From positions 37,074 through 101,073 of the forward strand of contig DAIQNV010000002.1 of NCBI GenBank assembly GCA_036788215.1: a DNA stretch of 64,000 nt, read 5' to 3'. The translations under genes were made by a program, and so were the position numbers. The notes under the pieces are model-generated. The model was not told the origin of the DNA. It saw only the letters and a program-made list of their open reading frames with translations, and did not search any database. This DNA is from Phycisphaerales bacterium. Lineage in GTDB: Bacteria > Planctomycetota > Phycisphaerae > Phycisphaerales > UBA1924. Below, piece by piece: positions 1 through 64,000 of this stretch. Numbering within the stretch: the stretch's first letter is position 1; each line of letters starts with the position of its first letter.

Positions 1-490
1 CCGAGCGGAACGCCTTCTCCCAGTTATCGGTCTCGAGTTCCACCTCGTTTCCGACCCCCCACATCAGGACCGCTGGGTGGTCGCGGTGGGCCCGGACGAT
101 CCGCTCGACCTTCTCGAGCTGGCGAGCCTTGCTCTCGGGGTCGTCGTAGTCGAACCCGTGGCGCTCGTGCCCGAGCCAGATCCCGACGCAGACCGCCACC
201 CCCAGTTCGTGGGCCCGATCGAGCAGTTCCTCGATGCCCTCCCCGTCCCATGTGCGGATCGCGTTGCCCCCATGCTTCACGAGGTCCTCGAGATGGGTCT
301 GCGAGCCGCCGGCTCCCTTGATGACGAAGGGCTTGCCCCCCCGCAACAGGGCCCAGCCTTCCGCGGTCCGCTCGACCCGCACCGGGATCGCGCCCGAGGG
401 CTTCGCGTCGGTGGCGTCCTTCGAGCCGGCGTGGGCGCACGCGACGATCGCGATCGATGCGAGGAGGGCGAGAACGATCATGGTCTTCAT
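1..490 (-). CDS. Secreted glycoside hydrolase, clan GH-A TIM-barrel type (5' part only; gene runs off the window edge)
   Basis: ATG at 488-490 (minus). My own translation is MKTMIVLALLASIAIVACAHAGS (signal peptide) ...KPFVIKGAGG...HPAVLMWGVGNEVEL, with the GNE acid/base motif typical of GH2/GH5-like TIM barrels. It is absent from the ORF track because it has no stop in the window. Confidence 0.6.
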   Translation of the reverse strand, partial: MKTMIVLALLASIAIVACAHAGSKDATDAKPSGAIPVRVERTAEGWALLRGGKPFVIKGAGGSQTHLEDLVKHGGNAIRTWDGEGIEELLDRAHELGVAVCVGIWLGHERHGFDYDDPESKARQLEKVERIVRAHRDHPAVLMWGVGNEVELETDNWEKAFRS

Positions 491-648
491 GGCTGATTCC
501 CGGGTCCAGCGGCGTTTATCGGTCACATCCTTCGACGGTCACCCAGAACCGATGCGTCGACGGACCCGTAACTGTACCAAGGATCTGTCTCTGAAAGCGT
601 GTGCAACCGAAGGGAATCGTTGGCGGCGAGGGCCGATTTCACCCGAGA

Positions 649-662
649 AGAAACTGGTTTCA
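649..662. promoter_or_regulatory. Candidate LacI-family operator (AGAAACTGGTTTCA)
   Basis: Near-palindrome GAAAC-TG-GTTTC in the divergent intergenic region between the GH gene and the DUF1559 gene. It differs at 2 of 14 positions from the generic LacI/GalR half-site pattern TGAAACCGGTTTCA. A LacI-family gene lies 1.2 kb downstream. Confidence 0.3.
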
Positions 663-784
663 CAGAATTCAGACCGGAGCCTTGAAGTTTGTCTCACGAG
701 CCGCAATACTGATCGGAACAGTTACGACAATCGGCCCGCTGGTGCGTGACATCCCCGGCGAGCCCAGAATAACGAGGGCGAGTC

Positions 785-1846
785 ATGCTGAACACCACTG
801 CACAGAACCGACCGAAACTCGATCGGGTCGCGAGCCGTTCGCGGTCGAACCGGGACAATCATCGGGGTGGCTTCACCCTCATCGAGCTGCTGGTGGTCAT
901 CGCGATCATCGCCCTGCTCATCGGCATTCTTCTGCCCGCCCTGGGCAAGGCCCGCGAGTCGGGACGCGACGTGCTCTGCAAGAGCAACCAGCGCCAGCTC
1001 GTGACTTCCATGCTCACCTACGCCTTTGACTACAACGGCAAGTTCCCGCCCAACCTGGGCGACCCGACCTTCGTCGTCGACCCCGAGAACGGCAAGCGTC
1101 AGATGCGCTGGTTCGACGAGAACCGCTTGGGCAAGTACCTGCCGAACTTCGACACCTCTAACCTGCCGCCCGGCAACGCTCTCAACCGCAACGTCACCCT
1201 GGGCGGTGGCGTCATGGTCTGCCCGAGCCACCCCGATGGCGGACGCTCCTACTCCATGAACTACTGGGGTTCCTCCGTCGCTGAGATCGCTTCGCTCAAC
1301 TTCTCGGCCGGCACCGCTCAGTTCGCGGCGCCGGGCACGGTCGCCTCGAACACCCGCACCTTCCGGATGGGCCGTGCCTTTGACAGCGCGACCGATTTCG
1401 GGAGCAGCATCGTCCTGATCGCGGAGTCCTGGGCCCCCTATGGCACCGAGGACGAGGATTCGACCTTCTCGCTGCAGGGCAAGATCACCTACTTCACCTC
1501 CGAGACGATCGGTGCTGCGGAACTCCCCGGGCGTCGCTTCGGCGCCGGCCAGGGCGTGAACCAGCGCCCGTTCGAGTGGGGCAATCGCCCGCCGAACGCG
1601 AACGCGGCGGAGTTCAAGGGCGGCAGCCTGCTCCCGACCAGCTATATCCCCTACTACCGCCACCCCAAGCAGCTCGACGACACCTACGCCCTCGATGGCG
1701 GAGCGAACATGGCCTTTGTGGATGGCCACGTGTCCCAGTACGACGGGCGTGACCTCTTCGACCCGCAGACCGAGGCCAGCACCTACAAGGTGCTCTGGTC
1801 CCTGCTCGACCGCCAGCTCGAGCGTGACCTGACCGACAACCCGTAA
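785..1846 (+). CDS. DUF1559 / H-X9-DG protein with prepilin-type N-terminal cleavage/methylation domain
   Basis: N-terminus [30 protein letters not shown] (type IV pilin-like methylation motif). C-terminal [16 protein letters not shown] matches the H-X9-DG signature typical of planctomycete DUF1559 proteins. Confidence 0.9.
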
Positions 1847-1919
1847 ACTCGGTCGCCAGGCGATCGCGGACGGGTCGTGGTTCGGTGTGCGGTGTGGGTG
1901 CGTAGCGAAGGAGTCGACG

Positions 1920-2972
1920 ATGGCCTCGGTCAGAAAGCTCGCGGACAAGCTCGGGGTCTCGGTCGCCACCGTCTCCAGGGCCCTCAACAACCACCCCGAC
2001 GTCTCGGAGAAGACCAAGCAGCGGGTCCTCGAGGCGGCGCGGTCCGTGGGCTACGTCCCCAGCGTCGGCAAGCGCCCGACCAATGTCCTGGGCCTCATCT
2101 ACCCGGGCGAGGCGGTCGAGATCGAGTTCGGGGGCTTCGAGTCCGCCATGCTCAGCGGCATCCTCCGCGGAGCCAACGAGCGAGGCTACGACCTCACCAT
2201 CATCGCCCTCGGGCGTGACCTGCACGTCTCCGAGGACTTCACCCAACTCTTCCACCGCAAGGGCGTCCGCGCCGCCATCGTTCGAGGCATCGACACCTCG
2301 CAGCAGCTCGCGGAGCGGATCACGGGAGAGGGCTTCCCGTGCGTGCTCCTTGCCGACCGCTCGGAAGACACCGCGGTGAGCTACATCGACTCGCAGAGCC
2401 GGGCGACGACCAGGCGGGCGGTCGACCACCTCATCGGGCTGGGCCACACGCGCATCGGGCTGGCGATCCACAACATCCTCGACTCCGACCACATCGACCG
2501 CGAGCGAGGCTATGCGGAGGCCCTTGAAGCGGCGGGCATCCAGCGGGAAGAGTCTCTCACCGTCCGCGCCCCCGCCAACAACCGGGGCGGGGCGATGATG
2601 CTCGACCGCCTGCTCGAGCTGGACGAGCCCCCCACCGCCATCTTCTTCACCAACCCGATGTCGACCGTTGGCTCGCTCCACCGCTGCCTGCAGCTCGGCG
2701 TCCGCGTCCCCCAGGACCTGTCGGTCATTGGGGTGGACGACGCCGAGGTGCGCCTGCAGAGCTACCCCGCGTTCAGCGCGGTCTGCCAGGACGCGACCCG
2801 CATGGGGCTCGAAGCCTCCCGCCATCTCATCCGCAGGCTGGAGGGCGAGTCGGACGACACGCCCATCCGACTCCTGCACGAGACCACTTTCAACCTGCAC
2901 GACAGCACGGGACTGAAGCCCATGACGAGGCTCCACCTCGACAAGCAGCGGCAGCTCGTGCGTGTGACCTGA
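1920..2972 (+). CDS. LacI family transcriptional regulator
   Basis: N-terminal HTH MASVRKLADKLGVSVATVSRALNNHPDVSEKTKQRVLEAARSVGYVP followed by a periplasmic-binding-protein-like sugar-binding fold. Start moved to the internal ATG at 1920. Confidence 0.9.
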   Translation: MASVRKLADKLGVSVATVSRALNNHPDVSEKTKQRVLEAARSVGYVPSVGKRPTNVLGLIYPGEAVEIEFGGFESAMLSGILRGANERGYDLTIIALGRDLHVSEDFTQLFHRKGVRAAIVRGIDTSQQLAERITGEGFPCVLLADRSEDTAVSYIDSQSRATTRRAVDHLIGLGHTRIGLAIHNILDSDHIDRERGYAEALEAAGIQREESLTVRAPANNRGGAMMLDRLLELDEPPTAIFFTNPMSTVGSLHRCLQLGVRVPQDLSVIGVDDAEVRLQSYPAFSAVCQDATRMGLEASRHLIRRLEGESDDTPIRLLHETTFNLHDSTGLKPMTRLHLDKQRQLVRVT

Positions 2973-3012
2973 CGCGCACCCGGCGCGTCGGATCGGACCG
3001 ACGAGGACAGCC

Positions 3013-6000
3013 ATGACACCAGCGACCGTGGGCAACCACCCCCACACCACGAAGACGACGACGCGGACCGCCGCGGCGCCGAAGGACGGCCCCGTGGACG
3101 GCCCCGCCGACGGACGGTTCTCGGTCTTCGAGAACGCCCCCGCCTACATCATCGACGGCGCGGAGAACATGCCTCCGTTCCTGTCGACCGTGGTCACGGA
3201 CGCCGACCTTTGGCTGTACGTCTCCTCGTCGGGTGCCCTGACCGCGGGGCGGGGCTCGGCGGATCGCAGCCTCTTCCACTACGAGACCGACGACCGGCTT
3301 CATCGCATGGGGGGCCTGACCGGGCCGGTCACGCGGATCACGGTCGATGGCGAGCGGGCCTGGCTCCCGCTCGACCCGCGCGGGGCTGCCGAGGGCTGCA
3401 CGCGCCGCATCATGCGGGGCGACCAGGCCTCGTTCGTCGCCTTCGAGGAGCACCACCCCGCGCTCGGGCTCACCTTTCGGCAGGGGTGGTGGCTGAGCGA
3501 AACGCACGGCATCGTCCGTCGCTGCTGGCTCGAGCGTGACGCGGGCCAGCCGCCGGTCGAGATCGAGCTGGTCGATGGCCTGATGAACCTCATCCCCGCA
3601 GGCATCCCGGTCGAGCTGCAGCGCTTCGCCAGCACGCTGGCCGACGCCTACACGCGGTGCGAGCTGGACGATGACTCGGGGCTGGCGATCTACGCCCTCG
3701 AATCCCGCATCACGGACCGCGCCGAGCCCGAGGAGCCCCTGACCGCCAATGCGGTCTGGCACGCCGGGCTGGAGGGGGCGGAGGTGTTCCTCGACGAGGA
3801 GGCCTGGTGGCGGTGCCTCCGCGGCGCGGAAACGCCCGAGCCCGTGAGCCTGACGACGGGCCGGCGCGGCGCGTACCTCTGCAAGGCCCGCGTCCGCGTC
3901 GGTGCTGACGAGCCGGCCCACTGGGCGATCGTGGGCGATGTCGACCTCGACCACGCCCGCATCGAGACGCTGCGGGCCCGGCTCCGGTCGGCACCGACGA
4001 CGCCGGACGAACTCGCGGGCGCGATCCACGCGGACACGGGTCGCCTGACGCGTCTGCTCGACAACGCCGACGCCTCGCAGTGCAGCGCCGACCCGGCGCA
4101 GATCGCGTACCACCGCTGCAACACGCTCTTCAACGCGATGCGGGGCGGGGTGCCGGTCGACGGGTACCGCGTCGACCCGGTCGACTTCGCCCGCTTCCTG
4201 GAGCGACGCAACACGATCGCCTCGGAGTCGGCCCGCGGGATGCTCGCCTCCCTGGGTGCCGAGCCCACGATCCAGGACCTGCAGGAAGCGGCCCGGGAGA
4301 CCGGCGACCTCGACCTGATGCGCCTGTGCGCCGAGTACATGCCCCTGACCTTCGGCCGGCGCCACGGGGACCCGAGCCGCCCGTGGAACGCGTTCAGCGT
4401 CCGCGTCCGCAACGACAAGGGCGAGCGCGTCTGCGGCTACGAGGGCAACTGGCGGGACATCTTCCAGAACTGGGAGGGGCTCTGCCTCGCGTACCCCGAC
4501 CTGCTCCCGGGCGTGGTCTCGATCTTCCTGAACGCGTCGACCGCGGACGGGTTCAACCCCTATCGCCTGACGCACAACGGGATCGACTGGGAGTGCCCTG
4601 ATCCCCATAACCCCTGGGCCAACATCGGCTACTGGGGCGATCATCAGATCGTCTACCTGCTGCGCCTGCTCGAGCGCCTGCACGCCTGGCGCCCCGGCAT
4701 GCTCGAGACGGCGCTCGACCGGCCCGCCTTCGCGTACGCGAATGTGCCCTACCGTATCCGCTCCTTCGACGAGATCAAGGCCGACCCGAAGGGCACGATC
4801 GCGTTTGACACGGAACTCGACCGCGAGATCAAGCTGCGCGAGCGGGACTATGGCTCCGACGCCCGTCTGCTGGCGGGAACGGACGGGCGGGTGATCCACG
4901 TCACCCTGCTCGAGAAGCTGCTGGTGCCGGCGCTCGCGAAGATCAGCAACATCGTCCCCGGGGGCGGCGTCTGGATGAACACCCAGCGCCCCGAGTGGAA
5001 CGACGCGAACAACGCGCTCGCCGGCAACGGCGTCTCGATGGTCACGCTCATGCACCTCCGGCGGTACACGGAGTTCTGCATCAATCTGCTGAGTGAGCAC
5101 GACCACGGATCGATCACGCTGACCTCCGAGGTCGCGTCCTGGTGCGACCGCGTGCTCAAGGTGCTCGTCGAGTACCTCGAGCACACGCAGAGCGGCTGGG
5201 TGATGGACGACGCGGAGCGTTGGACCGTGACGACCGCCCTCGGACGGGCCTTCGAGCGGTACCGCGCCTCTCTCTACGACGCCGGCATCGGCCCGCGCCG
5301 CGAGTACCCCACCCGCGTGGTCACCGACCTCTTCCGGCTCGCCCGCCACTACTGCGACCACGCCATCCAGGCGGCGGAACGCGAGGACGGGCTCTTCCAC
5401 AGCTATGGCGTCCTGGAGCGTCCCGACGGGAAGCGGGCGTCCGTCCGCTGGCAGCCCGAGATGCTCGAGGGACAGGTCGCGGCGCTCAGCTCCGGCCGGC
5501 TGACGGGCGAGCGGGCAGCCGATCTCGTCGACTCCATGCTCGACAGCGGGCTCTTCCGCCCGGATCTGCAGACCTTCCTGCTGGCGCCGGTGCGGGAGCG
5601 TGCGTCGTTCCTCGATCGCAACATCGTCCCTGCGGAGCACGCGCCGGAGGATTCGCTGCTCGCCAGACTCGCGGACACCCGGGCCGAATCGATCGCCCGG
5701 CGCGACAGCGCGGGGCGAGTGCGCTTCGGCCCGGCGATGAACACCGAGCGGGACCTCCGCGCCGCCCTCGAGCGGCTCGCCCGGCGCGAGGGGTGGCACG
5801 CGCCCGTGACCTCAGGACGCGACTCCGTCCTGGCAGCGTACGAGGCGACCTTTCACCACTCGCTCAGCATGGGCCGGGCCGAGCAGATGCACAAGTACGA
5901 GGGCATCGGCTGCGTCTACTGGCACATGGTGTCCAAGCTGCTCGTCGCGGTGCAGGAGAGCGCATTCGACGCGCTCGACCAGGCCGAGCCCCAGATCACG

Positions 6001-6531
6001 ATCGATCGGCTCCGTTGCGCGTACCACCGGGTCCGCGACGGCATCGGCTTCAACCACGCGCCGCGCGACTTCGGGGGCTTCCCCTTCGAGCCCTACTCGC
6101 ACTCCCCCCTGCACATCGGTGCCCAGCAGCCCGGCATGACCGGGCAGGCCAAGGAAGGGCTGATCGCCCGCATGGGCGAGCTCGGCGTCCGCGTCCGCGC
6201 GGGCGAGATCCGGCTCGACCCGGTGCTCCTGCGCCGGGACGAGCTGGTCGACCAGCCGGCGGTCTGGCGGTTCATCGACGCGACCGGGGACCAGCGGGCC
6301 ATCGAGCTCCTGCCGGGCGAGATCGGCTTCACCGTCTGCGGGACCCCGTTCGTCCTCATGGTGAACGGCACGCCGGGCGTCGAGATCCGCCTCCGCGACG
6401 GCGGGGAGCACACCTCGGACGGGCTCACGATCCCGAGCGAGTACACCACCGAGATCGCAAGGCGTTCGGGCCGGGTCGAGGTCGTCCGGGCCATCGTGCC
6501 CGAAGCGATGCTGTACAACCCCGAGGCCTGA
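3013..6531 (+). CDS. Large (1172 aa) conserved hypothetical protein; possibly (alpha/alpha)6-barrel glycosidase/phosphorylase-like
   Basis: Long ORF with high GC3 and no signal peptide. Motifs include GYEGNWRDIFQNWEG, NIGYWGDHQIVYLLRLLE and WMNTQRPEWNDANNALAGNG. I cannot place these in a named family, and the function call is a weak guess from the LacI/GH neighbourhood. Confidence 0.7.
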   Translation: MTPATVGNHPHTTKTTTRTAAAPKDGPVDGPADGRFSVFENAPAYIIDGAENMPPFLSTVVTDADLWLYVSSSGALTAGRGSADRSLFHYETDDRLHRMGGLTGPVTRITVDGERAWLPLDPRGAAEGCTRRIMRGDQASFVAFEEHHPALGLTFRQGWWLSETHGIVRRCWLERDAGQPPVEIELVDGLMNLIPAGIPVELQRFASTLADAYTRCELDDDSGLAIYALESRITDRAEPEEPLTANAVWHAGLEGAEVFLDEEAWWRCLRGAETPEPVSLTTGRRGAYLCKARVRVGADEPAHWAIVGDVDLDHARIETLRARLRSAPTTPDELAGAIHADTGRLTRLLDNADASQCSADPAQIAYHRCNTLFNAMRGGVPVDGYRVDPVDFARFLERRNTIASESARGMLASLGAEPTIQDLQEAARETGDLDLMRLCAEYMPLTFGRRHGDPSRPWNAFSVRVRNDKGERVCGYEGNWRDIFQNWEGLCLAYPDLLPGVVSIFLNASTADGFNPYRLTHNGIDWECPDPHNPWANIGYWGDHQIVYLLRLLERLHAWRPGMLETALDRPAFAYANVPYRIRSFDEIKADPKGTIAFDTELDREIKLRERDYGSDARLLAGTDGRVIHVTLLEKLLVPALAKISNIVPGGGVWMNTQRPEWNDANNALAGNGVSMVTLMHLRRYTEFCINLLSEHDHGSITLTSEVASWCDRVLKVLVEYLEHTQSGWVMDDAERWTVTTALGRAFERYRASLYDAGIGPRREYPTRVVTDLFRLARHYCDHAIQAAEREDGLFHSYGVLERPDGKRASVRWQPEMLEGQVAALSSGRLTGERAADLVDSMLDSGLFRPDLQTFLLAPVRERASFLDRNIVPAEHAPEDSLLARLADTRAESIARRDSAGRVRFGPAMNTERDLRAALERLARREGWHAPVTSGRDSVLAAYEATFHHSLSMGRAEQMHKYEGIGCVYWHMVSKLLVAVQESAFDALDQAEPQITIDRLRCAYHRVRDGIGFNHAPRDFGGFPFEPYSHSPLHIGAQQPGMTGQAKEGLIARMGELGVRVRAGEIRLDPVLLRRDELVDQPAVWRFIDATGDQRAIELLPGEIGFTVCGTPFVLMVNGTPGVEIRLRDGGEHTSDGLTIPSEYTTEIARRSGRVEVVRAIVPEAMLYNPEA

Positions 6532-6682
6532 TCGTCGTCCCCCGACGACGGGGGAGGGGTGATCGCCCCGCCCCGCTCCGGTCCCGTCCCCTTCCACACG
6601 GACCGGTCCACCGAGGGCGCCATCAAGCGCCGGAGTGATGGCGTCGATACCCGACCGAGAACCCCCTCGGTCGGAGACCCCG

Positions 6683-8041
6683 ATGACCACCATCCCGCTC
6701 CCGCAGGCCTTCCCCGCCGCGTCCCCGATGCCCAAGCAGAAGGAGACGACGGTCGGGAACTACTTCGTCGCCAACTACCCGCCTTTCGGCCATTGGCGCA
6801 CCGACCGCATCAACGCCTTCCACGAGGCGCTCGACCACGACCCCTCGCCCGGGAACGAGCTGGGCGTGTACGCGCACATCCCGTTCTGCCGCAAGCGGTG
6901 CCACTTCTGCTATTTCCGGGTGTACACGGACAAGAACTCGTCGGAGATCCGGCGGTACCTCGACGCGATGGTCACCGAGCTCAAGGCGGTCGCAGGGCGG
7001 AGGTTCGTGGGCGGGCGCACGCCCAGCTTCGTCTACTTCGGGGGCGGCACGCCGAGCTATCTCTCGCCCGCGCAGTTCGACGATCTGACGCGGGAGATGA
7101 AGGCGGTCCTCCCGTGGGACGACGCCCGCGAGATCACGCTCGAAGCCGAGCCCGGCACGCTGAATCAGAAGAAGCTCGAGGCGATCCGCCGCATGGGCGT
7201 CACCCGCCTGAGCCTGGGCATCGAGCACTTCGATGACCGCCTGCTGGAACTGAACGGGCGGGCCCACCGGAGCAAGCAGACCCTCGCGGCCTACGAGGCG
7301 GCCAGGGGCGTGGGGTTCCCCGAGATCAACGTCGACCTCATCGCCGGCATGCTCGACGAGACCGACGAGGCGTGGCAGGACACGGTCCGCCGGACCATCG
7401 ATCTGGAGCCCGACACCGTCACCATCTACCAGATGGAGGTGCCCTACAACACGACGATCTACCAGCGCATGAAGGAGGAGGGCTCGCTCATCGCCCCGGT
7501 CGCCGACTGGGAGACCAAGCGTCGCTGGGTCAACGAGGCCTTCGCCGAGTTCGTCTCTGCGGGCTATACCGTGACGAGCGCCACCACCGTCGTGAAGGAC
7601 CCCGCGCGGAACCGCTTTGTGTATCGCAACGGGCTCTTCAACGGGTCGGACATCCTGTCCGTCGGCGTCTCCGCCTTCGGGCACATCAACGGCGTCAACT
7701 ACCAGAACGAGCACGATTTCAACCCCTACATCGACGCGGTGCACCAGCGCGGGGGCCTGCCCACCCATCGGGCGTACCCGCTCACGTTCGAGGAACGCTA
7801 CATCCGTGAGTTCGCGCTCCAGCTCAAGGCCGGGCGGGTGCTGGCCCTCCCGTTCGCGCAGAAGTTCGGCGAGAATCCGCGCCACCGCTTCGCCTCGGCG
7901 CTGCAGATCATCGATGGCATGGGCATGCTCGCCCGCGCGGATGACGAGGTCATCGAGGTCACCCGCGAGGGGCTGCTGCAGATCGACCGCCTGCTCTTCG
8001 AGTTCTTCCGCCCCGAGCACCGGCACGGGCGCTTCGCATGA
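6683..8041 (+). CDS. HemN-like radical SAM protein (coproporphyrinogen-III-oxidase-like / class C radical SAM family)
   Basis: HIPFCRKRCHFCYF CxxxCxxC cluster motif, YFGGGTPSYL motif, and HemN-like N-terminal NYPPFGHW. ATG at 6683 is preceded by GGAG; alternative starts at 6635 and 6638. The stop overlaps the next gene as ATGA. Confidence 0.85.
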   Translation: MTTIPLPQAFPAASPMPKQKETTVGNYFVANYPPFGHWRTDRINAFHEALDHDPSPGNELGVYAHIPFCRKRCHFCYFRVYTDKNSSEIRRYLDAMVTELKAVAGRRFVGGRTPSFVYFGGGTPSYLSPAQFDDLTREMKAVLPWDDAREITLEAEPGTLNQKKLEAIRRMGVTRLSLGIEHFDDRLLELNGRAHRSKQTLAAYEAARGVGFPEINVDLIAGMLDETDEAWQDTVRRTIDLEPDTVTIYQMEVPYNTTIYQRMKEEGSLIAPVADWETKRRWVNEAFAEFVSAGYTVTSATTVVKDPARNRFVYRNGLFNGSDILSVGVSAFGHINGVNYQNEHDFNPYIDAVHQRGGLPTHRAYPLTFEERYIREFALQLKAGRVLALPFAQKFGENPRHRFASALQIIDGMGMLARADDEVIEVTREGLLQIDRLLFEFFRPEHRHGRFA

Positions 8042-9597
8042 GCCCCGCCTCGCTCGAAGCCCGGGCCACGACCGGCCTCGCGACGCTCCCCACGGGCGCC
8101 GACTACATCGCCTCGCTCGACGACGACCGCGCCGTCTATCTCGACGGCGCCCGCGTGCGGGACATCGCCCATCACCCGGCGTTCCGCAACAGCGTCCGCT
8201 CCATCGCCCGCCTCTACGACGCCCTGCACGAGCCCGCGGGCGACGGGCTCACCGTGCCCTGCGACGCCGATCCGAGCCAACGCACCCACGCCTTCTTTCG
8301 CGCCGCACGCTGCGCCGACGACCTTCGGGACGCCCAGCGGGCGATCGCCGCCTGGGCCCGCCTCACCTATGGCTGGATGGGCCGCACGCCCGATTACAAG
8401 GCCTCCCTGACGACCACCCTCGGCGCCAACGCCGACTTCTTCGGCCCGTACGCGGACAACGCCCGTCGCTGGTACAGCCACGCCCAGGGGCACCTCCCCT
8501 TCCTGGGCCACGCGGTCGTCAACCCTCCGATCGACCGCCACCTGCCCGTCGAAGAGACCGGCGATACCGCGGTCCGCGTGGTCCGCGAGACCGACGCGGG
8601 GATCATCGTCTCGGGCGCGAAGGTCGTTGCCACCTCCGCCGCCATCGCCAATCACTGCTTCATCGGCCAGACACCCAACACCGCCTCCGACGACCCCGCC
8701 ATGGCGGTCTCGTTCATCGCCAGGCTCGACACGCCGGGCATCGCACTGATCTGCCGCAACTCCTACGAACTGGCCTCCCGCTCCGCCTTCGAGTCACCCC
8801 TCGCCTCCCGGTTCGACGAGAACGACGCGATCATCACCTTCAACGAGGCCCTCATCCCGTGGGAGGATGTCCTCATCCACCGCGATCCCGAGCGCGTCGC
8901 CCAGTTCTTCCCGCGCTCCGGCTTCGTCAACCAGTTCCTCTTCCATGGGTGTACCCGCCTGGCGGTCAAGCTCGACTTCATCGCGGGCCTGCTCGCCAAG
9001 GCGCTCCGTATCACCGGGGGCCACACCGCCCGGGGCAAGCGAGCCCTGCTGGGCGAGGTCATCGCCCACAGGCACGCCTTCTGGTCGCTCTCGAACGCCA
9101 TGGCCTCGAGCCCCGATCCCTGGGCCAACGGGCACGTGCTGCCGAATCACGACGCCGCGCTCGCCTACTGCGTCCTTGCGCCCGACGCCTACCCCCGCGT
9201 CCGCGCCATCGTGCAGCAGATCGTCGCCTCGGGACTCATCTACCTGCCCGCGTCCGCCGCGGATCTCGACCACCCGGAGACCGCCCCGCTGCTCGCCCGC
9301 TACGCCCGGGGCTCCGAGAACACCGACCACCGCGAACGCACGAAGATCATGAAACTCCTCTGGGACGCGGTCGGCACCGAGTTCGCAGGCCGCCACGAGC
9401 TCTACGAGCGGAACTACGCCGGGGGCTGGGAGTGCACCCGCCTCATGGTCGAGGCCTCCGCGAGGGGGCGCCGCAAACTCGACGCCATGGAAGCACTCGT
9501 CGACCGGTGCCTCGCGGACTACGACGAACAGGGCTGGACCACCGACACCTGGATTTCTCCGACATCGCCCGAAAGCATCCCCATCGACGCTGCCTGA
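8038..9597 (+). CDS. HpaB-family flavin-dependent monooxygenase (4-hydroxyphenylacetate 3-monooxygenase oxygenase component-like)
   Basis: 519 aa. YGWMGRTPDYKAS, VVRETDAGIIVSGAKVVATSAA and the C-terminal HpaB-type helical domain. ATGA overlap with the radical SAM gene and TGATG overlap with the next gene. Confidence 0.85.
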   Translation: MSPASLEARATTGLATLPTGADYIASLDDDRAVYLDGARVRDIAHHPAFRNSVRSIARLYDALHEPAGDGLTVPCDADPSQRTHAFFRAARCADDLRDAQRAIAAWARLTYGWMGRTPDYKASLTTTLGANADFFGPYADNARRWYSHAQGHLPFLGHAVVNPPIDRHLPVEETGDTAVRVVRETDAGIIVSGAKVVATSAAIANHCFIGQTPNTASDDPAMAVSFIARLDTPGIALICRNSYELASRSAFESPLASRFDENDAIITFNEALIPWEDVLIHRDPERVAQFFPRSGFVNQFLFHGCTRLAVKLDFIAGLLAKALRITGGHTARGKRALLGEVIAHRHAFWSLSNAMASSPDPWANGHVLPNHDAALAYCVLAPDAYPRVRAIVQQIVASGLIYLPASAADLDHPETAPLLARYARGSENTDHRERTKIMKLLWDAVGTEFAGRHELYERNYAGGWECTRLMVEASARGRRKLDAMEALVDRCLADYDEQGWTTDTWISPTSPESIPIDAA

Positions 9598-10232
9598 TGA
9601 ACCCCCACCACGCCCGCCTGCGCGACCGCCTCTACGACACCTTCCGGGGCCGCCCCACACCCCTGCTCTGCGCCGACGAGTACACCATCCCCGGCGCGTC
9701 CCTCTGGTCCGGGGCGCGTCTGTGGGTCAACGCGCTGCGGGTCCACGATCTCGGGCCGGGCGACCGCGTCCTGCTCGCGCTGCCCCGCACGCCCGCCTCG
9801 GTGATGGCGACGCTCGCCTGCTGGTGGGAGGGGCTCACCGTCTGCCCCGCCGACGCCTTCGACCCGGCCCAACTCGCCACGCTCGACGCTGCCCTCGCCC
9901 TCGCCGACGCCGACCACCCGAGCGTCCTCCGGCGGGCCCGCGACGAGCACCCCGCCCCGGGCCCGGTCACGCTCCGTCTTGCCCGCACGCCCCGCACGCC
10001 CGAGGTCGCTCTCCTCCTCCCCGACAGCGGGCCCGTTCCCTTCCAGACCATCGCCGATCTGGGCGCCCGCGCCGTCACGAGCATCGAGCCCTTCGAACTC
10101 CGCGAACCCTGGGACACCCACGACGGCTTGCTCGCGGACGATCGCGGGCTCTGGCCGATCCTCTTTGCGGGCGCCATCGTGCGGGTTGCCTACGCCGGTC
10201 GTCCGATCACGCCACTCGCCCGCGCCGCCTGA
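9597..10232 (+). CDS. Short (211 aa) protein resembling only the N-terminal part of an adenylate-forming (acyl/aryl-CoA ligase) enzyme, without a P-loop
   Basis: LGPGDRVLLALPRTPASVMATLACWWEGLTVCPAD resembles the substrate-side N-terminal segment of 4CL/acyl-CoA ligases. PEVALLLPDSGPVPF sits where the SGTTGxPKG motif is expected. The ORF stops after 211 codons and is start/stop-coupled to the HpaB-like gene. Confidence 0.5.
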   Translation: MNPHHARLRDRLYDTFRGRPTPLLCADEYTIPGASLWSGARLWVNALRVHDLGPGDRVLLALPRTPASVMATLACWWEGLTVCPADAFDPAQLATLDAALALADADHPSVLRRARDEHPAPGPVTLRLARTPRTPEVALLLPDSGPVPFQTIADLGARAVTSIEPFELREPWDTHDGLLADDRGLWPILFAGAIVRVAYAGRPITPLARAA

Positions 10233-10463
10233 GGGGGTATCCACCCGGCTCCGCTCCGGGGATCGTCTGCGCCAGACGATGAACTCCCTCGCCCCGAGCG
10301 TCCTCCCGCGACGGTGTCCTCCACTGCATCTCAAGCACCACCGGGGCTTCTCCGATTTCTCATCTGCACGCAAGGCCCGACGCCCGCCGACTCACGCGGG
10401 GCCGCGGCCGGGAGTCGGGTGCTGCACCCGGTGTTGTCCGTCCTCTCGAAAGGAAGCCAGATC

Positions 10464-10796
10464 ATGAACACCGAGACCGTCGAGAGCCTGGAGATGCAGC
10501 TCCGCTCTCTCTACGAGGAGCGCGAGTTCCTCGCCCAGAAGTATGGAGTCTCGTCCGCCGACGAAGTCGTCTCGATGGTCTCGAACCTCGAGGCCCAGCT
10601 CCACGACTTCTACCACAAGTACGGGAGCTTCGACAGCGACGACAATTCCGGCATCATCCTGGGCCGGCTCAAGGAGCTCAGCTCCGCGCTCGACCCCATG
10701 TACTCGCAGAAGAGTGTCACATTCACGTTTGAGAACAACCGCCCCGTCCTCCGCGCCGAGTGGACCGAGCAGCTGAACCAAGGAGACGCCCAGTGA
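10464..10796 (+). CDS. Hypothetical 110-aa acidic protein, translationally coupled to pyp
   Basis: ATG at 10464 is preceded by AGGAAG. Translation MNTETVESLEMQLRSLYEEREFLAQKYG... has a predicted helical N-terminus and good GC3 codon bias. Its stop at 10794-10796 overlaps the GTG at 10793 and lies 6 nt before the ATG at 10802 of pyp. Confidence 0.7.
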   Translation: MNTETVESLEMQLRSLYEEREFLAQKYGVSSADEVVSMVSNLEAQLHDFYHKYGSFDSDDNSGIILGRLKELSSALDPMYSQKSVTFTFENNRPVLRAEWTEQLNQGDAQ

Positions 10797-10801
10797 ACAG
10801 C

Positions 10802-11188
10802 ATGATGAGTGCCCCCGCCGGGACCTTTGTCCCGAACGAGCTCTTCCCGATGCTCGGGAACCTTTCCCGCAACGACGCCGATTCCTGCGACTTCGGGATC
10901 ATCCAGCTCGACGACTCGGGCAAGGTGATCATGGTCAACCGCTACCAGTCCGAACTCGGCGGCGTCCCCGTCTCCCAGTTCGAGAACCGCAACTGGTTCA
11001 CCCAGATCGCACCCTGCACCAACAACGGGCTGGTCTTCGGCATGTTCAAGAAGGGCGTCGCCGCGGGCAACATGAACACCGTGTTCCCCTACACCTTCAC
11101 CTTCAAGATGAAGCCCACCAACGTCAAGATCCACTTCTACCGCGACCAGAAGTCGGGCCGGAACTTCGCGTTCGTCGCCCGCGCCTGA
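10802..11188 (+). CDS. pyp: Photoactive yellow protein (PYP) homologue, stand-alone PAS photoreceptor
   Basis: 128 aa. Aligns without gaps to Halorhodospira halophila PYP from FG(A/I)IQLD through NFF..APC to the C-terminus: FGIIQLDDSGK..., NWFTQIAPC, GVAAGNMNTVFPYTFTFKMKPTNVKIHF, FAFVARA. Chromophore Cys is conserved at codon 72 (11015-11017). An alternative GTG start at 10793 sits 7 nt after AGGAG. Confidence 0.9.
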   Translation: MMSAPAGTFVPNELFPMLGNLSRNDADSCDFGIIQLDDSGKVIMVNRYQSELGGVPVSQFENRNWFTQIAPCTNNGLVFGMFKKGVAAGNMNTVFPYTFTFKMKPTNVKIHFYRDQKSGRNFAFVARA

Positions 11189-11228
11189 TCCACCGGGCCC
11201 ACCGCCCGACCAAGCGATCGCGCACGCT

Positions 11229-11267
11229 CGCCCCGCCCGGGCCCACGCCCAGGCGGGGCGTCTTTCT
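11229..11267 (+). terminator. Rho-independent terminator after pyp
   Basis: CGCCCCGCC...GGCGGGGCG stem (extendable, 6-nt loop) followed by TCTTTCT, located 40 nt after the pyp stop. Confidence 0.7.
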
Positions 11268-11324
11268 GCGCGCACCGGCACCGCCCCCCCGGTACCATCG
11301 GGCCTCCCCGAAGGAGAGTGCCGC

Positions 11325-13247
11325 GTGGTCCACAGTCGAGCCTGCGCCCTGCTCTGCGCGTGCGTGCTGGGCCCGCTCACCGCCGCGGCCGACCCGACCG
11401 CCACCCCGCCGGGACCGGAGACCGCCCGGGCCATCACGCCCGACCCCGCCCGCGATGGCTTCCGGTACCCGGTCTCCCGCGTCCGATTCAGCCTGCCCTA
11501 CGAGCACCAGGACGCGCCCGATCTCGGGTCGATCAGCGCGACCGTCGTCCCCCTGACGCCCACCCCCGAGGGCTGGATCGCCCCGCCCACGCCCGGCGCC
11601 CCCACCGTCGAGGTCGCTCTCGACCGTCCCCTCGACGCGTTCGAAGCCGCCCCCCCGGTCCTCTTCGGGAGCGCGATCGCTGCCATCACCCGACGGGTCC
11701 AGTCCGCCTTCGCGACGGACCCGGGACTCATCGGGCACCTCGTCATCCCCGACCCCGACCAGATCGATCCCGCCACCAGCGAGGATCTCCGCCCCGCGGC
11801 CGCGACCGATCTCACCGTCTCCATCTACCTCGCCACCGTCGCCGATACGCGCACGATCGGCTTCGGTCGCCGCCTGCCCGAGGACGCCCAGCCCATCAAC
11901 CACCCCGCCCACGCCCGCATCCTCCGCAACGCCCCGCTCGCGACCGGGGACCTGCTCGCCCGCCCGCCCATCGATCGCTTCGTCGCCCGCCTGAACCGCC
12001 ACCCGGGCCGGCGGGTCGAGACCGCGGTCGCGCCGACGGGCGAGCCCGGGCGGGTCTCGCTCGACTTCCTCGTGACCGAAGCCAAGCCCTGGACCGTCTA
12101 CGCCCAGGTCGCCAACACCGGCACCCGCTCGACCGACGAGATGCGCATGCTCTTCGGCGCCCGCCACACCCAGCTCACCGGGCGGGACGACGTCCTCACC
12201 GTCAACTACATCACCGCGGAGTTCGACGCCACGAACGCGGTCGCCGCCAGCTATGTCCGCCCGCTCGACGACCTGGGCCGGATCACGCTCACGATCAACG
12301 GCGCTTGGAATGAGTACACCGCGAGCGACATCGGGCTGGGCCTGGCTGCCCTGGAGGGCGAGGGCTACGACGCGGGCGCGGAACTGGCCATCGAGCTCGC
12401 CGAGATCGGCCGGGGCTTCCTCCACGCCTTCGCGGGCCTGCAGTACCGCCGGATCAGCATCGACAACCTCCTCGCGGGCGTCGAGGGCGAGACCGACCTC
12501 CTGCTCGCCAGCGCCGGCGTGCGATTCGCCAGGGCCGGCCTCACGAGCGATACCACACTCTCCGGTTCCATCGAGGCGAATCTCCCCGACATCGCCGGCA
12601 CCGACGAGTCCGACCTCGTCTTCCTTGGGCGATCCGACGCGGACACCTCCTTCGCGGTCCTCCGGTTCGAAGCGGCCCACAGCCTTTTCCTTGAGCCCCT
12701 TTTCGACCCTGATGGCTATGCGGGCCGGCGCGGGCCCGACGCCATGACCCTCGCCCACCGCCTCACCCTCTCCGCCCGAGGGCAGTACACGCCGGAGCGC
12801 CGCCTCGTCGCCAACCTGCAGGCCATCGCGGGCGGGTTCTTCACCGTCCGGGGCTACGAGGAGGCGGTCGCTTCGGGCGACTCGGCGCTCATCGCGTCGA
12901 TCGAGTACCGGTATAGCCTCGCCGCCGCCCTGCCCCCGGCGGAGCGGGCGGGCTCCCTGGCGGGGCGACCCTTCCGCACCGCCCGGCAGGAGCCCTACGG
13001 CACCGCGGACTGGGACATCGGCCTCCGCGTCTTCGCCGATCTCGCGGTCGTGGACAACAACGACCGGGCCCCGGGCGAGTCCGACGAGACGCTGATGGGC
13101 ATCGGCGTGGGTGTTGACGCCCGGCTCTGGACCAACCTGACGGCCCGGGCCGACCTGGGCGTGGCACTCTCGGACGCTCGATCGCAGACGAACCCGGCGA
13201 ATCAGGGCGATACCAGGCTGCATTTCGCCGTCATCGTGTCATACTGA
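11325..13247 (+). CDS. ShlB/FhaC/HecB-family two-partner-secretion outer-membrane transporter (TpsB)
   Basis: GTG start 6 nt after AAGGAGAG. Signal peptide, POTRA-like N-terminal region, and C-terminal beta-barrel with FFTVRGYEEAVASGDSALIASIEYRY. Ends in an aromatic residue (VIVSY). Confidence 0.85.
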   Translation: MVHSRACALLCACVLGPLTAAADPTATPPGPETARAITPDPARDGFRYPVSRVRFSLPYEHQDAPDLGSISATVVPLTPTPEGWIAPPTPGAPTVEVALDRPLDAFEAAPPVLFGSAIAAITRRVQSAFATDPGLIGHLVIPDPDQIDPATSEDLRPAAATDLTVSIYLATVADTRTIGFGRRLPEDAQPINHPAHARILRNAPLATGDLLARPPIDRFVARLNRHPGRRVETAVAPTGEPGRVSLDFLVTEAKPWTVYAQVANTGTRSTDEMRMLFGARHTQLTGRDDVLTVNYITAEFDATNAVAASYVRPLDDLGRITLTINGAWNEYTASDIGLGLAALEGEGYDAGAELAIELAEIGRGFLHAFAGLQYRRISIDNLLAGVEGETDLLLASAGVRFARAGLTSDTTLSGSIEANLPDIAGTDESDLVFLGRSDADTSFAVLRFEAAHSLFLEPLFDPDGYAGRRGPDAMTLAHRLTLSARGQYTPERRLVANLQAIAGGFFTVRGYEEAVASGDSALIASIEYRYSLAAALPPAERAGSLAGRPFRTARQEPYGTADWDIGLRVFADLAVVDNNDRAPGESDETLMGIGVGVDARLWTNLTARADLGVALSDARSQTNPANQGDTRLHFAVIVSY

Positions 13248-13261
13248 GGGCGAACCAAACC

Positions 13262-16200
13262 ATGAAGACACCGCCCGCAAACCTGATGCTCGCCGGAACG
13301 GCACTCCTGCTGTCGCTCCCCACCCTCCCCGCGGTCGCCGGCCCCGATGGCAGCACCGTCGCCCGGGGCTCCGCCTCCATCGCCCGGGACGGCGCCGTCA
13401 CCACGATCACCGCGAGCGACGGGGCGATCCTGAACCACCAGTCGTTCCACATCGCCCCGCACGAGGCGGTGCGGTTCCTGCAGCCCCACGCGGGCGCCCG
13501 CGTCCTCAACCGCGTCGTCGGACCGGACGCCTCGCTGATCGAGGGCAGCCTCTTCGCCAACGGGCGGGTCTACCTCGTCAACCCCAACGGCATCTTCATG
13601 GGCCCGGACGCGATCGTCCGTACCTCGGCCTTCATCGCGGCGGGCGCCCACATGGCCGATGCCGACTTCCTTGCCGGCCTCGACCGCTTCACCGACGCAC
13701 GGGGCGCCGTGGTCAACCAGGGCCTGATCGAGGCTGGAGAGGTCATGCTCTTCGGGCGGACCGTCGCCAACCTCGGCACGATCAACGCCCCCAACGGGAC
13801 CGTCGCGCTGCTCGCGGGGGAGAACCTCTACCTGAAGCCGGGCGATGGCGGGCCGCTGGTGCAGCTCGACGCGTCCGGGCCGCCCGAACGCCCCGCGGTG
13901 CACGCCGGGCCGACACTCGCCGCGGGCGACATCTACTCCATGGCGGTCTGGCAGGGCGGGCGCACGACCGCCCGGGCGGTGCGGGCGCAGAGCGCCGATG
14001 TCCGCCCTGTGGTCAACACGGGCGACATCCGCGCTCAGAGCGACGACGGGCGGGGCGGGGAGATCCTGCTCGCGGGCCCCGCTGTCCGCGTGTGGGATGG
14101 CACGCTCGACGCCTCGGGGCCCATGGGCGGGGGCACGGTGCAGATCGGGGCCCGCCCCAACGGCGCCGCCCCGCTGAGCGCCACGGTCCACACCGAGGCG
14201 GGCGTCACCGTCCGGGCCGACGCGACCGGGCGGGGCGACGCCGGCTCGATCGAGCTGTGGTCCAGCCACCTGACCCTCGCCGCAGGGGAGCTTTCCGCCC
14301 GTGGTGGCCCCCTCGGGGGCGACGGGGGATTCATCGAAACCTCCAGCATGGGCGGGCTCCTTGCGGACGCGGGGGTCGATATCGGGGCGAGCAACGGTCG
14401 GGCGGGGCTCTACCTGATCGACCCGGTGGACGTGCTGATCACAACACGTGCGCTCGCGCTCAGCAAGCTTGGCCAGTTGACGAACCCCACCGGCGAGCCC
14501 GTCCTGAGCCTCGTTCTGGTCAACCGGGTGACGCAGGCACTCCTGACGGGCAATGTCGAGATCAATACCGAGTTCTCCCGCGGCGCGGGCAACGGGACGA
14601 TCACGGTCGATGTCGAGGACCCGGACCGTTTCGGCGCAGAAGCGGTGAGCTACGCCCTGCCCGGCCCGCGCACGCTGACACTCCGCGCGCACCGCGATAT
14701 CCGCATCCTGAGCCCGCTCGCACCCGACGGAACGAGTGCGCCCCTGAACCTCGTGCTCGCGGCGAACAGCACCTTCCCGAACGACCCCGACCCCGACCCG
14801 GCGACGGGAGACGTCCGCCTCTCCGCGCCCATCCGCCTCTCCGGGGGCGGCCTGACCTCGTCGGGCGTCAACTTCAACGGGACGCTTGGCCTGATCACCG
14901 CCGGCTGGGTCGACCTGCAGCACTCGGGAACCGTCACGCTGGGATCGGATGTCACGCTCACCGGCATCGGACCCGGGGGCAACGCGCTCCGCGCGACCGG
15001 CACGAGCTTCACACTGAACGCCAATGTGCCGCTGACGACCTCCGCCGGAGGCGGGATCAGCCTCTCGTTCTCCGACACGGTCACCATCGGGAACGGGGGG
15101 CTCCTTGACCTGGGCAACGCCTTCAGCATCACGGGGGCCCAGTCCGTCTCCCTCGGGCGTGACGTGCGCACGACGGGCGACCCGATCACCATCGAGGGTG
15201 CGGTGACGCTGACCGGCGGGGACCGGCTCTTGCGGAGCAACTTCAACACCCTCGGCGCACCCATAGCGCTCGGAGCGATCGAGCGGGCCGCGACGGACCC
15301 GGGCGGGCTCACCGTGCGGTCGGGCAACGGCGCCATCGTTCTGGGCGACGCCGGCCAGGCGAACCCGCTCGCGTTCATGACGGTCGAAGGCGCGTCCGTC
15401 TCCGTCGGCAGCGCCAGGACCACCGGTCCCCAGACCTACACCGTGCAGAACGCCCAACTGCGCGGAGGCACACTCGAGACCGCGAGCGCAAACCTCGCGA
15501 TCTTCGGCGCGTCGCGCCTGCAGGGCAGCACGACGCTGCGCACCTCGGGCGGGCCGGGCGGGGGCGCGGTGACCCTCGGGTCTGTCGACTCCGACGGCGC
15601 GGGAAGCCGCGCCTTCACGATCGACGCGGGCTCCGCCCCCGTTGGACTGACCGGCGACATCGGCGGGCTCGCGGCCCCGCAGTCGCTGACGATCAACGCG
15701 GGACCGATCTCCGCAGCGTCGCTCGTGACCCTGGGCCCGCAGAGCATCACCGCGACGGAGACCACGCTGCGAGGCGGGATCGTCGCCTCGCTCGTGGGGG
15801 GCTCGATCACCTTCATCGGGCAGGTCCGACTGAATAACGGTGTGACCGCCTTCACCGCGGGCAACGCCGGCGACGACCTGAACTTCGTCGGCCCCATCGT
15901 CGCCCCGGGCGTCGGGCTCGCGCTCAACGCCGGACAGGCGGGCACCGTGACCTTCCTGAGCGGCGCCGGGCTCGTGGGCGGGGAGCTGGGGCGCCTCGAT
16001 GTCTCGCTCGCCGGGCTAACGCAGCTCGCGGGCGATATCCGCACGCTCGGGGGCGTCCGCATCGGCTCCCCGCTCCGGATCGTGGGCGGCTCATCCATCG
16101 TGGACGCCCGGGGCGGCACCACCGTCATCGCGGGCGACGTGACCGGCGCCGCGGGCCTCGCCCCGACGCTGACTTTCGCCTGGGAGGGCACCGCCGGCGT

Positions 16201-17428
16201 GCAGGTCATCGGCAGCACCTCCTTGCTCCGCACGCCCCTGACGATCCTGGGCAACGTCGGCTCCACAGGCGGGGACAGCGAGACCTTCGCCCTGGGCTCC
16301 GTCATCTTCGGCTCGGACACGCCGGGCGGAGCGATCCCCACGACCGCCTCCGTCGTCTTCTCGAGCGTCGAGCCCGGCGCCAACGGTCTCTACGACGCGG
16401 GGGCGATCGACCTGGGGCGGGCCTACACGATCCGCGCCCTCGACGCGATCACCTTCGGCGCTTCGCGGAAGCTCCTGGTCTTCGGCTCCGCCGAACTCCG
16501 CGCGGGCGCGCCCGGGCGGAGCGGAGCGATGCTGCTGGGCGACGTGACAACCTTCGGAGACCTCGCCCTCCGCTCCTTAGGCCCCGCCGGCACCATGGCC
16601 TTCCGCTCCCGCCCGCCCGGCTTCGTCGAGTCACCCGCCACCGAGATCGACCGCCTCGCCGGCGGGGGAGGCGTGCTGACCCCCGACACCGGCGTCGACG
16701 TCGTCTCAGGGGGCAACCTCACCTGGGAGATCACCAGCGGGACGGGTGCCCCGACCCAGGGGGGCGGACCGGTCGTCGTGCTCGTCGCGGCCAATCCCGG
16801 GCTCTCCCCCGCGGGCAATGTGCTCTCCTTCGCATCACCCATGAGCACAGCGCTCTTCGCGGGCCAGGGCCCGGCCACGACCGGACGCCTGTTCTCGTAC
16901 GACCTGTCCGCCGCCGCGATCGGTGCGTCCGGCGGCGGGCCGGGTTCCAACGGAGGCGGAACGGGCGGCAATGGCGGGTCCGGCGGAGGCACGCCCGGTG
17001 GCGGCACTCCCGACACCGGTGTCACGACAACCGTCGACCCCGCGGAGGCGCGGGCCCTCCTCGAATCCGAGGGCGTCTTCACGGAGCTCGCCTCACCTAC
17101 CCGCGTCCTGAGCGACGCGGACGCCCTCGCGTCCCTCGGGATCATCCTGATCGACGACGCCACCGCCGGACGCGGCGCCGCCACAGGCGGCGCGATCGTC
17201 CTCGTCGACCAGGCACCCTTCGGAGGAGTCGACCCCGAAGAGCCCTACCGGGTCTCCTCGCGCCGCGTGAGCCGGACCGCGGCGACCGCAGCCGCGGAGC
17301 GTTTCCGCGAAGTCGTGGCCGGGACGGGCGACCTGCAATCCCTCGCAAATGCGCTCGCGGCCCTCGGGCTGACCGACGGTGAACGTGCGCTCGCGCTCGA
17401 TCGGGCGGGGCGCGCCCTGGGCGGGTAG
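13262..17428 (+). CDS. Filamentous-haemagglutinin-type TpsA exoprotein (1388 aa) with N-terminal TPS domain
   Basis: Signal peptide, then the TPS secretion domain: ITASDGAILNHQSFHIAPHEAVRFLQP...RVLNRVVG...GSLFANGRVYLVNPNGIFMG. This is followed by long beta-helical G/T/L/A-rich repeats, a Gly-rich linker and an unassigned C-terminal region. Confidence 0.9.
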   Translation: MKTPPANLMLAGTALLLSLPTLPAVAGPDGSTVARGSASIARDGAVTTITASDGAILNHQSFHIAPHEAVRFLQPHAGARVLNRVVGPDASLIEGSLFANGRVYLVNPNGIFMGPDAIVRTSAFIAAGAHMADADFLAGLDRFTDARGAVVNQGLIEAGEVMLFGRTVANLGTINAPNGTVALLAGENLYLKPGDGGPLVQLDASGPPERPAVHAGPTLAAGDIYSMAVWQGGRTTARAVRAQSADVRPVVNTGDIRAQSDDGRGGEILLAGPAVRVWDGTLDASGPMGGGTVQIGARPNGAAPLSATVHTEAGVTVRADATGRGDAGSIELWSSHLTLAAGELSARGGPLGGDGGFIETSSMGGLLADAGVDIGASNGRAGLYLIDPVDVLITTRALALSKLGQLTNPTGEPVLSLVLVNRVTQALLTGNVEINTEFSRGAGNGTITVDVEDPDRFGAEAVSYALPGPRTLTLRAHRDIRILSPLAPDGTSAPLNLVLAANSTFPNDPDPDPATGDVRLSAPIRLSGGGLTSSGVNFNGTLGLITAGWVDLQHSGTVTLGSDVTLTGIGPGGNALRATGTSFTLNANVPLTTSAGGGISLSFSDTVTIGNGGLLDLGNAFSITGAQSVSLGRDVRTTGDPITIEGAVTLTGGDRLLRSNFNTLGAPIALGAIERAATDPGGLTVRSGNGAIVLGDAGQANPLAFMTVEGASVSVGSARTTGPQTYTVQNAQLRGGTLETASANLAIFGASRLQGSTTLRTSGGPGGGAVTLGSVDSDGAGSRAFTIDAGSAPVGLTGDIGGLAAPQSLTINAGPISAASLVTLGPQSITATETTLRGGIVASLVGGSITFIGQVRLNNGVTAFTAGNAGDDLNFVGPIVAPGVGLALNAGQAGTVTFLSGAGLVGGELGRLDVSLAGLTQLAGDIRTLGGVRIGSPLRIVGGSSIVDARGGTTVIAGDVTGAAGLAPTLTFAWEGTAGVQVIGSTSLLRTPLTILGNVGSTGGDSETFALGSVIFGSDTPGGAIPTTASVVFSSVEPGANGLYDAGAIDLGRAYTIRALDAITFGASRKLLVFGSAELRAGAPGRSGAMLLGDVTTFGDLALRSLGPAGTMAFRSRPPGFVESPATEIDRLAGGGGVLTPDTGVDVVSGGNLTWEITSGTGAPTQGGGPVVVLVAANPGLSPAGNVLSFASPMSTALFAGQGPATTGRLFSYDLSAAAIGASGGGPGSNGGGTGGNGGSGGGTPGGGTPDTGVTTTVDPAEARALLESEGVFTELASPTRVLSDADALASLGIILIDDATAGRGAATGGAIVLVDQAPFGGVDPEEPYRVSSRRVSRTAATAAAERFREVVAGTGDLQSLANALAALGLTDGERALALDRAGRALGG

Positions 17429-17442
17429 CGCCCGCCTGCGGC

Positions 17443-19281
17443 TCAGTCGTCGTCCTCGGTCTCATCCCACGGTTGGCCCAGCCACGCCTCGAACACCGCC
17501 CGCTGCAGTTCAGTCGGGTTGTCGACCCGCCCGAGCTCGTAGTCGCCATAGGGCGATCCCGCGAGGGCAAGCGTCACGGTCCGCAGGCGATCGTGATGGA
17601 AGTAGGTCAGCGTGATCTCATCGCCCGGCGCGTGTTCCTCAACGAGAGCGTTCAGATCCCCCGTGCCGATCCGCCGGCTCTCGATGGCGACCAGCCGATC
17701 CCCCGCGACCAGGCCCGACCCGAACGCGGGCCCCGCCTCGTCGATGGACGCGACGATGCGCTCCCCGTTCTCCGTGCGGGTGGAAATGCCGAGGTAGGGC
17801 TCCCCGTCGGCTTCGTAGGTCAACTCGAGCCCCGCCACCAGCAACGCGTCCTCGAGCGGCAGGGGCACCGTGCCATCGATGTGGTCGGCGAACCACCGAT
17901 CGAGGTTCGTTCCCGCGACATCGGAAGCGACCCTCCGGAAGTCCTCGGGCGTGTACCCGCCCCGCGTCCAGGGGAAACGCTCGTTCATGCCCCGCATGAC
18001 ATCATCAAGCGACCGCGCATTGCCCGTGAGTTCGCGGATGCGAAGATCGAGGCAGAGCGCGGCGAGGGCGCCCCGCCCGTAGAAGTTGACCATGACGTTG
18101 TTGCGGTCGGCGTGGCGCTGCAGCGCAAAGAGATGGATCCACGCGTCCCATGACGATTCGGACAGGCTCTGGCGGTTGCGGGCGAACTTGTTCCGCGTGG
18201 CCCCGACGCCGGAAACGATGCGCCCGAGATACTTGTCGACCTTCATCTGGCCGGTCCGGGCGAGCGTGAGGTCGTCGTAGTAGCTCGTGATGCCCTCGAC
18301 GATCCAGAGATCGGGCGTGTAGTTCTCGTGCACGAAGTCGTAGGGCGTGATGCCGGCGGGGCGGAAGTTCTTGACGTTCCATGTGTGAAAGAGCTCGTGC
18401 GCAACCAGGCTCAGGAAACCGACGTAGCGGTCCTCGTCCGCGAAGACACCGGGGCGCGTCTGCATGATCGTGGAATTCAGGTGCTCCGTCCCGCCACCGG
18501 CGCCGGGGTAGATGTGGACCATGTAGACATACCGGTCGTAGGGCGCCGATCCGAACATCGCGATCTGCTCGTCGGTGATCTTCTTGAAGTCCTCGACGAG
18601 TTCCTCGGGGTCGTACCCGAGCGCCTCGGGAGAGTTGCTCTCAGGATCAGCCCAGATGGTAATCTCGTGCGGGATGCCATGGGACTCGAAGCGGTAGATG
18701 TCGAGGTCGCCCATCTCGAAGGGCGAGTCCGCGAGCACATCGTACGACGGGCTCAGCCACGCATCGGGCACCGCCCCGTCGGGCTCGAGCCCCGTCGCGA
18801 TCACCCAGCCCGCCGGCACGTCCGCGATGCGGACGCGGTGCGGCTCGTTCCGCGTGGGCTCGTTGTAGACGAGCACCGCCGACGCATCGAAGAAGCAGTG
18901 CGTCGCATCGAGATAGCGGGTGCGGTCGTTCCGGGCGTCGGCGAAGACCGCGTACTCAAGCGTCACGGGCCCCGGCTCACTCGCCTCGACACGCCAGGTC
19001 GTCTTGTCGGTCTTCCGAACGGGCAGCGGATCGCCCGCGCCGTCCCGGGCCCGCACATCGCGGACCGTTGAGGCAAAGTCGAGGATCACATAGCGACCGG
19101 ATCGCCACGTCGGCAGCGTGAAGTCGACCGGGCCGGTGGAAGCCCGGTCGAGGGTCGCCTCCACACGGATCAACTGGGCGGGCGCATCCCGGAGGGAGAC
19201 CGCGTAGTCGATCGCGACCGGCTGCGCGTGCGCACACGCCGGGAGGAAGAGGAGGACGAGGGCAAGGGTGGCTTGGCGCAA
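17443..19281 (-). CDS. M61 family metallopeptidase with C-terminal PDZ domain (secreted)
   Basis: HELFHTWNVK HExxH motif, M61-like architecture and a C-terminal PDZ-like segment (GLVAGDRLVAIESRRI). Signal peptide MRQATLALVLLFLPACAHA. TTG start. Confidence 0.8.
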   Translation of the reverse strand: MRQATLALVLLFLPACAHAQPVAIDYAVSLRDAPAQLIRVEATLDRASTGPVDFTLPTWRSGRYVILDFASTVRDVRARDGAGDPLPVRKTDKTTWRVEASEPGPVTLEYAVFADARNDRTRYLDATHCFFDASAVLVYNEPTRNEPHRVRIADVPAGWVIATGLEPDGAVPDAWLSPSYDVLADSPFEMGDLDIYRFESHGIPHEITIWADPESNSPEALGYDPEELVEDFKKITDEQIAMFGSAPYDRYVYMVHIYPGAGGGTEHLNSTIMQTRPGVFADEDRYVGFLSLVAHELFHTWNVKNFRPAGITPYDFVHENYTPDLWIVEGITSYYDDLTLARTGQMKVDKYLGRIVSGVGATRNKFARNRQSLSESSWDAWIHLFALQRHADRNNVMVNFYGRGALAALCLDLRIRELTGNARSLDDVMRGMNERFPWTRGGYTPEDFRRVASDVAGTNLDRWFADHIDGTVPLPLEDALLVAGLELTYEADGEPYLGISTRTENGERIVASIDEAGPAFGSGLVAGDRLVAIESRRIGTGDLNALVEEHAPGDEITLTYFHHDRLRTVTLALAGSPYGDYELGRVDNPTELQRAVFEAWLGQPWDETEDDD

Positions 19282-19380
19282 GGGGGGCTCCGTGGGGTCG
19301 GTGGGGTCCGTGGGTGCGCGCGAACACGCCGAGGGTACAGCCCTCGGCGTGCGCGTGGCAAGCGGGATGTCGGCGTGCCG

Positions 19381-22356
19381 TTACGGGCAGCCGGCGGTGA
19401 AGGCGGCGAGGAACGCCGAGATGTCCGCGAAGGTGAACGACCCGATCGGGTCCGCGAGGTCAGCCGCGGCATCAGCGGAGCTGAAGGCTGCGAGGAAGGC
19501 GGAGATGTCCGCGAAGGTCAGGCTGTTGAAGGGCTGCGCGAGGTCCGCGGGGTTGCAACCGAGGACGGGGTCGACGCACGAGAACTTGGTGGCCCGGAAG
19601 TTGTCGATGCCCGCCTCGACGACGCCTCCGGGATCGGGGTCGGCCGCGATGAAGCGGACGCGGATCCGGTCGGTGGCGAGGGCCGGTACGACATCGATCG
19701 TGTAGGTGCGCCAGGCCGATTGCGTGCTCGTGATGGTGTCGACGGGGATCCAGTTCGCGCCGCCGGTGGTGGAGATGTCGAACGAGAGCGCATCACCGGG
19801 GGCGTTGTTGAATCCGTCGTACCAGTAGTCGAAGGAGATCGTGCCTCCGCCGGTCATGTCGATGAGGGGGCTGGTGAGGACGGTGGAGCCCCCGTCGACA
19901 TCCTCGTTCGGGGTGTTGCCGGTGACGAAGCACTGGCCGGACCCGTCGGAGTCGGTCGGCGGGTCGTTGCGCCCGAAGTTGCCCGGGACGCCCCGCTCCC
20001 AGGCCCCGGTCGCCGGGTTGCCGGAGACCACCCAGCCCTGATCGGTCTGGAAATTGTCGGCGAACGGCTCGATGAACTCGCCGATCGCCGCGGTGTAGGC
20101 GGCGGAGGGCGCATCCTCCGGGAGGGTGATCGTGGTCCCCTCGACGGTGGAGGCCCGAATGTAGTACTCGAAGGTGTCATCGCACGCGAACGCCGGCAGC
20201 ATCGCGTCGTAGTCGGTCCCGGAAACGAGGGTCAGAGGCGAAGCCTGGAACGCCCCCCCGTTCCGCCGGACGAAGAGCGTGGGCGAGGCCGGGTCGAGGC
20301 TCTCGACGCCCTCGACGAATCGCACGCGGACGCCGGTCTGCACGCCGGGATCGACGAAGTCCGGGCGACCATTCGGGAAATCGCCTGAGAGCGCAACCAC
20401 CGTCAGCGTGAAGTTCCCGGGGTTGACGTCGAAGAAGACATTGTTGGTGGGCTCGACCTTGATGCGAGCCGCCGAGGTGCTGATTGCGGGGAAGGTGACA
20501 AACTGCGAGCCGTCGTTCGGCGTGTTGGAGGCGAGGGTGATGGGGAACGTCTGCCCGCCATCGGTGGACAGCAGGATGTTCACCGACGACGCGTTGATGG
20601 GCGCCGCGTTGGTGCCGTTGACGGTCCAGGTCACGGTCGTGCCCCCGCCGAGGTCGGCGCCGGCAGCGGGCGCGGTGACATCGAAGGGCCCGGCGGAGCC
20701 GACGACGTTGAGGACGACATCATCGGTCGCGATGCCCCCCCGCCCGTCGCGGGCGACCACGCGGAAGTCCATGGCCCGCCCGAGCGTGGGAAGCTTCTCG
20801 CGGATGTTAGAGACATTGTTCAGCGTGTTGGAGAGCTGCGGGAAGAAGCGGAAGGGCTCCGTGGTCGGATCGAAGGACCTGAACAGCGGGCTGGACCCGT
20901 TATCTGCGGAGCTGAGGGCGACCGCCGGCCCGAGGTCCCGCTGCTCCCACGCGTAGGTGAGGCCGTCCCCGTTGGGATCGGACCCCGACGCGGTGAGAAC
21001 GAAGGGCGTCCGCGTCGGGATGGAACGGTCCGGACCCGCGCTCACGACCGGATCCGCGTTCCCGGTGCCGGTGATCGTGGCGCAGGAGTTGGCAAACCCG
21101 GTGACCAGGTTGCGGATCTCGCTGATGCTGATGGAGTGGAAGTGGGTATCCGAGACGTTCTGGACGTTGTCCGAGCCGCAGATGCCGGCGTAGGCCATGA
21201 TCGTGTTGCCCGACCCGGGCTCGTAGGCGGTGGAGCCGTTGCGGTTGCCACCGGAGCACGACCCGTTGACCCCGTTGAAGGTGTGGTTGGCCCCGAACTG
21301 GTGCCCCATCTCGTGGGCCACGTAGTCGACGTAGAACACGTCACCGATCGGGCTGTTCAGCCCGGTGAGCCCGCGGCCCTTCGACGACCCGCAGACCACC
21401 CCGAGCCCCGCGACGCCGCCGCCGGAGGTCTGGAAGAGGTGGCCGATGTCGTAGGCCCCTGAGCCGATAACGCTGTTGATGACGCCGGTGATGTTGTTCA
21501 GGTCGCCGGAGTTGTTGGACCACGGATCGGTGCTGGGGTTGGTGTAGATCAGCAGGTCGTTGTTCGCGACGAGCTGCAGGCGGACCGAGACGTCCGTCTC
21601 GTAGATCCCGGTGACGCGGTTCATCGCGGTCACGACCGCCGCAAGGCCCGAGGACACGGTGCCGCCGTGGAACTGGGTGTAGTTCCCGGTGACCGCGACC
21701 GCCGCACGATAGGTCCGGAGCTGCTCACCGATGAGCAGGCTGTTCTGAGTCGGCGCGATCGCGTCGAGAACCGCCGCCGGGGCGTGCTCGTGGAACTGGC
21801 AGGACCACTCCACCGGGCGGGAGTAGTCACGCCGGTAGTAGCTCGTGTGCAGCGTGCTGTCATCAGCGCTGTAGCGGTCGATGTACCACGAGCCGTTGGG
21901 CGTCCGCACCTGCGCGTCGAAGCCCGAGGGCGTCTTGGTCAGCCTTGCGGTCGCGTGGGGGTCATCGATCCCGTAGGCGACGTAGGTCCGGATGTCGGGG
22001 TAGCGGGCCTGAAGCTCGGGCGCCATGACAGGAGCCTCGACGACCCGGAATGCCTGCGTGTTCCCATCGGGGTCGGGCAGTTCGAGGATCAGCGCGTCGA
22101 CCGGGCGGCCCGGGACCCGCTCCATCGGCGCGCGGGCGAGCGCCGCCCGCATAGCCGCGGGGTCGATCCGGACCGCGCGGAACGCCTGCGGGCGGACCCA
22201 AGGCTCCGCCGCCTCGTCCGCAGCCCCGATCGCCTCCACCGGGCGGAAAAACCCCGCGGGAGCCGCAACATCGGCACCAGCCGCGTGGAATGACGCGACC
22301 AGGCCGACACACGCCGCAACCACGCGGCTTCTCAAGTGGCATGCACGCACGGACAT
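19381..22356 (-). CDS. Secreted reprolysin-like (M12B-type) zinc metalloprotease with C-terminal GC-type dockerin-like repeats
   Basis: HEMGHQFGANHTF zinc-binding motif, signal peptide and multiple beta-rich domains. C-terminus is GCNPADL...FADISAFLAAF...FADISAFLAAFTAGCP. Confidence 0.85.
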   Translation of the reverse strand: MSVRACHLRSRVVAACVGLVASFHAAGADVAAPAGFFRPVEAIGAADEAAEPWVRPQAFRAVRIDPAAMRAALARAPMERVPGRPVDALILELPDPDGNTQAFRVVEAPVMAPELQARYPDIRTYVAYGIDDPHATARLTKTPSGFDAQVRTPNGSWYIDRYSADDSTLHTSYYRRDYSRPVEWSCQFHEHAPAAVLDAIAPTQNSLLIGEQLRTYRAAVAVTGNYTQFHGGTVSSGLAAVVTAMNRVTGIYETDVSVRLQLVANNDLLIYTNPSTDPWSNNSGDLNNITGVINSVIGSGAYDIGHLFQTSGGGVAGLGVVCGSSKGRGLTGLNSPIGDVFYVDYVAHEMGHQFGANHTFNGVNGSCSGGNRNGSTAYEPGSGNTIMAYAGICGSDNVQNVSDTHFHSISISEIRNLVTGFANSCATITGTGNADPVVSAGPDRSIPTRTPFVLTASGSDPNGDGLTYAWEQRDLGPAVALSSADNGSSPLFRSFDPTTEPFRFFPQLSNTLNNVSNIREKLPTLGRAMDFRVVARDGRGGIATDDVVLNVVGSAGPFDVTAPAAGADLGGGTTVTWTVNGTNAAPINASSVNILLSTDGGQTFPITLASNTPNDGSQFVTFPAISTSAARIKVEPTNNVFFDVNPGNFTLTVVALSGDFPNGRPDFVDPGVQTGVRVRFVEGVESLDPASPTLFVRRNGGAFQASPLTLVSGTDYDAMLPAFACDDTFEYYIRASTVEGTTITLPEDAPSAAYTAAIGEFIEPFADNFQTDQGWVVSGNPATGAWERGVPGNFGRNDPPTDSDGSGQCFVTGNTPNEDVDGGSTVLTSPLIDMTGGGTISFDYWYDGFNNAPGDALSFDISTTGGANWIPVDTITSTQSAWRTYTIDVVPALATDRIRVRFIAADPDPGGVVEAGIDNFRATKFSCVDPVLGCNPADLAQPFNSLTFADISAFLAAFSSADAAADLADPIGSFTFADISAFLAAFTAGCP
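19384..19560 (-). repeat. Tandem about 20-aa dockerin-like repeat (xFADISAFLAAF, two copies) bracketed by Cys residues
   Basis: The peptide LTFADISAFLAAFSS and the peptide FTFADISAFLAAFTA are encoded by near-identical DNA (GAnGCnGAGATGTCCGCGAAGGT on the plus strand at about 19411-19440 and 19498-19525). Confidence 0.6.
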
Positions 22357-22514
22357 CCCCTTCTCGATTTTCGGGTTGTGTCAGCACAATCCCGCAGAGG
22401 TCTTCCCGAGCCGGGCCCCACGAGACCCGGGACGGGCAAGGTACCCGGGATCGGGCCCGAAGGGAAGCCCGACGCCGCCACAAGCCACCCGGGCGCGGGG
22501 GTCGTAGGGCTCGA

Positions 22515-24095
22515 TCACGAGACGCCGCCAACGCCGAACCGTTTCCGGAGCTTCGCGGCGCTGGCGGTGATCTCCACGCGCTCCTCGTTCTTGATGCGGT
22601 CGGCGTTCTTCAGCATCATCGCCATGCGGTTATTGCCCTTGAACCGCTCCCCGTGGCGGAACAGGAAGTCCCAGAAGAACACGTTGAACGGGCACGCGTC
22701 GTCGCCGGAGCGGGCGTCGAGCTTGTACCGGCAGTTCTCGCAGTAGTTCGACATGCGGGAGATGTACTTGCCCGACGCGGCGTAGGGCTTCGTGCCCACG
22801 ACCCCGTGGTCGGCGTGCTGGGACATGCCGATGGTGTTCGGGTTGCTCGCCCAGTCGACCGCATCAACGAACATCGCCAGGTACCAGTCGGCGACCCGGC
22901 GCGGATGCACGCCCGCGAGCATCGCGAAGTTACCCATCACCATCAGGCGCGGGATGTGGTGGGCGAAGCCATGATCGAGCACGGACCGCACGCAGTCCCG
23001 CATGCACGCCATGTCGGTATCCGCGGTCCAGTAGAACCCGGGCAGGTCACCCTGCTGCCCGAGCCCGTTGCGGTTCGGGTAGTCATCCCCCTGCGTCCAG
23101 TACACGCCCCGGATGAACTCCCGCCACCCCAGCCACTGGCGCACGAAGCCCTCGACCGCGTTCAGCGGAGCCTTTCCTGCGTGGTACGCCCCGACCGCCT
23201 TCTCGACGCAGTCCCGCGGATCGAGCAACTTCAGATTGCCCGAGGAACTGAGCAGCGAGTGGTAAAGGAAGGGCTGCTCGGTCCACATCGCGTCCTCGTA
23301 CTTCCCGAAGAGACGCAGGCGATGCTCGACAAAGTCATCCAGGGCCCGCCCCGCCTGGTCCCGCGTCACGGGCCAGCGGAAGCCATCGAGCGACCCATGG
23401 CTGTCCGGGTACCGCGAGGCAACGAGGTCGAGGACCTCCTTCGTGATGTCCGTGAGACGGGGCGTGTAGGGCTTCGGCGGGTTCGGCGTGGTCTTGAACG
23501 CGTCCCGGTTGTCCTTGTCAAAGTTCCACCCGCCACCGACCGGCGTCTTCCCGTCCTCCTCCATCAGCACGCCGAACCGCTTGCGCTGCTCGCGGTAGAA
23601 GAACTCCATCGTGAGCTGCTTTCGGCCCTTTGCCCACGTCTCGAACCGCTCGAGAGGCGTAAAGAAGTGCGCATCCTCGTGCACACGCACCGGGATGCCG
23701 AACTCGCCCTCCCAGGCCTGCACCATCTTGAGAACGCGCCAGTCGCCCGGATGAACGCAGTGGATCTCCTCGGGCCGCAGCTTCCCGACCGCTCGCCTGA
23801 CCTCGCTGTCGAAACGCTGCGTGTTGTAGGGGTCGTTCGCCGTGACATACCGGACGCGGTGCCCCGTCTCCGCGAGGTCGACCGCGAAGTGCCGCATCGC
23901 CGCGAAGAAGAGCGCGGTCCGCTGCCTGTGCGAGGGCACGACGGACTGCTCCTCGTCCGTCTCCATCATCAGCACGGCGTCCTTCGCCTTGTCGATCTCC
24001 GCGAGGGGCCCGAACGACCCGTCGAGCTGATCTCCGAAGACGACCACCAGTCGCCGGGCCTTCCGCGTGTCGTTCAGGGGTGGGAAAGCGGCCAT
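22515..24095 (-). CDS. Fe-S cluster-containing bacterial cryptochrome/(6-4) photolyase family protein (FeS-BCP, PhrB/CryB-like)
   Basis: COG3046-type N-terminus RRLVVVFGDQLD...AVLMMETDEE...HRQRTALFFAAMRHFA. Four-Cys pattern C...CENC-x12-C (NYCENCRYKLDARSGDDACPFN) characteristic of the 4Fe-4S photolyases. Confidence 0.9.
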   Translation of the reverse strand: MAAFPPLNDTRKARRLVVVFGDQLDGSFGPLAEIDKAKDAVLMMETDEEQSVVPSHRQRTALFFAAMRHFAVDLAETGHRVRYVTANDPYNTQRFDSEVRRAVGKLRPEEIHCVHPGDWRVLKMVQAWEGEFGIPVRVHEDAHFFTPLERFETWAKGRKQLTMEFFYREQRKRFGVLMEEDGKTPVGGGWNFDKDNRDAFKTTPNPPKPYTPRLTDITKEVLDLVASRYPDSHGSLDGFRWPVTRDQAGRALDDFVEHRLRLFGKYEDAMWTEQPFLYHSLLSSSGNLKLLDPRDCVEKAVGAYHAGKAPLNAVEGFVRQWLGWREFIRGVYWTQGDDYPNRNGLGQQGDLPGFYWTADTDMACMRDCVRSVLDHGFAHHIPRLMVMGNFAMLAGVHPRRVADWYLAMFVDAVDWASNPNTIGMSQHADHGVVGTKPYAASGKYISRMSNYCENCRYKLDARSGDDACPFNVFFWDFLFRHGERFKGNNRMAMMLKNADRIKNEERVEITASAAKLRKRFGVGGVS

Positions 24096-24096
24096 G

Positions 24097-24570
24097 TCAC
24101 GCGTCCACGCTCTGCGCCGCCGCCCGCGCGATCAGCAAAGCCACAACCGCCTTCGCCGTCCACGCGAGCGTACGGGGCCAGTTGATCGCGACGAGCCGAC
24201 GGTGCGTTTCCGCGTCGAACCCCGCCCCCAGCCGCGCGTGCAGGGGCACGGCGCCGAAGAACGTCAACGCCCACACCGCCGCCAGCAGCGTCGCGTTGGC
24301 GACCAGCAGGCCCACCGGCAGACCGGCCGGGCGGGCGAGCAGCAGGAGCACCGCCAGCGCCGCCTCTGTCAGCATCAGCGGCGCCACGATGATCGTCGTG
24401 CGCGACTGGTGGATCGTCTCGTACGCCGCGAACGCCTCCGACCCCACCCGCGCAAAGAGCGGATAGTGCACCACCTGCACGAACCACACCAGCCCGCACA
24501 TCAGCAGCGTCGCGAAGGCGTGCACCCACGCCGCCGCCTCCGCAGTCTGGCTGTTCACGAGGTCGCTCAT
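24097..24570 (-). CDS. Small integral membrane protein (DUF1772/anthrone-oxygenase-like)
   Basis: 157 aa with four predicted TM helices and a VVHYPLFARV motif. There is a 1-nt gap to the photolyase start and an ATGA overlap with the upstream gene. Confidence 0.55.
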   Translation of the reverse strand: MSDLVNSQTAEAAAWVHAFATLLMCGLVWFVQVVHYPLFARVGSEAFAAYETIHQSRTTIIVAPLMLTEAALAVLLLLARPAGLPVGLLVANATLLAAVWALTFFGAVPLHARLGAGFDAETHRRLVAINWPRTLAWTAKAVVALLIARAAAQSVDA

Positions 24571-25571
24571 GCGGGTGAGGGAGTCCGCGCGGGCGCCGCT
24601 GAGGCCCCGGCGAGTTCGCAGTAGTCGGGCCGGTCCGCCGCGGTGGTGTGCGCATACGCCCGGACGATCTTCTCATCACGCACCAGGAACGCCCCGGGCA
24701 TCTGGAACCCATCCCCCTCCAGTCTGCCCACCAGGTGCCCACGCAGCGTCGCCGCGAACCCACGCGCCCACACCCGAGGCCCAAAGAGCTGTGCCCACGA
24801 CCCCCGCGCCAGATCAAAGCTGCGGTACAGCCGACGACCCGGGTCCGCGATGTGCGCCGTCCCCGAGAGCCCGTACCGCCCCAGCACATCCTCGAACTCG
24901 TTGGGATCCGACATGTGCACCAACGCCAGCCGCGTCCCGGCAGCATCCAGGGCAGGCTTCACCCGCGCCAGATCCGCGAGCGCCTCCTTGCAGAAGGTGC
25001 ACCCCGCGTGACGCAGGAAGACGACCAGCGTCGGCGCCCCGCGCGACAGTTCCGCCAGGCTCGCCCCATCCCGCGCCCGCGCCTCCCGCATCGCGCTGGC
25101 GGGGTCCGTCCCCTCAGCCGCCCCACCACCCGTGTTCGCCCTCAACGCCCCGAGCAGCATCGCCCCGAACGGGATCCACCAGATCAGGTCGTTCGTCGGA
25201 ATCGTGACGCCAAACTCCGCGGGCACCACCGCCACGAACGGGAGAGACGACAACCCAAGCCACCCCGCCACCACGCCCGACGCGTACCCGATCGGCCCGA
25301 AAAGCTTGCCCAGAAACCCGACGAGCACGATCGGCCAATGCCGAAACGGATCGCCTGCAGCGATCCAGTACCCCACGCCGTACACGCCGACGATCATGCC
25401 GACGCACTGCCAGATGAAGGGATACACAGGCTCCGCGAGCCCCGTCAGGTGAAACAGCCACGCCGGGTACAGAACCGTCAGCAGGCCCCAGATCACGTTG
25501 TACACCGCCGCTGCCCGCAGCCATCCGGTCATCCACGTCGGAGCGGTGTTGTCGTCGAGTACCAGCTTCAT
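24567..25571 (-). CDS. Fusion of an N-terminal membrane domain and a C-terminal thioredoxin-fold (AhpC/TSA, peroxiredoxin-like) domain
   Basis: N-terminal about 150 aa are hydrophobic (4 TM). The C-terminus has LVVFLRHAGCTFCKEALADL (CxxC) and GAFLVRDEKIV, typical of peroxiredoxin-like/SelL-related redox proteins. Confidence 0.7.
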   Translation of the reverse strand: MKLVLDDNTAPTWMTGWLRAAAVYNVIWGLLTVLYPAWLFHLTGLAEPVYPFIWQCVGMIVGVYGVGYWIAAGDPFRHWPIVLVGFLGKLFGPIGYASGVVAGWLGLSSLPFVAVVPAEFGVTIPTNDLIWWIPFGAMLLGALRANTGGGAAEGTDPASAMREARARDGASLAELSRGAPTLVVFLRHAGCTFCKEALADLARVKPALDAAGTRLALVHMSDPNEFEDVLGRYGLSGTAHIADPGRRLYRSFDLARGSWAQLFGPRVWARGFAATLRGHLVGRLEGDGFQMPGAFLVRDEKIVRAYAHTTAADRPDYCELAGASAAPARTPSPA

Positions 25572-25604
25572 GGCGTCTTCATCGGCCTCGCGGGGCGGGC
25601 AGGG

Positions 25605-26360
25605 TCAGCCCTTGCCCTTGATCGCGGCAAGGCCGCCGTCCACGCCGATCACCTGGCCCGTCACCCAACTCGACTCCGGGCCCAGCAGCCAGTCGATCGC
25701 CGGGGCGGTGTCCTCGGGACGCCCGAGCCGCCCGAGGGGGTGCAGGGCCTCGCTCGCCTTCCGGGCCTGGTCGCTCGAGGTCAGCCGCTCCGCCATGGGC
25801 GTATCGACCAGCCCCGGCGCGATGCAGTTGACCCGCACGCCCGAGGGCGCCAGGCTCGCCGCCGCCGACTGCGAGAGCGCGATCACCGCGCCCTTCGCCG
25901 CCGCGATCACCTCGTGGCTCACGAGCCCCGTCCGCGCCGCGCAGCTGGAGATCAGCACGAGACTCCCCGAGCCCGCCTTCCGCATGGGCTTGCTCGCCGC
26001 CCGCACCAGCGCCATCGCGGTCTTCACATTCAGGTCCATCGTCTGCTGGTAATCCGCCTCGGAGACGGTGTGCACCGGCTTGATCACAATCGACCCCGCC
26101 ATGTTCACCGCGCCATCGAGCCTGCCGAAGTCCTCGACCACCGACTGCACAAGCCCATCAACCGCGTCAAAGCTGCTCGCGTCGCAGACCCGCGTCTCGG
26201 CGCCCGTCTCCGACGCATACGCCTTCAGACGCCCCTCGTCCCGCGACGCCGCGATGACGCGGGCCCCTCGCGCGAGCAGCCTCCTCGTCAGGGCGGTCCC
26301 CTGGCCACCGGCGCCGCCGATGAGCAGATAAACGGGTGCAGAATCAGATGCTTCGGACAT
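25605..26360 (-). CDS. SDR family oxidoreductase
   Basis: LLIGGAGGQGTAL Rossmann motif plus NMAGS and the S...K catalytic region. Start moved to the ATG at 26360, which is preceded by GGAGG. Confidence 0.85.
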   Translation of the reverse strand: MSEASDSAPVYLLIGGAGGQGTALTRRLLARGARVIAASRDEGRLKAYASETGAETRVCDASSFDAVDGLVQSVVEDFGRLDGAVNMAGSIVIKPVHTVSEADYQQTMDLNVKTAMALVRAASKPMRKAGSGSLVLISSCAARTGLVSHEVIAAAKGAVIALSQSAAASLAPSGVRVNCIAPGLVDTPMAERLTSSDQARKASEALHPLGRLGRPEDTAPAIDWLLGPESSWVTGQVIGVDGGLAAIKGKG

Positions 26361-26443
26361 GGATACCTCCGGGTCCGTACCGGTTCGGGTCGACACCGAC
26401 GCCCGATGCGGCCCCACCGCCCACCGACGGGATGAATCCCGGC

Positions 26444-27091
26444 TCAGGCCTCCAGATCGTCCTGCGGGAGCAAAGCGTCCGGCTGCTTGCCCATGGGCCC
26501 GAACCAGACCATGCAGAACAGGGGCCACGCCAGCCCGACCACCAGCCCCGCCCCGATCCCGAGAAGGCCCGTCACCCCCGAACCCGCACGCTGCTGCTCG
26601 ACCTGCTCGCGGATCGCCTCGCCAAACTCTGTGTCGCCATGCTGCTCCAGCCAGGCGTCCATCGCCTTCTCCTGCTCCACCTGGCCGTGCAGTTGGGCGT
26701 ACACGCCGAACCCCGTCGCCAGCACCGCCGCGAGCGCGTAGACGATGTGCAGCGACCGCCCGTTCGCGAGACGGCGCAGCGTCTGCACACCCGCCACGAC
26801 CAGCAGGATGTTCAGCCCGAGGCTGAGCGCGATCGACACCATCAGGATCGCATCCACCGGCGGGCTGAAGGGCGGAGGCGGCGCATCACCAAGCTGCGGC
26901 CCCATAACGGCCTCCATGATCGGCTCCGAGGCAAACGCAAGCCCGGACCCGACGACCCCGCAGAAGAGCGACAGGCTCGCGAAGACGATGCTCAGGATCC
27001 CCACCACCTTGGGCCATCCGGGCCGGTCGGCCTCGAGCTCAGGGTCCGCGTGGTCGTCGGTCACCAGATATCCGTCCGCGTCGTAAGGCAT
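26444..27091 (-). CDS. Hypothetical integral membrane protein
   Basis: About 215 aa with four predicted TM segments (VVGILSIVFASLSLFCGVVG, ILMVSIALSLGLNILLVVAGV, and others). ATG at 27091. Confidence 0.55.
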   Translation of the reverse strand: MPYDADGYLVTDDHADPELEADRPGWPKVVGILSIVFASLSLFCGVVGSGLAFASEPIMEAVMGPQLGDAPPPPFSPPVDAILMVSIALSLGLNILLVVAGVQTLRRLANGRSLHIVYALAAVLATGFGVYAQLHGQVEQEKAMDAWLEQHGDTEFGEAIREQVEQQRAGSGVTGLLGIGAGLVVGLAWPLFCMVWFGPMGKQPDALLPQDDLEA

Positions 27092-27259
27092 GGTCTTCCC
27101 CAAGTTGACGGGAGCCGGGGCGAACCAGCCCGCCCAGGGCGTGGTTGTTCACGCCCTCGCAGCATAAATCATTGATCCGCTGGCCGTTGACGCGTCAGGC
27201 CCCATCATGGAGTGCCAGAGATCCCACGAGCATATTCGCCTTCCGAAAGGGTTCATTTC

Positions 27260-27898
27260 ATGCGTTCGTCTTGTCTAATTCTGTTTGGAATCGTGTCGGG
27301 CGGCATGCCCGCTCTCGGAGCCATCTCCTCCACCTTTACGGACAGCGACGAACAGTGGTCGTTCCTGAACGACGCCACCGGCTTCGGCTTCGACGCCAGT
27401 CTCGGGCAGCCCGCCGGCGCAATCACGGCGCGGGACCGGGGCGACGGACGCATCTGGTACTTCGCCGCCGGCCCCCAGTTCCTGGGCGACCGCTCCGCGT
27501 TCCTCAATGGCTCGCTCAGCTGGGACATCTTGGGCATCACCGGCAACCAGACCTCGATCACCCCCAGGGCCGACGTGATGCTGACGGGCGCGGGCATGAC
27601 CATCGGGATCGACGCGAGCGTCCAGCCCATCAACGGCAGCTGGACCTCCTGGGGCGTGACCCTCGCCCCGGGCCAGTGGTTCGTCGTGAGCAACGCCTCC
27701 AACGGTGTACTCAGCTCGACCGCCGTTTCTCAGGCCGACCTCGCCATGGTGCTGGGTGCCCTCGACGGGCTCTTCATCCGGGGCGAGTACACCAACGGCG
27801 CCGACGCGACCGCGCTCGACAATGTCCTCCTCGTCCCGGCGCCGGCCGCCCTCCCGATGCTCGCCATGGGTGCCTTTGCCCTGCGTCGGCGCAGGTAA
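27260..27898 (+). CDS. PEP-CTERM sorting-domain protein with laminin-B-like domain
   Basis: Signal peptide MRSSCLILFGIVSGGMPALG. Central DRGDGRIWYFAAGPQFLGDRSAFLNGSLSWDI. C-terminal VPAPAALPMLAMGAFALRRRR is a PEP-CTERM-like motif with TM segment and basic tail. Confidence 0.7.
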   Translation: MRSSCLILFGIVSGGMPALGAISSTFTDSDEQWSFLNDATGFGFDASLGQPAGAITARDRGDGRIWYFAAGPQFLGDRSAFLNGSLSWDILGITGNQTSITPRADVMLTGAGMTIGIDASVQPINGSWTSWGVTLAPGQWFVVSNASNGVLSSTAVSQADLAMVLGALDGLFIRGEYTNGADATALDNVLLVPAPAALPMLAMGAFALRRRR

Positions 27899-27947
27899 CG
27901 CCTCGGCCCCTACGAGGGCAACGCGCCAGAGCCATAGGGCATACCAA

Positions 27948-27990
27948 AGGCCTCCGTCGCGCCGCCCAGCGTGACGGAGGCCTTCTTTGA
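27948..27990. terminator. Bidirectional rho-independent terminator between the PEP-CTERM gene and pheS
   Basis: 11-bp stem AGGCCTCCGTC/GACGGAGGCCT, followed by TCTTTG on the plus strand and by TTTGG on the minus strand. Confidence 0.6.
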
Positions 27991-28060
27991 TCCGCGTGAG
28001 CCTCAACCGACACCGATTCGAGATGCAACGCAACGATCGCGGACCCGATCCCCGCCTCTC

Positions 28061-29092
28061 TCAGAGCTGGGCGAGGAATCGCACGTCGTTCTCGAAGAGC
28101 ATGCGGATATCGGGGATGCGGTAGCGCCCCATCGCGATCCGCTCGATGCCGAAGCCGAAGGCGTACCCGGTCCAGACCTCCGGGTCGATGCCGCAGGCGT
28201 CGAGGACCGCGGGGTCGACCATCCCGCACCCGCCCAGTTCGACCCAGCCCGCCGGCTCGTCGGGCTTCAGCGCGATTTTCATGTCGAGCTCCGCCGAGGG
28301 CTCCGTGAAGGGAAAGAAGCTGGGCCTGAGGCGGATGTCGGCGTCCTCGCCGAAGTACGCCCTCGCGAAACTCAGCAGCGTGGTCTTCAGATCGATCATC
28401 GACACGCCACGCCCGATGCACAGGCCCTCGATCTGGTGGAACATGAAGCTGTGCGTCGCGTCCACCGTGTCCGGGCGGTACACACGACCGGGCGAGATGA
28501 CCTTGATCGGGGGCCCCCACCCCTGCGCGACCGCGTCCTCCATGGTCCGGATCTGCACCGTCGAGGTCTGGCTCCGCAGCATCCGCGGCGCCCGGGTGGT
28601 CGCGGGGTCGTCGACATAGAAGTTGTCGATCGGATCGCGCGCCGGGTGCTCCGCCGGGATGTTCAGCTTCACGAAGTTGTGCTCGTCGTCCTCGAGCTCC
28701 GGGCCCTCCGCCACCTCGAAGCCCATCCGCCCGAACACCTCGGTCAGCTCATCGATCACCCGGCTGATGATGTGCCGCCGCCCCAGGCGCGCCGACTGCA
28801 GCAGACCGGGCTCCGTAATGTCGAGCGCCGGGCCCGAAGACCCCGCGTGCCCGCCCACCCGCTGCCGGTGCGCCTCGAAACCCGCCTCGAGCGCCGACTT
28901 CACGTCGTTCAGACGCTTGCCGACCTCCGCCTTCTGCTCCTTGGGAACATCCTTCATCAGGGGCATCAGCCCCTTCAGCTTGCCCTTCGAACCCAGGTAC
29001 GCGACACGCCAGGCCTCAAGCGCAGCCGCATCACCGACAGCCCCGAGTTCAGCGAACGCATCGGATTCCAGCGTGGACAGGTCGTCAAGCAT
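28061..29092 (-). CDS. pheS: Phenylalanine--tRNA ligase alpha subunit
   Basis: 343 aa with class II aaRS motifs: FRPSFFPFTEPSAELD and GCGMVDPAVL...GYAFGFGIERIAM. Confidence 0.95.
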   Translation of the reverse strand: MLDDLSTLESDAFAELGAVGDAAALEAWRVAYLGSKGKLKGLMPLMKDVPKEQKAEVGKRLNDVKSALEAGFEAHRQRVGGHAGSSGPALDITEPGLLQSARLGRRHIISRVIDELTEVFGRMGFEVAEGPELEDDEHNFVKLNIPAEHPARDPIDNFYVDDPATTRAPRMLRSQTSTVQIRTMEDAVAQGWGPPIKVISPGRVYRPDTVDATHSFMFHQIEGLCIGRGVSMIDLKTTLLSFARAYFGEDADIRLRPSFFPFTEPSAELDMKIALKPDEPAGWVELGGCGMVDPAVLDACGIDPEVWTGYAFGFGIERIAMGRYRIPDIRMLFENDVRFLAQL

Positions 29093-29169
29093 GGGGCAAT
29101 CGTACCTCGGGCACAGGGCGGGCGCAACACACCCCGGGACACACGCGGGCGAGACCCGCCCGTCCCGGC

Positions 29170-29198
29170 AAAAACAACGCCCGCACAGGTGCGGGCGC
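29170..29198 (-). terminator. Rho-independent terminator after rplQ
   Basis: On the minus strand, CGCCCGCA-CCTG-TGCGGGCG hairpin followed by TTGTTTTTG. Confidence 0.6.
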
Positions 29199-29226
29199 TG
29201 GTGGGAAACAGGGTTGTCTGAGCAGG

Positions 29227-29934
29227 TCAGCTGGCGTTGCTCTGCTCGCCCTCGGAGGGCTGATCGACCGCGGGAGCGGTCTCGGCCACGTCGCCACCGG
29301 CGACCGCCGTCGCCGCAGCACCCTTGCCCGACTCCTTGCGGAGCTTGGCGGCAAAGGCCGTCCGCTTATCCGCCTGCCGGCGACGGCCCGAGGGGCGACC
29401 GCCGATCTCGGGGCCCTCCTCGGCGCCGACGAACTGCATCACCACGATCTCGCCCCCATCGCCCAGGCGGTGCCGCCCGAGCTTTACGATGCGGGTGTAG
29501 CCGCCGCTGCGGTCATCGAAGCGGGGCGCTACGTTCTCGAAGATGTGGCGGACGAGCTTCGGGGCCTTGCGGAGCTCGCCGTAGCGGTTCCGCTCGACCT
29601 GGTCCGAAGCCGGCAGATCGAAGAACTGCCCGGCCCGCTCGCGCAGGCGGTCGACCGCCTCGCGCTCCTCGTCGGTGGCGTTCTTCGGGATGTGCGACCA
29701 GGCGAAGGCCCGGCGATCGCCGCCCAGCATCGAGACGACCTGACGACGCGAGTGCAGGTCGCCCTTCTTCGCCTTGGTCACGATCTTCTCGACGAAGGGC
29801 TGCAGGGCCTTGGCCTTGGGCAGCGTCGTCGTGATCTGGCCGTGCTCGAACAGGGACGCCGCCATATTGCGCAGCATCGCCTGGCGGTGGGAAGAGGTTC
29901 GACCGAGCTTGAAGCCTGCCTTGCGGTGACGCAT
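29227..29934 (-). CDS. rplQ: 50S ribosomal protein L17 (with about 100-aa C-terminal extension)
   Basis: MRHRKAGFKLGRTSSHRQAMLRNMAASLFEHGQITTTLPKAKALQPFVEKIVT. Confidence 0.95.
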   Translation of the reverse strand: MRHRKAGFKLGRTSSHRQAMLRNMAASLFEHGQITTTLPKAKALQPFVEKIVTKAKKGDLHSRRQVVSMLGGDRRAFAWSHIPKNATDEEREAVDRLRERAGQFFDLPASDQVERNRYGELRKAPKLVRHIFENVAPRFDDRSGGYTRIVKLGRHRLGDGGEIVVMQFVGAEEGPEIGGRPSGRRRQADKRTAFAAKLRKESGKGAAATAVAGGDVAETAPAVDQPSEGEQSNAS

Positions 29935-29965
29935 GACGATTCTCCGAAACTACGAGGGAGGGCGC

Positions 29966-30976
29966 TCAGTCGGCCCGGGCCATCTGGTATCCCTCGGGCA
30001 GTTCCATGCCGAGGTCGAGTTCCATGTCCTGAAGCTTGCGCTTCACTTCCCGCAGGCTCGTACGGCCGAAGCTGCGGAGCTTGAGCAGGTCCTGGTCGCT
30101 CTGCGTGACGAGCTGGGCGACCGTGTCGATCCGCGCCGACTCCAAGCAGTTGCTCGCCCGGACCGAAAGGTCCAGCTCGCCCACCGGCATGTTCAGCTTG
30201 CGGATCAGTTCCTCGTCCACACCCGCAGCAGCCGCCGCCTCGTCCGAGACGCGCTCGTTCCCGAGCTCGAAGTACTGGACGAAGGGGTTCAGGTGCTTGC
30301 GGAAGATCTTGGCCGCCTCGACCAGCGCCATCTCGGGCGTGACCGTGCCGTCCGTCCAGACCTCCATCACCAGCTTGTCGTAGTTGGTCCGCTGGCCGAC
30401 GCGCGTGTCCTCCACCGCGTACCGCACCCGCTGCACAGGGGAGTAGATCGCGTCGAGCGGGATCAGCCCGACCTCCTGCTCGTCCTGCGTGTTGTACTGC
30501 TCGCTCGCCGGCACGTAGCCCCGGCCCTTGCCCACCCGCAGTTCCATCTCGAACGCCACCTCGTCGGTCAGCGTCGCGATGACGAGGTCCTTGTTCACGA
30601 TCGTGATCGCGGTGTCCGCCTCGATCAGGTCAGCGGTCACCTCGCCCGGGCCCTGCGCCGCGAGCTTCATCGTCTTGGGCTCGTCGCCCTCGAGCCTCAC
30701 CACCAGGCTCTTGATGTTCAGGATGATGTCCGTGACATCCTCCAGAACACCCGGCAGGCTCGTGAACTCGTGCTCCGCACCCTTGATCTTCACCCCGGTC
30801 ACCGCGGCGCCCTCGAGCGAACTCAGCAGCACCCGACGAAGGCTGTTGCCCACCGTCGTGCCGAACCCGCGCTCGAACGGCTCGATCGAGAAGCGACCGT
30901 ACACATCGGACCGGAACTTGGGATCGGCGGTGACCTTCGACGGAAGCTCAAGCCCGCGCCAGCGAACACGCATCAT
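29966..30976 (-). CDS. rpoA: DNA-directed RNA polymerase alpha subunit
   Basis: 336 aa: FGRFSIEPFERGFGTTVGNSLRRVLLSSLEGAA... plus a C-terminal domain with SVRASNCLESARIDTVAQL. Confidence 0.95.
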   Translation of the reverse strand: MMRVRWRGLELPSKVTADPKFRSDVYGRFSIEPFERGFGTTVGNSLRRVLLSSLEGAAVTGVKIKGAEHEFTSLPGVLEDVTDIILNIKSLVVRLEGDEPKTMKLAAQGPGEVTADLIEADTAITIVNKDLVIATLTDEVAFEMELRVGKGRGYVPASEQYNTQDEQEVGLIPLDAIYSPVQRVRYAVEDTRVGQRTNYDKLVMEVWTDGTVTPEMALVEAAKIFRKHLNPFVQYFELGNERVSDEAAAAAGVDEELIRKLNMPVGELDLSVRASNCLESARIDTVAQLVTQSDQDLLKLRSFGRTSLREVKRKLQDMELDLGMELPEGYQMARAD

Positions 30977-31158
30977 GATCAGAATCCTTCCGGCATCCTG
31001 CCGGTGTGCAGCGGAGGCCTTCGATCGAGCCTGTCACCCGCACGGCTCACGGGTCCGCCGCCCCGCTGCCGGGCGGCGCCCCTTCTTGCCGTTCGGGCCC
31101 GGCGTCGCACCGGCGACGCCTGCAATCAAATGTCACCGACCGCAAATAGCCCGGAGGG

Positions 31159-31539
31159 TCACACGCGGCGCTTTTTCCGAGGGCGGCACCCGTTGTGAGG
31201 CACCGGGGTGTGGTCCTCCACCGCCGTCACCCGGATACCGGTCGAGACCAGCCCCTGCACCGCGGACTCGCGTCCCGCCCCGGTGCCGGTGACCTTCACC
31301 TCGACCTCGCTCATCCCCATCTTCCGGACCTTCTGACCGACCTGCTCCCCGGCCCGTGTCGCCGCGAAGGGCGTCGACTTCCGAGCGCCCTTGAAGCCGA
31401 TCGTGCCAGCCGAGTCCCACGCGAGCGTCTCGCCCGAGGTGTCGGTGATGGTGACGATGGTGTTGTTGTGCGTCGCCTTGATGTGCGCGATCCCGCGGAC
31501 CACACCCTTGCGAACCTTCTTCTGCTTCTGCTTCGCCAT
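31159..31539 (-). CDS. rpsK: 30S ribosomal protein S11
   Basis: [30 protein letters not shown]... Confidence 0.95.
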
Positions 31540-31593
31540 GAGAATCGCTGCTCCGGTCCTGGCCCGGGCGGAACGCCCGATGCGGACAAGCCT

Positions 31594-31971
31594 TTAGCCC
31601 TTCACGCCCTTCTTGCCGGCGACCGTCTTCTTGCGACCCTTACGCGTACGAGCGTTGCAACGCGTCCGCTGGCCACGCGTCGGCAGGCCCGAACGGTGGC
31701 GGTCACCCCGGTAGCTGCGAATGTCACGCAGCCGCTGGATGTTCTGCGTCACCTGCCGGCGGAGCGCACCCTCCACCAGGAAGTTCGAGTCGATGATCGA
31801 GTTGATCATCGCGATCTGCTGCTCGCTCACCTCGTTCGCCCGGAGATCCGGGTCGATCTGGGCCTCGGCCAGAATGTCGCCCGCGAACTTCGGACCGATC
31901 CCGTGCACATACTGAAGTGCATAAAGGATCTTCTTGCGGTCCGGAACATCAACACCTGCAATACGCGGCAT
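31594..31971 (-). CDS. rpsM: 30S ribosomal protein S13
   Basis: MPRIAGVDVPDRKKILYALQYVHGIG... Confidence 0.95.
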   Translation of the reverse strand: MPRIAGVDVPDRKKILYALQYVHGIGPKFAGDILAEAQIDPDLRANEVSEQQIAMINSIIDSNFLVEGALRRQVTQNIQRLRDIRSYRGDRHRSGLPTRGQRTRCNARTRKGRKKTVAGKKGVKG

Positions 31972-31974
31972 CGG

Positions 31975-32091
31975 TTACCCCTGCACCTGCTTGTGCTTCG
32001 GATCGGCCTTGCAAATCACCCGCACCTTGCCCTTGCGGCGGATGACCTGGCACTGGTTGCAGATCCGCTTGACGCTTGCTTTGACCTTCAT
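31975..32091 (-). CDS. rpmJ: 50S ribosomal protein L36
   Basis: Not in the ORF track (38 aa). My own translation is [38 protein letters not shown]. Confidence 0.9.
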
Positions 32092-32258
32092 CGCACACCC
32101 GCCCCGCCCCTGGGGCGGCCGCTCGTGGTTTGATCTCGATACAACATCCCGCGCCGCAGCGTAGAGCCTCCGGCGCGGGGAGAAGCCTAGACCGCCCGGC
32201 GCTCCCCGTCATCAGGAAAGCACCAGCCATTTCGTGATTCGCTCGGAAGCCACACCAA

Positions 32259-33053
32259 TCATTCTCCTATCGGCGTCAACACCCGCCGCCCGTCCACCGT
32301 CACCGCCACCGTCCGCTCCTCCCCCGAAGCCCGCTCCAGAGACCCGGTGACCACGGTCCAGCCATCGTCCAGCCCCACCAACGCCACCGACCCCGGGCCC
32401 ACAGCCCCCGCCACCACCACCGGCTCCACCGTCAGCACCATCCCGGGCCACAGCACGAAATCTCGGAACCCTGGCCCGGGAACCAGGGGACAGGCCGGCC
32501 CCTCGTGCAGCCCCCGCCCGATCCCGTGCCCATCCAGCCCTGGCACGATCAACACGCCCTCCACCGCCGCCGCGAGCCCCGCCGCCCCGACCACCGACGA
32601 CCACGCCCTCCCGGGCCCGATCGCCCCGATCGCCGCCCGCAGAACCGCGTTGCCCGCCCGGCGCAGGCGCTCCCCCTCCCCGTCCTCCCCAACGCCGCCA
32701 ACGACCACCGTCGTCGCCCCGTCCGCGAACCACCCGTCCAGCTCCACCGCCAGATCCAGCGTCACCAGATCCCCCGCGCGGAGAAGCCGCTCGCTCGGCA
32801 CCGCGTTCGCCGCCTCTTCGTTCACGCACACGCACGCCGGGCCATCGAACGCCGGCCCCCCGCCCTCGCGAAAGCCCTCGAGCGCAGGCCGCCCGCCCCG
32901 CTCGCGAACGAAGTCACCCAGCCGGTCCGCGACCTCCCGCGTCGTCTCGTGCTCGCGCAGGCTGCCGCCGACGCTCCGGAGCGCCCGCGCGACTAGGCCC
33001 CCCGCCTCGCCGATGCGGCCAATCTCGCCACCGGTGTAGACGCGGACCGGCAC
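32259..33053 (-). CDS. map: Type I methionyl aminopeptidase
   Basis: GTG start. Metal-ligand pattern DLVTLDLAVELDGWFAD, GHGIGRGLHE and LTVEP. Confidence 0.8.
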   Translation of the reverse strand: MPVRVYTGGEIGRIGEAGGLVARALRSVGGSLREHETTREVADRLGDFVRERGGRPALEGFREGGGPAFDGPACVCVNEEAANAVPSERLLRAGDLVTLDLAVELDGWFADGATTVVVGGVGEDGEGERLRRAGNAVLRAAIGAIGPGRAWSSVVGAAGLAAAVEGVLIVPGLDGHGIGRGLHEGPACPLVPGPGFRDFVLWPGMVLTVEPVVVAGAVGPGSVALVGLDDGWTVVTGSLERASGEERTVAVTVDGRRVLTPIGE

Positions 33054-33077
33054 GCCCCGCCCCCGAGAGGCCCCCGA

Positions 33078-34493
33078 TCAGCCCCGGGGCTTCGGCGCCT
33101 TACCCATCTCGTCGGACCCGCCCAGGAAGCCCGCGTAGTTCCGCATCAGCAGGTTCGCCTCCACCCGTTGCAGGAAGTCGAGCGCCACCGACACCACGAT
33201 GAGCAGACCCGTGCCGCCCAGGAACTGCGTCACCACGAAGTCGATGTTCAGGCTCCGGTTCACCACCATGGGCATCACTGCGATGATCGCGAGGAACGCC
33301 GCCCCCACGAAGGTGATCCGCTCCATCACCGTCTCGAGGTACTCCGCGGTCCGGGGCCCGGGGCGCAACCCCGGGATGAACGACCCGTGATCACGCAGCT
33401 GCTTGCTCATCTCCTCCGGGTTGAACTGCACCGTGATCCAGAAGTAGCTGAAGAAGAACACCATGCCGATGAACAGCAGGTTGTACGGGAACTCGCCCAT
33501 CATGAAGTTGTTGCTCAGCCACTGCGTGAAGCCGAACCACCAGCCACCCGCCATCGCCTCCTCGCCCACGAGAGAGGCGTTCCGGGCCTGCTCGTGCAGC
33601 GCCCCAAAGATCACGCTCGGGAAGATCATCAGGGAGCTGGCGAAGATGATCGGCATCACGCCGCCATGGTTCACACGCAGGGGCAGGTAGCTCCGCTGCC
33701 CGCCGAAGACGCGCCGCCCCCGCGTGTGCTTCGCCTGCTGCACCGGGATCCGCCGCTGCGCCACCGTCATCACCACGCAGCCCGACACGACGAGCAGGAA
33801 CCCGCCCAGCAGCATCGCGAGGCCCAGCCAGCCGATCTTGGTCGGGTCGCCCGGCTCGAACTGCCCGTACACCGTCATCACCGCGCCGGGCATGCCCGTC
33901 AGGATGCCCGCCATGATGATCAGGCTGATGCCGTTGCCGATGCCGAACCGGTCGATCTGCTCGCCCAACCACATCAGGAAGGTCGTGCCCGCGGTCAGCG
34001 CCGTGATGCCCATCACCCACCACAGAGGATTGTTCGCCCACTCCGGGTACACCATGCCCTGCCCGCGGATGAACGCGAGCCACCCGAACGCCTGGATCAG
34101 GCAGAGCCCGATCGTCGCGTACCGCGTGTACTCCTGGATCTTCTGCTGGCCCGTCGGGCCCTCTTCGCGCAGACGCTTCAGGGGCTCCCACACCCCGCCC
34201 AGCAGCTGGAAGATGATCGCCGCCGAGATGTAGGGCATGATCCCAAGTCCGAAGATCGTCGACTGCCCGAACGCCCCGCCCGAAAAGATCGAGACGAACG
34301 ACGCGACGCGACCCGCCGCGTTGCCCTCCTGGGCCGCACGCTCGAAGTACTCCGACAGCACCGTCTGGTTCACGCCCGGGAGCGGGATCCAGAAGCCGAT
34401 GCGATAGACCGCGAGCATGCCCAGGGTGAACAGGAGCTTGTTGCGAAGCTCGTCGACCTTGAACACATTGACGATGGTCTGGAAGACATTCAT
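33078..34493 (-). CDS. secY: Preprotein translocase subunit SecY
   Basis: LRNKLLFTLGMLAVYRIGFWIPLPGV and 10 TM segments. ATG at 34493 preferred; alternative GTG at 34535. Confidence 0.95.
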   Translation of the reverse strand: MNVFQTIVNVFKVDELRNKLLFTLGMLAVYRIGFWIPLPGVNQTVLSEYFERAAQEGNAAGRVASFVSIFSGGAFGQSTIFGLGIMPYISAAIIFQLLGGVWEPLKRLREEGPTGQQKIQEYTRYATIGLCLIQAFGWLAFIRGQGMVYPEWANNPLWWVMGITALTAGTTFLMWLGEQIDRFGIGNGISLIIMAGILTGMPGAVMTVYGQFEPGDPTKIGWLGLAMLLGGFLLVVSGCVVMTVAQRRIPVQQAKHTRGRRVFGGQRSYLPLRVNHGGVMPIIFASSLMIFPSVIFGALHEQARNASLVGEEAMAGGWWFGFTQWLSNNFMMGEFPYNLLFIGMVFFFSYFWITVQFNPEEMSKQLRDHGSFIPGLRPGPRTAEYLETVMERITFVGAAFLAIIAVMPMVVNRSLNIDFVVTQFLGGTGLLIVVSVALDFLQRVEANLLMRNYAGFLGGSDEMGKAPKPRG

Positions 34494-34586
34494 ACCGCGG
34501 GAACTCCCCGGGGGTTGGGGGATGGGGTCAGGCACCGGCCACCGCGGGGCCGGCGTCGACCCCGCCGCGGGTGAACCGGCGATCGG

Positions 34587-35198
34587 TCAGTTCTTCTTCA
34601 GAACCTCGCCACGCGACGCCGCCTCGGCCTTCTTCTGCTGGAAAGCACGCCGCTTGGCCTTCTTCGTCTGATTCTTCGGGGCACGGTCGTCCGCGTTGCG
34701 GTCGACGCCACGGACACGGTCGCGCCTGGTGCCCAGCTCGTTCACCTTGCCGCCCGCGCCCTCGACGAGCCGGCGGACCGAGTCGGTCACCCGGTGCACC
34801 TCGAGCTCGTACGCGACCGAGAGACTCTCCTGGCCCTCGGGAAGCGACCCGAGCACCTTGATGTCCCGGCTGTCGTCACGCACCAGCCCGGCAGCGACCA
34901 GGCCCTCCGGCGTGACCTTCCCGCCCGACTTGAACGCGTCGGACTGCAGGAGGTCGCGGAGGTTGATCGTCCAGAAGTGCTGCGTGAACGCGCTGTTCGA
35001 GAAGCCGAACTTCGGCATCCGCCGGAAGTAGGGCATCTGCCCGCCCTCGAACTGGATGCGACGGCTGTACCCGCTCCGCGACCCGGCGCCCTTGTGACCC
35101 CGGCCGGCCTGCTTGCCCGTGCCGGAGCCCTGGCCGCGACCGATCCGCTTGCGGTCCTTGTACTTGCCGGCCAGTGCGGTGATTTCGTGGATCATCAT
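34587..35198 (-). CDS. rplO: 50S ribosomal protein L15 (C-terminally extended)
   Basis: KRIGRGQGSGTGKQAGRGHKGAGSRSG. Confidence 0.95.
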   Translation of the reverse strand: MMIHEITALAGKYKDRKRIGRGQGSGTGKQAGRGHKGAGSRSGYSRRIQFEGGQMPYFRRMPKFGFSNSAFTQHFWTINLRDLLQSDAFKSGGKVTPEGLVAAGLVRDDSRDIKVLGSLPEGQESLSVAYELEVHRVTDSVRRLVEGAGGKVNELGTRRDRVRGVDRNADDRAPKNQTKKAKRRAFQQKKAEAASRGEVLKKN

Positions 35199-35266
35199 GG
35201 CGTTGGATCCTTGCTCGTCCGTTCGCCCAGCCGGGGCTGCGCTGAAGCGCCCGCCCCGGTGGATAG

Positions 35267-36019
35267 TTAGCTGCCGCTCGCGCCCGGTCCGTCGCCGGCC
35301 GGCTTGTTCTCACCCGAGGCCTGAGGCCCCGACGCTCCACCCTGGTCACCGCCGCCGTCGCGACCACGACCCGGCCCGCCGCGACCGCCGCGACCGCCGC
35401 CGCCTCCGCCGCGACCGCCGCGACCACCGCGACGCTCCTGGCCGATCGTGTTGACCGGGCCCCGCATCTTCTCGCCCACCGTCTTGGGCATGAACCGCTG
35501 GCCCCGCTCCACGCGCTCCTCGATGTCGGTCGTGCTGATCTCGACCCCCCGGAGCTCGGCGACGTCCTCACGCATGCGCAGGTGCCCCACGCCCTCGAAG
35601 ATCGCCTTGATCACGTTGAGCTTGTTCGTCGATCCGTAGCACTTCGTCAGGCAGTCGGTCACGCCGGCCATCTCGAGGACCGCGCGGACGGTCGCGCCCG
35701 CCACGACGCCCGTACCGGGCGACGCCGGGATCAGCCGCACCCTGCTGGCGCTGAACCGGCCTTCAACCTCGTGGGGCACCGTCGTGCCGATCCGGGGAAG
35801 GCTGATCATGTTCCGGCGGGCCACCTTCTGGGCCTTCTCGATCGCGAGGGGCACTTCCTTGCTCTTCGCGTACCCGTAGCCCACCTTCCCGCGCTTGTCG
35901 CCCACGACGACCAGCGCGCCGAAGCTGAACCGCCGACCGCCCTTCACCGTGGCGCTGGTGCGGTAGATGTTGACCGTCTGGGATTCGAGACTCGTCGCCT
36001 CGTCGAGCATTTCCGCCAT
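35267..36019 (-). CDS. rpsE: 30S ribosomal protein S5 with RGG/Gly-rich C-terminal tail
   Basis: RTSATVKGGRRFSFGALVVVGDKRGKVGYGYAKSKEVPLAIEKA. Tail is ERRGGRGGRGGGGGGRGGRGGPGRGRDGGGDQGG. Confidence 0.95.
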   Translation of the reverse strand: MAEMLDEATSLESQTVNIYRTSATVKGGRRFSFGALVVVGDKRGKVGYGYAKSKEVPLAIEKAQKVARRNMISLPRIGTTVPHEVEGRFSASRVRLIPASPGTGVVAGATVRAVLEMAGVTDCLTKCYGSTNKLNVIKAIFEGVGHLRMREDVAELRGVEISTTDIEERVERGQRFMPKTVGEKMRGPVNTIGQERRGGRGGRGGGGGGRGGRGGPGRGRDGGGDQGGASGPQASGENKPAGDGPGASGS

Positions 36020-36084
36020 TGGTGCACGCTTCCGCTTCGGTTCGCCCGCTGACGGGCGCTGTCCGTGGTTCCGTTCGACCCGAC

Positions 36085-36447
36085 TCAGAACTTCAATCCG
36101 CCCTCACGGGCCGCGTCCGCGAGCGCCTTCACACGCCCGTGGTACTTGAAGCCCCCGCGGTCGAACACGACCGCCTCGACGCCCTTCGCCTTGGCCCGCT
36201 CCGCGAGCCGGGCACCGACGCCCGCGGCAGCCGCCGCGTTCCCGGTCCCGTCGCCCGCCGCGTCCTTGTCACGCGTCGACGCTGCAGCGAGCGTCACGCC
36301 CGCCATGTCATCGACCACCTGAGCATAGATGTGATTCAGCGAGCGATACACGCACAAACGGGGCTTCTCGGGGGTACCGATCGCCCGCTTGCGGATCCCG
36401 ATCCGCCGACGCACACGACGCTTAACCTTGACTTTCTGCTTGTCCAT
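36085..36447 (-). CDS. rplR: 50S ribosomal protein L18
   Basis: [19 protein letters not shown]...[27 protein letters not shown]. Confidence 0.95.
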
Positions 36448-36505
36448 CGTCGCTCGCCTTCCATGCCGACGCCCGGGCTCCCCGGGGTCGACCGACCCAT
36501 CGGGA

Positions 36506-37051
36506 TCACTTGCCGAACTGCTTGCCTTCCTTCTTGCGGATCACCTCGTCGGCGTACCGCACACCCTTGCCGTTGTAGGGCTCGGGCTTCCGGCGGGCCC
36601 GCACGGACGCCGCAAACTGCCCCACCGCCTGCTTGTCCGCACCGCTGATCGTCACCATGTCCTTCTCGACCGTGACGCTCACGCCCGTGGGGATCGGGGC
36701 CAGGATCGGGTTCGCGAAGCCCACGTTCAGACGCAGCGCCTGGCCCTGCACAGCCGCGGTCCAGCCGACGCCCACCACCTGGAGCTTCTTCGAGAACCCC
36801 GTCGTCACGCCCTCGACCATGTTCGAGACCAGCGCCCGGGTCGTGCCCCACAGGGCGCGGATCTTCCGCTCCCCGGCGATCTTCTCGTCGACGGTCACCG
36901 TCACCGAGCCATCCTCCACCACCACTTCCACCTCGGGGCGGTGCGTAAAGCTCAGCGACCCCTTCGGGCCCTCGACCTTGACCAGCCGGTCCGCGACGCT
37001 CACCTTCACGCCGCTGGGAACCGACACGGGCTTCTTACCGATACGCGACAT
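36506..37051 (-). CDS. rplF: 50S ribosomal protein L6
   Basis: [19 protein letters not shown]... Confidence 0.95.
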
Positions 37052-37148
37052 GGCCTGTCCTCGTCTTCCGCACCCGGGCTCGCCGGAGCGGGGATTCCAT
37101 GGGCCCGGGGCGAACGCCGCCCCGAATCTGTTCCTCGACGATGCCGAC

Positions 37149-37550
37149 TTACAGCACCGTGCAGAGAAGCTCGCCGCCGACCTTCTCCTCGCGAGCCTTG
37201 CGGTCGCTCATCACACCGCGGCTCGTCGAGACGATCGCGATGCCGAGGCCCTGCAGCGGACGCGGGATGTCCCGCATCTTCGTGTACACCCGCCGCCCGA
37301 CCTTGCTCTCACGCTTCAGCTCGTGGATCAGGTGCTCGCCCCGCGGGCCGTACTTGAGGTGGATGTTGAGCTTCCCGCTCTTGCCCGGCTCCTCGAGCAC
37401 CTCGAAGTCCTTGATGTACCCCTCGTCGCGGAGAACCTCCGCGATGCCACGGCACACCTTGTTGTTCATGCAGACGACATGCTTGGCCTTGTTCCGCGAA
37501 GCGTTGCGGAGCCGGGTGAGCATGTCAGCAATGGGATCGTTGATCGCCAT
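37149..37550 (-). CDS. rpsH: 30S ribosomal protein S8
   Basis: MAINDPIADMLTRLRNA. Start trimmed to the ATG at 37550. Confidence 0.95.
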   Translation of the reverse strand: MAINDPIADMLTRLRNASRNKAKHVVCMNNKVCRGIAEVLRDEGYIKDFEVLEEPGKSGKLNIHLKYGPRGEHLIHELKRESKVGRRVYTKMRDIPRPLQGLGIAIVSTSRGVMSDRKAREEKVGGELLCTVL

Positions 37551-37572
37551 GAGTCGTTCGCTCCTCCGGTCC

Positions 37573-37758
37573 TTACCAGGACGCCTTGCGCATGCCCGGG
37601 ATCTTCCCCTCGAGCGCCAACTTCCGCAGCATGATCCGGCTGATCCGGAACTTGCGGTACACGCCGCGGGCACGCCCCGTCAGCTCGCACCGACGCACGA
37701 TGCGCGTCGAGTACTTCGGCGTCTTCCTGCTCTTGGCCACCTGGGCTTTCGTCGCCAT
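37573..37758 (-). CDS. rpsN: 30S ribosomal protein S14, short (type Z length, single Cys)
   Basis: 61 aa, ending [16 protein letters not shown]. Only one Cys is present, so it is probably not zinc-binding. Confidence 0.9.
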
Positions 37759-37817
37759 CCGCCGTCCCTTCCGAGCCGCCGAACCACCGGCGGGTCAAGT
37801 TCCTGTCGTCAACACCC

Positions 37818-38465
37818 TCAGCTCGACGCCCGCGCCCGCTTCTGCTCGGGCTTCCGGAACGGGAAGCCCATCTCGTCCAGCACGAACTTGCTCATCGCGG
37901 GGCTCGAGTTGCTGAACCCGAGGTTGATGTTCATACCGTGCGTGAACGTCGCCGAAGCCATGTCGATCTCCGGGAACACGCCCTGCTCGGTCAGACCGAA
38001 CGAGTAGTTCCCCTGGCGATCGAACGCCTTCTCCGGCAGGCCACGGAAGTCCTTGATACGCGGGGCGACCAGGTTGATCATCCGATCAAGGAAGAACCAC
38101 ATCCGCTCCCGACGAAGCGTCACCATCGCCGCCGTGTCGTAACCCTCGCGAACCTTGAAGTTCGAGACGCTCTTCTTCGCCGCGATCATCACGGGCTTCT
38201 GCCCGCTGATCTTCTCCAGCGTGTCGAGCACCTGCCCCTTGATGTTCGCCGGGATCTTCGTCCCGTCCAAGTGACGCCCCATGTTCACGTTGATCACGAT
38301 CTTCTCGAGCCGAGGCTGCGCCATCCGGTTCGTCACGCCGAACTGCTCGGCCAGCTTCGGGCGGATGACCTCGTCATACGCCGTCTGCATGCGCGGCTTC
38401 TGGGGCACCAGGGCCTCTGCCGCGCTCTCCGAGTTCTCGACCTTCTTCTTCTTGTCCTTCGCCAT
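37818..38465 (-). CDS. rplE: 50S ribosomal protein L5 (N-terminally extended)
   Basis: PRLEKIVINVNMG...FRGLPEKAFDRQGNYSFGLTEQ. Confidence 0.95.
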   Translation of the reverse strand: MAKDKKKKVENSESAAEALVPQKPRMQTAYDEVIRPKLAEQFGVTNRMAQPRLEKIVINVNMGRHLDGTKIPANIKGQVLDTLEKISGQKPVMIAAKKSVSNFKVREGYDTAAMVTLRRERMWFFLDRMINLVAPRIKDFRGLPEKAFDRQGNYSFGLTEQGVFPEIDMASATFTHGMNINLGFSNSSPAMSKFVLDEMGFPFRKPEQKRARASS

Positions 38466-38527
38466 CGCTCAGGCCTCACACGCTGCCGACGGGGACGAGC
38501 CCCGATCGTCGATCAACCGGTTCCCAA

Positions 38528-38860
38528 TCACCCCTTCGGGGCGCTGACCGCCCCGAGATCCTTGCCGCCACGCACCGCCACGCGAACCTTCTGCCCGTTG
38601 CTCTTCCGCTCGAAACGCACACGGGTCGGCTTCCCGTCCACCACCGGGCTCACGTTGCTGATGTGGATCGGACCCTCACGCGTGATCACCCCGCCCTGCG
38701 GGTTCAGACGCGTCGGACGCAGGTGCTTCGTGCGGAGATTGATCCCCTTCACGATCACGCGGTCCTTCTTCGTGTCCACACGCAGGATCTCGCCGGTCTT
38801 CCCCCGGTGGTCCCCCGAAGTGATCATCACCGTGTCGCCACGCTTCACATGCCGAGCCAT
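38528..38860 (-). CDS. rplX: 50S ribosomal protein L24
   Basis: [32 protein letters not shown] overlap with the rplN stop. Confidence 0.95.
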   Translation of the reverse strand: MARHVKRGDTVMITSGDHRGKTGEILRVDTKKDRVIVKGINLRTKHLRPTRLNPQGGVITREGPIHISNVSPVVDGKPTRVRFERKSNGQKVRVAVRGGKDLGAVSAPKG

Positions 38861-39246
38861 CACACCACCTCCGAAGCCAACGACACGATCTTCATGTAGT
38901 TCCGCTCGCGGAGCTCGCGGGCCACCGGCCCGAAGATACGCGTGCCCTTGGGGTTGCCCTCGTCGTTGATCAGCACCACAGCCGAACTGTCGAAGGCCAC
39001 GTACGACCCGTCCTTGCGACGCGTCTCCTTGCCCGTGCGAACGATCACAGCCTTCGACTTGTCGCCGGCCTTGATGTCCGAACCGGGAAGCGCCTTCTTG
39101 ATGCTCACCAGCACCCGGTCGCCCACGCCCGCCGTCTTGCGCGTGAAGCCGCCGGTCCGCGTCGAACCGCCGTACACGCGGATGATGTAGGCGATCTTCG
39201 CCCCCGAGTTGTCCGCGACCTCGCACCTGGATTCCTGCTGAAGCAT
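38860..39246 (-). CDS. rplN: 50S ribosomal protein L14
   Basis: [24 protein letters not shown]... Confidence 0.95.
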
Positions 39247-39323
39247 CGCTCGGCCCCAATCAACGCGCCCCAAAGGAGACGCGAAGGTCAACTCTCAGTC
39301 ACAAACCGCCCGCACCAACGCGA

Positions 39324-39617
39324 TCACACCACCCGACCACGCTCGATCACACGCACCAGCGCCCAGCTCTTCGTCTTGCTGACGGGCTTGCACTCCGCGA
39401 TCTCGACCTTGTCGCCAAGACGAGACTCGTTGTTCTCGTCGTGAACGTGGATCACCGTCCGACGGCTGATGTACTTGCCGTACTTCGGGTGCTTCGCACG
39501 GTAGTTGATGACCACCTTGCGGCTCTTGTCCCGCTTGTCCGACTCCACCACGCCGATGCGCGTCTTCGTCAGACCGGTCTGCCCGTTCGCCTGCATGTTC
39601 TCGACGCCGTCGGTCAT
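39324..39617 (-). CDS. rpsQ: 30S ribosomal protein S17
   Basis: [42 protein letters not shown]. Start taken at the ATG at 39617. Confidence 0.9.
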
Positions 39618-39676
39618 CGATCGTCCTCGTCTGGTCGGGTTGCCCAACCCGGGCAGCCCGCTCACCACTTCGCGCC

Positions 39677-39880
39677 TCAGGCGCTCGCCTTCGCCGTTTG
39701 CCGCGCCGTCTGCTCGGTCAGGAGACGGGCGATGTCCTTGCGGACCTTCCCGTACTGGCTCGTGTCCTCGACCTTGTCCGTCACGTGCTGCACGCGGAGC
39801 GTGAACAGCTTCTCCCGAAGCCGCTTCAGCTCGATCGTCAGCTCCTCGTCCTTCAAAGCCCGCACTTCGCTGCCGGTCAT
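39677..39880 (-). CDS. rpmC: 50S ribosomal protein L29
   Basis: 67 aa: [23 protein letters not shown]. Confidence 0.9.
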
Positions 39881-39899
39881 CGCGTTACCCCTCAGCTGC

Positions 39900-40325
39900 T
39901 CAAGCCGTCGTCCGGCGCGTCACGAACCGGCACCGCACCGGCATCTTCATCGCCACGCGAACCAGGGCCTCCTTCGCCCGCGATTCGCTCACCCCCGCCA
40001 GCTCGTAGAGCACCGTGCCCGCGCGAACACGCGCCGCCCAGTAGTCCACGTCAGCCTTGCCCTTGCCCATGCGGGTCTCGAGAGGCTTCTTGCTGATCGG
40101 CTTGTCCGGGAACACCCGGATGAAGATCTTGCCCTCACGCTTCAGCACCCGCTGGATCGCGATACGGCCAGCCTCGATGCAGTTGCTCTTCAACCAGCAA
40201 CCCTCGAGCGCCTGCAGACCGTAGTCGCCGAAGGCAACGTAGTTGCCCTTCGTCGCGTTCCGCTCGCGGACGCGACGGAACTCCTTGCGGAACTTGACTC
40301 GCTTGGGCGTCTTGTAAGGAGGCAT
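39900..40325 (-). CDS. rplP: 50S ribosomal protein L16
   Basis: FRKEFRRVRERNATKGN...RMGKGKADVDYWAARVRAGTVLYE. Confidence 0.95.
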   Translation of the reverse strand: MPPYKTPKRVKFRKEFRRVRERNATKGNYVAFGDYGLQALEGCWLKSNCIEAGRIAIQRVLKREGKIFIRVFPDKPISKKPLETRMGKGKADVDYWAARVRAGTVLYELAGVSESRAKEALVRVAMKMPVRCRFVTRRTTA

Positions 40326-40387
40326 CGTCTAAGCCCTCGATCCAAAGTCGACCGAACCCGTGTCCTGATACCCGTCGCCGATCACGC

Positions 40388-41095
40388 TCAACGGCGCCCG
40401 CGAGCACGCGCCCGACCACCGGCCGCGTCGCTCGTCACCTCGTCCTCGCGAATCTCCGACCCGTACTCGCCCTTGTAGATCCAGGTCTTCACCCCGATCT
40501 GGCCGTACGCCGTCCGAGCCTCCGCGAACCCGTAGTCGATGTTCGCCTGCAGCGTGCTCAGGGGAAGCGAGCCCAGACGCACGTCCAGGGTACGGCTCAT
40601 CTCGGCACCGCCAAGACGACCGGAAATCTGGATCTTCACGCCCTTCGCGCCGACCTGCATCACGCCCTCCGCACGCATCTTCACGACGCGGCGGAAGCTC
40701 ATCCGCTTGCTCAGCTGCTCCGACACACTCTCCGCGACCAGCTGCGCATCCAGGTCCGGCTGCTTGATCTCGTGGATCGAGATCGCCACCTTCCGGCCCG
40801 TCATGTACTGAAGCTCTTCCGTCATCCGGTCGACCTCGGCGCCCTTCGGCCCGATCACGAGCCCGGGGCGGGCCGTCCGGATGATGATCTTCAGTTCCTC
40901 GCGCGTCCGCTCGATGTGGATGTCCGAAACCGCGGCGTTCGGCGGTGTCCGGTTCAGCCGGCGATCGAGGTACTCGCGAATCCGCTGGTCCTCGACCAGG
41001 AGCTCGCCGTAGAGAGCCTTCGGCGCGTACCACCGGGAGCGGTGCGCCTCGGTGATCCCAAGCCTGAACCCGAATGGCTGTGTCTTCTGACCCAT
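40388..41095 (-). CDS. rpsC: 30S ribosomal protein S3
   Basis: MGQKTQPFGFRLGITEAHRSRWYA... Confidence 0.95.
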   Translation of the reverse strand: MGQKTQPFGFRLGITEAHRSRWYAPKALYGELLVEDQRIREYLDRRLNRTPPNAAVSDIHIERTREELKIIIRTARPGLVIGPKGAEVDRMTEELQYMTGRKVAISIHEIKQPDLDAQLVAESVSEQLSKRMSFRRVVKMRAEGVMQVGAKGVKIQISGRLGGAEMSRTLDVRLGSLPLSTLQANIDYGFAEARTAYGQIGVKTWIYKGEYGSEIREDEVTSDAAGGRARARGRR

Positions 41096-41114
41096 AGCAC
41101 GTTTCCCCGACCGC

Positions 41115-41666
41115 TTAGCGGCCGTTCCGCTCCTCGAGACCGACCGTGATGTGACTCGTCCGCTTCAGGATCGCGTGAGCTCGCCCACGGTCCTTCGGCT
41201 GGAACCGCTTGATGTGCTGGGCGCCGTCCACCCGCACCTCCGCAACCACCAGCTGGGAGTAGTCAGCACCGGCCTCCTGCGCATCCGCAACAGCCGCGTC
41301 CACAGCCTTCAGCAGGTTCGTCGATGCCCGCTTCAGGCTGAACTGCAGCTGCATCTTCGCGTCGTCCACGTGACGCCCGCGGATCAGGTCCACCACCAGC
41401 TTCGCCTTCCGCGGGCTCCCGCGGTGATGACGGATCTGGCTCACGAACCGCGCGATGTCCTTCACCTCGCAGCCCACAGCACCGGCAAGACGCTCGATGT
41501 CCGTCTTCTTGCAACGCGGGTGATCCCGGCCCTGGAGCCAGTTCTTCACCGCGCTCACAGCCCGCGGCCCGGTCAGACCGGTCCGCTCGACAGCTTCCGC
41601 GAGCTGCTCGACGGTCAGCCCCGCCTCCGAGGCTCGCCTGCTCAATTCTTGCGGTCGAAGCTTCAC
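41115..41666 (-). CDS. rplV: 50S ribosomal protein L22 with 74-aa N-terminal HTH-like extension
   Basis: The C-terminal 109 aa are canonical L22 (SQIRHHRGSPRKAKLVVDLIRGR...RAHAILKRTSHITV). The N-terminal 74 codons are in frame, GC3-rich, and start 25 nt after rpsS. Confidence 0.85.
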   Translation of the reverse strand: MKLRPQELSRRASEAGLTVEQLAEAVERTGLTGPRAVSAVKNWLQGRDHPRCKKTDIERLAGAVGCEVKDIARFVSQIRHHRGSPRKAKLVVDLIRGRHVDDAKMQLQFSLKRASTNLLKAVDAAVADAQEAGADYSQLVVAEVRVDGAQHIKRFQPKDRGRAHAILKRTSHITVGLEERNGR

Positions 41667-41691
41667 GACTCGGCTCCCATGCCCAAGCGAC

Positions 41692-41970
41692 TCAGCGCTT
41701 CAGGCCTTCCTTCTTGTTCGTGTGCCCGCGGAAGGTCCGCGTGTTGCTGAACTCGCCCAGCTTGTGGCCCACCATGTCCTCGGTCACGAACACATCGTTG
41801 AACACCCGACCGTTGTGCACCTGGAAAGTGTGCCCGACAAACTCCGGAACGATCGTGCACGAACGCGCCCAAGTCTTGATGGGGTCGCGGCGCCCGTCCG
41901 CCTCCATCTTCTCCACCTTGCGGTAGAGCTTCTCATCAACAAACGGGCCCTTCTTCAGACTACGGCTCAT
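41692..41970 (-). CDS. rpsS: 30S ribosomal protein S19
   Basis: [15 protein letters not shown]...[23 protein letters not shown]. Confidence 0.95.
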
Positions 41971-41995
41971 CGCTTCGCTCCCACAAAGGACCCGA

Positions 41996-42853
41996 TCACT
42001 TCAGCTGCCCGTAACGCTTGCTCTTACGACGCCGAATGATCAGCTGCTGGCTCGGCTTCTTCCGGTCACGCGTGCCGCCACCCTTCGCAAGCGTGCCCGA
42101 CTTGCTCACAGGCGCACGACCACCCTTCGAACGACCCTCACCACCACCCAAGGGGTGAGCGTGGTGGCTCATCGCCACGCCGCGCGTCTTCGGCCGGCGA
42201 CCACGCAGGCGGTTCAAACCCGCCTTGCCGATCCGACGGTTCTGGTGGTCCGTGTTCCCCACCTGGCCCACCGTCGCACGACAGTCGAGCAGCACCCGAC
42301 GCATCTCGCCCGAAGGCAGCATCAGCGTCGCGTACGCACCCTCCTTGTTCATCAGGCGGGCGTAGCTGCCGGCCGAGCGGCACATCTGGCCACCCCGCCC
42401 GCGCTGCAGCTCCACGCAGTGAACGCTCATGCCGAGCGGGATGAACCGCAGGGGCATCGTGTTCCCGGGGCTCGGCTCGATCGGCGACTCCGTCGAACTC
42501 AGCACCTTCGCGCCATCCTTCAGGCCCACCGGGGCCAGGATGTACCGCTTGACGCCGTCCGCGTACTCGACCAGCGCGATGTGGCAGGTCCGGTTCGGGT
42601 CGTACTCGATCCCGATCACCGTCCCCTCGATCCCGTCCCGGTCCTTCCGACGGAAGTCGACCAGGCGGTACATCTGCTTCACACCGCCGCCACGACCGCG
42701 GACCGTGATTACGCCCTTGTGGTTCCGGCCGCCCTTCTTGGGCTTCGGACGAAGGAGCGACCGCTCGGGGCGGTCCTTCGTCACCTCGGCGTGAACATTC
42801 ACCGAGGCGTTGCGCCGGCCGGCGCTCGTTGGCTTGTAGACGCGAATCGGCAT
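41996..42853 (-). CDS. rplB: 50S ribosomal protein L2
   Basis: [14 protein letters not shown]...[11 protein letters not shown]. Confidence 0.95.
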
Positions 42854-42959
42854 ATCGCTGTCTCACTTCAAAGGGACGCTCGCGACGCCCCGACACAATC
42901 AGTCCAACTCAACCAACCAAACCCGACGCTCTCGAGGACCAAAGATCCCCTCAGCACGC

Positions 42960-42983
42960 CCTCTCGGGGCCGGACGGCCCCGA
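42960..42983 (-). repeat. 24-nt hairpin repeat, copy 1 (CCTCTCGGGGCCGGACGGCCCCGA)
   Basis: Perfect 24/24 match to 43021-43044. It contains the stem CGGGGCC/GGCCCCG with a 4-nt loop and lies in the rplW-rplB spacer. Confidence 0.8.
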
Positions 42984-43020
42984 ATCAACCCATCGCCGGG
43001 ACAGCCCCGACTCAACCCAA

Positions 43021-43044
43021 CCTCTCGGGGCCGGACGGCCCCGA
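43021..43044 (-). repeat. 24-nt hairpin repeat, copy 2
   Basis: Identical to 42960-42983 and abuts the rplW stop codon (43045-43047). Confidence 0.8.
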
Positions 43045-43335
43045 CTAAAACAACTCGATGCTCTCGCCATCCCGGAGCCGCACCGTCGCCGTCTTCACCA
43101 GCTTCTCGCGCACATACCCGTACTTCAGACGCTTCACCTTCCCCTTCAGGGTCCGCGTCTCGATCCCCTCGACGTGCACGCCGTACAGCGACTCGACCGC
43201 CGTACGGATCTCGGTCTTCGTCGCCCGACGGTCCACCTCGAAGGTGTACCGGCCGAAGTCGTTCATCGCCGCCGTGCTCTTCTCGGTGAGCAGAGGCTTG
43301 CGAATGACGTAGATAGGGTTCACTTCCGCAGGCAT
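43045..43335 (-). CDS. rplW: 50S ribosomal protein L23
   Basis: VIRKPLLTEKSTAAM...YTFEVDRRATKTEIRTAVESLYGV. Confidence 0.95.
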   Translation of the reverse strand: MPAEVNPIYVIRKPLLTEKSTAAMNDFGRYTFEVDRRATKTEIRTAVESLYGVHVEGIETRTLKGKVKRLKYGYVREKLVKTATVRLRDGESIELF

Positions 43336-43338
43336 GGC

Positions 43339-44151
43339 TTAGCTCTCCCCCCCGCCGCTCGCGGCGCCCTGCTTCTTCGCCGCCCACGCCGCGGCCTTCA
43401 CCGCATGCCCGCGCTTCGGGCGAGGCTTCGTCTCTTTCGCCGTCTCCACCCGGCCCCGGGGCTCGAGCTTCGCCGACTTGTCGTACTGGGCGCTGGGGCC
43501 GCTCAGCCAAGCCTCGAGCTCCGACTTCTCGATCACCAGGTAGCGGTGGTTCAGGAGCTCAAAGGCCGTCAGCTGGTCCGACCGGCACAGCGACACGCCC
43601 TCGACGTTCCGGGCACTCTTCCGAGTGTTGGCCGCCTTCTCGAGGTCCCCCGAGAGCGCCACCAAGGCCGTCCCGTTCACCCCGATCGCCGCTAGGAACG
43701 CCTGGAAGTCCTTGGTCCGGGGCGTGCCCATCGACATCGAGTCGATGACCTTCACCTCCTGGACCCGCACCCCGCCGTCGCCCTCGTGCCCCAGCAGCTT
43801 CGCGAGGAGAGCGTTCATGTTCGCCTTGCGCTTCATCTTCTTGGGCATGTCCAGCCGGAAGTCCTCACGCGAACGACGCGAGCTCTTCCAGTGACCGCCG
43901 CCGCGGAACTGAGGAGGACGCTTCGAGCCGTGACGCGCACGACCCGTGCCCTTCTGCTTGTAGATCTTCTTCGTCGAACCCTCGACCTCGCCGCGGTTCA
44001 GGCTGCGAGCCGACCCCTGACGAAGGTTCGCGTGGTACATGACGTACGCCTGCTTGATCAGCGCGGGGTTCACCACGCCGCCGAGAAGCGACTCGTCGAT
44101 CTTCATGCTCCCGGCGTTCGCGCCGGCCATCGTGTAGACGGGGACATCCAT
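43339..44151 (-). CDS. rplD: 50S ribosomal protein L4 (C-terminally extended)
   Basis: KKIYKQKGTGRARHGSKRPPQFRGGGHW. Confidence 0.95.
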   Translation of the reverse strand: MDVPVYTMAGANAGSMKIDESLLGGVVNPALIKQAYVMYHANLRQGSARSLNRGEVEGSTKKIYKQKGTGRARHGSKRPPQFRGGGHWKSSRRSREDFRLDMPKKMKRKANMNALLAKLLGHEGDGGVRVQEVKVIDSMSMGTPRTKDFQAFLAAIGVNGTALVALSGDLEKAANTRKSARNVEGVSLCRSDQLTAFELLNHRYLVIEKSELEAWLSGPSAQYDKSAKLEPRGRVETAKETKPRPKRGHAVKAAAWAAKKQGAASGGGES

Positions 44152-44502
44152 GAGTCTGCTCCGCCCTGACGCCTCTCGCCACGAAACGCCCTGCTTGGGC
44201 CGTCTCGGGCGCCTCGCCTACTCAGCCGCCCGTGTCGCCCGCGGCTGCCCTCCCGAAGGATGGCTCGCGGGTCCCCCGGAAGACACGCCCCCGGGTCGGG
44301 TCGGCTCGAGATCGACTCGGCCGTCCAGTCGTCCAGGGCCACACGCCCCGGACTCGTTGCCAATGTCGTCCCCGGCGGTTTCGGTCACCCGACCTGCCGG
44401 GCCCGCGAGCAGCAAGCGCTCCCCGCGGACAGTTCCAACCGAGCCCCCCGAGGGACCCGGATCCCGGCGACCCCGCGAAGGAGCCGCCCGAGGCAGGCAG
44501 CC

Positions 44503-45192
44503 TTAGGCCGCCCCCTCCGCCGCCTTCGCGGCCTTGCCCTTGTACAGACGCGTCGCGGTCCGGACCGTCACAAGACCCTTGTTCGGACCCGGAACGGGCC
44601 CCTTCACCAGGATCAGGTTCCGCTCCGCATCCACCCGGATCACATCCAGGCTCCGCACCGTCACCCGGTCATCGCCCAGGTGACCAGACATCCGCTTGCC
44701 CTTCTTGGGGCCGCCCGCACCACCGCGCCACGAAGCGTGACCGCCGATCGAGCCCGGGGAGCGGTGCTTCCGCTCCACGCCGTGACTCGCCTGCTGGCCC
44801 TTGAAGCCCCACCGCTTCATGCCGCCCGCGTAGCCCTTGCCCTTGCTCCGCCCGATCACATCGACGAACTTCACGCCGTCGAAGGCCGCGACCGTCAGCT
44901 CCTGACCCAGCTCGAACGCAGCCGCCTCGTCCTCGCTCACCCGGAACTCGCGGTGGTGACGCTTCGGGGCCGAGCCCGCCTTCGCGTCATGCCCGATCAT
45001 GGGCATCGTCGAGTTGCGGGGCTTCATATCGCCATAAGCGAGCTGCACCGCGGAGTAGCCGTCCGTGTCAGCGGTACGCACCTGCGTCACCACGCAGGGC
45101 CCCAGCTCGATGACGGTCACCGGCACACTGACACCACCGTCCGTAAAGACGCGGGTCATGCCGATCTTGGTTCCCATGAGCATCGCGGTCAT
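44503..45192 (-). CDS. rplC: 50S ribosomal protein L3
   Basis: MGTKIGMTRVFTDGGVSVPVTVIE... Confidence 0.95.
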   Translation of the reverse strand: MTAMLMGTKIGMTRVFTDGGVSVPVTVIELGPCVVTQVRTADTDGYSAVQLAYGDMKPRNSTMPMIGHDAKAGSAPKRHHREFRVSEDEAAAFELGQELTVAAFDGVKFVDVIGRSKGKGYAGGMKRWGFKGQQASHGVERKHRSPGSIGGHASWRGGAGGPKKGKRMSGHLGDDRVTVRSLDVIRVDAERNLILVKGPVPGPNKGLVTVRTATRLYKGKAAKAAEGAA

Positions 45193-45224
45193 TGCTTACG
45201 CCCCAGCCCTTCCAGGCGGTCCAG

Positions 45225-45536
45225 TTAGGCCTTGATCTTCACAAACACACCCGCCGGAACCACCAGCCGGTTCAACGCCTCAACCGTGCGGGCGTTCGGC
45301 TCCAGGATGTCGATGATCCGCTTGTGCGTGCGGATCTCGTACTGCTCCCGGCTTTTCTTGTCAATGAACGGACCACGGAGCACCGTGTACCGCTCGATGC
45401 GGGTCGGCAGGGGAACGGGGCCCTTCACACGGGCGTTCGTACGCTTCGCGTGGTCCACGATCTCCCGCGCCGACGCGTCGAGCGCGATGTGGTCGTAGGC
45501 CTCCATGCGAATCCGAATGCGTGGTCCGTTGCTCAT
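45225..45536 (-). CDS. rpsJ: 30S ribosomal protein S10
   Basis: [40 protein letters not shown]. Confidence 0.95.
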
Positions 45537-45909
45537 GCCCGATGCATCGCCGATCTGGTGACACGCCGGAGCGCGTCAGGGGTGTCGATCCCTTCCGGCC
45601 AACGGCCGGCTCGTCAACCCGGAGCCCCACAGGGCCCGGAACGATCATCTACCATTTCGCTCCCCCGAACACACGCGCCCGCCTCGATCACTCGATGCGA
45701 CCACGATGCCGTCTCCGGTGGAGCCCGGAAGCGTAGAGCCCAGCCAGCCCGTGTCAACCACTCAGGTCAAAGGACCTTCACATCGTCGCAACAACCTGAA
45801 CATTCCCGCGCCAAACCCCCCGCAACCCGCGCGTACCCTCCATCACATGCACCCGCCCACCAGCTCAAACACCGCAGCCGACCCCGTAAACACCCGGAAA
45901 GCCCCAGAT

Positions 45910-47322
45910 ATGGGGCCCGCACCAACCCTCGGGCCCCACCGGTGCCTCTCACTGCTCCTCGCAGTCCTCCTCATCCCGCTCACCGCCGCCGCCCAACCCC
46001 TCCGCCTCGCCGACGATCCCCTCCGCCTCGACGCCGCGGGCGTCTTCGTCCGCGTCCCCGAGGGTGCCGCCATCGAGTCCCGGACCCTGGGCGCCCAGCA
46101 AGTCACCACCGTACGCCTCCCCGAGAGCCTGGGCACCATCGTCCTCCAGGCCCGCCCCCTCCCAGACGACGAGCCCGCACCCGCCGCCGACGAGTTCACG
46201 CGGCGGCTTGCTGCCCAGCTCCTCGAACTCCCCGACCCCGGGGACTTCAACCCCGAACGCGACCGCCCCACCACCCGCGCCGGCGCCTTCTTGGGCCCCG
46301 GTCCCCGCCTCACCGCACCGGCAGGCCCGGTCCGACCCCTCTACCTCCGCCTCGCAGGGCGGGCCGAGGGCGCCGTCGTCGAACGCGGCATCGCGGCATT
46401 CGTGCCCGCGCCGGACCGGGTGATCCTGATTGACCTGCTCTGTTCCCCGGAGCGAGCTCTGAGGGCGCGCCAGACCTTCGAAGCGGTCCTGGCCTCGGTC
46501 TTGGCCCGGGATCCCGAAGCCGCGGAGCGGACGAGCGAGATTGAGCGTCGTCAGGGTGCGGCGTTGCTGGCCTCGATTTCCCCGGAACGTTTCGCAGAAG
46601 TCATCCGCTCAACCGACGCCTTCTTCGAACGCCTCTACCGCCCTCAAGAGGGGAATGTCGCTGCGGAGGAGGTCGGGTACCGGCGGACCGCGGCGCGACC
46701 CGGGTTCCGGGGGGAGATCGCGGGCAAGCCCCGCGACCGGTGGTCCCGGTCGGATAACGACGCGGGGACCATCGTCACGGTGGACGCCCGCCTGCTGGGC
46801 GAAAACGGCCAGCGCATCGACTCCAAGGCGATCTACTTTCTCGACGAGTTCCGCAGGGACGAGACCTGGGCGGTGCAGATGTCCGTCCGCGGCGACGGTC
46901 CCACCACGACCTGGACGGAGATCGGGGCGCGGGAGGGGCGGAGTCTCACGGTGAACATCACCCAGGGGACAACGGCCCGCCGGTCGGTCAACCCGACGAT
47001 CCGGGTCGAGGGGTATCTGAGCCGGGTGGAGGCGATCCTGCTGCCCAGGCTCTTGGCGGAGGCGGGCGAGCCCGGCGAGTTCACCTTCGCGTCGTACGAC
47101 TCGCAGCGGGAGGGCGTGGTCGAGCGGACCGAGCGGTTCGAGCGTTCGCCCGACGGGTGGACACTGCGGACGACCTTCGAGGACGGGCGGGCGCAGACGA
47201 CGGTCGTGAAGCCCGACGGGGCGCTGGTGCGGACCTCGCTCGACTCGGGCCTGATCTGGGAGCCGATCGAATTCCAGAGCCTGTTCCGGCTCTGGACCTC
47301 GCAGGGACTGCCGGTCGACTGA
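45910..47322 (+). CDS. Hypothetical secreted protein (about 470 aa)
   Basis: Signal peptide MGPAPTLGPHRCLSLLLAVLLIPLTAAAQP and consistent GC3 bias. No recognisable motif. Alternative upstream starts at 45706 and 45847. Confidence 0.6.
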   Translation: MGPAPTLGPHRCLSLLLAVLLIPLTAAAQPLRLADDPLRLDAAGVFVRVPEGAAIESRTLGAQQVTTVRLPESLGTIVLQARPLPDDEPAPAADEFTRRLAAQLLELPDPGDFNPERDRPTTRAGAFLGPGPRLTAPAGPVRPLYLRLAGRAEGAVVERGIAAFVPAPDRVILIDLLCSPERALRARQTFEAVLASVLARDPEAAERTSEIERRQGAALLASISPERFAEVIRSTDAFFERLYRPQEGNVAAEEVGYRRTAARPGFRGEIAGKPRDRWSRSDNDAGTIVTVDARLLGENGQRIDSKAIYFLDEFRRDETWAVQMSVRGDGPTTTWTEIGAREGRSLTVNITQGTTARRSVNPTIRVEGYLSRVEAILLPRLLAEAGEPGEFTFASYDSQREGVVERTERFERSPDGWTLRTTFEDGRAQTTVVKPDGALVRTSLDSGLIWEPIEFQSLFRLWTSQGLPVD

Positions 47323-47430
47323 CCGGGGCCGCGCGTGGGCCATGCTGGCTCGGTCATCCTGATTGCCCGGGGCGCGTCCGGTCGCGGGCGGTTTCGCTAC
47401 GCTGCCCCGATGATGCACGGAGGTCTTGTC

Positions 47431-49533
47431 ATGTCGAATCGTTCTCTCCGCCTGGTGGTCCCGTCGCTCGCTCTTGGCCTTGTGCTGGTCGCGGGCGGGT
47501 GCTCTTCTTCCCTTGATTCCATCCGCGGCGGCCCGGCCTACGCGGTCATCGATGGCAAGCGGGCGCCGGTCCCCAAGATCGACATGGGCAGCGAGGCGAC
47601 GCTCCTGCGGATCTATCGCGAGGGGACGGAGAACTCGCAGGTGATGGCGCACCTCGAGAAGTACGCGGTCGACATCGGGCCGCGGCTCACGGGCTCGGCG
47701 AACCTGACCGAGGCGGAGCTGTGGTCGGTCGAGCAGTTCGAGCGGTGGGGTCTTCGGAATGTCCGGCGAGAGCACTGGGGCGAGATCCCGGCGCAGTTCG
47801 ACCGGGGGGACTCGTTCGCGGAGGTCGTGGAGACGGGGCGGGACGGCGAGCTGAGCGTCGATCGCCCGCTCCAGTTCACCACGCTCTCGTGGACGCGGGG
47901 GACCGAGGGGCCGGTGGTCGGGCAAGTGATCCGCATGCCCGAGACGCTCGAAGAGGTGGACCGGCGGGCGGATGAGCTCCGCGGCGCATGGCTGCTCGTG
48001 CCGCCGATCTACGCGGATCGGGCCGGTGTGAGGTCGGTGGGGTTCCAGATGCAGGAAAGGACCCAGACGCGGCACGCGATCCGCACCGGGGCCCTCGATC
48101 CCTTCGACCCGGCGGTGGTCGAGGCGGCGATGGGCGAGGGGGCTGGCGCGGAGCGCCCGACGCCCAAGCCCCGGATGCCTGAGGGGCAGAGCACCTGGAT
48201 CGGCTCGTTCAGCTATCGCGGGAGCCCTTTGCCCGCGACGCTGATCCTGCAGCGCGACGGTGACGGGGCGATCACCGGCGGGACCTTCTCGATCGAGCAG
48301 TTCCACGCGGGCCCGATCGAGGACGTGGAGCAGCAGGGCGTCGACCTGTCGTTCGGCTGGCCCAACCCGATGGGCAAGAGCACGGTGGACCTGGTCCTCG
48401 GTGCGGACGGGGCCCTCGTGGGATCCTCGGGGGACGGGCAGTACCCGATCCGGCTGACCTCGTCGGAAGCGGACGACCGGGCGACGGCGCGGGAGCTCGC
48501 GAACATGCCGGAGATCGCCTTCGAGACGCCCGAGCAGGTGATGGCGCACGTGCTCGAGCGGGACCCGGCGGGCTTCATCTCCACTTCGAACGACGAGCGG
48601 GTCTGGACGACGCGGACGACGGCGTGGATGGAAGCGGAGGCGGACGATCTGCCCAGCGATGTCGAGATCAATGTCCGGCGCTCCGACTACGACTACGTCA
48701 ACTCGCTCCTGGCGGATCAGCAGGAAGTTCTGGTTCGCGTGGACCTGCCCCACTCGATCACGCCCGGTCCAATCCCGCAGTACAACGTGATCGCGGAGAT
48801 CCCGGGGACCGAGCTGCCGGAGGAGGTCGTGATCGTCTCGGCGCACCTCGACTCGTGGGACGGCCCGGGCAGCCAGGGCGTGGTGGACAACGCGACGGGT
48901 TGCGCGGTCACGCTCGAGGCGGCCCGCATCCTGCGGGCGGCGGGGGCCAAGCCCAGGCGGACGATCCGCTTCATCCTGTGGACGGGCGAGGAGCAGGGCC
49001 TGTGGGGGTCGCGCCGCTATGTCGAGAACCTCAGCGAGGAGGAGAAGGCCCGCATCAGCGCCGTCTTCGTCGACGACGGGGGCACCAACTTCCAGGGCGG
49101 GCTGCCGGCGGCCAGCGACATGGTCGACTTCCTCGCGGCTGCGACGGCGCCGACGAACGGGCTGTTCTTCTCGGAGATCGACTACCGGGCGGCGATGAGC
49201 GATGACAACCCCGACAACGACGAGATGGCGGGGTACATGAACGTGAACATCCGGAACACGGGGCGGAACCTCGAGACGCACTCGGGCTCGGACCACGCGC
49301 CGTTCAATCGCGTCGGCATCCCGGGCTTCTTCTGGGACGAGATCGGGCGGGCCGACTACCGCTTCGGCTGGCATACGCAGAACGACCGGATCGACCTCGC
49401 GATCGAGGAGTATCTGGTGCAATCGGCGGTGAACAGCGCGATCACCGCGTACCGCGTCGCGAACGCGCCGACCCTCGTGCCCCGGGACCCTGGCCCCGAA
49501 GAAGAGGGCGAGACCCAGGCGAACGCGAACTGA
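47431..49533 (+). CDS. M28 family metallopeptidase, lipoprotein
   Basis: GGAGG lies 7 nt before the ATG at 47431. Lipobox LVLVAGGC. M28 motifs VVIVSAHLDSWDGPGSQGVVDNATGCA and FILWTGEEQGLWGSRRYV. Confidence 0.85.
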   Translation: MSNRSLRLVVPSLALGLVLVAGGCSSSLDSIRGGPAYAVIDGKRAPVPKIDMGSEATLLRIYREGTENSQVMAHLEKYAVDIGPRLTGSANLTEAELWSVEQFERWGLRNVRREHWGEIPAQFDRGDSFAEVVETGRDGELSVDRPLQFTTLSWTRGTEGPVVGQVIRMPETLEEVDRRADELRGAWLLVPPIYADRAGVRSVGFQMQERTQTRHAIRTGALDPFDPAVVEAAMGEGAGAERPTPKPRMPEGQSTWIGSFSYRGSPLPATLILQRDGDGAITGGTFSIEQFHAGPIEDVEQQGVDLSFGWPNPMGKSTVDLVLGADGALVGSSGDGQYPIRLTSSEADDRATARELANMPEIAFETPEQVMAHVLERDPAGFISTSNDERVWTTRTTAWMEAEADDLPSDVEINVRRSDYDYVNSLLADQQEVLVRVDLPHSITPGPIPQYNVIAEIPGTELPEEVVIVSAHLDSWDGPGSQGVVDNATGCAVTLEAARILRAAGAKPRRTIRFILWTGEEQGLWGSRRYVENLSEEEKARISAVFVDDGGTNFQGGLPAASDMVDFLAAATAPTNGLFFSEIDYRAAMSDDNPDNDEMAGYMNVNIRNTGRNLETHSGSDHAPFNRVGIPGFFWDEIGRADYRFGWHTQNDRIDLAIEEYLVQSAVNSAITAYRVANAPTLVPRDPGPEEEGETQANAN

Positions 49534-49561
49534 CGCGTTCGTCTCGACCAGCAAACCCTTT

Positions 49562-49596
49562 CGACGCCCCGCGCCGAGCGGGGCGTCGTTTGTTTT
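49562..49596 (+). terminator. Rho-independent terminator after the M28 peptidase gene
   Basis: CGACGCCCCGC-GCCGA-GCGGGGCGTCG hairpin followed by TTTGTTTT. Confidence 0.8.
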
Positions 49597-49666
49597 GGCT
49601 CTGTCACTTCATCCCCCCACCGCCCCCACCGCCCCAGCCTTTCGCCTTCCCTCTACACTTTGACGC

Positions 49667-50731
49667 ATGGCCACCGAACGCCTGATCTCGCCGAACTCCC
49701 CGCCGGAAGGCACCCCCGCTGCGTCGGCGGAGCGCGAGGTCTCGCACGCGCTGCGGCCCCAGCGGATGGGGGACTATGTCGGTCAGCGGGACCTTCTGGA
49801 GCGCCTGTCGATCGCGGTCGAGGCGGTGAAGCGGCGTGACGAGCCCCTCGAGCACCTGCTGCTGCACGGGCCTCCGGGACTCGGCAAGACGACGCTGGCC
49901 CATGTCGTGGCGAACGAGATGGGGACGGCGCTGCATGTCACCTCGGGGCCGGCGCTGGCGCGGGGGACCGACCTGGTGAGCGCCCTGACGCGGGTGCAGC
50001 CCGGCGACATCCTGTTCATCGACGAGATCCACCGGCTGCCGGTGGCGGTCGAGGAGTTCATCTACCCGGCGATGGAGGACTTCCGGATCGACGTGAGCCT
50101 CGACACGGGGCTGAACGCGCGGACGGTGCAGATCAAGCTCAAGCCCTTCACGCTGATCGGGGCGACGACGCGGGCTGGGCTGCTGAGCGCCCCGCTGCGG
50201 TCGCGGTTCGGCATCGCGCACCATCTGCGGTACTACGACGAGGCGGATCTCTTCGCGATCCTCCGGCGCAGCGCGGGCCTCCTGAACATCGACACGGGGC
50301 GGGCGGGGGCCGACGATGCGCTGCGGGCGATCGCGTCCCGGGCCCGGGGCACCCCGCGCATCGCCAACCGGCTGCTGCGGCGCGTCCGCGACTTCGCGGA
50401 TGTGCGTGGCGACGGGTCGCTGACGCCCAGGATCGTTGATGCGGCGCTCACGCTCGAGGGCGTGGACGCCCTGGGCCTCGACGAACTGGACCGGAGCTAC
50501 CTCAGGACGATCGGGACGACCTACGACGGGGGACCCGTTGGTCTCGAGACCGTCGCGGCGACCATGAACGAGGACGCGGGGACGCTCGAGGATGTCGTGG
50601 AGCCCTACCTGCTACAGATCGGCTTCCTGGCGCGGACACGCCGGGGGCGGATGCTGACGCAGGCGAGCGCGGGGCATCTCGGGCTGCGGGCGCCGACGCC
50701 CCGGGAGGACGCAGCTCCGGAACTCTTCTAG
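49667..50731 (+). CDS. ruvB: Holliday junction branch migration DNA helicase RuvB
   Basis: LRPQRMGDYVGQRDL...LLHGPPGLGKTTLA...IFIDEIHRL...GTPRIANRLLRRVRD. Confidence 0.95.
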   Translation: MATERLISPNSPPEGTPAASAEREVSHALRPQRMGDYVGQRDLLERLSIAVEAVKRRDEPLEHLLLHGPPGLGKTTLAHVVANEMGTALHVTSGPALARGTDLVSALTRVQPGDILFIDEIHRLPVAVEEFIYPAMEDFRIDVSLDTGLNARTVQIKLKPFTLIGATTRAGLLSAPLRSRFGIAHHLRYYDEADLFAILRRSAGLLNIDTGRAGADDALRAIASRARGTPRIANRLLRRVRDFADVRGDGSLTPRIVDAALTLEGVDALGLDELDRSYLRTIGTTYDGGPVGLETVAATMNEDAGTLEDVVEPYLLQIGFLARTRRGRMLTQASAGHLGLRAPTPREDAAPELF

Positions 50732-50882
50732 AGAGAGTTGGTTCGATGCTCTGCGGTCGGAGGCGCTTCCGCCCGCGAATCGGGTGAGTGGGCCAAGCGC
50801 TTCCTTGCAGGCCACCCCGCTCGCTGACGCTCGGAGCTCCATTGGGGCATGGGCGACGACCGATGGGCCGCGGGCGCTTGGC

Positions 50883-51638
50883 TTACTTCTTCGTCGCGGT
50901 CATGGACTCGCGGGTGGTTTCCTCGAGGAAGAGGATGCAGCCGCACGAGACGCAGCGGGTGAGTTCGCCGTGGCTGAGCAGCGCGGACATGGTCTCGACG
51001 GGCAGCGACATCATGCAGGCGCCGCAGGTGAACTCGTGGCGCTTGCGGTCCTGGACCTCGATGGGGGCCATGGCCTCGTCTTCGAGGCGCTCGACGAGTT
51101 CCTCGTAGGTGCCCATGACGGTGCCGGGGACGCTGCCGACGAGCTGCTCGCGTTCGGCCTTAAGTTCGTTGAGCTTGTCGCGGATCTCGGCCTCGCGCTG
51201 CTCGCGGTCCTGCTGGGCGACGCCCTTGACCTTCTCGCGTTCGCCCGCTGCGGACTCGAGCTCGGTCTTGCGGGCCCTGAGGGCCTCGATCTTCTCCATG
51301 AGCTCGAGGGCCTTGGTCTCCTGCTCGGTCTTCTGCTCCTTGTAGGTGTTCATCTCCGTGAGCAGGGCCTTGTATTCCTTGTTGGTGCTCGCGGCGTTCA
51401 TGCGCTCGCGGAGGCCCTCGATCTTCTCGTTGAGGCGGGCGGCCTCGCCCTCGGCATCGGCCGCCTCGGCGGTCATCTGCTTGAGCTGGCGATCGATTGT
51501 GGAGCGCTGGGAGTTGATCGTTTCGAGGTGGCCGACCTGCTCACCAAAGAACCGCTCCGCGGCCCTGAGTCGCGCCTGCAACCCGTTGATCTGCTGGTCC
51601 ACCCGGAAGACGCGAAGCAACTGGTCCGTCACGGTCAT
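50883..51638 (-). CDS. Coiled-coil protein with C-terminal C4 zinc ribbon (COG1579/DUF164-like)
   Basis: About 200 aa of heptad-like coiled coil, then FTCGACMMSLP...RCVSCGCILF. Start trimmed to the ATG at 51638. Confidence 0.8.
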   Translation of the reverse strand: MTVTDQLLRVFRVDQQINGLQARLRAAERFFGEQVGHLETINSQRSTIDRQLKQMTAEAADAEGEAARLNEKIEGLRERMNAASTNKEYKALLTEMNTYKEQKTEQETKALELMEKIEALRARKTELESAAGEREKVKGVAQQDREQREAEIRDKLNELKAEREQLVGSVPGTVMGTYEELVERLEDEAMAPIEVQDRKRHEFTCGACMMSLPVETMSALLSHGELTRCVSCGCILFLEETTRESMTATKK

Positions 51639-51912
51639 GCACAGTCCCCGTGGTCCCGCGCCCGCCGCCGCCTTTGGAGCCCTGCGCGGCACCGGGTCAG
51701 GCCTCTTGATGCAGTCTAGCCACTCCCGGGGGGCGGCGGACACCCCGGTCCAGAAACAGGCCCACTTCATGGCCCTTCGTCCCGGCCTAGGCGGCCATTT
51801 CTTGCGCTCCGCAGCGCCCTCCGGACGCACACTCGCTCTGTTGCGGCTCCGCCGGGGTGAACCCGGCGGGCCTGAAGGGACCGAAGCGGCTGCGCCCCGG
51901 GCATGGCCGCCT

Positions 51913-52827
51913 CTAGCTGGGCCAAATGAGGATCCAGAAGGCGAGGGGCGCGACGAGGAGCACCGAATCGAGCACGTCCAGGACGCCCCCGAACCCGGGC
52001 AGGCTCTGGCCCATGTCCTTGCGTCCGGCGTCGCGCTTCAGGAGGCTTGCCAGGAGGTCGCCGAACTGGCCCACGAAGGCGAAGACGGCGCCGCAGGCGG
52101 CACCGAACCAGAGGGCGACGGGGCCGGTGCCCGTGCCCCAGCCGGCGGTTTCGTTCAGGAGCCAGACGCCCACGGCACCGATCACGGCGCTGAAGGCGAC
52201 GCCTCCCCAGAGTCCTTCCCAGGTTTTGCCTGGGCTGAGCCAGGGGGCGAGCTTGTGCTTGCCGATGGCCCGGCCCGTGAAGTAGGCGCCGATGTCGCAT
52301 GACTTGGTGACGAGGAGGACCCAGAGCAGGACCCAGGCGGAGTGCTCGCGACGGATGGCGCAGAGGAAGCCCAACAGGACGCCGATGTAGGCGTAGGCGA
52401 GCAGGGCTCCCCCCGCGGCGGCGACCATGCCCTCGACCTGCTTGTTCCGGGCGTAGTAGACGAGCGAGCCGACGAGCACAAGGCCCATGGCGGTGTGGGC
52501 GGTCATGACCCCGGTGAAGGCGTCGGCGCCGATGGGGCTGACCGCGGTCAGCAGCAGCCCGACGACCGCGAGCCCGCAGGTGAGGACGGTGGAGGCGGCG
52601 ACGCCCTTGGCCCGGAGGATGCGCCCCAGTTCGCGGGCGGCCATGATCCCGAGCAGGAGCAGCACGGGGACGAGCAGGAGCGCGGGCGGGAGGGTGCGGC
52701 CCTCGTCGAGGAAGGGTCGGGGCCACCAGTCGGGGGCGGGCTGGGCGTCGAGCCACTCGTCGAACCAGACGGCAGCGATGACCAGGGCGATGAAGACGAG
52801 GCCGAAGGTGAGGCGGAGCTTCAGCAC
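51913..52827 (-). CDS. cdsA: Phosphatidate cytidylyltransferase
   Basis: SPGKTWEGLWGG and PGFGGVLDVLDS motifs with multiple TM segments. The GTG start at 52827 overlaps the uppS stop by 7 nt. Confidence 0.85.
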   Translation of the reverse strand: MLKLRLTFGLVFIALVIAAVWFDEWLDAQPAPDWWPRPFLDEGRTLPPALLLVPVLLLLGIMAARELGRILRAKGVAASTVLTCGLAVVGLLLTAVSPIGADAFTGVMTAHTAMGLVLVGSLVYYARNKQVEGMVAAAGGALLAYAYIGVLLGFLCAIRREHSAWVLLWVLLVTKSCDIGAYFTGRAIGKHKLAPWLSPGKTWEGLWGGVAFSAVIGAVGVWLLNETAGWGTGTGPVALWFGAACGAVFAFVGQFGDLLASLLKRDAGRKDMGQSLPGFGGVLDVLDSVLLVAPLAFWILIWPS

Positions 52828-53765
52828 GCCCCACCCGCTTCCCCATCCGCTTCCGCTCGCGCCGCTTTGTCCGGCACCGGGCCTGCCGGGTGTTCGTCGC
52901 TTTCGAGGCCCCCGAAGCGGCGGACGCGCCCCGCGTAGGCCCGGATGGCGGCGCGGAAGGCCTCGGCGCCGAAGTCGGGCCAGCAGGTGTCGGTGACATA
53001 GAGCTCGGCGTAGCTGACCTGCCAGAGCAGGTAGTTGCTGAGCCGCATCTCGCCGGCGGTGCGGACGAGGAGATCGGGGTCCGGCAGGCCGGCGGTGGAG
53101 AGACGCGAGGCGAAGGCGTGCTCGTCGATCGCTTCGGGGTCGACCGTGCCCGCAGCGACGTCGCGGGCGAGGGCCCGGGCAGCGGCGACGATCTCGGCGC
53201 GGCTGCCATAGTTGATGGCGAGGCAGAGGGTGCTGCCGGTGCAGTGGGCGGTGGCGCCGGTGAGCCCGTCGAGGGCGTCGAGGACCTCCTCGGGCATGCC
53301 CTCGCGCTCGCCGATGACGCGGACGCGGACGTTCTCGTGCACGAGTCGGTCGCGTTCGCCCTCTGCATAGGCGGTGCAGAGGGTCATGAGGGCGTCGATC
53401 TCGTCGCGGGGGCGTTTCCAGTTCTCGCTGCTGAAGGAGTAGAGGGTGAGGGCCTCGACGCCGAGGTGGCCGCATTCTTCGACGACCTCGCGGACGGCGC
53501 GGACGCCGTTGCGGTGGCCGAAGCTCCGGGGGAATCCGCGTTCGCGGGCCCAGCGTCCGTTTCCGTCCATGATGACCGCGACGTGGCGCGGGATGCGTTC
53601 CGGGTGAACATCGGGAAGGTATCGGAGGGGGTCGGCACCGGGGACGCGCCGGCGGATATCGGCGAGAGCGGCGGCGACGGTGGGGTCCTCGGGCGATGGC
53701 CAGCCCGCGCGGACGCCTGTGTCGATCTTGCCTGGCCCGTCTGTCACGCTCACGGCCTTCGTCAT
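52821..53765 (-). CDS. uppS: Isoprenyl transferase (undecaprenyl-diphosphate synthase family)
   Basis: HVAVIMDGNGRWA...LTLYSFSSENWKRP...RTAGEMRLSNYLLWQVSYAELY. Confidence 0.9.
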   Translation of the reverse strand: MTKAVSVTDGPGKIDTGVRAGWPSPEDPTVAAALADIRRRVPGADPLRYLPDVHPERIPRHVAVIMDGNGRWARERGFPRSFGHRNGVRAVREVVEECGHLGVEALTLYSFSSENWKRPRDEIDALMTLCTAYAEGERDRLVHENVRVRVIGEREGMPEEVLDALDGLTGATAHCTGSTLCLAINYGSRAEIVAAARALARDVAAGTVDPEAIDEHAFASRLSTAGLPDPDLLVRTAGEMRLSNYLLWQVSYAELYVTDTCWPDFGAEAFRAAIRAYAGRVRRFGGLESDEHPAGPVPDKAARAEADGEAGGAC

Positions 53766-53770
53766 TTCGA

Positions 53771-55144
53771 TCAGTCCACGATGGTCTGGGCCCGGTCGGG
53801 GCCCACGCTCGCCACCTTGACGGGGACGCCGACGAGGCGCTCGATGAGCGCGAGGTACGCCTGCGCACCCTCCGGGAGTTCGTCGCGGGTGGTCGCCTTC
53901 TCGGCGATATCGGCGGGGAAGCCCGGGACCTCGAGGTAGACGGGCTCGGCGCGGGTGAGGTCGGCGGCGTCGGGTGGGAAGCGGTCGGTTTCGGCGCCGT
54001 CGATGCGGTAGGCGGTGCAGACCTTGAGGGTGTCGAAGCCTCCGAGGACGTCGAGCAGCATGACGGCGAGTTCGCTGACTCCGTTGATCATGGCGGAGTA
54101 GCGGACCGCGACGAGGTCGAGCCAGCCGCAGCGGCGCGGGCGGCCGGTGGTGGTCCCGTACTCCCGGCCCCGCTCGCGGATGCGTTCGCCGTCGGCGTCG
54201 AAGAGCTCGGTGGGCATGGGTCCGCCGCCGACGCGGGTGGAGTAGGCCTTCATGACGCCCACGACGCGGGTGAGGCGGTGGCCCGGGACGCCGGTGCCGG
54301 GGCCGATGCCCAGGACGGAGGCGTTGGAGCTGGTGACGAAGGGGTAGGTGCCATGGTCGACGTCGAGGAGCGTCGCGTTGGCGCCTTCGAAGAGGACGCT
54401 CTGGCCCCGGCCCAGCATGTCGTGCAGGAGGTAGGTGGTGTCGACGATGCGGGGGCGCAGGGTCTCGCCCCAGGCGAGGGCTTCCTCGGTGATCAGGGCG
54501 GCGTCGAAGGGCTCCCAGTGGACGCCTGCGGTGGCGGCGAGGCCTCGGAAGAGGGCGTTCTTGATGGAGCAGGCGATGGCGACCTTTTTCCGCAGTTCGT
54601 CGGGGCGGAGGAGGTCGCCCACGCGGACGCCGGTGGCGCGGGTGACCTTGTCGGCGTAGGCGGGGCCGATGCCCCGGCGGGTGGTGCCGATCTCCTGGCT
54701 CGTGCCGGCACCGACGCGGGGGCCGGTGAGGCCGACCTTGAGGAGTTCCTCGCGCAGGCCGTCCTCCGCCTTGTGGTAGGCGAGCACGACGTGGGCGCGG
54801 TCGGAGACGACGAGGCCCGAGGTGTCGACCCCGCGCTTGGCGAGGCCCTCGAGTTCCTCGAGGAGGCGGGAGGGATCGACGACGACCCCGTTGCCCACGA
54901 CGGCGCGGGTGCCCGGGTGGAGGATCCCGGACGGGACAAGGTGCAGCGCGAAGCGTTCGCCCTTGACGACGACGGAGTGCCCGGCGTTGGCGCCCCCGTT
55001 GAAGCGGACGACCGCGTCGTGCTCCGCAGCGAGCATGTCGACGACCTTGCCCTTGCCCTCGTCCCCCCACTGCAGCCCGACCACTGCGGAGCAACGCCCG
55101 CTTCCGGCCCCCGCCCAGCCTCCCGTTCCTCGCCCGTCGCTCAA
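53771..55144 (-). CDS. purA: Adenylosuccinate synthase
   Basis: VVGLQWGDEGKGKVVD, TTRRGIGPAYADK and GTTTGRPRRCGWLD. The start is uncertain: TTG at 55144, or an in-frame GTG about 60 nt downstream. Confidence 0.9.
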   Translation of the reverse strand: MSDGRGTGGWAGAGSGRCSAVVGLQWGDEGKGKVVDMLAAEHDAVVRFNGGANAGHSVVVKGERFALHLVPSGILHPGTRAVVGNGVVVDPSRLLEELEGLAKRGVDTSGLVVSDRAHVVLAYHKAEDGLREELLKVGLTGPRVGAGTSQEIGTTRRGIGPAYADKVTRATGVRVGDLLRPDELRKKVAIACSIKNALFRGLAATAGVHWEPFDAALITEEALAWGETLRPRIVDTTYLLHDMLGRGQSVLFEGANATLLDVDHGTYPFVTSSNASVLGIGPGTGVPGHRLTRVVGVMKAYSTRVGGGPMPTELFDADGERIRERGREYGTTTGRPRRCGWLDLVAVRYSAMINGVSELAVMLLDVLGGFDTLKVCTAYRIDGAETDRFPPDAADLTRAEPVYLEVPGFPADIAEKATTRDELPEGAQAYLALIERLVGVPVKVASVGPDRAQTIVD

Positions 55145-55438
55145 CGCTGGTTCCCCTTTCGCCGGATCATCCCGGCCCGGTCCGACGCGGACGATACGCA
55201 GTCGCTCGCGCCACCCCCAATGGCGGGCGGCCCGGGACCTGATCTTCTCGGACGATCGGGGTCCCCCCTATCCGTGCGCCGCATCGCCCCATCCGCCCCC
55301 ACCCCTTCCAACCGCTTCATCCGCTCCACCGTCCCGGGGGTTGATTCCGCATGAAGGCGTCAGGGCCGAAGTTGCGCCCCCGGACGCGCCGATGACCGCA
55401 CGGGAGGTGAGCCGGGGCCAGGGCCCGGCCGGAGCACC

Positions 55439-55621
55439 ATGTCGGATTCCACAACCGTCCGCATCATGTGCCCCAACCTGGTCTGCCGCAAGATCCTTGC
55501 GGTGCCCAAGACGGCGCGCGGCAAGACCGTGCGCTGCAAGGTGTGCGCGACGATCATCCGCATCCCGCAGGAAAAAGACGCTGGGGCGGACGCGCCGCAG
55601 TCCGGCAAGAAGGCCGGCTGA
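55439..55621 (+). CDS. Small (60 aa) zinc-ribbon protein
   Basis: CPNLVC...x14...CKVC pairs in MSDSTTVRIMCPNLVCRKILAVPKTARGKTVRCKVCATIIRIP, with GGAG upstream of the ATG. Confidence 0.5.
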   Translation: MSDSTTVRIMCPNLVCRKILAVPKTARGKTVRCKVCATIIRIPQEKDAGADAPQSGKKAG

Positions 55622-55649
55622 TCCGTTCGTCCGCCGAATACGCGGCGCC

Positions 55650-56219
55650 CTATAGGGGCGGCTGCTCCTCGTCCTCGTCGTCCCCGAAATCGAAGTCGAA
55701 CTCCACGACGCTGCTGTCGTCGGGGTCTGAGCTCAGGCCCACGTCGTCCATGAGCCCGCCACCGGACTTGGGGCCTTCGCCCGCGGCCCGGGCGGCGCCC
55801 ACGCGCCCCACGCGGGTCGGCTCCTCCGACTGGTCGTCCGTGGACTCGTCGCTGCCCACGGGCTTGCCCCGGCGGTGCATCTCCGCAGCGTCGACCACCT
55901 CGGGCTCGCCATCGACGCGGACGACGAAGACGAGCGGGCCGACGGTGAGGACGTCGCCCGCTTCGAGGGCGACGGAGCCTTCGACCTTCTGCCCGTTGAC
56001 GAACGTCCCGTTCCGCGAGCCCAGATCGCGCACCGAGAGGCTGTCGCCCTCCTGCGTGATCTCGCAATGGCGGCGCGAGACATCGACCGCGGGGACCCGA
56101 AGGTTGCAGTCCGTCTGCCGGCCCACCACCGTCCGCGGGCGCCGCAACGGCACATTCGACGAACGACCGTCCTGCTGAACCCGGACCAGTGCCACATCCA
56201 CGAGGGCTACCCTTCCCAT
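55650..56219 (-). CDS. FHA domain-containing protein with acidic C-terminal tail
   Basis: VVGRQTDCNLRVPAVDVSRRHCEI...LSVRDLGSRNGTFVNGQKV is an FHA signature. Tail is VVEFDFDFGDDEDEE. Start trimmed to the ATG at 56219. Confidence 0.85.
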   Translation of the reverse strand: MGRVALVDVALVRVQQDGRSSNVPLRRPRTVVGRQTDCNLRVPAVDVSRRHCEITQEGDSLSVRDLGSRNGTFVNGQKVEGSVALEAGDVLTVGPLVFVVRVDGEPEVVDAAEMHRRGKPVGSDESTDDQSEEPTRVGRVGAARAAGEGPKSGGGLMDDVGLSSDPDDSSVVEFDFDFGDDEDEEQPPL

Positions 56220-56258
56220 CAAGTGCCGCCCAAGCGTCGAGACCCTCCCGCAGGCAAG

Positions 56259-57542
56259 ATGCCCCTGTCGGCCCGGACCCTGAGCGTGATACACGATAGA
56301 TCCCTCCCCATCCTCACGCAACGCCACGAAACCCCCGACCCAAACACGACCCCCACTTCGCACCCGCTCGGGGCCCCTCGGGCCGGTGGCGGGGCGCGGT
56401 CGCTGTACATCCACATCCCGTTCTGCTTCCACAAGTGCCACTACTGCGACTTCTACTCCATCGTCGACCGCCAGGACCGCCAGGCCCCGTTTACCGACCG
56501 GCTGATCGCGGAACTGGAGGCGCTGGCACCGCACGCGAGCACGCTCGACACCATCTTTGTCGGTGGCGGGACGCCCACGCTGCTCCGCCCGGACCTGTGG
56601 GAGCGCCTGCTGGCGGCGCTGCACGGGCTTTTCCGGGTTTCCGCGTCGGCCGAGTTCACGGTCGAGGCCAACCCGGAGACCATCACCTCGGAACTGGCGG
56701 GCCTGCTGGCGGGGGGCGGGGTGAACCGCATCTCCGTCGGGGCCCAGTCGTTCAACGAGAAGCACCTCAAGACCCTCGAACGCTGGCACGACCCGGCGAA
56801 GGTCGGGCGGGCGATCGAGCTGGCCCGGGACGCGGGGATCGCCCGCCAGTCGCTCGACCTCATCTTCGCGATCCCGGGGCAGACGCTCGAGGACTGGGCG
56901 CGGGACCTCGACACCGGGCTCGCGCTCGGGACGACGCACCTCTCGGCGTACAACCTGACCTACGAGCCCGCGACCGCCATGACCGCCCGCCTGCAGAAGG
57001 GCGAGTTCGAGCCCACCGACGAGGACCTCGAGATCGACATGCTCGAACTGCTCGTTGAGAAGACGGGGCGGGCGGGGCTCGGGCGCTACGAGGTCTCCAA
57101 CTTCGCGGCCCCGGGCGACGAGTGCCGGCACAACCTCGCCTACTGGCGGCAGCACGACTGGCTGGCGGCGGGCCCCAGCGCCAGCGCCCACATCGCTGGC
57201 CACCGCTGGAAGAACACGCCCCGCCTCGCGGATTACTTAGCGAACAACAACGCGGGCCTGCCACCCATCACCGACCACGAGGGGCCCGACCCCCGCAGGG
57301 CGCTCGCGGAGCGGATCATGACGGGCCTGCGCCTTCGCGAGGGGCTCGATCGCCAGGCGATCCTCACCGCCGCAGCCAGCATCGACGCCGACACCCACAC
57401 CCGCCTCGCCCGGGCCATCGACACCCTCGACGCCGCGGGGCACACCCTCCCGCACTCGACCCACCTCCGCCTCACCCACGAGGCCCTCCTGCAAGCCGAC
57501 GGCCTCGCCGCCAACCTCATGCACGCCATCGACCCCGACTGA
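56259..57542 (+). CDS. hemW: Radical SAM family haem chaperone HemW (HemN-like)
   Basis: LYIHIPFCFHKCHYCDFYS, VGGGTPTLL and NRISVGAQSF, plus a HemN_C-like C-terminus. The N-terminal boundary is uncertain. Confidence 0.85.
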   Translation: MPLSARTLSVIHDRSLPILTQRHETPDPNTTPTSHPLGAPRAGGGARSLYIHIPFCFHKCHYCDFYSIVDRQDRQAPFTDRLIAELEALAPHASTLDTIFVGGGTPTLLRPDLWERLLAALHGLFRVSASAEFTVEANPETITSELAGLLAGGGVNRISVGAQSFNEKHLKTLERWHDPAKVGRAIELARDAGIARQSLDLIFAIPGQTLEDWARDLDTGLALGTTHLSAYNLTYEPATAMTARLQKGEFEPTDEDLEIDMLELLVEKTGRAGLGRYEVSNFAAPGDECRHNLAYWRQHDWLAAGPSASAHIAGHRWKNTPRLADYLANNNAGLPPITDHEGPDPRRALAERIMTGLRLREGLDRQAILTAAASIDADTHTRLARAIDTLDAAGHTLPHSTHLRLTHEALLQADGLAANLMHAIDPD

Positions 57543-57749
57543 GATCTCGCATTCACCGGTGCCACTACCCGGCTTTGCGGGTAGTGCGTCACACCACAAA
57601 CCTCCTCGTCACCACCCAATCCAGAACCCAAGCGATCGCAATCCGTCGGTCCCCAACCCCACCCACACCCCCCCCGGTGCCCCGACCCGCCGCAAAGCGG
57701 CGCGTCGGGCCGAAACCACCGAGGGTAACTAACCCACCCAGCACGCCCA

Positions 57750-57787
57750 TCCAAAAGGGGGGTGCGGGGGCGTCGCCCCCGCCTCCG
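57750..57787 (-). terminator. Putative rho-independent terminator downstream of the rluA-family operon
   Basis: Minus-strand GGAGGCGGGGGCG-A-CGCCCCCGCACCCC hairpin followed by CCTTTTGG. Confidence 0.5.
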
Positions 57788-57847
57788 CAAGCTCCGCGTG
57801 TCCACCACCCGCCGCTCCGCCCAAGCCACTTGTCGATGACGCTCGAT

Positions 57848-58141
57848 CTACGCCGGCCGCACGAGATCAAACGCCACCCGATACCAAGTCCACGCGTCTT
57901 CCAACGGTTCCCTGATCGCACAGCCCCATGGCAGGGAATCGACAAGCCACATCCTCAGTAGCTCATGTGCTGTCGACGCTCTTCCCGCGTCGATATCGGC
58001 AAGCATCGTTTGCAGCAACCGCTCAACAGACCGAAGCTGGTCCTCTCTGACACCTTCACGCGACGGCGCTGCATCGATGACAGCCGCGATGACCGCGCGA
58101 ATGACGAGCTTTGCCCGCTCCCTTTGGCCGGTCGTCGCCAA
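57848..58141 (-). CDS. Hypothetical 97-aa protein
   Basis: TTG start 9 nt after the RluA-family stop, preceded by a G-rich stretch. The translation looks helical and GC3 is high. No motif recognised. Confidence 0.4.
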   Translation of the reverse strand: MATTGQRERAKLVIRAVIAAVIDAAPSREGVREDQLRSVERLLQTMLADIDAGRASTAHELLRMWLVDSLPWGCAIREPLEDAWTWYRVAFDLVRPA

Positions 58142-58150
58142 GTGCCCCCC

Positions 58151-58897
58151 CTACTTCTCCGGCACCCCCAGCCCCAACCTTCCCAGAACCTTCTTCAAGT
58201 CCTTCGGCATCGGGCTCCGCACATCCAGCGTCTCCTCCGTCACCGGGTGCTCGAAGACCAGCCGGTGCGCGTGCAGGGCCACGCGCGTGTGCGCCCCCGC
58301 CACCCGGTTCGGCGAGTAGACCATGTCGCCCAGCAGCCCCGCCCCCACCGACGCCAGGTGCACGCGCACCTGGTGCAGGCGCCCGGTCACCGGGCGAGCC
58401 TCGATCAGCGCGCCCAGTTCGTTCGCCTCCAGCGTGCGGTACGCGGTCACCGCGGGCTTGCCGGCCCGGGCGATCCGGGCGAACTTCTCGGAGGTGTACT
58501 TGTCCTTGCGCTTCAGTTCCTCGATGATCGCGCGCTTGATCACGCCCTCGGTTTCGCGGGGGGTCTTGTGCACGATGGCCCAGTAGTACTTGCCGACCGC
58601 CCGGGTCTCGAACTCGGCCCGGAGCCCGTCGTAGGCGTTGGCGGTCAGGGCGATGATGACCAGGCCGCTTGTGTCGCGGTCGAGCCGGTGCACCAGCCCG
58701 AAATCCCGGGCCTTGCCCAGGTTCTGCAGGCGGTCCCCGTAGCGGGCGAAGAGCCCGTTCAAGAGCGTGTCGTGCTGGTGGCCCACGCCCGGGTTGGTCA
58801 CGACGCCCGCCGGCTTGTCGACGACGACGAGGTGCTCGTCCTCGTAGCGCACGCCGAAGGTGACCCGCTCATTCGCCTCGATCGAGAGCACGGACAT
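58151..58897 (-). CDS. RluA family pseudouridine synthase
   Basis: VVVDKPAGVVTNPG...GLVHRLDRDTSGLVIIALT catalytic Asp motif. No N-terminal S4 domain. Confidence 0.9.
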   Translation of the reverse strand: MSVLSIEANERVTFGVRYEDEHLVVVDKPAGVVTNPGVGHQHDTLLNGLFARYGDRLQNLGKARDFGLVHRLDRDTSGLVIIALTANAYDGLRAEFETRAVGKYYWAIVHKTPRETEGVIKRAIIEELKRKDKYTSEKFARIARAGKPAVTAYRTLEANELGALIEARPVTGRLHQVRVHLASVGAGLLGDMVYSPNRVAGAHTRVALHAHRLVFEHPVTEETLDVRSPMPKDLKKVLGRLGLGVPEK

Positions 58898-58899
58898 CG

Positions 58900-59730
58900 T
58901 CAGTTTCCCATCCCGTTGCGGGCGCTTGCCCCACCAGCCCCACTACCACCACCACCAGCACCACCGTTACCACCCCCACCGCTCTTGCAGGCCTCGTGGT
59001 CGAGGTACCAGCGGAGGACGCCGGCGAGGGGCCGGAGCGACTCGGGGGTGGCGGTCCGGGCGAGCCTGCGGACCGCGGCGCCGTGCTCGCCTATGCCCAT
59101 GACGCAGATGAGGCGGCTGGCGCGGACGAGGTTGCTCGTGAGGCTCAGGGCGGCATCGCCCGCGACGCGTGCGGGCTGGACGAGGCCCCGGTCGATGAAC
59201 CCCTCGTCGTGGACACCATCGATGGTGCCCCCCTCGTCGACGCCCAGGACGACGCAGTCGAGCCGGTCGTGGCCCTTCTCGCGCCAGGCGAGGGTCTCGA
59301 GGAGTTCTTTCTCGTAGCGGGCAGCGCCGTCGGGCAGGTGGGGGCGCATCGCGTGGACCTGGCGGGGGGGGATGCCGGCGTGGTCGCCCAGGAGGTCGCG
59401 GACGGTGCCGATGGTGCTGCGGTCGTCTTCCTCGGGGACCGCGACCTCGCTGGTGATCCAGAGGTGGGTGCGCTGCCAGGGGAGCTCGCGGTACTGGGGG
59501 TCGGTCATGAGGCGCATCGCGAGGCGCTGGGCGGCCCGCCCGCCGGACATGGCGAGGTGGAAGTCGCCGAAGGCGCGGACGCAGTTGCTGGCCTGTGTGA
59601 AGACATCCCCCGCGATCTCGTCGAGGAGGTCCTCGATGGTGGGACGGACGACCACGTCCCCCGGGAGCAGGGGCGCGGGGGGGGAGGTGGGCTCGACGAG
59701 CTCTGGCGGGGGATCACCCGGGAAGGACAT
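58900..59730 (-). CDS. pgl: 6-phosphogluconolactonase / glucosamine-6-phosphate isomerase family protein with Gly-rich C-terminal tail
   Basis: FHLAMSGGRAAQRL, WQRTHLWITSEVAVP and DCVVLGVDEGG pattern. Tail is SGGGGNGGAGGGGSGAGG. Start trimmed to the ATG at 59730. Confidence 0.7.
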   Translation of the reverse strand: MSFPGDPPPELVEPTSPPAPLLPGDVVVRPTIEDLLDEIAGDVFTQASNCVRAFGDFHLAMSGGRAAQRLAMRLMTDPQYRELPWQRTHLWITSEVAVPEEDDRSTIGTVRDLLGDHAGIPPRQVHAMRPHLPDGAARYEKELLETLAWREKGHDRLDCVVLGVDEGGTIDGVHDEGFIDRGLVQPARVAGDAALSLTSNLVRASRLICVMGIGEHGAAVRRLARTATPESLRPLAGVLRWYLDHEACKSGGGGNGGAGGGGSGAGGASARNGMGN

Positions 59731-59849
59731 CGTCCTATTGTGCCCGGCCCGACCGCCCCGAACCACCCGGGGGCCGGAATCCGGCCCGCCAGCCCACCCG
59801 AGCCCACCGCACCCCACCCCGCCCCGCCCCACCCCGGAGTCTCCCCAGC

Positions 59850-60893
59850 GTGCGCACGACCGCCCGGATCATCGACGCGAACGCGAACCGCTGCCGTGAA
59901 GGGTTGCGGGTGCTGGAGGACGTGGCGCGGTTCACGCTGAACGACGGGGCGCTGGCGGAGGAGCTGAAAAACCTGCGCCATGCGGTCACGGAGGGGGTTT
60001 CGGGGCTTTTGCCGACGGATCTTGGGCTGGCGCAGCGGGATGCGGAGGGGGATGTGGGTCGGGAGGTGTCGACCGAGGGGGAGCGGTCGAGGCCGGACCT
60101 GCGGGCGGTGGCTCGGGCGGCGGCGGGGCGTGTGGGGGAGGCTCTGCGGGTGCTGGAGGAGTGCGCGAAGGTTTCGGGGGGCGCGGGGGCGGGGTTCGAG
60201 GCGGTGCGGTACCGGGCGTACGACGCTGGGGCGCGGGTGGTGGGCTCGCTGGTGCCCCGGGCGCCGCAGTGGGCGCTCTGCGTGCTGGTCACGGAGTCCC
60301 TGTGCCGGCGTCCCTGGCTGGAGGTGGCGGAGGGATCGGTGGCGGGCGGGGCGGACTGCGTGCAGCTGCGGGAGAAGAATCTGCCGGTGCGGGCGCTGAT
60401 CGATCGGGCGCGGGCGCTGGTGGAGATGGTGGGCGGGCGGGCGACGGTGGTGATCAACGACCGGCCCGAGGTGGCGCTGCTGTCGGGGGCGGGGGCGGTG
60501 CACCTGGGTCAGTCGGACCTGAGCCCGGCGGAGGCGCGGGCGATCGCGGGGCCCGGGCTGGTGGTGGGCGTGAGCTGCTCCTCGGCGCCGGAGGCGGCGC
60601 GGGCGGTGCGGGACGGGGCGAGTTACCTCGGGCTCGGGGCGATGTTCGCGACGGCGAGCAAGGCGAACCCTTCGGTGCGGGGGCCGGCGTTGATCGGGGA
60701 GGTGATGAACGATCCCGGGGTTGCGAATATACCGCACCTGGCGATCGGGGGGATCGGCCCGGAGAACGCGGGGCAGGTGGTGCGGGCGGGGGCGCGGGGG
60801 CTGGCGGTGAGCTCGTGCGTGTGCGGGGCGGGGGACCCCGAGGCGGTCTGCCGGGAGCTGCTGCGGGTGGCGGGCGGCGCGGGGAGCCGGTAG
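59850..60893 (+). CDS. thiE: Thiamine-phosphate synthase with about 130-aa N-terminal extra domain
   Basis: GTG start. C-terminal ThiE core: GADCVQLREK, VVINDRPEVAL, GVHLGQSDL and IGGIGPENAGQVVRAGARGLAVSS. Confidence 0.85.
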   Translation: MRTTARIIDANANRCREGLRVLEDVARFTLNDGALAEELKNLRHAVTEGVSGLLPTDLGLAQRDAEGDVGREVSTEGERSRPDLRAVARAAAGRVGEALRVLEECAKVSGGAGAGFEAVRYRAYDAGARVVGSLVPRAPQWALCVLVTESLCRRPWLEVAEGSVAGGADCVQLREKNLPVRALIDRARALVEMVGGRATVVINDRPEVALLSGAGAVHLGQSDLSPAEARAIAGPGLVVGVSCSSAPEAARAVRDGASYLGLGAMFATASKANPSVRGPALIGEVMNDPGVANIPHLAIGGIGPENAGQVVRAGARGLAVSSCVCGAGDPEAVCRELLRVAGGAGSR

Positions 60894-60909
60894 CCCGTAC
60901 GATCTGGGC

Positions 60910-62130
60910 ATGCCGATTGAATACAAGGAACGGGTTCTTTCGAACGGGCTGCGCGTGGTGGGCGAGGTGGACGCTGCGGCGCACTCCGCGGCGGCGGGGT
61001 TCTTCGTGCGGACGGGGGCTCGGGACGAGGCGCCGGCGTTGATGGGGGTGAGCCATTTCCTCGAGCACATGATGTTCAAGGGGACGGAGAGCATCGCCGC
61101 GGACGCCTTGAACCAGCGGTTCGACGCGATGGGGGCGCGGAACAACGCGTACACGACGAGCGAGATGACGTGCTTCCACGCGCACGTGATCCCGGAGCGC
61201 GTGGGCGAGGTAGTGGACCTCCTTGGGCAGATGATGCGCCCGGCGATCCGCGAGGACGACTTCACGATGGAGAAGGGCGTCATCCTCGAAGAGATCGCGA
61301 TGTACAAGGACAACCCGTTCTTCGTGCTGTACGAGGAGACGATCGACCGGCACTACCGGGGGCACCGGCTGGGGCACCGGGTGCTGGGGACCGCGGAGAC
61401 GATCACGGACCTGAAGCGGGACGAGATGATGGGGTACTTCGTCGATCGGTACTCCGCGGACAACTCGGTCGTGAGCGTGGCGGGGCGTGTCGATTTCGAC
61501 GCTGCTTGCGAGCAGATCGATCGCGTGTGCGGGGGGTGGCAGGCGACCGGAGCGACGCGGGACACGGCGCGCCCCGCGACGGGGGCGGGCGGGTTCACGA
61601 TGACCGACGCGGGGCTGAGCCGGGTGTACATGCTCGGGCTGAGCCCGGCGCCGAGCGGGCAGGACGACCGGCGGTACGCCGCGGCGCTGGCGAGCCAGGT
61701 GCTCGGGGCGGGGGACAACAGCCGTCTGCACTGGGCGCTGATCGACACGGGGCGGGCGGATGAGGCGCAGGCGGCGTACGACGGGCACGACGGGTGCGGC
61801 GACTTTTTCGTCTACGCGAGCTGCGATCCCAAGCGGGCGGACGAGGTGTGGGAGACGCTGGTGAAGGAGGCGCGGAACCTGTCCGAGTCGCTGGACGAGG
61901 ACGACCTGGTGCGACTCCGCGCGAAGGTCGCGACGGGGGCGACGGTCGGGGGCGAGCGGCCCAACGATCGCATGCAGCGCCTCGGGCGCCAGTGGATGAC
62001 CAAGCGGCGCTATTTCAGCCTGGAAGAAGAGCTGGCGCTGATCAACGCGGTGACGGTCGCGGATTGCCGGGCGGTGCTGGCGGAGTTCCCGGTCGAGCCG
62101 ACGACCTGGGGGCGGCTGGGTCCGGGGTGA
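60910..62130 (+). CDS. M16 (pitrilysin/insulinase) family peptidase
   Basis: GVSHFLEHMMFKGT HxxEH motif, 406 aa. Confidence 0.9.
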   Translation: MPIEYKERVLSNGLRVVGEVDAAAHSAAAGFFVRTGARDEAPALMGVSHFLEHMMFKGTESIAADALNQRFDAMGARNNAYTTSEMTCFHAHVIPERVGEVVDLLGQMMRPAIREDDFTMEKGVILEEIAMYKDNPFFVLYEETIDRHYRGHRLGHRVLGTAETITDLKRDEMMGYFVDRYSADNSVVSVAGRVDFDAACEQIDRVCGGWQATGATRDTARPATGAGGFTMTDAGLSRVYMLGLSPAPSGQDDRRYAAALASQVLGAGDNSRLHWALIDTGRADEAQAAYDGHDGCGDFFVYASCDPKRADEVWETLVKEARNLSESLDEDDLVRLRAKVATGATVGGERPNDRMQRLGRQWMTKRRYFSLEEELALINAVTVADCRAVLAEFPVEPTTWGRLGPG

Positions 62131-62209
62131 GGCGTGGGGCGCGGCTGAGCACTCGGCCCGACGCGCCCTGCGGGCGGGTCGGGGCACCGTTCGCGTGCGA
62201 TCCCGGGAA

Positions 62210-63718
62210 TCAGGCGGCGAGCGTCGGGGTGAAGGCTCGGACGAGGTTGCCGCCTTCGCCCCGCGCCGCCTGCAGGGCCTTGGTCGAGGCTGCGGTGAGG
62301 CGGTCGGCGGTGCCATAGAAGTCGAAGGACTCGCCCTCGGCGCAAGCGATGCCGATCGAGACATTGATCACGGGGCCGGTGTCGCCGGGCTTGGCGTCGG
62401 GGAGCCAGTTGCGGGCGACCTTCTCGACGTGGGCGCGGAACTCCTCCGCGACGCGGGCGGCGTCCCCTCGCGGCGTTCCCGGGAGGATGACCGCGAAGGA
62501 GGCGGTGCCCAGGCGGCAGACGACGCCCCCGAGGGGCTCGAAGTGGTTGTTGAGGGTGGCGACGCAGGAGACGACCGCGTCGTCGGCGGCGGTGGAGCCG
62601 TGCAGGCGGGCGGTCTCGGCGATGCCATCGGCGGCGATGGTGACGAGCGCGAGCGGCTCGCCCTTGAGGTGCGCGTCGCGGAAGCTGGCGCGGACCACCG
62701 CGTCGAAGCCGATGCGATTGAGGGCCCCGGTAAGGGCGTCGGCGTCGCTCGACTGGATGATGCCCTCGAAGCGGTTGAGGGAGAGTGATTCGCGGCGCTC
62801 GCGCTTGGCGAGGTCGAGGAGGCGCTTCTGGGCGTCGTTGATGACCGCGTCGGTGTTCTTGTAGGTGCCGGTGTCGAGGCTGAAGAGGGCGGTGAGCTCC
62901 TTGGTGCCGGCGTTGATGCGCTTGAGAATCTCGTCGGACTGGGACTCGGTGATGCGGAACCACTCGCGGAGGCGCTTGTAGAAGACACGCATCGCGGGGG
63001 CCGCCTCGTCGGCGGTCAGCACATCGTGGGCGAGGTTCCCCGCGGCGACCGCCTTGGCGGTCTGGGCGTGCTCGCTGGGCGAGGCGGTGGGCTTGGCGTG
63101 GTAGCGGATCGGGATGGTGAGCTGGAGCGGGAGCTTCCACCGCTCCGCGAGCATCGCGCCGATCTCGGGGTGCTGCAGTTCGAGCGAGGCGAGCTCGGCC
63201 CGGCAGAGTCGGTTGTGGTCCTGACCCGCGTCCTGCAGGACGCTGACATAGTCGCGGTCGAGGGCCTTGAAGAGGGCGACCATGCCGATGTCCTGGAGGA
63301 GCCCGGCGAGGAAGGCCTCGTCGGCGCAGTTGAGCTCCGCGACCTCCGCGATCACCTTGGCCCCGACCGCGGTGAAGAGGCCCCGACGCCAGTAGCTCTG
63401 GAAGTCGAAGCCGTTGGCCTTGCTGGTGTCGACCGCGGAGACGAGGCTGAACCCGAGGGCGAGGGTCTTGACCGGCCCGAGGCCCAGCATGACGAGGGCC
63501 TTCTCGATGGTGGCGCAGGGCTGGCGAAGGCCGTAGAACGAGGAGTTGACCGTCCTCAGGATCTTGGCGGCGAGGCCCTGGTCGCGCTGGATAACTTCCG
63601 CGAGGTCGTCCATGCGGACCTCGTCGTTGCCCGTGAGCTCGATGACCTGTGCCGCGACCGCCGGCAGCGACGGGAGCGTGGGGCAGGCCAGCACATTCTC
63701 GAGCAGTTCTGAGTTCAT
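62210..63718 (-). CDS. HDOD domain protein fused to a degenerate GGDEF domain
   Basis: N-terminal HDOD: LPSLPAVAAQVIELT...LAAKILRTVNSSFYGL. C-terminal GGDEF fold begins DALTGALNR, with CRLGTASFAVIL in place of RxGGDEF. Confidence 0.85.
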   Translation of the reverse strand: MNSELLENVLACPTLPSLPAVAAQVIELTGNDEVRMDDLAEVIQRDQGLAAKILRTVNSSFYGLRQPCATIEKALVMLGLGPVKTLALGFSLVSAVDTSKANGFDFQSYWRRGLFTAVGAKVIAEVAELNCADEAFLAGLLQDIGMVALFKALDRDYVSVLQDAGQDHNRLCRAELASLELQHPEIGAMLAERWKLPLQLTIPIRYHAKPTASPSEHAQTAKAVAAGNLAHDVLTADEAAPAMRVFYKRLREWFRITESQSDEILKRINAGTKELTALFSLDTGTYKNTDAVINDAQKRLLDLAKRERRESLSLNRFEGIIQSSDADALTGALNRIGFDAVVRASFRDAHLKGEPLALVTIAADGIAETARLHGSTAADDAVVSCVATLNNHFEPLGGVVCRLGTASFAVILPGTPRGDAARVAEEFRAHVEKVARNWLPDAKPGDTGPVINVSIGIACAEGESFDFYGTADRLTAASTKALQAARGEGGNLVRAFTPTLAA

Positions 63719-63839
63719 GTCTTCAGGCCCTCATCGATCGGCGCGCACCGGGGGGCGCGTGCCCAGTCCTGCCACCGGTATCGGTTGGAGAGACAGCGGG
63801 GCTGAGGGGCAGCGGGCGAAACCGCCCCATCGGGCGGGC

Positions 63840-64000
63840 TCACGCGCCGCCTGCGCCGGTCCGGTCGAGTGCCGCGAAGAAGGCGGCAGCGCTGGCCGGC
63901 ACCCGCCCGATCCGGGTGGTCGCCCAGGCATGCAGCAGCCGGACCGCCCGGAGGACCGCGGGGGTGGGCGGATTTCCGGATGGAGTCTCATCGTCCTCCG
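63840..64000 (-). CDS. 3' end of an unidentified CDS (partial, runs off the window)
   Basis: Frame ending ...PAVLRAVRLLHAWATTRIGRVPASAAAFFAALDRTGAGGA* has about 88% GC3. It is not in the ORF track because it has no start in the window. Confidence 0.4.
   Translation of the reverse strand, partial: EDDETPSGNPPTPAVLRAVRLLHAWATTRIGRVPASAAAFFAALDRTGAGGA

Follow-up and report, generated by a model that had tools for sequence, protein, structure and literature searches.

Gene content of the locus

In the window, the whole 64-kb stretch of Phycisphaerales DNA that was analyzed, genes for a HemN-like radical SAM protein (rSAM), an HpaB-type hydroxylase (HpaB), and a short p-coumarate-CoA ligase-like protein (pCL) lie upstream of a pyp homolog (Table 1). 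The first three reading frames are co-directional and overlap as predicted, at ATGA (8038-8041) and TGATG (9595-9599). Their GC content at third codon positions (GC3) of 0.91 to 0.94 is of the coding type, and all three are under purifying selection. Pfam and NCBIfam searches bore out the family assignments of the original prediction, a HemN-like rSAM, an HpaB, and a ligase N terminus. Its claim that the 231-nt gap runs to pyp needs correction, as the gap ends at another gene, p110, whose stop codon is overlapped by the GTG start codon of pyp.

Table 1. Features of the PYP locus in the window
Feature	Coordinates	Strand	Size and description
HemN-like radical SAM (rSAM) gene	6683..8041	+	452 aa
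HpaB-type flavin-dependent phenol 3-hydroxylase gene, oxygenase component	8038..9597	+	519 aa
Short pCL (p211) gene	9597..10232	+	211 aa; N-terminal subdomain of PYP-dedicated p-coumarate-CoA ligase
Conserved intergenic region with promoter-like motif	10233..10463	+	231 nt
p110 gene	10464..10796	+	110 aa; constant partner 5' of pyp in the clade
pyp homolog gene	10793..11188	+	131 aa; GTG start at 10793

The predicted lack of a nearby TAL or full-length pCL gene was confirmed by tblastn with queries from related loci, which found no further copies in the 64 kb. With the TAL of locus L018 as the query, no TAL was detected in the window or in the related loci L002, L012, L031, L036, and L037. As to the claimed lack of a flavin reductase, none of the approximately 20 open reading frames (ORFs) scanned with Pfam, of approximately 50 in the window, gave a match, and no HpaC-type flavin reductase gene is adjacent to the HpaB gene in the window or the related loci. 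HpaB enzymes are also able to use general reductases.

The radical SAM and HpaB-type proteins

The rSAM protein matches Pfam Radical_SAM (89.9 bits) and has the motifs CxxxCxxC and GGGTP. With HemN, HemW, ChuW (HutW), and the class C methyltransferases (NocN), it shares the radical SAM core and a HemN-like extension at the N terminus, and it is comparable to them in length. Its scores against HutW, HemN, HemW, HemZ, and STM4012 are nearly equal (160 to 181 bits) and each below the cutoff, e.g., 180.7 bits for HutW (cutoff of 400), 169.7 bits for hemN (TIGR00538; cutoff of 324.95), and 164.2 bits for HemW (cutoff of 205.4). It therefore lies outside all of the defined equivalogs, and an identity as HemN, HemW, or ChuW/HutW was rejected. 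A genuine hemW is found elsewhere in the window, at 56259-57542, where it had been predicted (TIGR00539, 266.8 bits; cutoff of 205.4). The top solved-structure matches are HemN (1olt; 128 bits) and NocN (100 bits), the likeness to class C radical SAM methyltransferases consisting solely of the latter sequence similarity. The family is large and found across the PVC group, with thousands of homologs and 60 to 72% identity among the top matches listed. Verrucomicrobiota copies are 61 to 65% identical, with neither HpaB nor pyp beside them.

HpaB contains both domains of its family (Pfam HpaB_N, 269.8 bits, and HpaB, 194.9 bits) and aligns over its full length with Escherichia coli HpaB (6b1b/6qyh; 546 bits), while its TIGR02310 score of 600.5 bits, against a cutoff of 885.2, is below equivalog level. 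In the alignment to 6qyh, with residue roles taken from the literature (PMC10816480), the substrate/FAD residues R113, Y117, H155, and R164 are identical, and the specificity loop reads T-P-N in place of S210-A211-Q212, the loop that binds the tail of 4-HPA. E. coli HpaBC converts p-coumarate to caffeate, p-coumarate being one of the 4-substituted phenols that enzymes of its family hydroxylate at the ortho position (PMC3379962). The HpaB described here shares the residues of that system but differs from it in being coupled to a radical SAM gene, with no adjacent HpaC or hpa catabolic genes.

The rSAM stop codon and the HpaB start codon overlap (ATGA) in the window and in L002, L006, L007, L012, L031, L032, L036, and L037; within this bacterial group, the two genes are a translationally coupled pair. 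A stand-alone HpaB homolog from Acetobacteraceae, with no pyp in view, is 62% identical. Neither rSAM nor HpaB looks like a specialized paralog.

A truncated p-coumarate-CoA ligase

p211 matches Pfam AMP-binding with its N-terminal end only, at 26.3 bits (gathering score of 29.9). It aligns, with 37 to 39% identity, to residues 1 to ~230 of the full-length pCLs (476 to 499 amino acids) encoded directly 3' of pyp in L014, L015, L016, and L018, and it matches the short form of L007 with an E value of 5e-38. The A3 P-loop is degenerate, with DSGP where full-length pCL has TSGTSG, and the protein ends ~20 residues past A4, lacking motifs A5 to A10 with the A10 lysine; p211 is therefore predicted to be unable to adenylate. 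Its AlphaFold model has a pLDDT of 65.7, and all Foldseek matches of this model are N-terminal domains of ANL enzymes, 4CL among them. Short forms from nine loci share one terminal domain boundary, and in six lineages the short pCL gene is start/stop coupled to HpaB. The p211 gene has dN/dS values of 0.21 to 0.31 and a GC content by codon position of 0.77/0.56/0.91. Judged by its sequence, p211 is a copy of the clade's PYP-dedicated pCL that has been truncated to the N-terminal third. The ligase fragment of the original prediction is thus right as to its N-terminal ligase likeness and wrong as an odd extra gene. The free-standing 230-residue actinobacterial proteins of TIGR03089 have the same form, a stand-alone ANL N terminus of ~200 to 230 residues; membership of p211 in that family was rejected (22 bits; cutoff of 85), and p211 derives from the PYP-linked pCL instead.

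Two mutually exclusive types of PYP locus

Related Phycisphaerales metagenome-assembled genomes (MAGs) carry the gene order p110-PYP-full-length pCL-TAL, here called type A (L014, L015, L016, and L018; partial in L013, L020, L021, and L022). The ligase is an AMP-binding protein with 4-coumarate-CoA ligase as the best solved-structure match, and the TAL is an MIO lyase of 521 to 543 amino acids (Lyase_aromatic, 438 bits). These sister MAGs match the canonical pyp-pcl-tal operon of Halorhodospira halophila and Rhodobacter and, like Rhodobacter, have it beside gas-vesicle genes; among the neighboring genes are some that match GvpL/F, a CDC48-type AAA ATPase, and ArsA, and there is a weak match to HSP20. 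The window locus has in common with the canonical operon a single-domain Cys69 PYP and a ligase homolog at the same locus. Unlike it, the window locus has no TAL, a ligase cut to 211 amino acids without the P-loop and A5 to A10, p110 before pyp, a V42/Q46/W62 pocket in PYP, and rSAM-HpaB in the neighboring position.

Loci with rSAM-HpaB are here called type B. The order rSAM-HpaB-short pCL-gap-p110-PYP is seen in the window, L002, L012, and L036, and the same order without the short pCL is seen in L037 to L039. In L031, a p110-PYP-short pCL unit diverges from an rSAM-HpaB unit across a shared 370-nt region. Counted by lineage, p110-pyp accompanies rSAM-HpaB in five of the eight intact lineages examined, in three arrangements, and the link to pyp, proposed from proximity in a single genome, has gained in strength accordingly. 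No rSAM or HpaB gene was found in the recovered flanks (up to 10 kb per side) of any full-length pCL-TAL locus, and no TAL or full-length pCL gene was found at any rSAM-HpaB locus, so that the two types are mutually exclusive in the recovered flanks. Comparative sequence evidence thus supports a link of rSAM-HpaB to PYP.

The co-occurrence of the gene triad with this PYP clade, proposed as a check, is seen in the recurrent adjacency but is incomplete. L007 and L032 carry the rSAM-HpaB pair with no pyp within the 4 to 8 kb available per side, and in L005, a close relative of the window, 2.45 kb of rSAM-HpaB is deleted and p211, p110, and pyp are kept under purifying selection. These observations agree in part with what the original prediction named as evidence against the link, conservation of the triad in genomes lacking pyp.

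Divergence of the PYP pocket

The window PYP is clearly homologous and divergent (TIGR02373, 88.8 bits; cutoff of 143.05). By alignment to H. halophila PYP, which gives the numbering used here, it keeps Cys69 and has Val42, Gln46, Trp62, and Phe119 in the pocket; in the window clade, Tyr42, Glu46, Phe62, Phe75, and Trp119 are all changed. Cys69, the site of the chromophore thioester, lies in an APCTNN motif and is conserved in the window and all related loci.

Tyr42 normally hydrogen-bonds the chromophore phenolate. It is absent, replaced by Val, Cys, or Met, in all seven PYPs at rSAM-HpaB loci (in one case next to a deleted pair), whereas 11 of 11 comparison PYPs have Tyr or Phe there. An unbiased column scan found that positions 40 and 42 alone separate the 7 type B from the 11 comparison PYPs. 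In published surveys, 99.7% of 984 PYPs carry Tyr or Phe at position 42 (PMC12826048), and no PYP bearing Cys69 has Tyr42 and Glu46 jointly substituted (PMC9664959). Contrary to the latter rule, the window clade combines V42, Q46, and C69, and the window PYP does not retain at least one of Tyr42 (or Phe) and Glu46. The rewired binding pocket of the original prediction is thus a feature of every PYP at an rSAM-HpaB locus, which fits the idea of a 3-substituted cinnamate. The PYP and short pCL of L031 both branch outside the clade of window-clade and type A genes, which suggests, from neighbor-joining trees whose internal nodes are weakly supported and which long branches may have distorted, two independent transitions, i.e., that Tyr42 loss and the switch to type B arose twice.

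The same pocket could also be read as decay. In that case, the chromophore supply was lost, PYP is drifting toward a chromophore-less or p-coumarate-scavenging PAS domain, and rSAM-HpaB is an unrelated conserved pair, of aromatic or tetrapyrrole metabolism, that is a neighbor by descent. The loss of TAL, an apparently dead pCL, and the five changed pocket residues are in line with this, as are the many loci where rSAM or HpaB homologs occur and no pyp is in view, and the L005 locus, which lost rSAM-HpaB and kept pyp. In deep comparisons, the dN/dS of PYP is 0.5 to 0.9 in type B versus 0.13 to 0.33 in type A, an estimate biased by a GC3 of at least 0.9 and compatible with relaxed constraint. 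However, the FFTQ(I/V)APC(T/A)NN loop with Cys69 is kept in seven of seven type B PYPs, dN/dS is 0.12 to 0.32 for PYP, p110, and p211 in close comparisons, and adjacency has been maintained across three gene arrangements. L028 to L030 bear on both sides. Their pCL genes are out-of-frame remnants with no rSAM-HpaB in view, as decay would have it, but their PYPs retain Tyr42, so pCL loss alone does not predict Tyr42 loss. Overall, we consider decay with hitchhiking rather unlikely, at a probability that still makes it a serious competitor.

Possible modification of the PYP chromophore

Our preferred reading, held tentatively and at somewhat less than an even chance, is that the window carries a PYP photoreceptor locus of a variant kind (type B), whose rSAM-HpaB pair has the chromophore or a precursor of it as its substrate. 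In this marine planctomycete-type group, the gene swap together with the loss of Tyr42 suggests a modified chromophore, and our best guess is a 3,4-dihydroxycinnamoyl group made by HpaB; we infer every chemical step. The ancestral Phycisphaerae order would have been p110-pyp-pCL-TAL, with TAL yielding p-coumarate and pCL activating it for thioester attachment to Cys69. In the window lineage, TAL is absent from the locus and pCL is left as the 211-residue N-terminal stub. The rSAM-HpaB pair would then work on the chromophore or a precursor, HpaB, with its phenol-binding triad R113/Y117/H155 intact, ortho-hydroxylating the 4-hydroxyphenyl moiety, so that the chromophore borne by PYP would be of the 3,4-dihydroxycinnamoyl type. 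The absence of Tyr42 may give space for the extra 3-OH, or the 3-OH may compensate for that absence. For rSAM, a HemN-type benzylic oxidation of a 3-arylpropionyl substrate and a class C ring methylation would both be chemically possible, and the short pCL may serve as a noncatalytic adaptor, e.g., docking apo-PYP or the aryl substrate. As a hydroxylase is no substitute for TAL or an adenylating ligase, the model requires genes outside the view; p-coumarate and the activating ligase would need to be supplied from elsewhere in the genome or from the environment.

Alternatively, rSAM, HpaB, and the short pCL could together stand in for TAL and pCL alike, making and attaching a different chromophore, possibly protein derived or thioether/quinone linked, without ATP-dependent activation. 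Every locus with rSAM-HpaB adjacent is missing TAL and the adenylating half of pCL, probably through two separate losses, and the pairing would have a parallel in QhpD/QhpG, a radical SAM protein and a flavin monooxygenase that mature the protein-derived cofactor CTQ. However, cross-link formation is not known from the HemN-like family. pyp persists without rSAM-HpaB in L005, L037 has no short pCL, and close homologs of rSAM and of HpaB occur on their own at loci where no pyp was seen nearby. We regard full replacement as improbable.

Several observations were counted against chromophore modification as well, namely, the pairs without pyp in L007 and L032, the close single homologs, the L005 deletion, the promoter-like motif in the gap, and the raised deep dN/dS of type B PYPs. 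TAL and pCL are also missing from most pyp operons in general, being present in 5% and 32%, respectively.

The intergenic region and p110

Column identity in the gap among the window, L002, and L005 is 89%, equal to that of the flanking coding DNA, so the gap is no neutral spacer. At 10330-10358 it contains CTCAAGC, a 16-nt spacer, and CCGATTTC. L012 and L036 have this motif 5' of p110 as well, and L037 and L031 have a weaker form of it. The gap has no Rfam match, and its RNA fold z-score is -0.09. It is probably the promoter and leader of p110-pyp, with the conserved promoter-like motif suggesting that p110-pyp is driven by its own promoter.

A separate promoter would also suit a sensor beside its output, in which a p110-PYP blue-light module controls its neighbors or is coregulated with them and the chromophore comes from elsewhere. 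The outputs would be gas-vesicle genes in type A, in keeping with the GvpL/F, AAA ATPase, ArsA, and HSP20 matches there, and rSAM-HpaB making a catechol- or pigment-type product in type B. PYPs are described as regulating pigment synthesis, biofilm formation, and taxis (PMC12826048); the two L031 units run in opposite directions from the shared region, and rSAM and HpaB are general enzymes also found outside PYP organisms. This explanation, however, does not account for pCL truncation and TAL absence exactly at rSAM-HpaB loci, for Tyr42 loss being confined to those loci, or for the start/stop coupling of short pCL to HpaB in six lineages. We consider it unlikely, slightly more so than decay of the photoreceptor, but like decay it is a serious competitor.

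The p110 protein has no Pfam or NCBIfam match. Nearly all of the recovered PYP loci, of both types, have its gene directly 5' of pyp; it was not found in L022 and is duplicated in L028 to L030. In L024, p110-like repeats and PYP-like domains occur within long ORFs.

Gene organization around pyp

PYP is a textbook model photoreceptor, and to our knowledge every characterized PYP binds p-coumarate, held by Tyr42 and Glu46. In the window, which has a GC content of 70%, pyp follows three co-directional genes encoding a HemN-like radical SAM protein (rSAM), an HpaB-family protein, and p211, a short relative of p-coumarate-CoA ligase (pCL). The genes were placed by ORF listing and direct reading, and both predicted overlaps, ATGA at 8038-8041 and TGATG at 9595-9599, were confirmed. 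All three have a GC3 of 0.91 to 0.94 and are under purifying selection. The 231-nt gap that follows them (10233-10463) had been thought to reach pyp; it instead reaches p110, a gene for a 110-aa protein 5' of pyp. As the original prediction had it, there is no tyrosine ammonia-lyase (TAL) or full-length pCL nearby, since tblastn of the 64 kb found neither TAL nor a second ligase, and the window holds a separate, ordinary hemW. No Pfam match to a flavin reductase was found among the approximately 20 of approximately 50 window ORFs scanned.

Features of the window around pyp and the separate hemW
Feature	Position	Orientation	Remarks
GH149 gene	3013-6531		β-1,3-glucan phosphorylase, directly 5' of rSAM
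rSAM gene	6683-8041	+, co-directional with next two	452 aa
HpaB gene	8038-9597	+, co-directional	519 aa
p211 gene	9597-10232	+, co-directional	211 aa
p110	10464-10796	+	110 aa; no match to any known family; stop overlaps the pyp GTG start
pyp	10793-11188	+	GTG start
Two-partner secretion pair	11325-17428		ShlB-type transporter and 1388-aa TPS-domain exoprotein, directly 3' of pyp
hemW	56259-57542		True hemW

The flanking genes are partly shared with related loci. The GH149 gene (1214 bits against a cutoff of 1150) is accompanied by genes for a LacI-type regulator and an N_methyl/SBP_bac_10 protein, and its synteny with the triad is kept in the related loci L002 to L005. The secretion pair is also kept in L002 and L005.

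A shortened copy of a PYP-dedicated ligase

By itself, p211 matched AMP-binding below threshold and only over the first ~50 positions of the profile, and sequence searches returned few relatives. Pattern scans of 185,579 species genomes and JGI metagenomes yielded 20 loci, which we mapped by tblastn and ORF clustering. Some of these, here called type A (L014, L015, L016, and L018, with L013, L020, L021, and L022 partial), carry in order a 140- to 164-aa gene, p110, PYP, a 476- to 499-aa AMP-binding enzyme that, among solved structures, best matches 4-coumarate-CoA ligase, and a 521- to 543-aa MIO-type aromatic ammonia-lyase. This arrangement is the canonical pyp-pcl-tal set.

The p211 protein aligns with the first ~230 residues of the type-A ligases at 37 to 39% identity. 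Its P-loop is degenerate (TSGTSG replaced by DSGP), and it ends ~20 residues past motif A4, lacking A5, A7, A8, and the A10 lysine. From this alignment, p211 derives from the PYP-dedicated ligase by truncation or internal deletion and is predicted to be incapable of adenylation. The earlier description of an N-terminal ligase piece thus stands, with its origin now specified. The only matches to its AlphaFold model, which has a modest pLDDT of 65.7, are N-terminal domains of ANL enzymes, including that of 4CL. Short forms of 206 to 332 aa with the same end boundary occur at nine loci, with mutual identity down to ~35%. A dead pseudogene is ruled out by a dN/dS of 0.21 to 0.31 (window, L002, and L005), similar to that of the neighboring ShlB gene, by the coding GC pattern, and by the intact frame in the nine loci. 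We also considered a single ancient paralogue family; the neighbor-joining (NJ) tree, with weak support, gives no such clade.

An -AA ending is found in most of the full-length PYP-linked ligases and in most of the short forms (LAA, RAA, IAA, or QAA; window 10221-10232 and the C termini of pCL homologues in L002, L007, L012, L014 to L016, L018, and L036). In sequence this ending resembles an ssrA-like C-terminal degron. It suggests an origin of the short form by internal deletion and not by simple 3' truncation. Another PYP subclade has only a ~80-aa pCL-like stretch 3' of pyp (L028 1578-2099; L029/L030 10001-10231), which in L028 lies in a different frame from the called ORF; ligase decay has therefore been repeated in planctomycete PYP loci.

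The type-A loci are followed by gas-vesicle-type genes, namely GvpL/F, a CDC48-like AAA ATPase, ArsA, and a weak HSP20-like match (L014 5890-13394; L015 13000-20501; L016 12689-20306; L018 12982-20575). L017 keeps pCL-TAL and these genes (13045-20239) and has lost p110 and pyp. The type-A layout echoes that of Rhodobacter, where pyp is likewise linked to gas-vesicle genes.

Recurrent adjacency of rSAM-HpaB and pyp

The ATGA overlap of rSAM and HpaB is present in all eight intact rSAM-HpaB lineages examined, and in five of the eight the pair lies beside p110-pyp. Three arrangements were seen: rSAM-HpaB-short pCL-gap-p110-PYP (window/L002, L012, and L036), rSAM-HpaB-gap-p110-PYP (L037 to L039), and short pCL and PYP preceded by p110, divergent from rSAM-HpaB (L031). 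No full-length pCL or TAL was found at any locus where rSAM-HpaB and p110-pyp adjoin (type B), and no rSAM-HpaB in the recovered flanks, up to 10 kb per side, of any type-A locus. PYP itself is rare in the PVC group, which accounts for ~1% of known PYPs (PMC12826048).

Co-occurrence of the rSAM-HpaB pair with pyp recurs in five lineages and is incomplete in both directions. No pyp was found in the flanks available around the pair in L007 and L032. Conversely, the close relative L005 has ~114 nt (L005 1883-1996) in place of 2.45 kb (window 6859-9310), a deletion that destroys rSAM and HpaB and leaves an HpaB remnant with an in-frame stop; p211, p110, and pyp, encoding Cys42, stay intact. The link to pyp, originally one of proximity and shared orientation, gains from an adjacency kept through three arrangements and loses from homologues of the single genes that lie apart from pyp. 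The latter are rSAM homologues, 61 to 65% identical, in Verrucomicrobiota and elsewhere that have neither HpaB nor pyp next to them (L008 to L010), and a lone HpaB, 62% identical, that adjoins the ATP synthase operon in Acetobacteraceae. The HpaB and rSAM trees are star-like and leave the history unresolved.

Two recent surveys of PYP neighborhoods list pCL, TAL, kinases, GGDEF/EAL proteins, and others, and the available parts of these papers mention neither a radical SAM or HpaB partner, nor a shortened pCL, nor a partner protein of the p110 type (PMC12826048, PMC9664959). Nothing relevant came from literature searches on HemN-like proteins together with HpaB or on PYPs that naturally carry caffeate.

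A changed chromophore pocket

The rewired binding pocket that had been noted is evident in an alignment of 17 PYPs from the recovered loci with Halorhodospira halophila PYP. Position 42 is Val, Cys, or Met in all seven PYPs from rSAM-HpaB loci (including L005, where the pair is deleted), against Tyr, once Phe, in the ten others and Tyr in the reference. An unbiased scan of all columns separated the two groups by positions 40 and 42 only. The window's PYP clade further has Q46, F62W, F75(V/I/L), and W119F. According to two surveys, position 42 is Tyr or Phe in 99.7% of PYPs (PMC12826048), and no PYP with Cys69 was found to have Tyr42 and Glu46 replaced together (PMC9664959). By alignment, the window's clade breaks this rule. 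Across our PYP search, ~11 of 150 cluster representatives combine Cys69 with a nonaromatic residue 42. At 1174 aa, the top-scoring representative, P0246, contains four PYP-like stretches, and multi-PYP proteins of this sort seem to be unusual.

The NJ tree joins the window's PYP clade (98% support) to the type-A core as its sister group, with the L031 PYP outside both. Similarly, the L031 short pCL lies outside a 100%-supported clade of type-A full-length ligases and window-clade short forms. Since a truncated ligase cannot regain its lost half, these placements, with weak internal support and long branches, suggest that type A gave rise to type B twice independently. On each occasion the ligase would have been truncated, TAL and Tyr42 lost, and rSAM-HpaB brought alongside.

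Such losses, like the deletion in L005, could also reflect a degenerating photoreceptor with rSAM-HpaB hitch-hiking beside it, and the dN/dS of PYP is indeed higher in type B than in type A (0.5 to 0.9 versus 0.13 to 0.33, a comparison biased by a GC3 of at least 0.9). We regard this as unlikely. It does not account for the retention of the Cys69 loop, the selection on p211, an adjacency that survives rearrangement, or the Tyr42 kept in L028 to L030, where pCL has decayed and rSAM-HpaB is lacking.

p110 and the upstream gap

In nearly all PYP loci recovered from the clade, of both types, p110 lies directly 5' of pyp. As a constant genetic partner of PYP in these bacteria, its product is a candidate for the long-sought downstream signaling partner. 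The gene is duplicated in tandem within one ORF in L028 to L030 (L028 405-1049; L029 8949-9443), and long ORFs of L024 (4839-7028 and 7685-9751) combine ~45-aa p110-like repeats (xQLxxLYxERExL...VSxAxEIVxMVxSLExQLxDLY) with PYP-like domains.

Across the window, L002, and L005, the 231-nt gap has 89% identity. It contains the motif CTCAAGC-N16-CCGATTTC at 10330-10358, which also precedes p110 in L012 and L036 and, in weaker form, in L037 and L031. A structured RNA was rejected (no Rfam match at an E value of ≤1; fold z-score of -0.09), the promoter-like motif being the better reading. We infer that p110-pyp has its own putative promoter, possibly of the ECF type, which makes transcript continuity with the triad doubtful. 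This promoter, and the gas-vesicle neighbors of type A, would suit a locus in which PYP is a sensor next to its output, but we think that quite improbable, and it leaves the pocket and ligase changes unaccounted for.

HpaB and a possible modified chromophore

The HpaB assignment was borne out by a score of 546 bits against Escherichia coli HpaB. R113, Y117, H155, and R164 are identical in the two proteins, and the specificity loop (207-217) differs, with S210-A211-Q212 replaced by T-P-N. Because the phenol-binding residues of HpaB, R113, Y117, and H155 (PMC10816480), are conserved, the protein very probably functions in the ortho-hydroxylation of some 4-substituted phenol.

One PYP clade, having lost its dedicated TAL and the catalytic portion of pCL, thus recurs next to genes for a phenol 3-hydroxylase and a HemN-like radical SAM protein. 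On sequence grounds, a functional connection of rSAM-HpaB with the PYP chromophore appears to be the best explanation of this comparative pattern and, if real, would suggest that PYP is tuned naturally, in its spectrum or chemistry, by a modified chromophore. We tentatively favor, at somewhat less than an even chance, a family of explanations comprising hydroxylation by HpaB, a step by rSAM, and a retained N-terminal ligase module that may act as an adaptor. The HpaB step is the best supported, since the phenol-hydroxylase active site is intact and E. coli HpaBC is experimentally known to turn p-coumarate into caffeate (PMC3379962). HpaB would make a catechol-type 3,4-dihydroxycinnamoyl chromophore, whose 3-OH, beside the phenolate, could stand in for the hydrogen bond from Tyr42 and would require the room taken up by that residue. 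Caffeate and ferulate have both served to reconstitute PYP in vitro. The HpaB step provides neither p-coumarate nor thioester activation, so other genes or an external source of hydroxycinnamate would be required.

A bolder proposal, which we consider somewhat doubtful, is a natural PYP subfamily (Val/Cys/Met42, usually Gln46, Cys69 kept) with a chromophore other than p-coumarate. In its simplest form this would be the HpaB-made 3,4-dihydroxycinnamoyl group, and in a more radical one a group both formed and attached by rSAM, HpaB, and short pCL, with no need of TAL or of ligation driven by ATP. The proposal, if true, would give the first PYP with a naturally different chromophore, and only different chromophore chemistry would make the system categorically new. 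A complete takeover of the TAL and pCL roles by new chemistry has no direct support and is very improbable.

The radical SAM protein

Family scores and the closest solved structures, HemN and the class-C methyltransferase NocN, agree with the predicted HemN-like assignment. The scores are near equal (HutW, 181; HemN, 170; HemW, 164; HemZ, 161; STM4012, 160 bits) and below every curated family cutoff, so that a role as the organism's own HemN, whose score is no better than those of HutW, HemW, and HemZ, is not supported. The family is very large, with at least 8000 matches. Among the best matches listed, identity is 60 to 72%, and the source-named ones are from Planctomycetota, Verrucomicrobiota, and, once, Limnocylindria. 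Purely by inference, rSAM could desaturate a 3-arylpropionyl thioester through HemN-type benzylic hydrogen abstraction or, alternatively, carry out class-C methylation. If the link to PYP is functional, it would offer a first functional handle on this very large uncharacterized family in PVC bacteria and, were the chromophore not p-coumarate, the first role for a HemN-like radical SAM enzyme in photoreceptor maturation.

In Verrucomicrobiota, a conserved ~190-aa protein is encoded after or near the orthologous rSAM gene (L008 9333-9905; L009 2818-3390; L010 12201-12767). It has no Pfam, NCBIfam, or PDB sequence match, and we dropped a chorismate-lyase/DUF98 identity guessed from a few motifs, which would have linked rSAM to 4-hydroxyaryl metabolism. 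This neighbor may hint at what the rSAM family does in general.

What the first reader, a model, noticed from the sequence alone, without database searches (positions are those of the whole stretch)
10464..10796. Unknown 110-aa protein translationally coupled to pyp: candidate PYP partner
This ORF has its own AGGAAG ribosome-binding site, strong GC3 bias and a helical acidic N-terminus. Its stop (10794-10796) overlaps or abuts the pyp start region: the GTG at 10793 or the ATG at 10802, with AGGAG embedded in its last codons. The pair is closed by a strong terminator at 11229-11267, which makes a two-gene unit. The downstream signalling partner of stand-alone PYPs has never been firmly identified, so a strictly coupled small protein is an obvious candidate for a partner, chaperone or chromophore-loading factor.
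Basis: partly seen in the sequence, partly recalled or inferred. Interest (0 to 1): 0.7.

Follow-up and report, generated by a model that had tools for sequence, protein, structure and literature searches.

The report
Small hairpin protein always paired with PYP
A small acidic helical protein is encoded with its stop codon overlapping the start of a blue-light sensor gene (PYP), and its relatives sit next to, or are fused to, PYP in almost every related locus examined, which makes it a strong but still untested candidate for the sensor's long-sought binding partner.

Summary
Window 10464-10796 is a real, conserved 110-aa gene under purifying selection. Its TGA overlaps the GTG start of a divergent PYP gene, and a Shine-Dalgarno sequence lies in its last codons.

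- 11/11 genome loci holding a homologue have pyp immediately downstream. All 12 junctions, window included, are ATGA or GTGA overlaps.
- Searching from the PYP side, 74 of 75 informative metagenome loci carry a family member just upstream on the same strand.
- The N-terminal helical hairpin is a repeat unit. It occurs 1-5 times in stand-alone proteins beside pyp, and 3-14 times in long proteins ending in a Cys-less PYP-fold domain. The two such fusion genes whose neighbours were examined lie upstream of true pyp genes.
- The family is acidic and its PYPs are basic.
- It has no Pfam, NCBIfam or PDB relative.
- It is absent from two recent PYP neighbourhood surveys.
- It is not homologous to the inferred orthologue of the one known PYP-binding protein, Rhodobacter PBP.

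Best reading: a dedicated, stoichiometric PYP-binding adaptor. Binding itself was not tested here, and the output of the system is unknown.

The parts
10450..10456 (+). Shine-Dalgarno-like AAGGAAG for ORF110
   Evidence: Read directly from the sequence, 7 nt before the ATG at 10464. GAAAGGA is shared at this position by the closest loci.
10464..10796 (+). ORF110: a 110-aa acidic protein, founding member here of a PYP-associated hairpin family
   Evidence: GC3 is 0.90. There are 35 homologues and 363 profile hits. dN/dS is 0.12. No Pfam, NCBIfam or PDB match was found.
10470..10622 (+). Helical hairpin (residues 3-53), the repeat unit of the family. Consensus: LExQLxxLYxERExLxxxxGVSsaeEvvxMVxxLExQLxDfY
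   Evidence: The AF2 model gives helices 3-27 and 32-53 with pLDDT 80-89. This segment is the one that matches 1-14 times in other proteins.
10647..10766 (+). Third helix (residues 62-76) and beta-hairpin (residues 82-101). Present only in the roughly 105-113-aa and 166-aa members
   Evidence: AF2 secondary structure, pLDDT about 60-67. L76, D77, V85, P94, V95, A98 and W100 are invariant. This part is absent from the 47-84-aa single-hairpin members.
10780..10786 (+). Shine-Dalgarno AAGGAGA for pyp, embedded in the Q-G-D codons of ORF110
   Evidence: Read directly from the sequence. (A/C)GGAGA is conserved at the same place in all 12 junctions.
10793..11188 (+). pyp: a divergent photoactive yellow protein of 131 aa from the GTG (128 aa from the ATG at 10802). 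The GTGA start overlaps the ORF110 stop
   Evidence: BLASTP against Hh-PYP gives 35% identity, E 1e-28. TIGR02373 scores 88.8 bits. Cys69 is kept while Y42 is V and E46 is Q. An xTGA overlap is present in 12/12 loci. The 131-aa product held from NCBI matches the GTG start.
11229..11269 (+). Probable intrinsic terminator closing the pair
   Evidence: A GC-rich stem followed by UCUUUCU; z = -3.25. The simple scan did not call it.
9597..10232 (+). Truncated p-coumarate-CoA-ligase-like gene (211 aa). A recurrent neighbour of the pair; its functional status is uncertain
   Evidence: Weak AMP-binding N-terminal match. It is homologous to the N-terminal half of the full-length pCL next to pyp in L012 and L021. 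A copy is present in 9/11 genome loci, on either side of the pair.
6635..9597 (+). Radical-SAM (HemN/ChuW-like) and HpaB-like monooxygenase genes, coupled to each other and to the pCL-like gene. Possibly chromophore-related; not part of the conserved core
   Evidence: Pfam and NCBIfam matches. ATGA overlap at 8038-8041 and TGATG at 9595-9599. The two genes are nearby in 3/11 genome and 4/80 metagenome loci.

Best explanation
ORF110 encodes the cognate binding partner (adaptor) of the PYP encoded immediately after it.

Shown here:
- The two genes are translationally coupled through a GTGA/ATGA overlap, with the pyp ribosome-binding site inside the last ORF110 codons.
- The pairing is nearly invariant across a whole PYP clade (Phycisphaerales, Tepidisphaerales, Bacteroidota/Kapabacteria and others).
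- The N-terminal 50-residue helical hairpin is the conserved, repeatable unit.
- That unit is naturally fused to PYP-fold domains and to a second PYP-linked family, X.
- The hairpin proteins are strongly acidic, while their PYPs are basic, unlike Halorhodospira-type PYPs.

Inferred, not shown:
- The overlap gives roughly fixed-ratio synthesis of the two proteins.
- The hairpin docks on the PYP fold, probably on a surface whose exposure changes in the light-activated state.
- The hairpin protein thereby couples PYP to other components: X where it is present, and an unknown target in this genome.
- The extra helix and beta-hairpin of the 110-aa form are an accessory contact or oligomerisation element.
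For: Synteny from the ORF110 side. 11/11 genome loci have pyp immediately downstream.

Junction. 12/12 loci have a start codon (ATG in 7, GTG in 5) overlapping the TGA by 4 nt, with GGAGA upstream.

Synteny from the PYP side. Five divergent loci all carry a hairpin gene beside pyp. These are a 105-aa member in Tepidisphaerales, a 61-aa member in Kapabacteria/Bacteroidota, a 47-56-aa member downstream of pyp, a 166-aa member and a 58-aa member. In the metagenome scan 74/80 loci have one upstream on the same strand within 470 nt. Five of the six negatives lack enough upstream DNA to judge.

Specificity. No hairpin gene is found near gammaproteobacterial pyp-pcl-tal or Rhodobacter-type pyp.

Fusions. 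49 of the best 150 profile hits are 3-14 hairpins followed by a C-terminal PYP-like domain. For P0153 the model's best 38 PDB matches are all PYP, with TM 0.82-0.86. The two such fusion genes whose neighbourhoods were examined, and whose own domain lacks Cys69 (P0038, P0036), lie directly upstream of genuine Cys69 PYP genes.

Family X. X-hairpin fusions exist, one of them inside a pyp-pCL operon.

Charge. The ORF110 family is acidic in 35/35 members (median -12). The partner PYP clade is net positive in 85/90 (median +3.2). Hh-like PYPs have a median of -1.4.

Selection. Both genes are under purifying selection: dN/dS 0.12 for ORF110 and 0.16 for pyp.

Precedent. A small protein encoded immediately upstream of Rc-pyp (PBP) binds light-activated PYP (locus).
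Against: - No binding was measured or predicted.
- The model of a natural fusion has pTM 0.46. The hairpins are therefore not confidently packed against the PYP-fold domain.
- The hairpin proteins have no recognisable output domain, so the 'relay' step has no identified target in this window. X, MCP, GGDEF and kinase genes are all absent near the pair.
- In many relatives the gene sits in a hairpin-pyp-pCL-TAL operon. That arrangement also fits a maturation role.
- Nearly all fused PYP-like domains lack Cys69 (48/49). The fusion evidence therefore concerns the PYP fold, not necessarily the light-sensing form.
- Every source is a MAG or a metagenome, so no phenotype is available.
Confidence: 0.55

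Rival explanations
1. Scaffold or localisation protein. The hairpin array is a variable-length acidic rod that tethers or clusters PYP at a cellular structure or oligomerises it. It does not relay a conformational signal.
For: - Repeat number varies from 1 to 14, as in rod-like or spacer proteins.
- The fusion model is elongated, with low pTM and well-predicted individual hairpins.
- One giant fusion lies near gvpG and arsA-like genes. The Rhodobacter-type PYP sits in a gas-vesicle cluster.
Against: - The commonest forms have only one or two hairpins (59-188 aa), too short for a rod.
- Gas-vesicle or other structural genes are absent near the window pair.
- There is no membrane or targeting segment.
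Confidence: 0.15
2. Photocycle modulator. ORF110 binds PYP but acts on the receptor itself, tuning its absorption, pKa or dark-recovery rate, as FRP does for the orange carotenoid protein. It does not pass the signal on.
For: - It is small, helical, has no output domain and is made in a fixed ratio with PYP.
- PBP alters the Rc-PYP spectrum and stabilises a long-lived state.
- The window PYP has lost both canonical chromophore hydrogen-bond donors, Y42V and E46Q. It might need an external contribution.
Against: - The hairpin is equally conserved beside PYPs with the canonical Y42/E46/C69 triad.
- It is fused to Cys-less domains that have no photocycle.
- Fusions to X suggest a connecting role.
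Confidence: 0.12
3. Holo-PYP maturation factor. ORF110 is a chaperone that holds apo-PYP or presents it to p-coumaroyl-CoA for attachment to Cys69.
For: - In about 30 of 80 loci the gene order is hairpin-pyp-pCL, and TAL is also present in 28 of them.
- In the window the nearest neighbour is a pCL-like gene.
- Translational coupling suits a co-translational chaperone.
Against: - 48/49 fused PYP-like domains lack the attachment cysteine.
- Halorhodospira-type and Rhodobacter-type pyp-pcl-tal loci have no such gene.
- TAL plus pCL is described as the route to holo-PYP (PMC12826048).
- Tandem repeats are unusual for a dedicated chaperone.
Confidence: 0.1
4. No functional link. ORF110 is an unrelated small gene that happens to be inherited next to pyp.
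For: Nothing positive. All the evidence is genomic, and no interaction has been shown.
Against: - Adjacency persists at 42-74% PYP identity, across several phyla, while the other neighbours change.
- The 4-nt overlap is conserved.
- There are independent domain fusions to the PYP fold.
Confidence: 0.03

Closest known systems
PYP-binding protein (PBP, RCAP_rcc01067) of Rhodobacter capsulatus
   Same: PBP is a small protein (142 aa), with no known domain in its inferred orthologue, encoded next to a stand-alone pyp. In the Rhodobacter-type locus L022 a 142-aa gene ends 23 nt before pyp on the same strand. PBP binds light-activated PYP and is the only biochemically supported partner of a single-domain PYP. 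Its PYPs are basic, like those of the window clade.
   Different: There is no detectable homology: hhalign of the ORF110 profile against the 142-aa protein gives probability 0.1%. No hairpin motif is found in that locus. The genes do not overlap. PBP lies in a gas-vesicle cluster. Note that the identification of the L022 protein as PBP is my inference, from its length, its position and a PYP 98% identical to the Rhodobacter PYP sequence I recalled from memory.
Fluorescence recovery protein (FRP) of the orange carotenoid protein system. Comparison from general knowledge, not tested beyond a fold search
   Same: FRP is a small, all-helical protein of about 110 aa, encoded beside a soluble photoreceptor gene. 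It acts by binding the receptor's light state.
   Different: The receptor is unrelated. The Foldseek search of the ORF110 model against the PDB returned no significant hit of any kind (best E 0.45). ORF110 has a beta-hairpin and a repeatable hairpin unit.
Classical pyp-pcl-tal operon of Halorhodospira-type PYPs
   Same: Many hairpin loci continue as pyp-pCL-TAL. The window keeps a pCL-like remnant.
   Different: The classical operon has no gene of this family upstream. The window lacks TAL and a full-length pCL within about 15 kb.
Helices flanking PAS/LOV sensor cores (N-terminal cap of PYP, J-alpha of LOV2, coiled-coil linkers). A mechanistic analogy from general knowledge
   Same: These are helical elements that pack on a PAS core and are released or re-oriented on activation. 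In the natural fusions the hairpins sit N-terminal to the PYP fold.
   Different: Here the helical element is a separate polypeptide. No docking has been shown, and the PYP keeps its own N-terminal cap.

Membership tests
Photoactive yellow protein (downstream gene, 10793-11188) | Sequence and fold similarity to PYP across the whole domain | tested here: met
   35% identity over 119 aa to Hh-PYP without gaps, E 1e-28. TIGR02373 is the only NCBIfam hit, E 2.8e-25.
Photoactive yellow protein (downstream gene, 10793-11188) | NCBIfam equivalog cut-off for TIGR02373 (143.05 bits) | tested here: not met
   The score is 88.8 bits. Xing et al. note that this model covers only about 20% of PYP homologues (PMC9664959).
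Photoactive yellow protein (downstream gene, 10793-11188) | Cys69 for thioester attachment of the chromophore | tested here: met
   The APCT motif aligns with Hh Cys69. This position is invariant in the clade alignment A4.
Photoactive yellow protein (downstream gene, 10793-11188) | Tyr42 and Glu46 as hydrogen-bond donors to the chromophore | tested here: not met
   Val is at position 42 and Gln at 46. Tyr is at 45 and Trp at 62. Most clade members keep Y42/E46 (66 sequences).
Photoactive yellow protein (downstream gene, 10793-11188) | Binds p-coumaric acid and shows a photocycle | not testable with these tools
   This needs expression and spectroscopy.
Rhodobacter PBP (PYP-binding protein) | Sequence homology to RCAP_rcc01067 | tested here: not met
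   hhalign of A1 against the inferred PBP orthologue gives probability 0.1%, E 0.5.
Rhodobacter PBP (PYP-binding protein) | Encoded adjacent to a stand-alone pyp | tested here: met
   In the window the two genes overlap by 4 nt. In the Rhodobacter-type locus the gap is 23 nt.
Rhodobacter PBP (PYP-binding protein) | Light-dependent complex with PYP | not testable with these tools
PYP-associated hairpin family (defined here, alignment A1) | At least one copy of the roughly 50-residue hairpin LExQLxxLY...GVS...LExQLxDLY | tested here: met
   The window protein is the query. The six-frame profile search scores its reading frame at E 1e-52. Q12, L13, L16, Y17, R20, G28, L42, E43, Q45, L46, D48 and Y50 are invariant.
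PYP-associated hairpin family (defined here, alignment A1) | Gene adjacent to pyp, or protein fused to a PYP-fold domain | tested here: met
   12/12 junctions. 74/75 informative metagenome loci. 49 fusion proteins.
p-Coumarate-CoA ligase (upstream gene, 9597-10232) | Full-length ANL adenylating enzyme (about 400-500 aa) with an intact P-loop | tested here: not met
   The protein is 211 aa. It matches only Pfam AMP-binding positions 36-81 and the first 182-210 residues of the neighbouring full-length pCLs. Reading the translation, I see no canonical T/S-G-x-x-G-x-P-K motif.

The most novel reading that the evidence does not exclude
The hairpin is an undescribed protein-protein interaction domain dedicated to the PYP fold. 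ORF110-type proteins would then be the signalling partners of an entire clade of stand-alone PYPs. They would bind the light-activated receptor and hand the signal to family X or to other targets in a partner-switching scheme. That would give the PYP field its first widely distributed, sequence-definable downstream component, and a natural light-switchable heterodimer.
Probability: 0.35. Interest if true: 0.9.

Novelty: new variant of a known kind. Interest (0 to 1): 0.78.

Why it matters
PYP has been a textbook photoreceptor for about 40 years, yet papers from 2022 to 2026 still say that its signalling partner is unidentified. The one biochemical candidate, PBP, comes from Rhodobacter capsulatus, and its authors found no similar protein in Halorhodospira halophila.

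This finding defines a protein family and repeat domain that the two domain-based surveys do not mention. The family is linked to one large PYP clade by three independent kinds of genomic evidence: gene order, translational coupling and domain fusion. The partner question therefore becomes directly testable with two small soluble proteins that can be co-expressed in E. coli.

If binding is light-dependent, the pair would also be a compact new optogenetic heterodimer. It further points to a second unknown family, X, and to an unusual PYP active site (V42/Q46) that may bind a different chromophore or tune it differently.

Tried and rejected
- Domain libraries. Pfam and NCBIfam scans of ORF110, and of all 35 family members, gave only sub-threshold coiled-coil noise.
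- Solved structures. A profile search of PDB sequences and a Foldseek search of the AF2 model gave nothing significant.
- Heterodimer modelling.
- Natural fusion as a proxy. The P0153 model confirms the PYP fold of the C-terminal domain. Its pTM of 0.46 says nothing reliable about hairpin-PYP packing, and the tool returns no contact map.
- Homology to Rhodobacter PBP was tested and rejected.
- Chemoreceptor link. MCP genes flank three of the first divergent loci, but they appear in only 2/80 metagenome loci and not in the window. I dropped this as a general explanation.
- RNA elements. I looked for a conserved RNA or leader upstream of ORF110. There was no Rfam hit and no conservation beyond the closest relatives.
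- DNA-binding helix-turn-helix. The GVSxxE turn resembles one superficially, but the helices are acidic and the protein has pI 4.4. I rejected this by inspection only.
- rSAM/HpaB and PYP type. These genes are near 5 of 8 V42/Q46/W62 loci, but also near two Y42/E46 loci. This remains unresolved.

Full report
**1. What is in the window**

Positions 10464-10796 hold a 110-aa ORF on the + strand. AAGGAAG lies 7 nt before its ATG. Its codon-position GC profile (0.59/0.34/0.90) is that of the neighbouring genes, and unlike the flat profile of the 231-nt spacer upstream.

The stop TGA (10794-10796) overlaps a GTG at 10793. AAGGAGA lies 6 nt before that GTG, inside the last ORF110 codons. ATG codons follow at 10802 and 10805.

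The downstream gene is a PYP homologue:
- It is 35% identical to Halorhodospira PYP over 119 ungapped residues, E 1e-28.
- It scores 88.8 bits against TIGR02373, below the 143 cut-off.
- Products matching both calls are held from NCBI: 110 aa for ORF110 and 131 aa for PYP, the latter being the GTG start.

A GC-rich hairpin with a U-rich tail follows at about 11229-11269 (z = -3.25). The simple scanner did not call it.

Upstream on the same strand lie three genes joined by overlapping stop and start codons:
- a HemN/ChuW-like radical-SAM gene (6635-8041);
- an HpaB-like monooxygenase (8038-9597);
- a 211-aa remnant of an AMP-binding enzyme (9597-10232).

**2. ORF110 is a real, conserved gene of unknown family**

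- A word-indexed search found 35 homologues of 107-113 aa at 49-100% identity. All named sources are Planctomycetota or Phycisphaerales MAGs, and none has a Pfam domain.
- dN/dS against the closest relative is 0.12.
- AF2 with the family alignment gives a helical hairpin (3-27, 32-53; pLDDT 80-89), a third helix (62-76) and a beta-hairpin (82-101) at lower confidence.
- Pfam, NCBIfam, PDB sequence profiles and Foldseek gave nothing significant.
- The protein is strongly acidic: net charge -10, pI 4.45.

**3.

*From the ORF110 side.* A scan of one genome per species returned 11 loci. In all 11 a PYP gene follows immediately. In all 12 junctions, window included, a start codon (ATG in 7, GTG in 5) overlaps the TGA stop by 4 nt, and a GGAGA motif sits in the preceding Q/N-G-D/E codons.

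*From the PYP side.* Five more distant PYPs (47-57% identity) were traced to their contigs. Each has a family member beside it:

| Locus | Hairpin protein | Position relative to pyp |
|---|---|---|
| L012 (Tepidisphaerales) | 105-aa full-length homologue | upstream |
| L014 (Kapabacteria/Bacteroidota) | 61-aa single hairpin | upstream |
| L016 | 47-56-aa single hairpin | downstream |
| L020 | 166-aa double hairpin | upstream |
| L021 | 58-aa single hairpin | upstream |

*Metagenome scan.* A scan with the PYP clade alignment gave 80 loci at 42-74% identity.
- 74 have a profile hit upstream on the same strand within 470 nt.
- Five of the six negatives have less than 470 nt of upstream DNA.
- Only one (L107) is a true negative.

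*Specificity.* No hairpin gene lies near a gammaproteobacterial pyp-pcl-tal locus or a Rhodobacter-type pyp. The association is therefore specific to one clade.

**4. The hairpin is a repeat unit that is fused to PYP-fold domains**

An exhaustive profile search of 1.84 billion representatives gave 363 hits. The matching segment is profile positions 4-52, which occur 1-14 times per protein.

- Forty-nine of the best 150 hits are long acidic proteins (326-1290 aa) with 3-14 hairpins and a C-terminal PYP-like domain.
- A model of one of them (P0153) has that domain at pLDDT 96-98. Its best 38 PDB matches are all PYP, with TM 0.82-0.86.
- In 48 of the 49, Cys69 is replaced by Ser, Gly, Ala or another residue. 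These domains probably do not carry a covalent chromophore.
- Two such fusion genes were traced. Each lies directly upstream of a genuine PYP gene with Cys69: L024, followed by a fused pCL-TAL, and L026, followed by two Salinibacter-like PYPs.
- Upstream of the metagenomic PYPs, the stand-alone hairpin proteins range from one hairpin (59-84 aa), through the 112-aa ORF110 type, to 2-5 hairpins (150-324 aa).

**5. A wider module**

About 30 of the 80 metagenome loci continue as hairpin-pyp-pCL, and 28 also contain TAL. MCP genes are rare, at 2/80.

A second unknown family, X, accompanies the pair:
- It is about 135 aa with the motif YIELKSRWIALNTKINYQTFRTG, and has no Pfam or PDB relative.
- It is next to the pair in 7/11 genome and 57/80 metagenome loci.
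- It is itself fused to two hairpins in proteins such as P0099, which sits in a pyp-pCL-[X-hairpin] operon.
- X is absent from this 64-kb window and from the nearest relatives.

**6. Charge complementarity**

- All 35 ORF110-family proteins are acidic (median net charge -12).
- 85 of 90 PYPs of the associated clade are net positive (median +3.2, pI 9.1).
- Halorhodospira-like PYPs have a median of -1.4.

**7. Interpretation**

Four observations point to a physical, stoichiometric partnership between the hairpin and the PYP fold:
- gene order conserved over wide sequence divergence while the other neighbours change;
- a conserved 4-nt overlap with an embedded ribosome-binding site;
- independent fusions of the hairpin to the PYP fold and to X;
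- opposite net charges.

I commit to an adaptor role: the hairpin protein binds PYP and links it to other components. Confidence is 0.55.

The binding, its dependence on light and the output are all inferred. The only structural proxy available (pTM 0.46 for a natural fusion) neither supports nor excludes packing.

Rival readings:
- a scaffold or localisation rod (0.15);
- a photocycle modulator in the manner of FRP or PBP (0.12);
- a holo-PYP maturation factor (0.10), weakened by the Cys-less fusions and by the absence of the gene from classical pyp-pcl-tal operons;
- coincidence (0.03).

**8. Comparison with what is known**

The closest functional precedent is PBP of Rhodobacter capsulatus. 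It is a 142-aa protein encoded next to pyp, and it forms UV-induced, blue-light-reversible complexes with Rc-PYP (bioRxiv 10.1101/2021.06.01.446672).

I recovered a Rhodobacter-type locus in a gas-vesicle cluster. A 142-aa gene ends 23 nt before pyp there. The ORF110 profile does not match it (hhalign probability 0.1%). The two are therefore analogous in position but unrelated. The identification of that protein as PBP is my inference, from its length, its position and a PYP 98% identical to the sequence I recalled from memory.

Two systematic surveys of PYP neighbourhoods, operons and multidomain proteins list GGDEF/EAL, kinases, MCP, PHY, V4R, REC, BLUF, pCL and TAL. Neither mentions this family, a repeat or a coiled coil (PMC9664959 and PMC12826048). 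Both rely on known-domain annotation. Further text searches found no description. I rate the finding a new variant of a known kind: a new, unrelated family in the role of a photoreceptor-adjacent partner protein.

**9. Limits**

- All sequences come from MAGs or metagenomes.
- There are no transcript, protein or interaction data.
- Profile hits to short helical repeats could in principle include false positives. However, their strict position and strand relative to pyp (74/75) argue against that.

Noticed in passing
window 10793-11188: The PYP keeps Cys69 but has Val at position 42 and Gln at 46, with Tyr at 45 and Trp at 62. This signature is shared by L001, L002, L003, L007, L028, L031 and L032. 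Xing et al. 2022 state that they never found Tyr42 and Glu46 both substituted in a Cys69-containing PYP. This subclade is therefore an exception and may have unusual spectral tuning or a different chromophore.
   Followed up: partly
window 9597-10232: This is a 211-aa gene homologous only to the N-terminal half of the full-length p-coumarate-CoA ligases that follow pyp in other loci. Short versions of about 190-230 aa recur beside the pair in 9/11 genome loci. The gene is probably not an active ligase on its own.
   Followed up: partly
window 6635-9597: A HemN/ChuW-like radical-SAM gene and an HpaB-like flavin monooxygenase gene overlap by ATGA and abut the pCL-like gene (TGATG). The same two genes lie near the pair in L001, L002, L007, L028, L032, L041 and L043. 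No TAL is found within about 15 kb. This may be an alternative or modified (for example hydroxylated) chromophore pathway.
   Followed up: partly
L004:1450-1866, L007:6156-6542, L012:305-664 (-), L016:3359-3742 (-), L024:490-876 (-): A second uncharacterised family, X, accompanies hairpin-pyp pairs. It is about 135 aa, has the motif YIELKSRWIALNTKINYQTFRTG and has no Pfam or PDB relative. It is present in 7/11 genome and 57/80 metagenome loci, and is fused to two hairpins in P0087, P0099 and P0169. It is absent from this window.
   Followed up: partly
L024:1272-3587 and L026:1773-5645: Giant acidic proteins (771 and 1290 aa) carry 10-14 hairpin repeats and a C-terminal PYP-fold domain lacking Cys69. 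They are encoded directly upstream of genuine PYP genes. In L024 a fused pCL-TAL gene of 998 aa follows.
   Followed up: partly
L007:6597-7392, also L028 and L032: Some loci carry a second, diverged hairpin-PYP pair, about 33% and 37% identical to the first. It lies a few hundred bases downstream, with the X gene between the two pairs.
   Followed up: partly
L022:4549-5375: This is a Rhodobacter-type pyp inside a gas-vesicle gene cluster, with TAL and pCL nearby. A 142-aa gene, the inferred PBP, ends 23 nt before pyp. A gvpG gene also lies near the giant hairpin fusion in L026. This hints at a recurring PYP-buoyancy link.
   Followed up: partly
window 11325-17428: A two-partner secretion pair lies just after the pyp terminator: a ShlB/FhaC-type TpsB transporter and a 1388-aa TpsA with a TPS domain. 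The TpsB gene is conserved in L001.
   Followed up: no
window 22515-24095 (-): A DPRP (cryptochrome/photolyase-related) gene lies 11 kb from pyp. A DPRP gene also lies next to the only Cys69-containing hairpin-PYP fusion, P0117, in L027.
   Followed up: no
window 10320-10463: The last 140 nt or so before ORF110 are nearly identical to L001. This includes a small terminator-like hairpin at 10342-10354. The stretch is not conserved in more distant loci and has no Rfam match.
   Followed up: partly
protein P0053 (430 aa, from the representative library): This database 'protein' looks chimeric. It has an ORF110-like N-terminus, a stretch where only a 23-residue fragment matches PYP and which appears to be out-of-frame pyp, and a C-terminal part resembling family X. 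It is probably a frameshifted or mis-called ORF, not a natural fusion.
   Followed up: no

What the first reader, a model, noticed from the sequence alone, without database searches (positions are those of the whole stretch)
10934..11017. All four canonical chromophore-pocket residues (Tyr42, Glu46, Thr50, Arg52) are replaced in register
The distance from FGxIQLD to APC is identical to H. halophila PYP, and Gly37, Asn43, Gly51, Gln56, Asn61 and Phe63 all match, so the alignment is ungapped. It places Val at Tyr42 (10934-10936), Gln at Glu46 (10946-10948), Gly at Thr50 and Val at Arg52. Cys69, Tyr94, Phe96 and Met100 are retained. A Tyr and a Glu occur instead at +3 and +2 (positions 45 and 48 in H. 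halophila numbering).

Tyr42 and Glu46 form the short hydrogen bonds to the phenolate, and the E46Q mutant is known to red-shift the protein and alter its photocycle. This protein therefore probably has a rewired hydrogen-bond network, different spectral tuning, or a different chromophore.
Basis: partly seen in the sequence, partly recalled or inferred. Interest (0 to 1): 0.75.

Follow-up and report, generated by a model that had tools for sequence, protein, structure and literature searches.

The report
Yellow-protein photoreceptor with rebuilt chromophore pocket
This planctomycete gene encodes a photoactive-yellow-protein relative that keeps the chromophore-anchoring cysteine but lacks both residues (Tyr42, Glu46) thought indispensable for holding the chromophore, and it belongs to an undescribed, conserved group in which three other pocket positions changed with them.

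Summary
The ORF at 10793/10802-11188 aligns without gaps to H. halophila PYP and has Val42, Gln46, Gly50, Val52 and Cys69. The interpretation needs revising. Gly/Ala50, Val/Ile52, Tyr45 and Glu/Asp48 occur throughout the wider subfamily, including members that keep Tyr42/Glu46, so they are background rather than replacements.

The group-specific changes are Y42V and E46Q together with Ala/Val57 to Phe/Tyr, Phe62 to Trp/Tyr, usually Asn61 to His, and Tyr98 to Phe. All 56 unique V/A/C42 sequences, all from Phycisphaerales-type Planctomycetota, carry Gln46, Phe/Tyr57 and Trp/Tyr62. The gene is under purifying selection. Many relatives sit beside intact TAL and pCL genes, so these are most likely working hydroxycinnamoyl photoreceptors with a rebuilt phenolate site.

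Published surveys state that the double substitution never occurs together with Cys69. One member of this group sits undiscussed in a supplementary alignment.

A HemN-like radical SAM, HpaB-type phenol 3-hydroxylase and truncated pCL-like module lies directly upstream here. It is embedded in PYP operons elsewhere, between pCL and TAL in several loci, which hints at a modified chromophore such as caffeoyl. That part is inference.

New variant of a known kind; interest about 0.62.

The parts
10793..11188 (+). PYP-family gene (131 aa from GTG 10793, 128 aa from ATG 10802). PAS/PYP fold with Cys69 retained.
   Evidence: dN/dS 0.16 against the 95%-identical orthologue in L007.
10934..10936 (+). Val at H. 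halophila position 42 (Tyr42 replaced).
   Evidence: V/A/C in 56/56 group members against Y/F in 162/162 others.
10946..10948 (+). Gln at position 46 (Glu46 replaced).
   Evidence: Q in 56/56 group members. E46Q alone also arose in several other lineages.
10958..10966 (+). Gly50, Gly51, Val52. Family-wide background, not group-specific.
   Evidence: Consensus Ala50/Leu52 in PMC12826048.
10979..10981 (+). Phe at position 57. A perfect discriminator of the group (Phe/Tyr against Ala/Val/Cys).
10994..10996 (+). Trp at position 62 (Phe62 replaced). Candidate new hydrogen-bond donor at the phenol end of the pocket.
   Evidence: Residue 62 contacts the phenolic ring in the PYP-derived protein FAST (PMC8132994).
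11015..11017 (+). Cys69, the thioester attachment site, within the conserved Ala-Pro-Cys-Thr motif.
   Evidence: Cys in 218/218.
11102..11104 (+). Phe at position 98 (Tyr98 replaced). Shared with the nearest Y42/Q46 relatives.
10464..10796 (+). Conserved 110-aa ORF whose stop codon overlaps the PYP start. No known domain. Candidate PYP partner.
   Evidence: dN/dS 0.12.
9597..10232 (+). 211-aa protein homologous to the N-terminal ~220 residues of pCL. P-loop degenerate (PDSG-PVPFQ where pCLs have TSG-T[ST]G) and truncated after the PWHHAFGL-like motif. Its start overlaps the HpaB stop (TGATG).
   Evidence: Conserved in L007, L010, L167 and L170. dN/dS 0.27 with no stops or gaps.
8038..9597 (+). 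HpaB-type two-component flavin phenol 3-hydroxylase (oxygenase component).
   Evidence: Pfam HpaB_N and HpaB. 546 bits to E. coli HpaB over its full length, with the GWMGRTPDY and H(A)xVNPPIDRH motifs that hold the phenol-binding Arg, Tyr and His conserved. TIGR02310 600 bits, below the 885 cutoff.
6683..8041 (+). HemN-like radical SAM enzyme (CRKRCHFC at residues 85-92 and GGGTP at 136, counted from the GTG at 6635). Its stop overlaps the HpaB start.
   Evidence: Database protein P0113 starts at the ATG at 6683.
11230..11267 (+). GC-rich hairpin (GCCCCGCC, 14-nt loop, GGCGGGGC) followed by GTCTTTCT. Possible terminator ending the block.
   Evidence: Read by eye. Not flagged by the scanner because the loop exceeds 8 nt.

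Best explanation
[quoted passage not shown] A hydroxycinnamoyl chromophore is still attached by thioester to Cys69, but the phenolate end of the pocket has been rebuilt. Tyr42 and Glu46, the two classical hydrogen-bond donors, are replaced by Val and Gln. In compensation, position 57 became Phe/Tyr, probably filling the space left by the Tyr42 ring. Position 62, which touches the phenolic ring, became Trp/Tyr and could supply an indole NH or phenol OH. Position 61 usually became His, though not in this protein, and Tyr98 became Phe. Gln46 can donate a hydrogen bond but not a proton, so the photocycle should lack the Glu46-to-chromophore proton transfer. The dark state should be either red-shifted (a weakly hydrogen-bonded phenolate) or, if the phenol stays protonated, UV-A/violet absorbing. 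Shown here: the register, the substitutions, the covariation, purifying selection, the fold, and the gene neighbourhoods. Inferred: chromophore binding, the roles of residues 57 and 62, and the spectral consequences. A secondary and less certain inference concerns the radical SAM, HpaB and pCL-like module immediately upstream. It may modify the chromophore, most simply p-coumarate to caffeate by HpaB, so that the chromophore's own 3-OH could take over part of Tyr42's role.
For: Family membership and register. Cys69 and the Ala67-Pro68-Cys69 motif, Tyr94 and Phe96 are invariant in all 56 unique V/Q sequences. Purifying selection against the L007 orthologue: PYP dN/dS 0.16, small ORF 0.12, rSAM 0.11, HpaB 0.15. 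Chromophore-synthesis genes: 13 of 29 V/Q loci have a full-length pCL and 14 of 29 a TAL within 10 kb. These TALs carry the MIO triad ASG and the same His-Leu selectivity pair as TALs beside canonical PYPs. Covariation: all 56 unique V/A/C42 sequences have Gln46, Phe/Tyr57 and Trp/Tyr62, whereas 159 of 163 Tyr/Phe42 sequences have Phe62 and none has Phe/Tyr57. Support from separate lineages: among the top 150 representatives at 50% identity that keep Cys69, 8 of 9 with Trp/Tyr62 lack the Tyr42+Glu46 pair against 27 of 125 with a non-polar residue at 62 (odds ratio 29, p = 8e-5). One of them, P0309, combines Leu42, Phe57 and Trp62. Residue 62 contacts the 4-hydroxy-3-methoxyphenyl ring of the ligand in FAST (PMC8132994). 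Module link: rSAM-HpaB occurs beside PYP in at least six different arrangements. They are upstream co-directional (window, L007, L010, L001/2); divergent (L008, L087, L094, L170); between pCL and TAL on the opposite strand (L017, with the pair following pCL in the shorter contigs L018, L096 and L097); between pCL and TAL co-directional (L128); and after pCL (L114-L119). After removing redundancy, the pair lies within 10 kb in 12 of 20 loci with a non-aromatic residue 42 against 4 of 52 with Tyr/Phe42 (odds ratio 18, p = 9e-6, not phylogenetically corrected). L170 is an independent Tyr42-to-Met case with the module. The window's HpaB conserves the phenol-binding motifs of E. coli HpaB, and E. 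coli HpaBC converts p-coumarate to caffeate (PMC3379962).
Against: No biochemical data exist for any member. This window holds no TAL, no full-length pCL and no second PYP in 64 kb, and the only pCL-like gene has a dead P-loop. The source of an activated chromophore for this particular protein is therefore unknown. In Salinibacter ruber PYP the Y42F/E46Q double mutant keeps the chromophore protonated, and authors argued that at least one of the two residues is required (PMC9664959). Against the modified-chromophore part: canonical Tyr42/Glu46 PYPs in L128 and L114-119 also carry the module. Eight of 20 non-redundant loci with a non-aromatic residue 42 show no module within 10 kb. The rSAM belongs to a very large family (more than 8000 hits) with 61-64% identical members standing alone in Verrucomicrobia and elsewhere. 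No flavin reductase (HpaC) was identified. A PDB entry exists for PYP carrying a 3-bromo-p-coumaric acid chromophore (6UMZ, listed), so a 3-substituent does not obviously require loss of Tyr42. Strict monophyly of the V/Q group disappears when the ten diagnostic columns are removed (0/40 bootstraps; 53 of 56 remain in one 57-tip clade).
Confidence: 0.7

Rival explanations
1. It is an ordinary p-coumaroyl PYP with altered tuning. The rSAM, HpaB and pCL-like genes are neighbours by descent in Phycisphaerae and have nothing to do with the chromophore.
For: Many V/Q loci have only PYP-pCL-TAL (often followed by gas-vesicle genes) with no module within 10 kb. Canonical PYPs can also sit next to the module. 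Close rSAM homologues occur alone in other phyla. All module-bearing loci seem to come from Phycisphaerae-like genomes, so the arrangements are not fully independent.
Against: The pair is inserted between pCL and TAL, in both orientations, and recurs in at least six arrangements while staying next to PYP. Both sampled rSAM homologues that are coupled to HpaB (L167, L170) lie beside or near PYP-type genes, and the three without HpaB do not. The pair is enriched next to PYPs that lack an aromatic residue at 42.
Confidence: 0.3
2. It is a neofunctionalised PAS sensor that no longer works as a photoreceptor. For example, it could bind a phenolic ligand without photochemistry, or sense redox through the cysteine, and regulate or respond to the adjacent HpaB pathway.
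For: Both photocycle-critical residues are gone. This window lacks TAL and a working pCL. Xing et al. proposed neofunctionalisation for other PYP homologues with pocket substitutions (PMC9664959). The score falls below the TIGR02373 equivalog cutoff (88.8 against 143).
Against: Cys69 and the whole Ala-Pro-Cys-Thr loop, Tyr94 and Phe96 are invariant. About half of the group's loci keep pCL and TAL directly downstream. The same conserved partner ORF precedes both canonical and V/Q PYPs. Several V/Q loci keep the gas-vesicle neighbourhood seen beside their Y42/Q46 relatives.
Confidence: 0.1
3. The apparent substitutions are an alignment artefact or reflect a decaying pseudogene.
For: None beyond the unusual residues themselves.
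Against: Sequence and structure alignments are ungapped. The ORF is intact, dN/dS is 0.16, and 56 distinct sequences share the same residues.
Confidence: 0.01

Closest known systems
Halorhodospira halophila photoactive yellow protein (P16113; PDB 2PHY, 1NWZ)
   Same: Same fold (TM 0.85-0.89) and same length class. Ungapped alignment at about 35% identity. Cys69 in Ala-Pro-Cys-Thr, Tyr94, Phe96, Met100, Gly29, Gly37, Asn43 and Phe63 are conserved.
   Different: Tyr42 to Val, Glu46 to Gln, Val57 to Phe, Phe62 to Trp, Tyr98 to Phe. Thr50 to Gly and Arg52 to Val are shared with most non-halophila PYPs. No pCL or TAL next to the gene in this window.
Engineered E46Q, Y42F and Y42F/E46Q PYP mutants, and natural Gln46 PYPs (Ppd clade)
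   Same: Gln46 as in E46Q (PDB 1OT6 and 1OTE were among the best sequence and structure matches). Natural Gln46 occurs in 2.6% of 984 surveyed PYPs (PMC12826048).
   Different: In the laboratory double mutant nothing compensates and the chromophore stays protonated (PMC9664959). Here the double loss always comes with Phe/Tyr57 and Trp/Tyr62. Val at 42 removes the whole aromatic ring, not just the hydroxyl as Phe does.
Nearest natural relatives: Phycisphaerales PYPs with Tyr42/Gln46/Phe62/Phe98 (e.g. P0023, loci L004 and L013)
   Same: 64-72% identity. Same upstream small ORF. Already carry Gln46 and Phe98.
   Different: They keep Tyr42, Ala57 and Phe62, are followed by pCL, TAL and gas-vesicle genes, and none of 12 such loci has the rSAM-HpaB module.
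E. coli HpaB (4-hydroxyphenylacetate 3-monooxygenase; PDB 6B1B, 6QYH) and HpaBC-based caffeate synthesis
   Same: Full-length alignment at 546 bits. The motifs containing the phenol-binding Arg, Tyr and His are conserved. HpaBC hydroxylates p-coumarate to caffeate (PMC3379962).
   Different: Below the NCBIfam equivalog cutoff (600 against 885 bits). No HpaC reductase or 4-HPA catabolic genes alongside. It is translationally coupled to a HemN-like radical SAM enzyme and a dead pCL fragment.
HemN / class C radical SAM enzymes (E. coli HemN 1OLT; NocN 9P2U; ChuW/HutW)
   Same: CxxxCxxC and GGGTP motifs. Radical_SAM Pfam domain in the window protein, with HemN_C recorded for homologues. Other evidence.
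   Different: Scores far below every equivalog cutoff (best 181 against 400), so its chemistry cannot be assigned. It could be decarboxylase-type or C-methyltransferase-type.

Membership tests
Photoactive yellow protein family (PAS_PYP sensu Xing et al. 2022; TIGR02373) | PAS fold with N-terminal cap, superposable on solved PYP | tested here: met
   AF2 pLDDT 90.9. Foldseek top hits are all PYP, TM 0.85-0.89, rmsd 2.1 A.
Photoactive yellow protein family (PAS_PYP sensu Xing et al. 2022; TIGR02373) | Cys69 for the thioester link to the chromophore (the criterion Xing et al. used to define family membership) | tested here: met
   TGC at 11015-11017 within Ala-Pro-Cys-Thr. PMC9664959.
Photoactive yellow protein family (PAS_PYP sensu Xing et al. 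2022; TIGR02373) | Tyr42 and Glu46 hydrogen-bonded to the phenolate (at least one of the two retained) | tested here: not met
   Val42 and Gln46 in an ungapped register. Gln46 can still donate a hydrogen bond but not a proton.
Photoactive yellow protein family (PAS_PYP sensu Xing et al. 2022; TIGR02373) | Score above the TIGR02373 equivalog cutoff | tested here: not met
   88.8 bits against a cutoff of 143.05. Xing et al. note that this model finds only about 20% of PYP homologues.
Photoactive yellow protein family (PAS_PYP sensu Xing et al. 2022; TIGR02373) | Genetic linkage to TAL and pCL | tested here: inconclusive
   Absent from this 64-kb window. Present in 13-14 of 29 V/Q-group loci. Linkage is not universal even for canonical PYPs (pCL in 32% and TAL in 5% of operons; PMC12826048).
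Photoactive yellow protein family (PAS_PYP sensu Xing et al. 2022; TIGR02373) | Covalent p-coumaroyl chromophore, visible absorbance and a reversible photocycle | not testable with these tools
   Needs expression, spectroscopy and mass spectrometry.
HpaB (4-hydroxyphenylacetate 3-monooxygenase, oxygenase component; TIGR02310) | HpaB_N and HpaB domains with the phenol-binding Arg, Tyr and His | tested here: met
   The native E. coli numbering R113/Y117/H155 is from my own recollection.
HpaB (4-hydroxyphenylacetate 3-monooxygenase, oxygenase component; TIGR02310) | Equivalog score and a partner reductase HpaC or the hpa catabolic context | tested here: not met
   600.5 bits against a cutoff of 885.2. 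No HpaC or hpa genes were seen among the annotated neighbours, though a reductase was not searched for exhaustively.
4-coumarate-CoA ligase of PYP operons (pCL) | Full-length adenylate-forming enzyme with an intact P-loop | tested here: not met
   The ORF at 9597-10232 covers only the first ~220 residues. The pCL motif TSG-T[ST]G is replaced by PDSG-PVPFQ. Pfam AMP-binding scores 26.4 bits, below the 29.9 cutoff.
HemN (oxygen-independent coproporphyrinogen III oxidase) and class C radical SAM methyltransferases | Radical SAM CxxxCxxC cluster motif with GGGTP, and a HemN_C domain | tested here: met
   Motifs and the Radical_SAM Pfam domain are in the window protein. HemN_C is on record for homologues such as those in L001 and in the list, but was not returned in the window protein's own Pfam scan.
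HemN (oxygen-independent coproporphyrinogen III oxidase) and class C radical SAM methyltransferases | Equivalog-level match to HemN, HemW, HemZ or ChuW/HutW | tested here: not met
   Best score 180.7 against a cutoff of 400 (ChuW/HutW) and 169.7 against 325 (HemN).

The most novel reading that the evidence does not exclude
A lineage of planctomycete yellow proteins uses a chromophore other than p-coumarate. The chromophore would be a catechol-type or further modified hydroxycinnamate made by an operon-embedded HpaB hydroxylase and a HemN-like radical SAM enzyme. The pocket would have co-evolved with it: Tyr42 is removed, Phe57 and Trp/Tyr62 are added, and the chromophore's own 3-hydroxyl takes over part of the hydrogen bonding. 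This would be the first natural PYP with a different chromophore and the first radical SAM enzyme in photoreceptor chromophore synthesis.
Probability: 0.3. Interest if true: 0.82.

Novelty: new variant of a known kind. Interest (0 to 1): 0.62.

Why it matters
PYP is the textbook model for photoreceptor dynamics and for short, possibly low-barrier hydrogen bonds. Tyr42 and Glu46 are its most studied residues. Glu46 is the proton donor that drives the signalling state. Two recent family-wide surveys concluded that these residues are essentially invariant and that both are never lost together when Cys69 is present. A conserved natural group that lacks both, and always carries the same three compensating changes, is a ready-made evolutionary experiment. 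It shows how a phenolate chromophore can be stabilised and how a photocycle can run without the classical proton donor, and it offers new tuning positions (57, 61, 62) for PYP-derived tools such as FAST. If the adjacent HpaB and radical SAM module really modifies the chromophore, it would extend the chemistry of biological photoreceptor chromophores. The tightly coupled small ORF is also a concrete candidate for the still unidentified PYP signalling partner.

Tried and rejected
1. Tyr45 and Glu48 as shifted replacements. Rejected because they are family-wide.
2. Gly50 and Val52 as special features. Rejected for the same reason (PMC12826048).
3. The short AMP-binding ORF as a decaying pCL pseudogene. 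My first reading, since revised. It is an intact, conserved ORF in at least five lineages with dN/dS 0.27, although its P-loop is dead.
4. rSAM-HpaB found exclusively with V/Q PYPs. My reading after the first 87 loci, rejected when metagenome loci L114-L119 and L128 showed the pair beside canonical PYPs.
5. Robust monophyly of the V/Q group. The first NJ tree gave an exclusive 56-tip clade, but this depends on the diagnostic columns. Without them strict monophyly has 0/40 bootstrap support.
6. Structure of the small ORF. The AlphaFold2 model had pLDDT 58.5, too low for a fold search, so none was run.
7. Promoter and terminator scan and Rfam scan of 6000-11600. Nothing above chance and no RNA family.
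8. Residue-level geometry of the pocket. Model coordinates are not exposed to the scripting tool, so distances among residues 42, 57, 62 and the chromophore could not be measured.
9. Literature searches for PYP with Planctomycetes and for PYP with caffeic acid found no description of this group or of a natural caffeoyl PYP.
10. Pfam scan of ten further large ORFs from 22 to 64 kb found no photoreceptor or chromophore genes.
Full report
**What is at the coordinates**

The ORF on the + strand ending at 11188 starts either at GTG 10793, which overlaps the TGA of the upstream ORF, or at ATG 10802. It encodes a 128/131-aa protein identical to a database protein from a 103-kb contig (P0001). phmmer against all PDB chains returns only photoactive yellow proteins. 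It aligns query 17-127 to PYP 14-124 in one ungapped stretch (E about 1e-23). The codons named in the finding read Val (10934-10936), Gln (10946-10948), Gly (10958-10960), Val (10964-10966) and Cys (11015-11017).

A MAFFT alignment of 112 homologues with the H. halophila sequence has no gap between positions 28 and 70 in any full-length sequence. An AlphaFold2 model (pLDDT 90.9) matches solved PYP structures over 121 columns at TM 0.85-0.89, rmsd 2.1 A and 35-36% identity.

**What is and is not special about the pocket**

I tabulated pocket positions over 219 unique sequences: the 112 homologues plus PYPs translated from 167 fetched loci.

- Position 45 is Tyr in all 56 V/Q sequences and aromatic (Tyr, Trp or Phe) in 143 of the 162 other sequences.
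- Position 48 is Glu/Asp nearly everywhere.
- Position 50 is Ala/Gly, with Thr in only 4 of 162 non-V/Q sequences.
- Position 52 is Val/Ile/Leu, and Arg is not among the four commonest residues.

All four are just as common in proteins that keep Tyr42 and Glu46. The published 984-sequence survey likewise gives Ala50 and Leu52 as family consensus (PMC12826048). So Tyr45/Glu48 are not displaced substitutes, and Gly50/Val52 are background.

An unbiased scan for columns separating the V/A/C42 sequences from the rest (Jensen-Shannon divergence) gives two perfect discriminators. Position 42 is V/A/C against Y/F, and position 57 is F/Y against A/V/C. Next come 62 (W/Y against F), 61 (H against N/S/V), 46, 33, 39, 98, 41 and 122.

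All 56 unique V/A/C42 sequences have Gln46, Phe/Tyr57 and Trp/Tyr62. Of the 163 Tyr/Phe42 sequences, 159 have Phe62. The window protein reads V42, Q46, F57, N61, W62, F98. The nearest relatives (Y42/Q46/A57/V61/F62/F98, for example P0023) already carry Gln46 and Phe98. This suggests the order Y98F, then E46Q, then Y42V together with A57F and F62W/Y.

**Independent support for a role of residue 62**

A profile search of 1.84 billion 50%-identity representatives found 1334 PYP-like proteins. Among the top 150 domains that keep Cys69, 8 of the 9 with Trp/Tyr62 lack the Tyr42+Glu46 pair. Of the 125 with a non-polar residue at 62, 27 lack it (odds ratio 29, p = 8e-5). One representative, P0309, independently combines Leu42, Phe57 and Trp62.

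In the NMR structure of FAST, a PYP derivative, residue 62 stacks on and directly contacts the 4-hydroxy-3-methoxyphenyl ring whose oxygen bonds Glu46 and Tyr42 (PMC8132994). I infer that Trp/Tyr62 supplies a replacement hydrogen-bond donor and that Phe/Tyr57 back-fills the Tyr42 cavity. I could not measure distances because model coordinates are not exposed.

**Is the protein functional, and is the group a clade?**

Against the 95%-identical orthologue in a Phycisphaeraceae MAG (L007), dN/dS is 0.16 for the PYP. For the neighbouring genes it is 0.11-0.27. Cys69, Ala67, Pro68, Tyr94 and Phe96 are invariant in the group.

Of the 29 V/Q loci, 13 have a full-length pCL and 14 a TAL within 10 kb, usually directly downstream. 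Those TALs have the ASG triad and the same His-Leu selectivity pair as TALs next to canonical PYPs. That this pair marks tyrosine specificity is from my recollection of the RsTAL His89 work.

An NJ tree places all 56 V/Q sequences in one exclusive clade with W62 and Y62 subclades. That result depends on the diagnostic sites. With the ten diagnostic columns removed, 53 of 56 still fall in one 57-tip clade, but strict monophyly gets 0/40 bootstraps. A single origin is plausible but not proven. Every V/Q locus whose record title names a taxon below domain level is labelled Phycisphaerales, Phycisphaeraceae or Planctomycetota, apart from one labelled Planctomycetaceae.

**Gene neighbourhood**

In the window the genes run co-directionally with overlapping stop and start codons:

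| Gene | Coordinates |
|---|---|
| HemN-like radical SAM | 6683-8041 |
| HpaB | 8038-9597 |
| 211-aa pCL-like protein | 9597-10232 |
| (232-nt gap) | 10233-10463 |
| 110-aa ORF | 10464-10796 |
| PYP | 10793-11188 |

The flanking genes look unrelated. Upstream are a GH149 glucan phosphorylase and a LacI regulator, and downstream is a two-partner secretion pair.

HpaB is a close full-length relative of E. coli HpaB (546 bits) with the phenol-binding motifs conserved. E. coli HpaBC is known to turn p-coumarate into caffeate (PMC3379962). The radical SAM protein has the CxxxCxxC and GGGTP motifs but matches no characterised subfamily at equivalog level. The pCL-like protein aligns to the first ~220 residues of true pCLs, has lost the P-loop and stops after the PWHHAFGL-like motif. 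It is conserved in L007, L010, L167 and L170. The window contains no TAL, no full-length pCL, no gas-vesicle genes and no second PYP.

**The module and PYP elsewhere**

The rSAM-HpaB pair occurs next to PYP genes in several arrangements:

- Upstream and co-directional: window, L007, L010, L001/2.
- Divergent: L008, L087, L094 and L170.
- Between pCL and TAL on the opposite strand: L017. The pair also follows pCL on the opposite strand in L018, L096 and L097, but those contigs end before any TAL.
- Between pCL and TAL on the same strand: L128.
- After pCL: L114-L119.

It was not seen in any of 12 Y42/Q46 loci and was seen in only 6 of 126 Y/F42-E46 loci. After removing redundancy it is within 10 kb in 12 of 20 loci with a non-aromatic residue 42, against 4 of 52 with Tyr/Phe42 (odds ratio 18, p = 9e-6, uncorrected for phylogeny). 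L170 adds an independent Tyr42-to-Met protein, with Glu46 kept, next to the module.

Against a strict link, canonical PYPs in L128 and L114-119 have the module. The rSAM also belongs to a huge family with 61-64% identical members standing alone in other phyla. I therefore treat "the module modifies the chromophore" as a reasonable hypothesis (about 0.3-0.4). I treat "loss of Tyr42 is an adaptation to that chromophore" as more speculative.

**Comparison with the literature**

Xing et al. [quoted passage not shown] They inferred that at least one of Tyr42 and Glu46 is required, citing a protonated chromophore in the S. ruber Y42F/E46Q mutant. Dohmen et al. (PMC12826048) report only Tyr (90.8%) or Phe (8.9%) at position 42 and Glu (97.1%) or Gln (2.6%) at position 46. 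Their operon analysis lists no HpaB or radical SAM gene.

Their supplementary alignment does contain one member of this group, MBY0261368.1 from a Phycisphaerales bacterium with V42/Q46/F57/H61/Y62. The text does not discuss it. The representative search also shows a few other Cys69 lineages with both positions changed: P0277 (Cys/Gly), P0296 (Ala/Ala), P0298 (Ile/Ala) and P0388 (Trp/Ala). The protein scores 88.8 bits against the TIGR02373 cutoff of 143.

**Verdict**

What is there is a conserved, undescribed variant of PYP in Phycisphaerales with a concerted five- to six-residue rebuild of the phenolate site. In this genome it is physically coupled to a phenol hydroxylase, radical SAM and pseudo-ligase module. 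It is a new variant of a known kind. Everything about spectra, chromophore identity and signalling remains to be measured.

Noticed in passing
window 10464-10796 (+): A 110-aa ORF with no known domain is translationally coupled to the PYP gene. Its family has only 35 clusters in 5.8 billion proteins. None carries a functional name; the few NCBI titles say Planctomycetota. It is very conserved (25 invariant columns). A relative sits immediately upstream of PYP in 29/29 V/Q, 11/12 Y/Q and 77/126 Y/E loci. It is a candidate for the unidentified PYP signalling partner. The AF2 model has low confidence (three helices plus a hairpin).
   Followed up: partly
L004 9183-9602; L006 9262-9675; L003 9168-9575: A second conserved ORF of about 135-139 aa and no known domain precedes the small ORF in most PYP loci of this subfamily. 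It is absent from the window, L007, L001, L010, L015 and L024.
   Followed up: no
window 9597-10232 (+); also L167 11112-11852 and L170 7845-8549 (-): A conserved truncated pCL-like protein (211-246 aa) with a degenerate P-loop always follows HpaB or accompanies the module. Its dN/dS of 0.27 suggests it is kept for a non-catalytic role.
   Followed up: partly
L004 13623-20414; L003 12226-20432; also L011, L013, L016, L021, L022, L094: Gas-vesicle gene clusters (GvpA, GvpL/F, GvpK, GvpG, AAA ATPases) lie directly downstream of PYP-pCL-TAL in many Phycisphaerales loci (9 of 12 Y42/Q46 loci). This suggests light control of buoyancy. No such cluster is in this window.
   Followed up: partly
L008 5571-7392; L087 10001-11759; L094 5519-7379: Two tandem small-ORF/PYP modules. 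The first PYP is V42/Q46/W62 and the second is a divergent Tyr42/Gln46 paralogue (34-48% identity). In L087 and L094 the second has Ala-Leu/Ile-Cys-Cys in place of Ala-Pro-Cys-Thr. It is followed by pCL and then TAL (L087's flank shows pCL but no TAL).
   Followed up: partly
L170 8649-9071 (-): A PYP with Met42, Glu46, Val57, Phe62 and Cys69, transcribed divergently from an rSAM-HpaB pair. This is an independent loss of Tyr42 next to the same module.
   Followed up: partly
proteins P0277, P0296, P0298, P0388, P0309, P0275, P0276: Other PYP-like lineages keep Cys69 but have unusual 42/46 pairs: Cys/Gly, Ala/Ala, Ile/Ala, Trp/Ala, Leu/Glu with Phe57+Trp62, Tyr/Leu and Tyr/Asn with Tyr62. Pocket diversity in metagenomes exceeds what published surveys report.
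   Followed up: no
protein P0268: A 1174-aa protein with four tandem PYP-type domains, the best hit of the profile search at 384 bits.
   Followed up: no
L168 8001-10084; L171 10001-12091: Close homologues (61-63% identity) of the HemN-like radical SAM protein in other contigs stand next to a VIT1 iron-transporter gene, with no HpaB or PYP. The family has more than 8000 members and no assigned function.
   Followed up: partly
window 11325-17428 (+) and 3013-6531 (+): A ShlB/FhaC-type transporter and a 1388-aa TPS-domain exoprotein (two-partner secretion) lie directly downstream of the PYP. A GH149 beta-1,3-glucan phosphorylase with a LacI regulator lies upstream. A DUF1559/N-methyl protein at 785-1846 fits a planctomycete origin.
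   Followed up: no
window 11230-11267 (+): A GC-rich hairpin with an 8-bp stem and a T-rich tail lies 42 nt after the PYP stop. It is a possible terminator, missed by the scanner because of its 14-nt loop.
   Followed up: no
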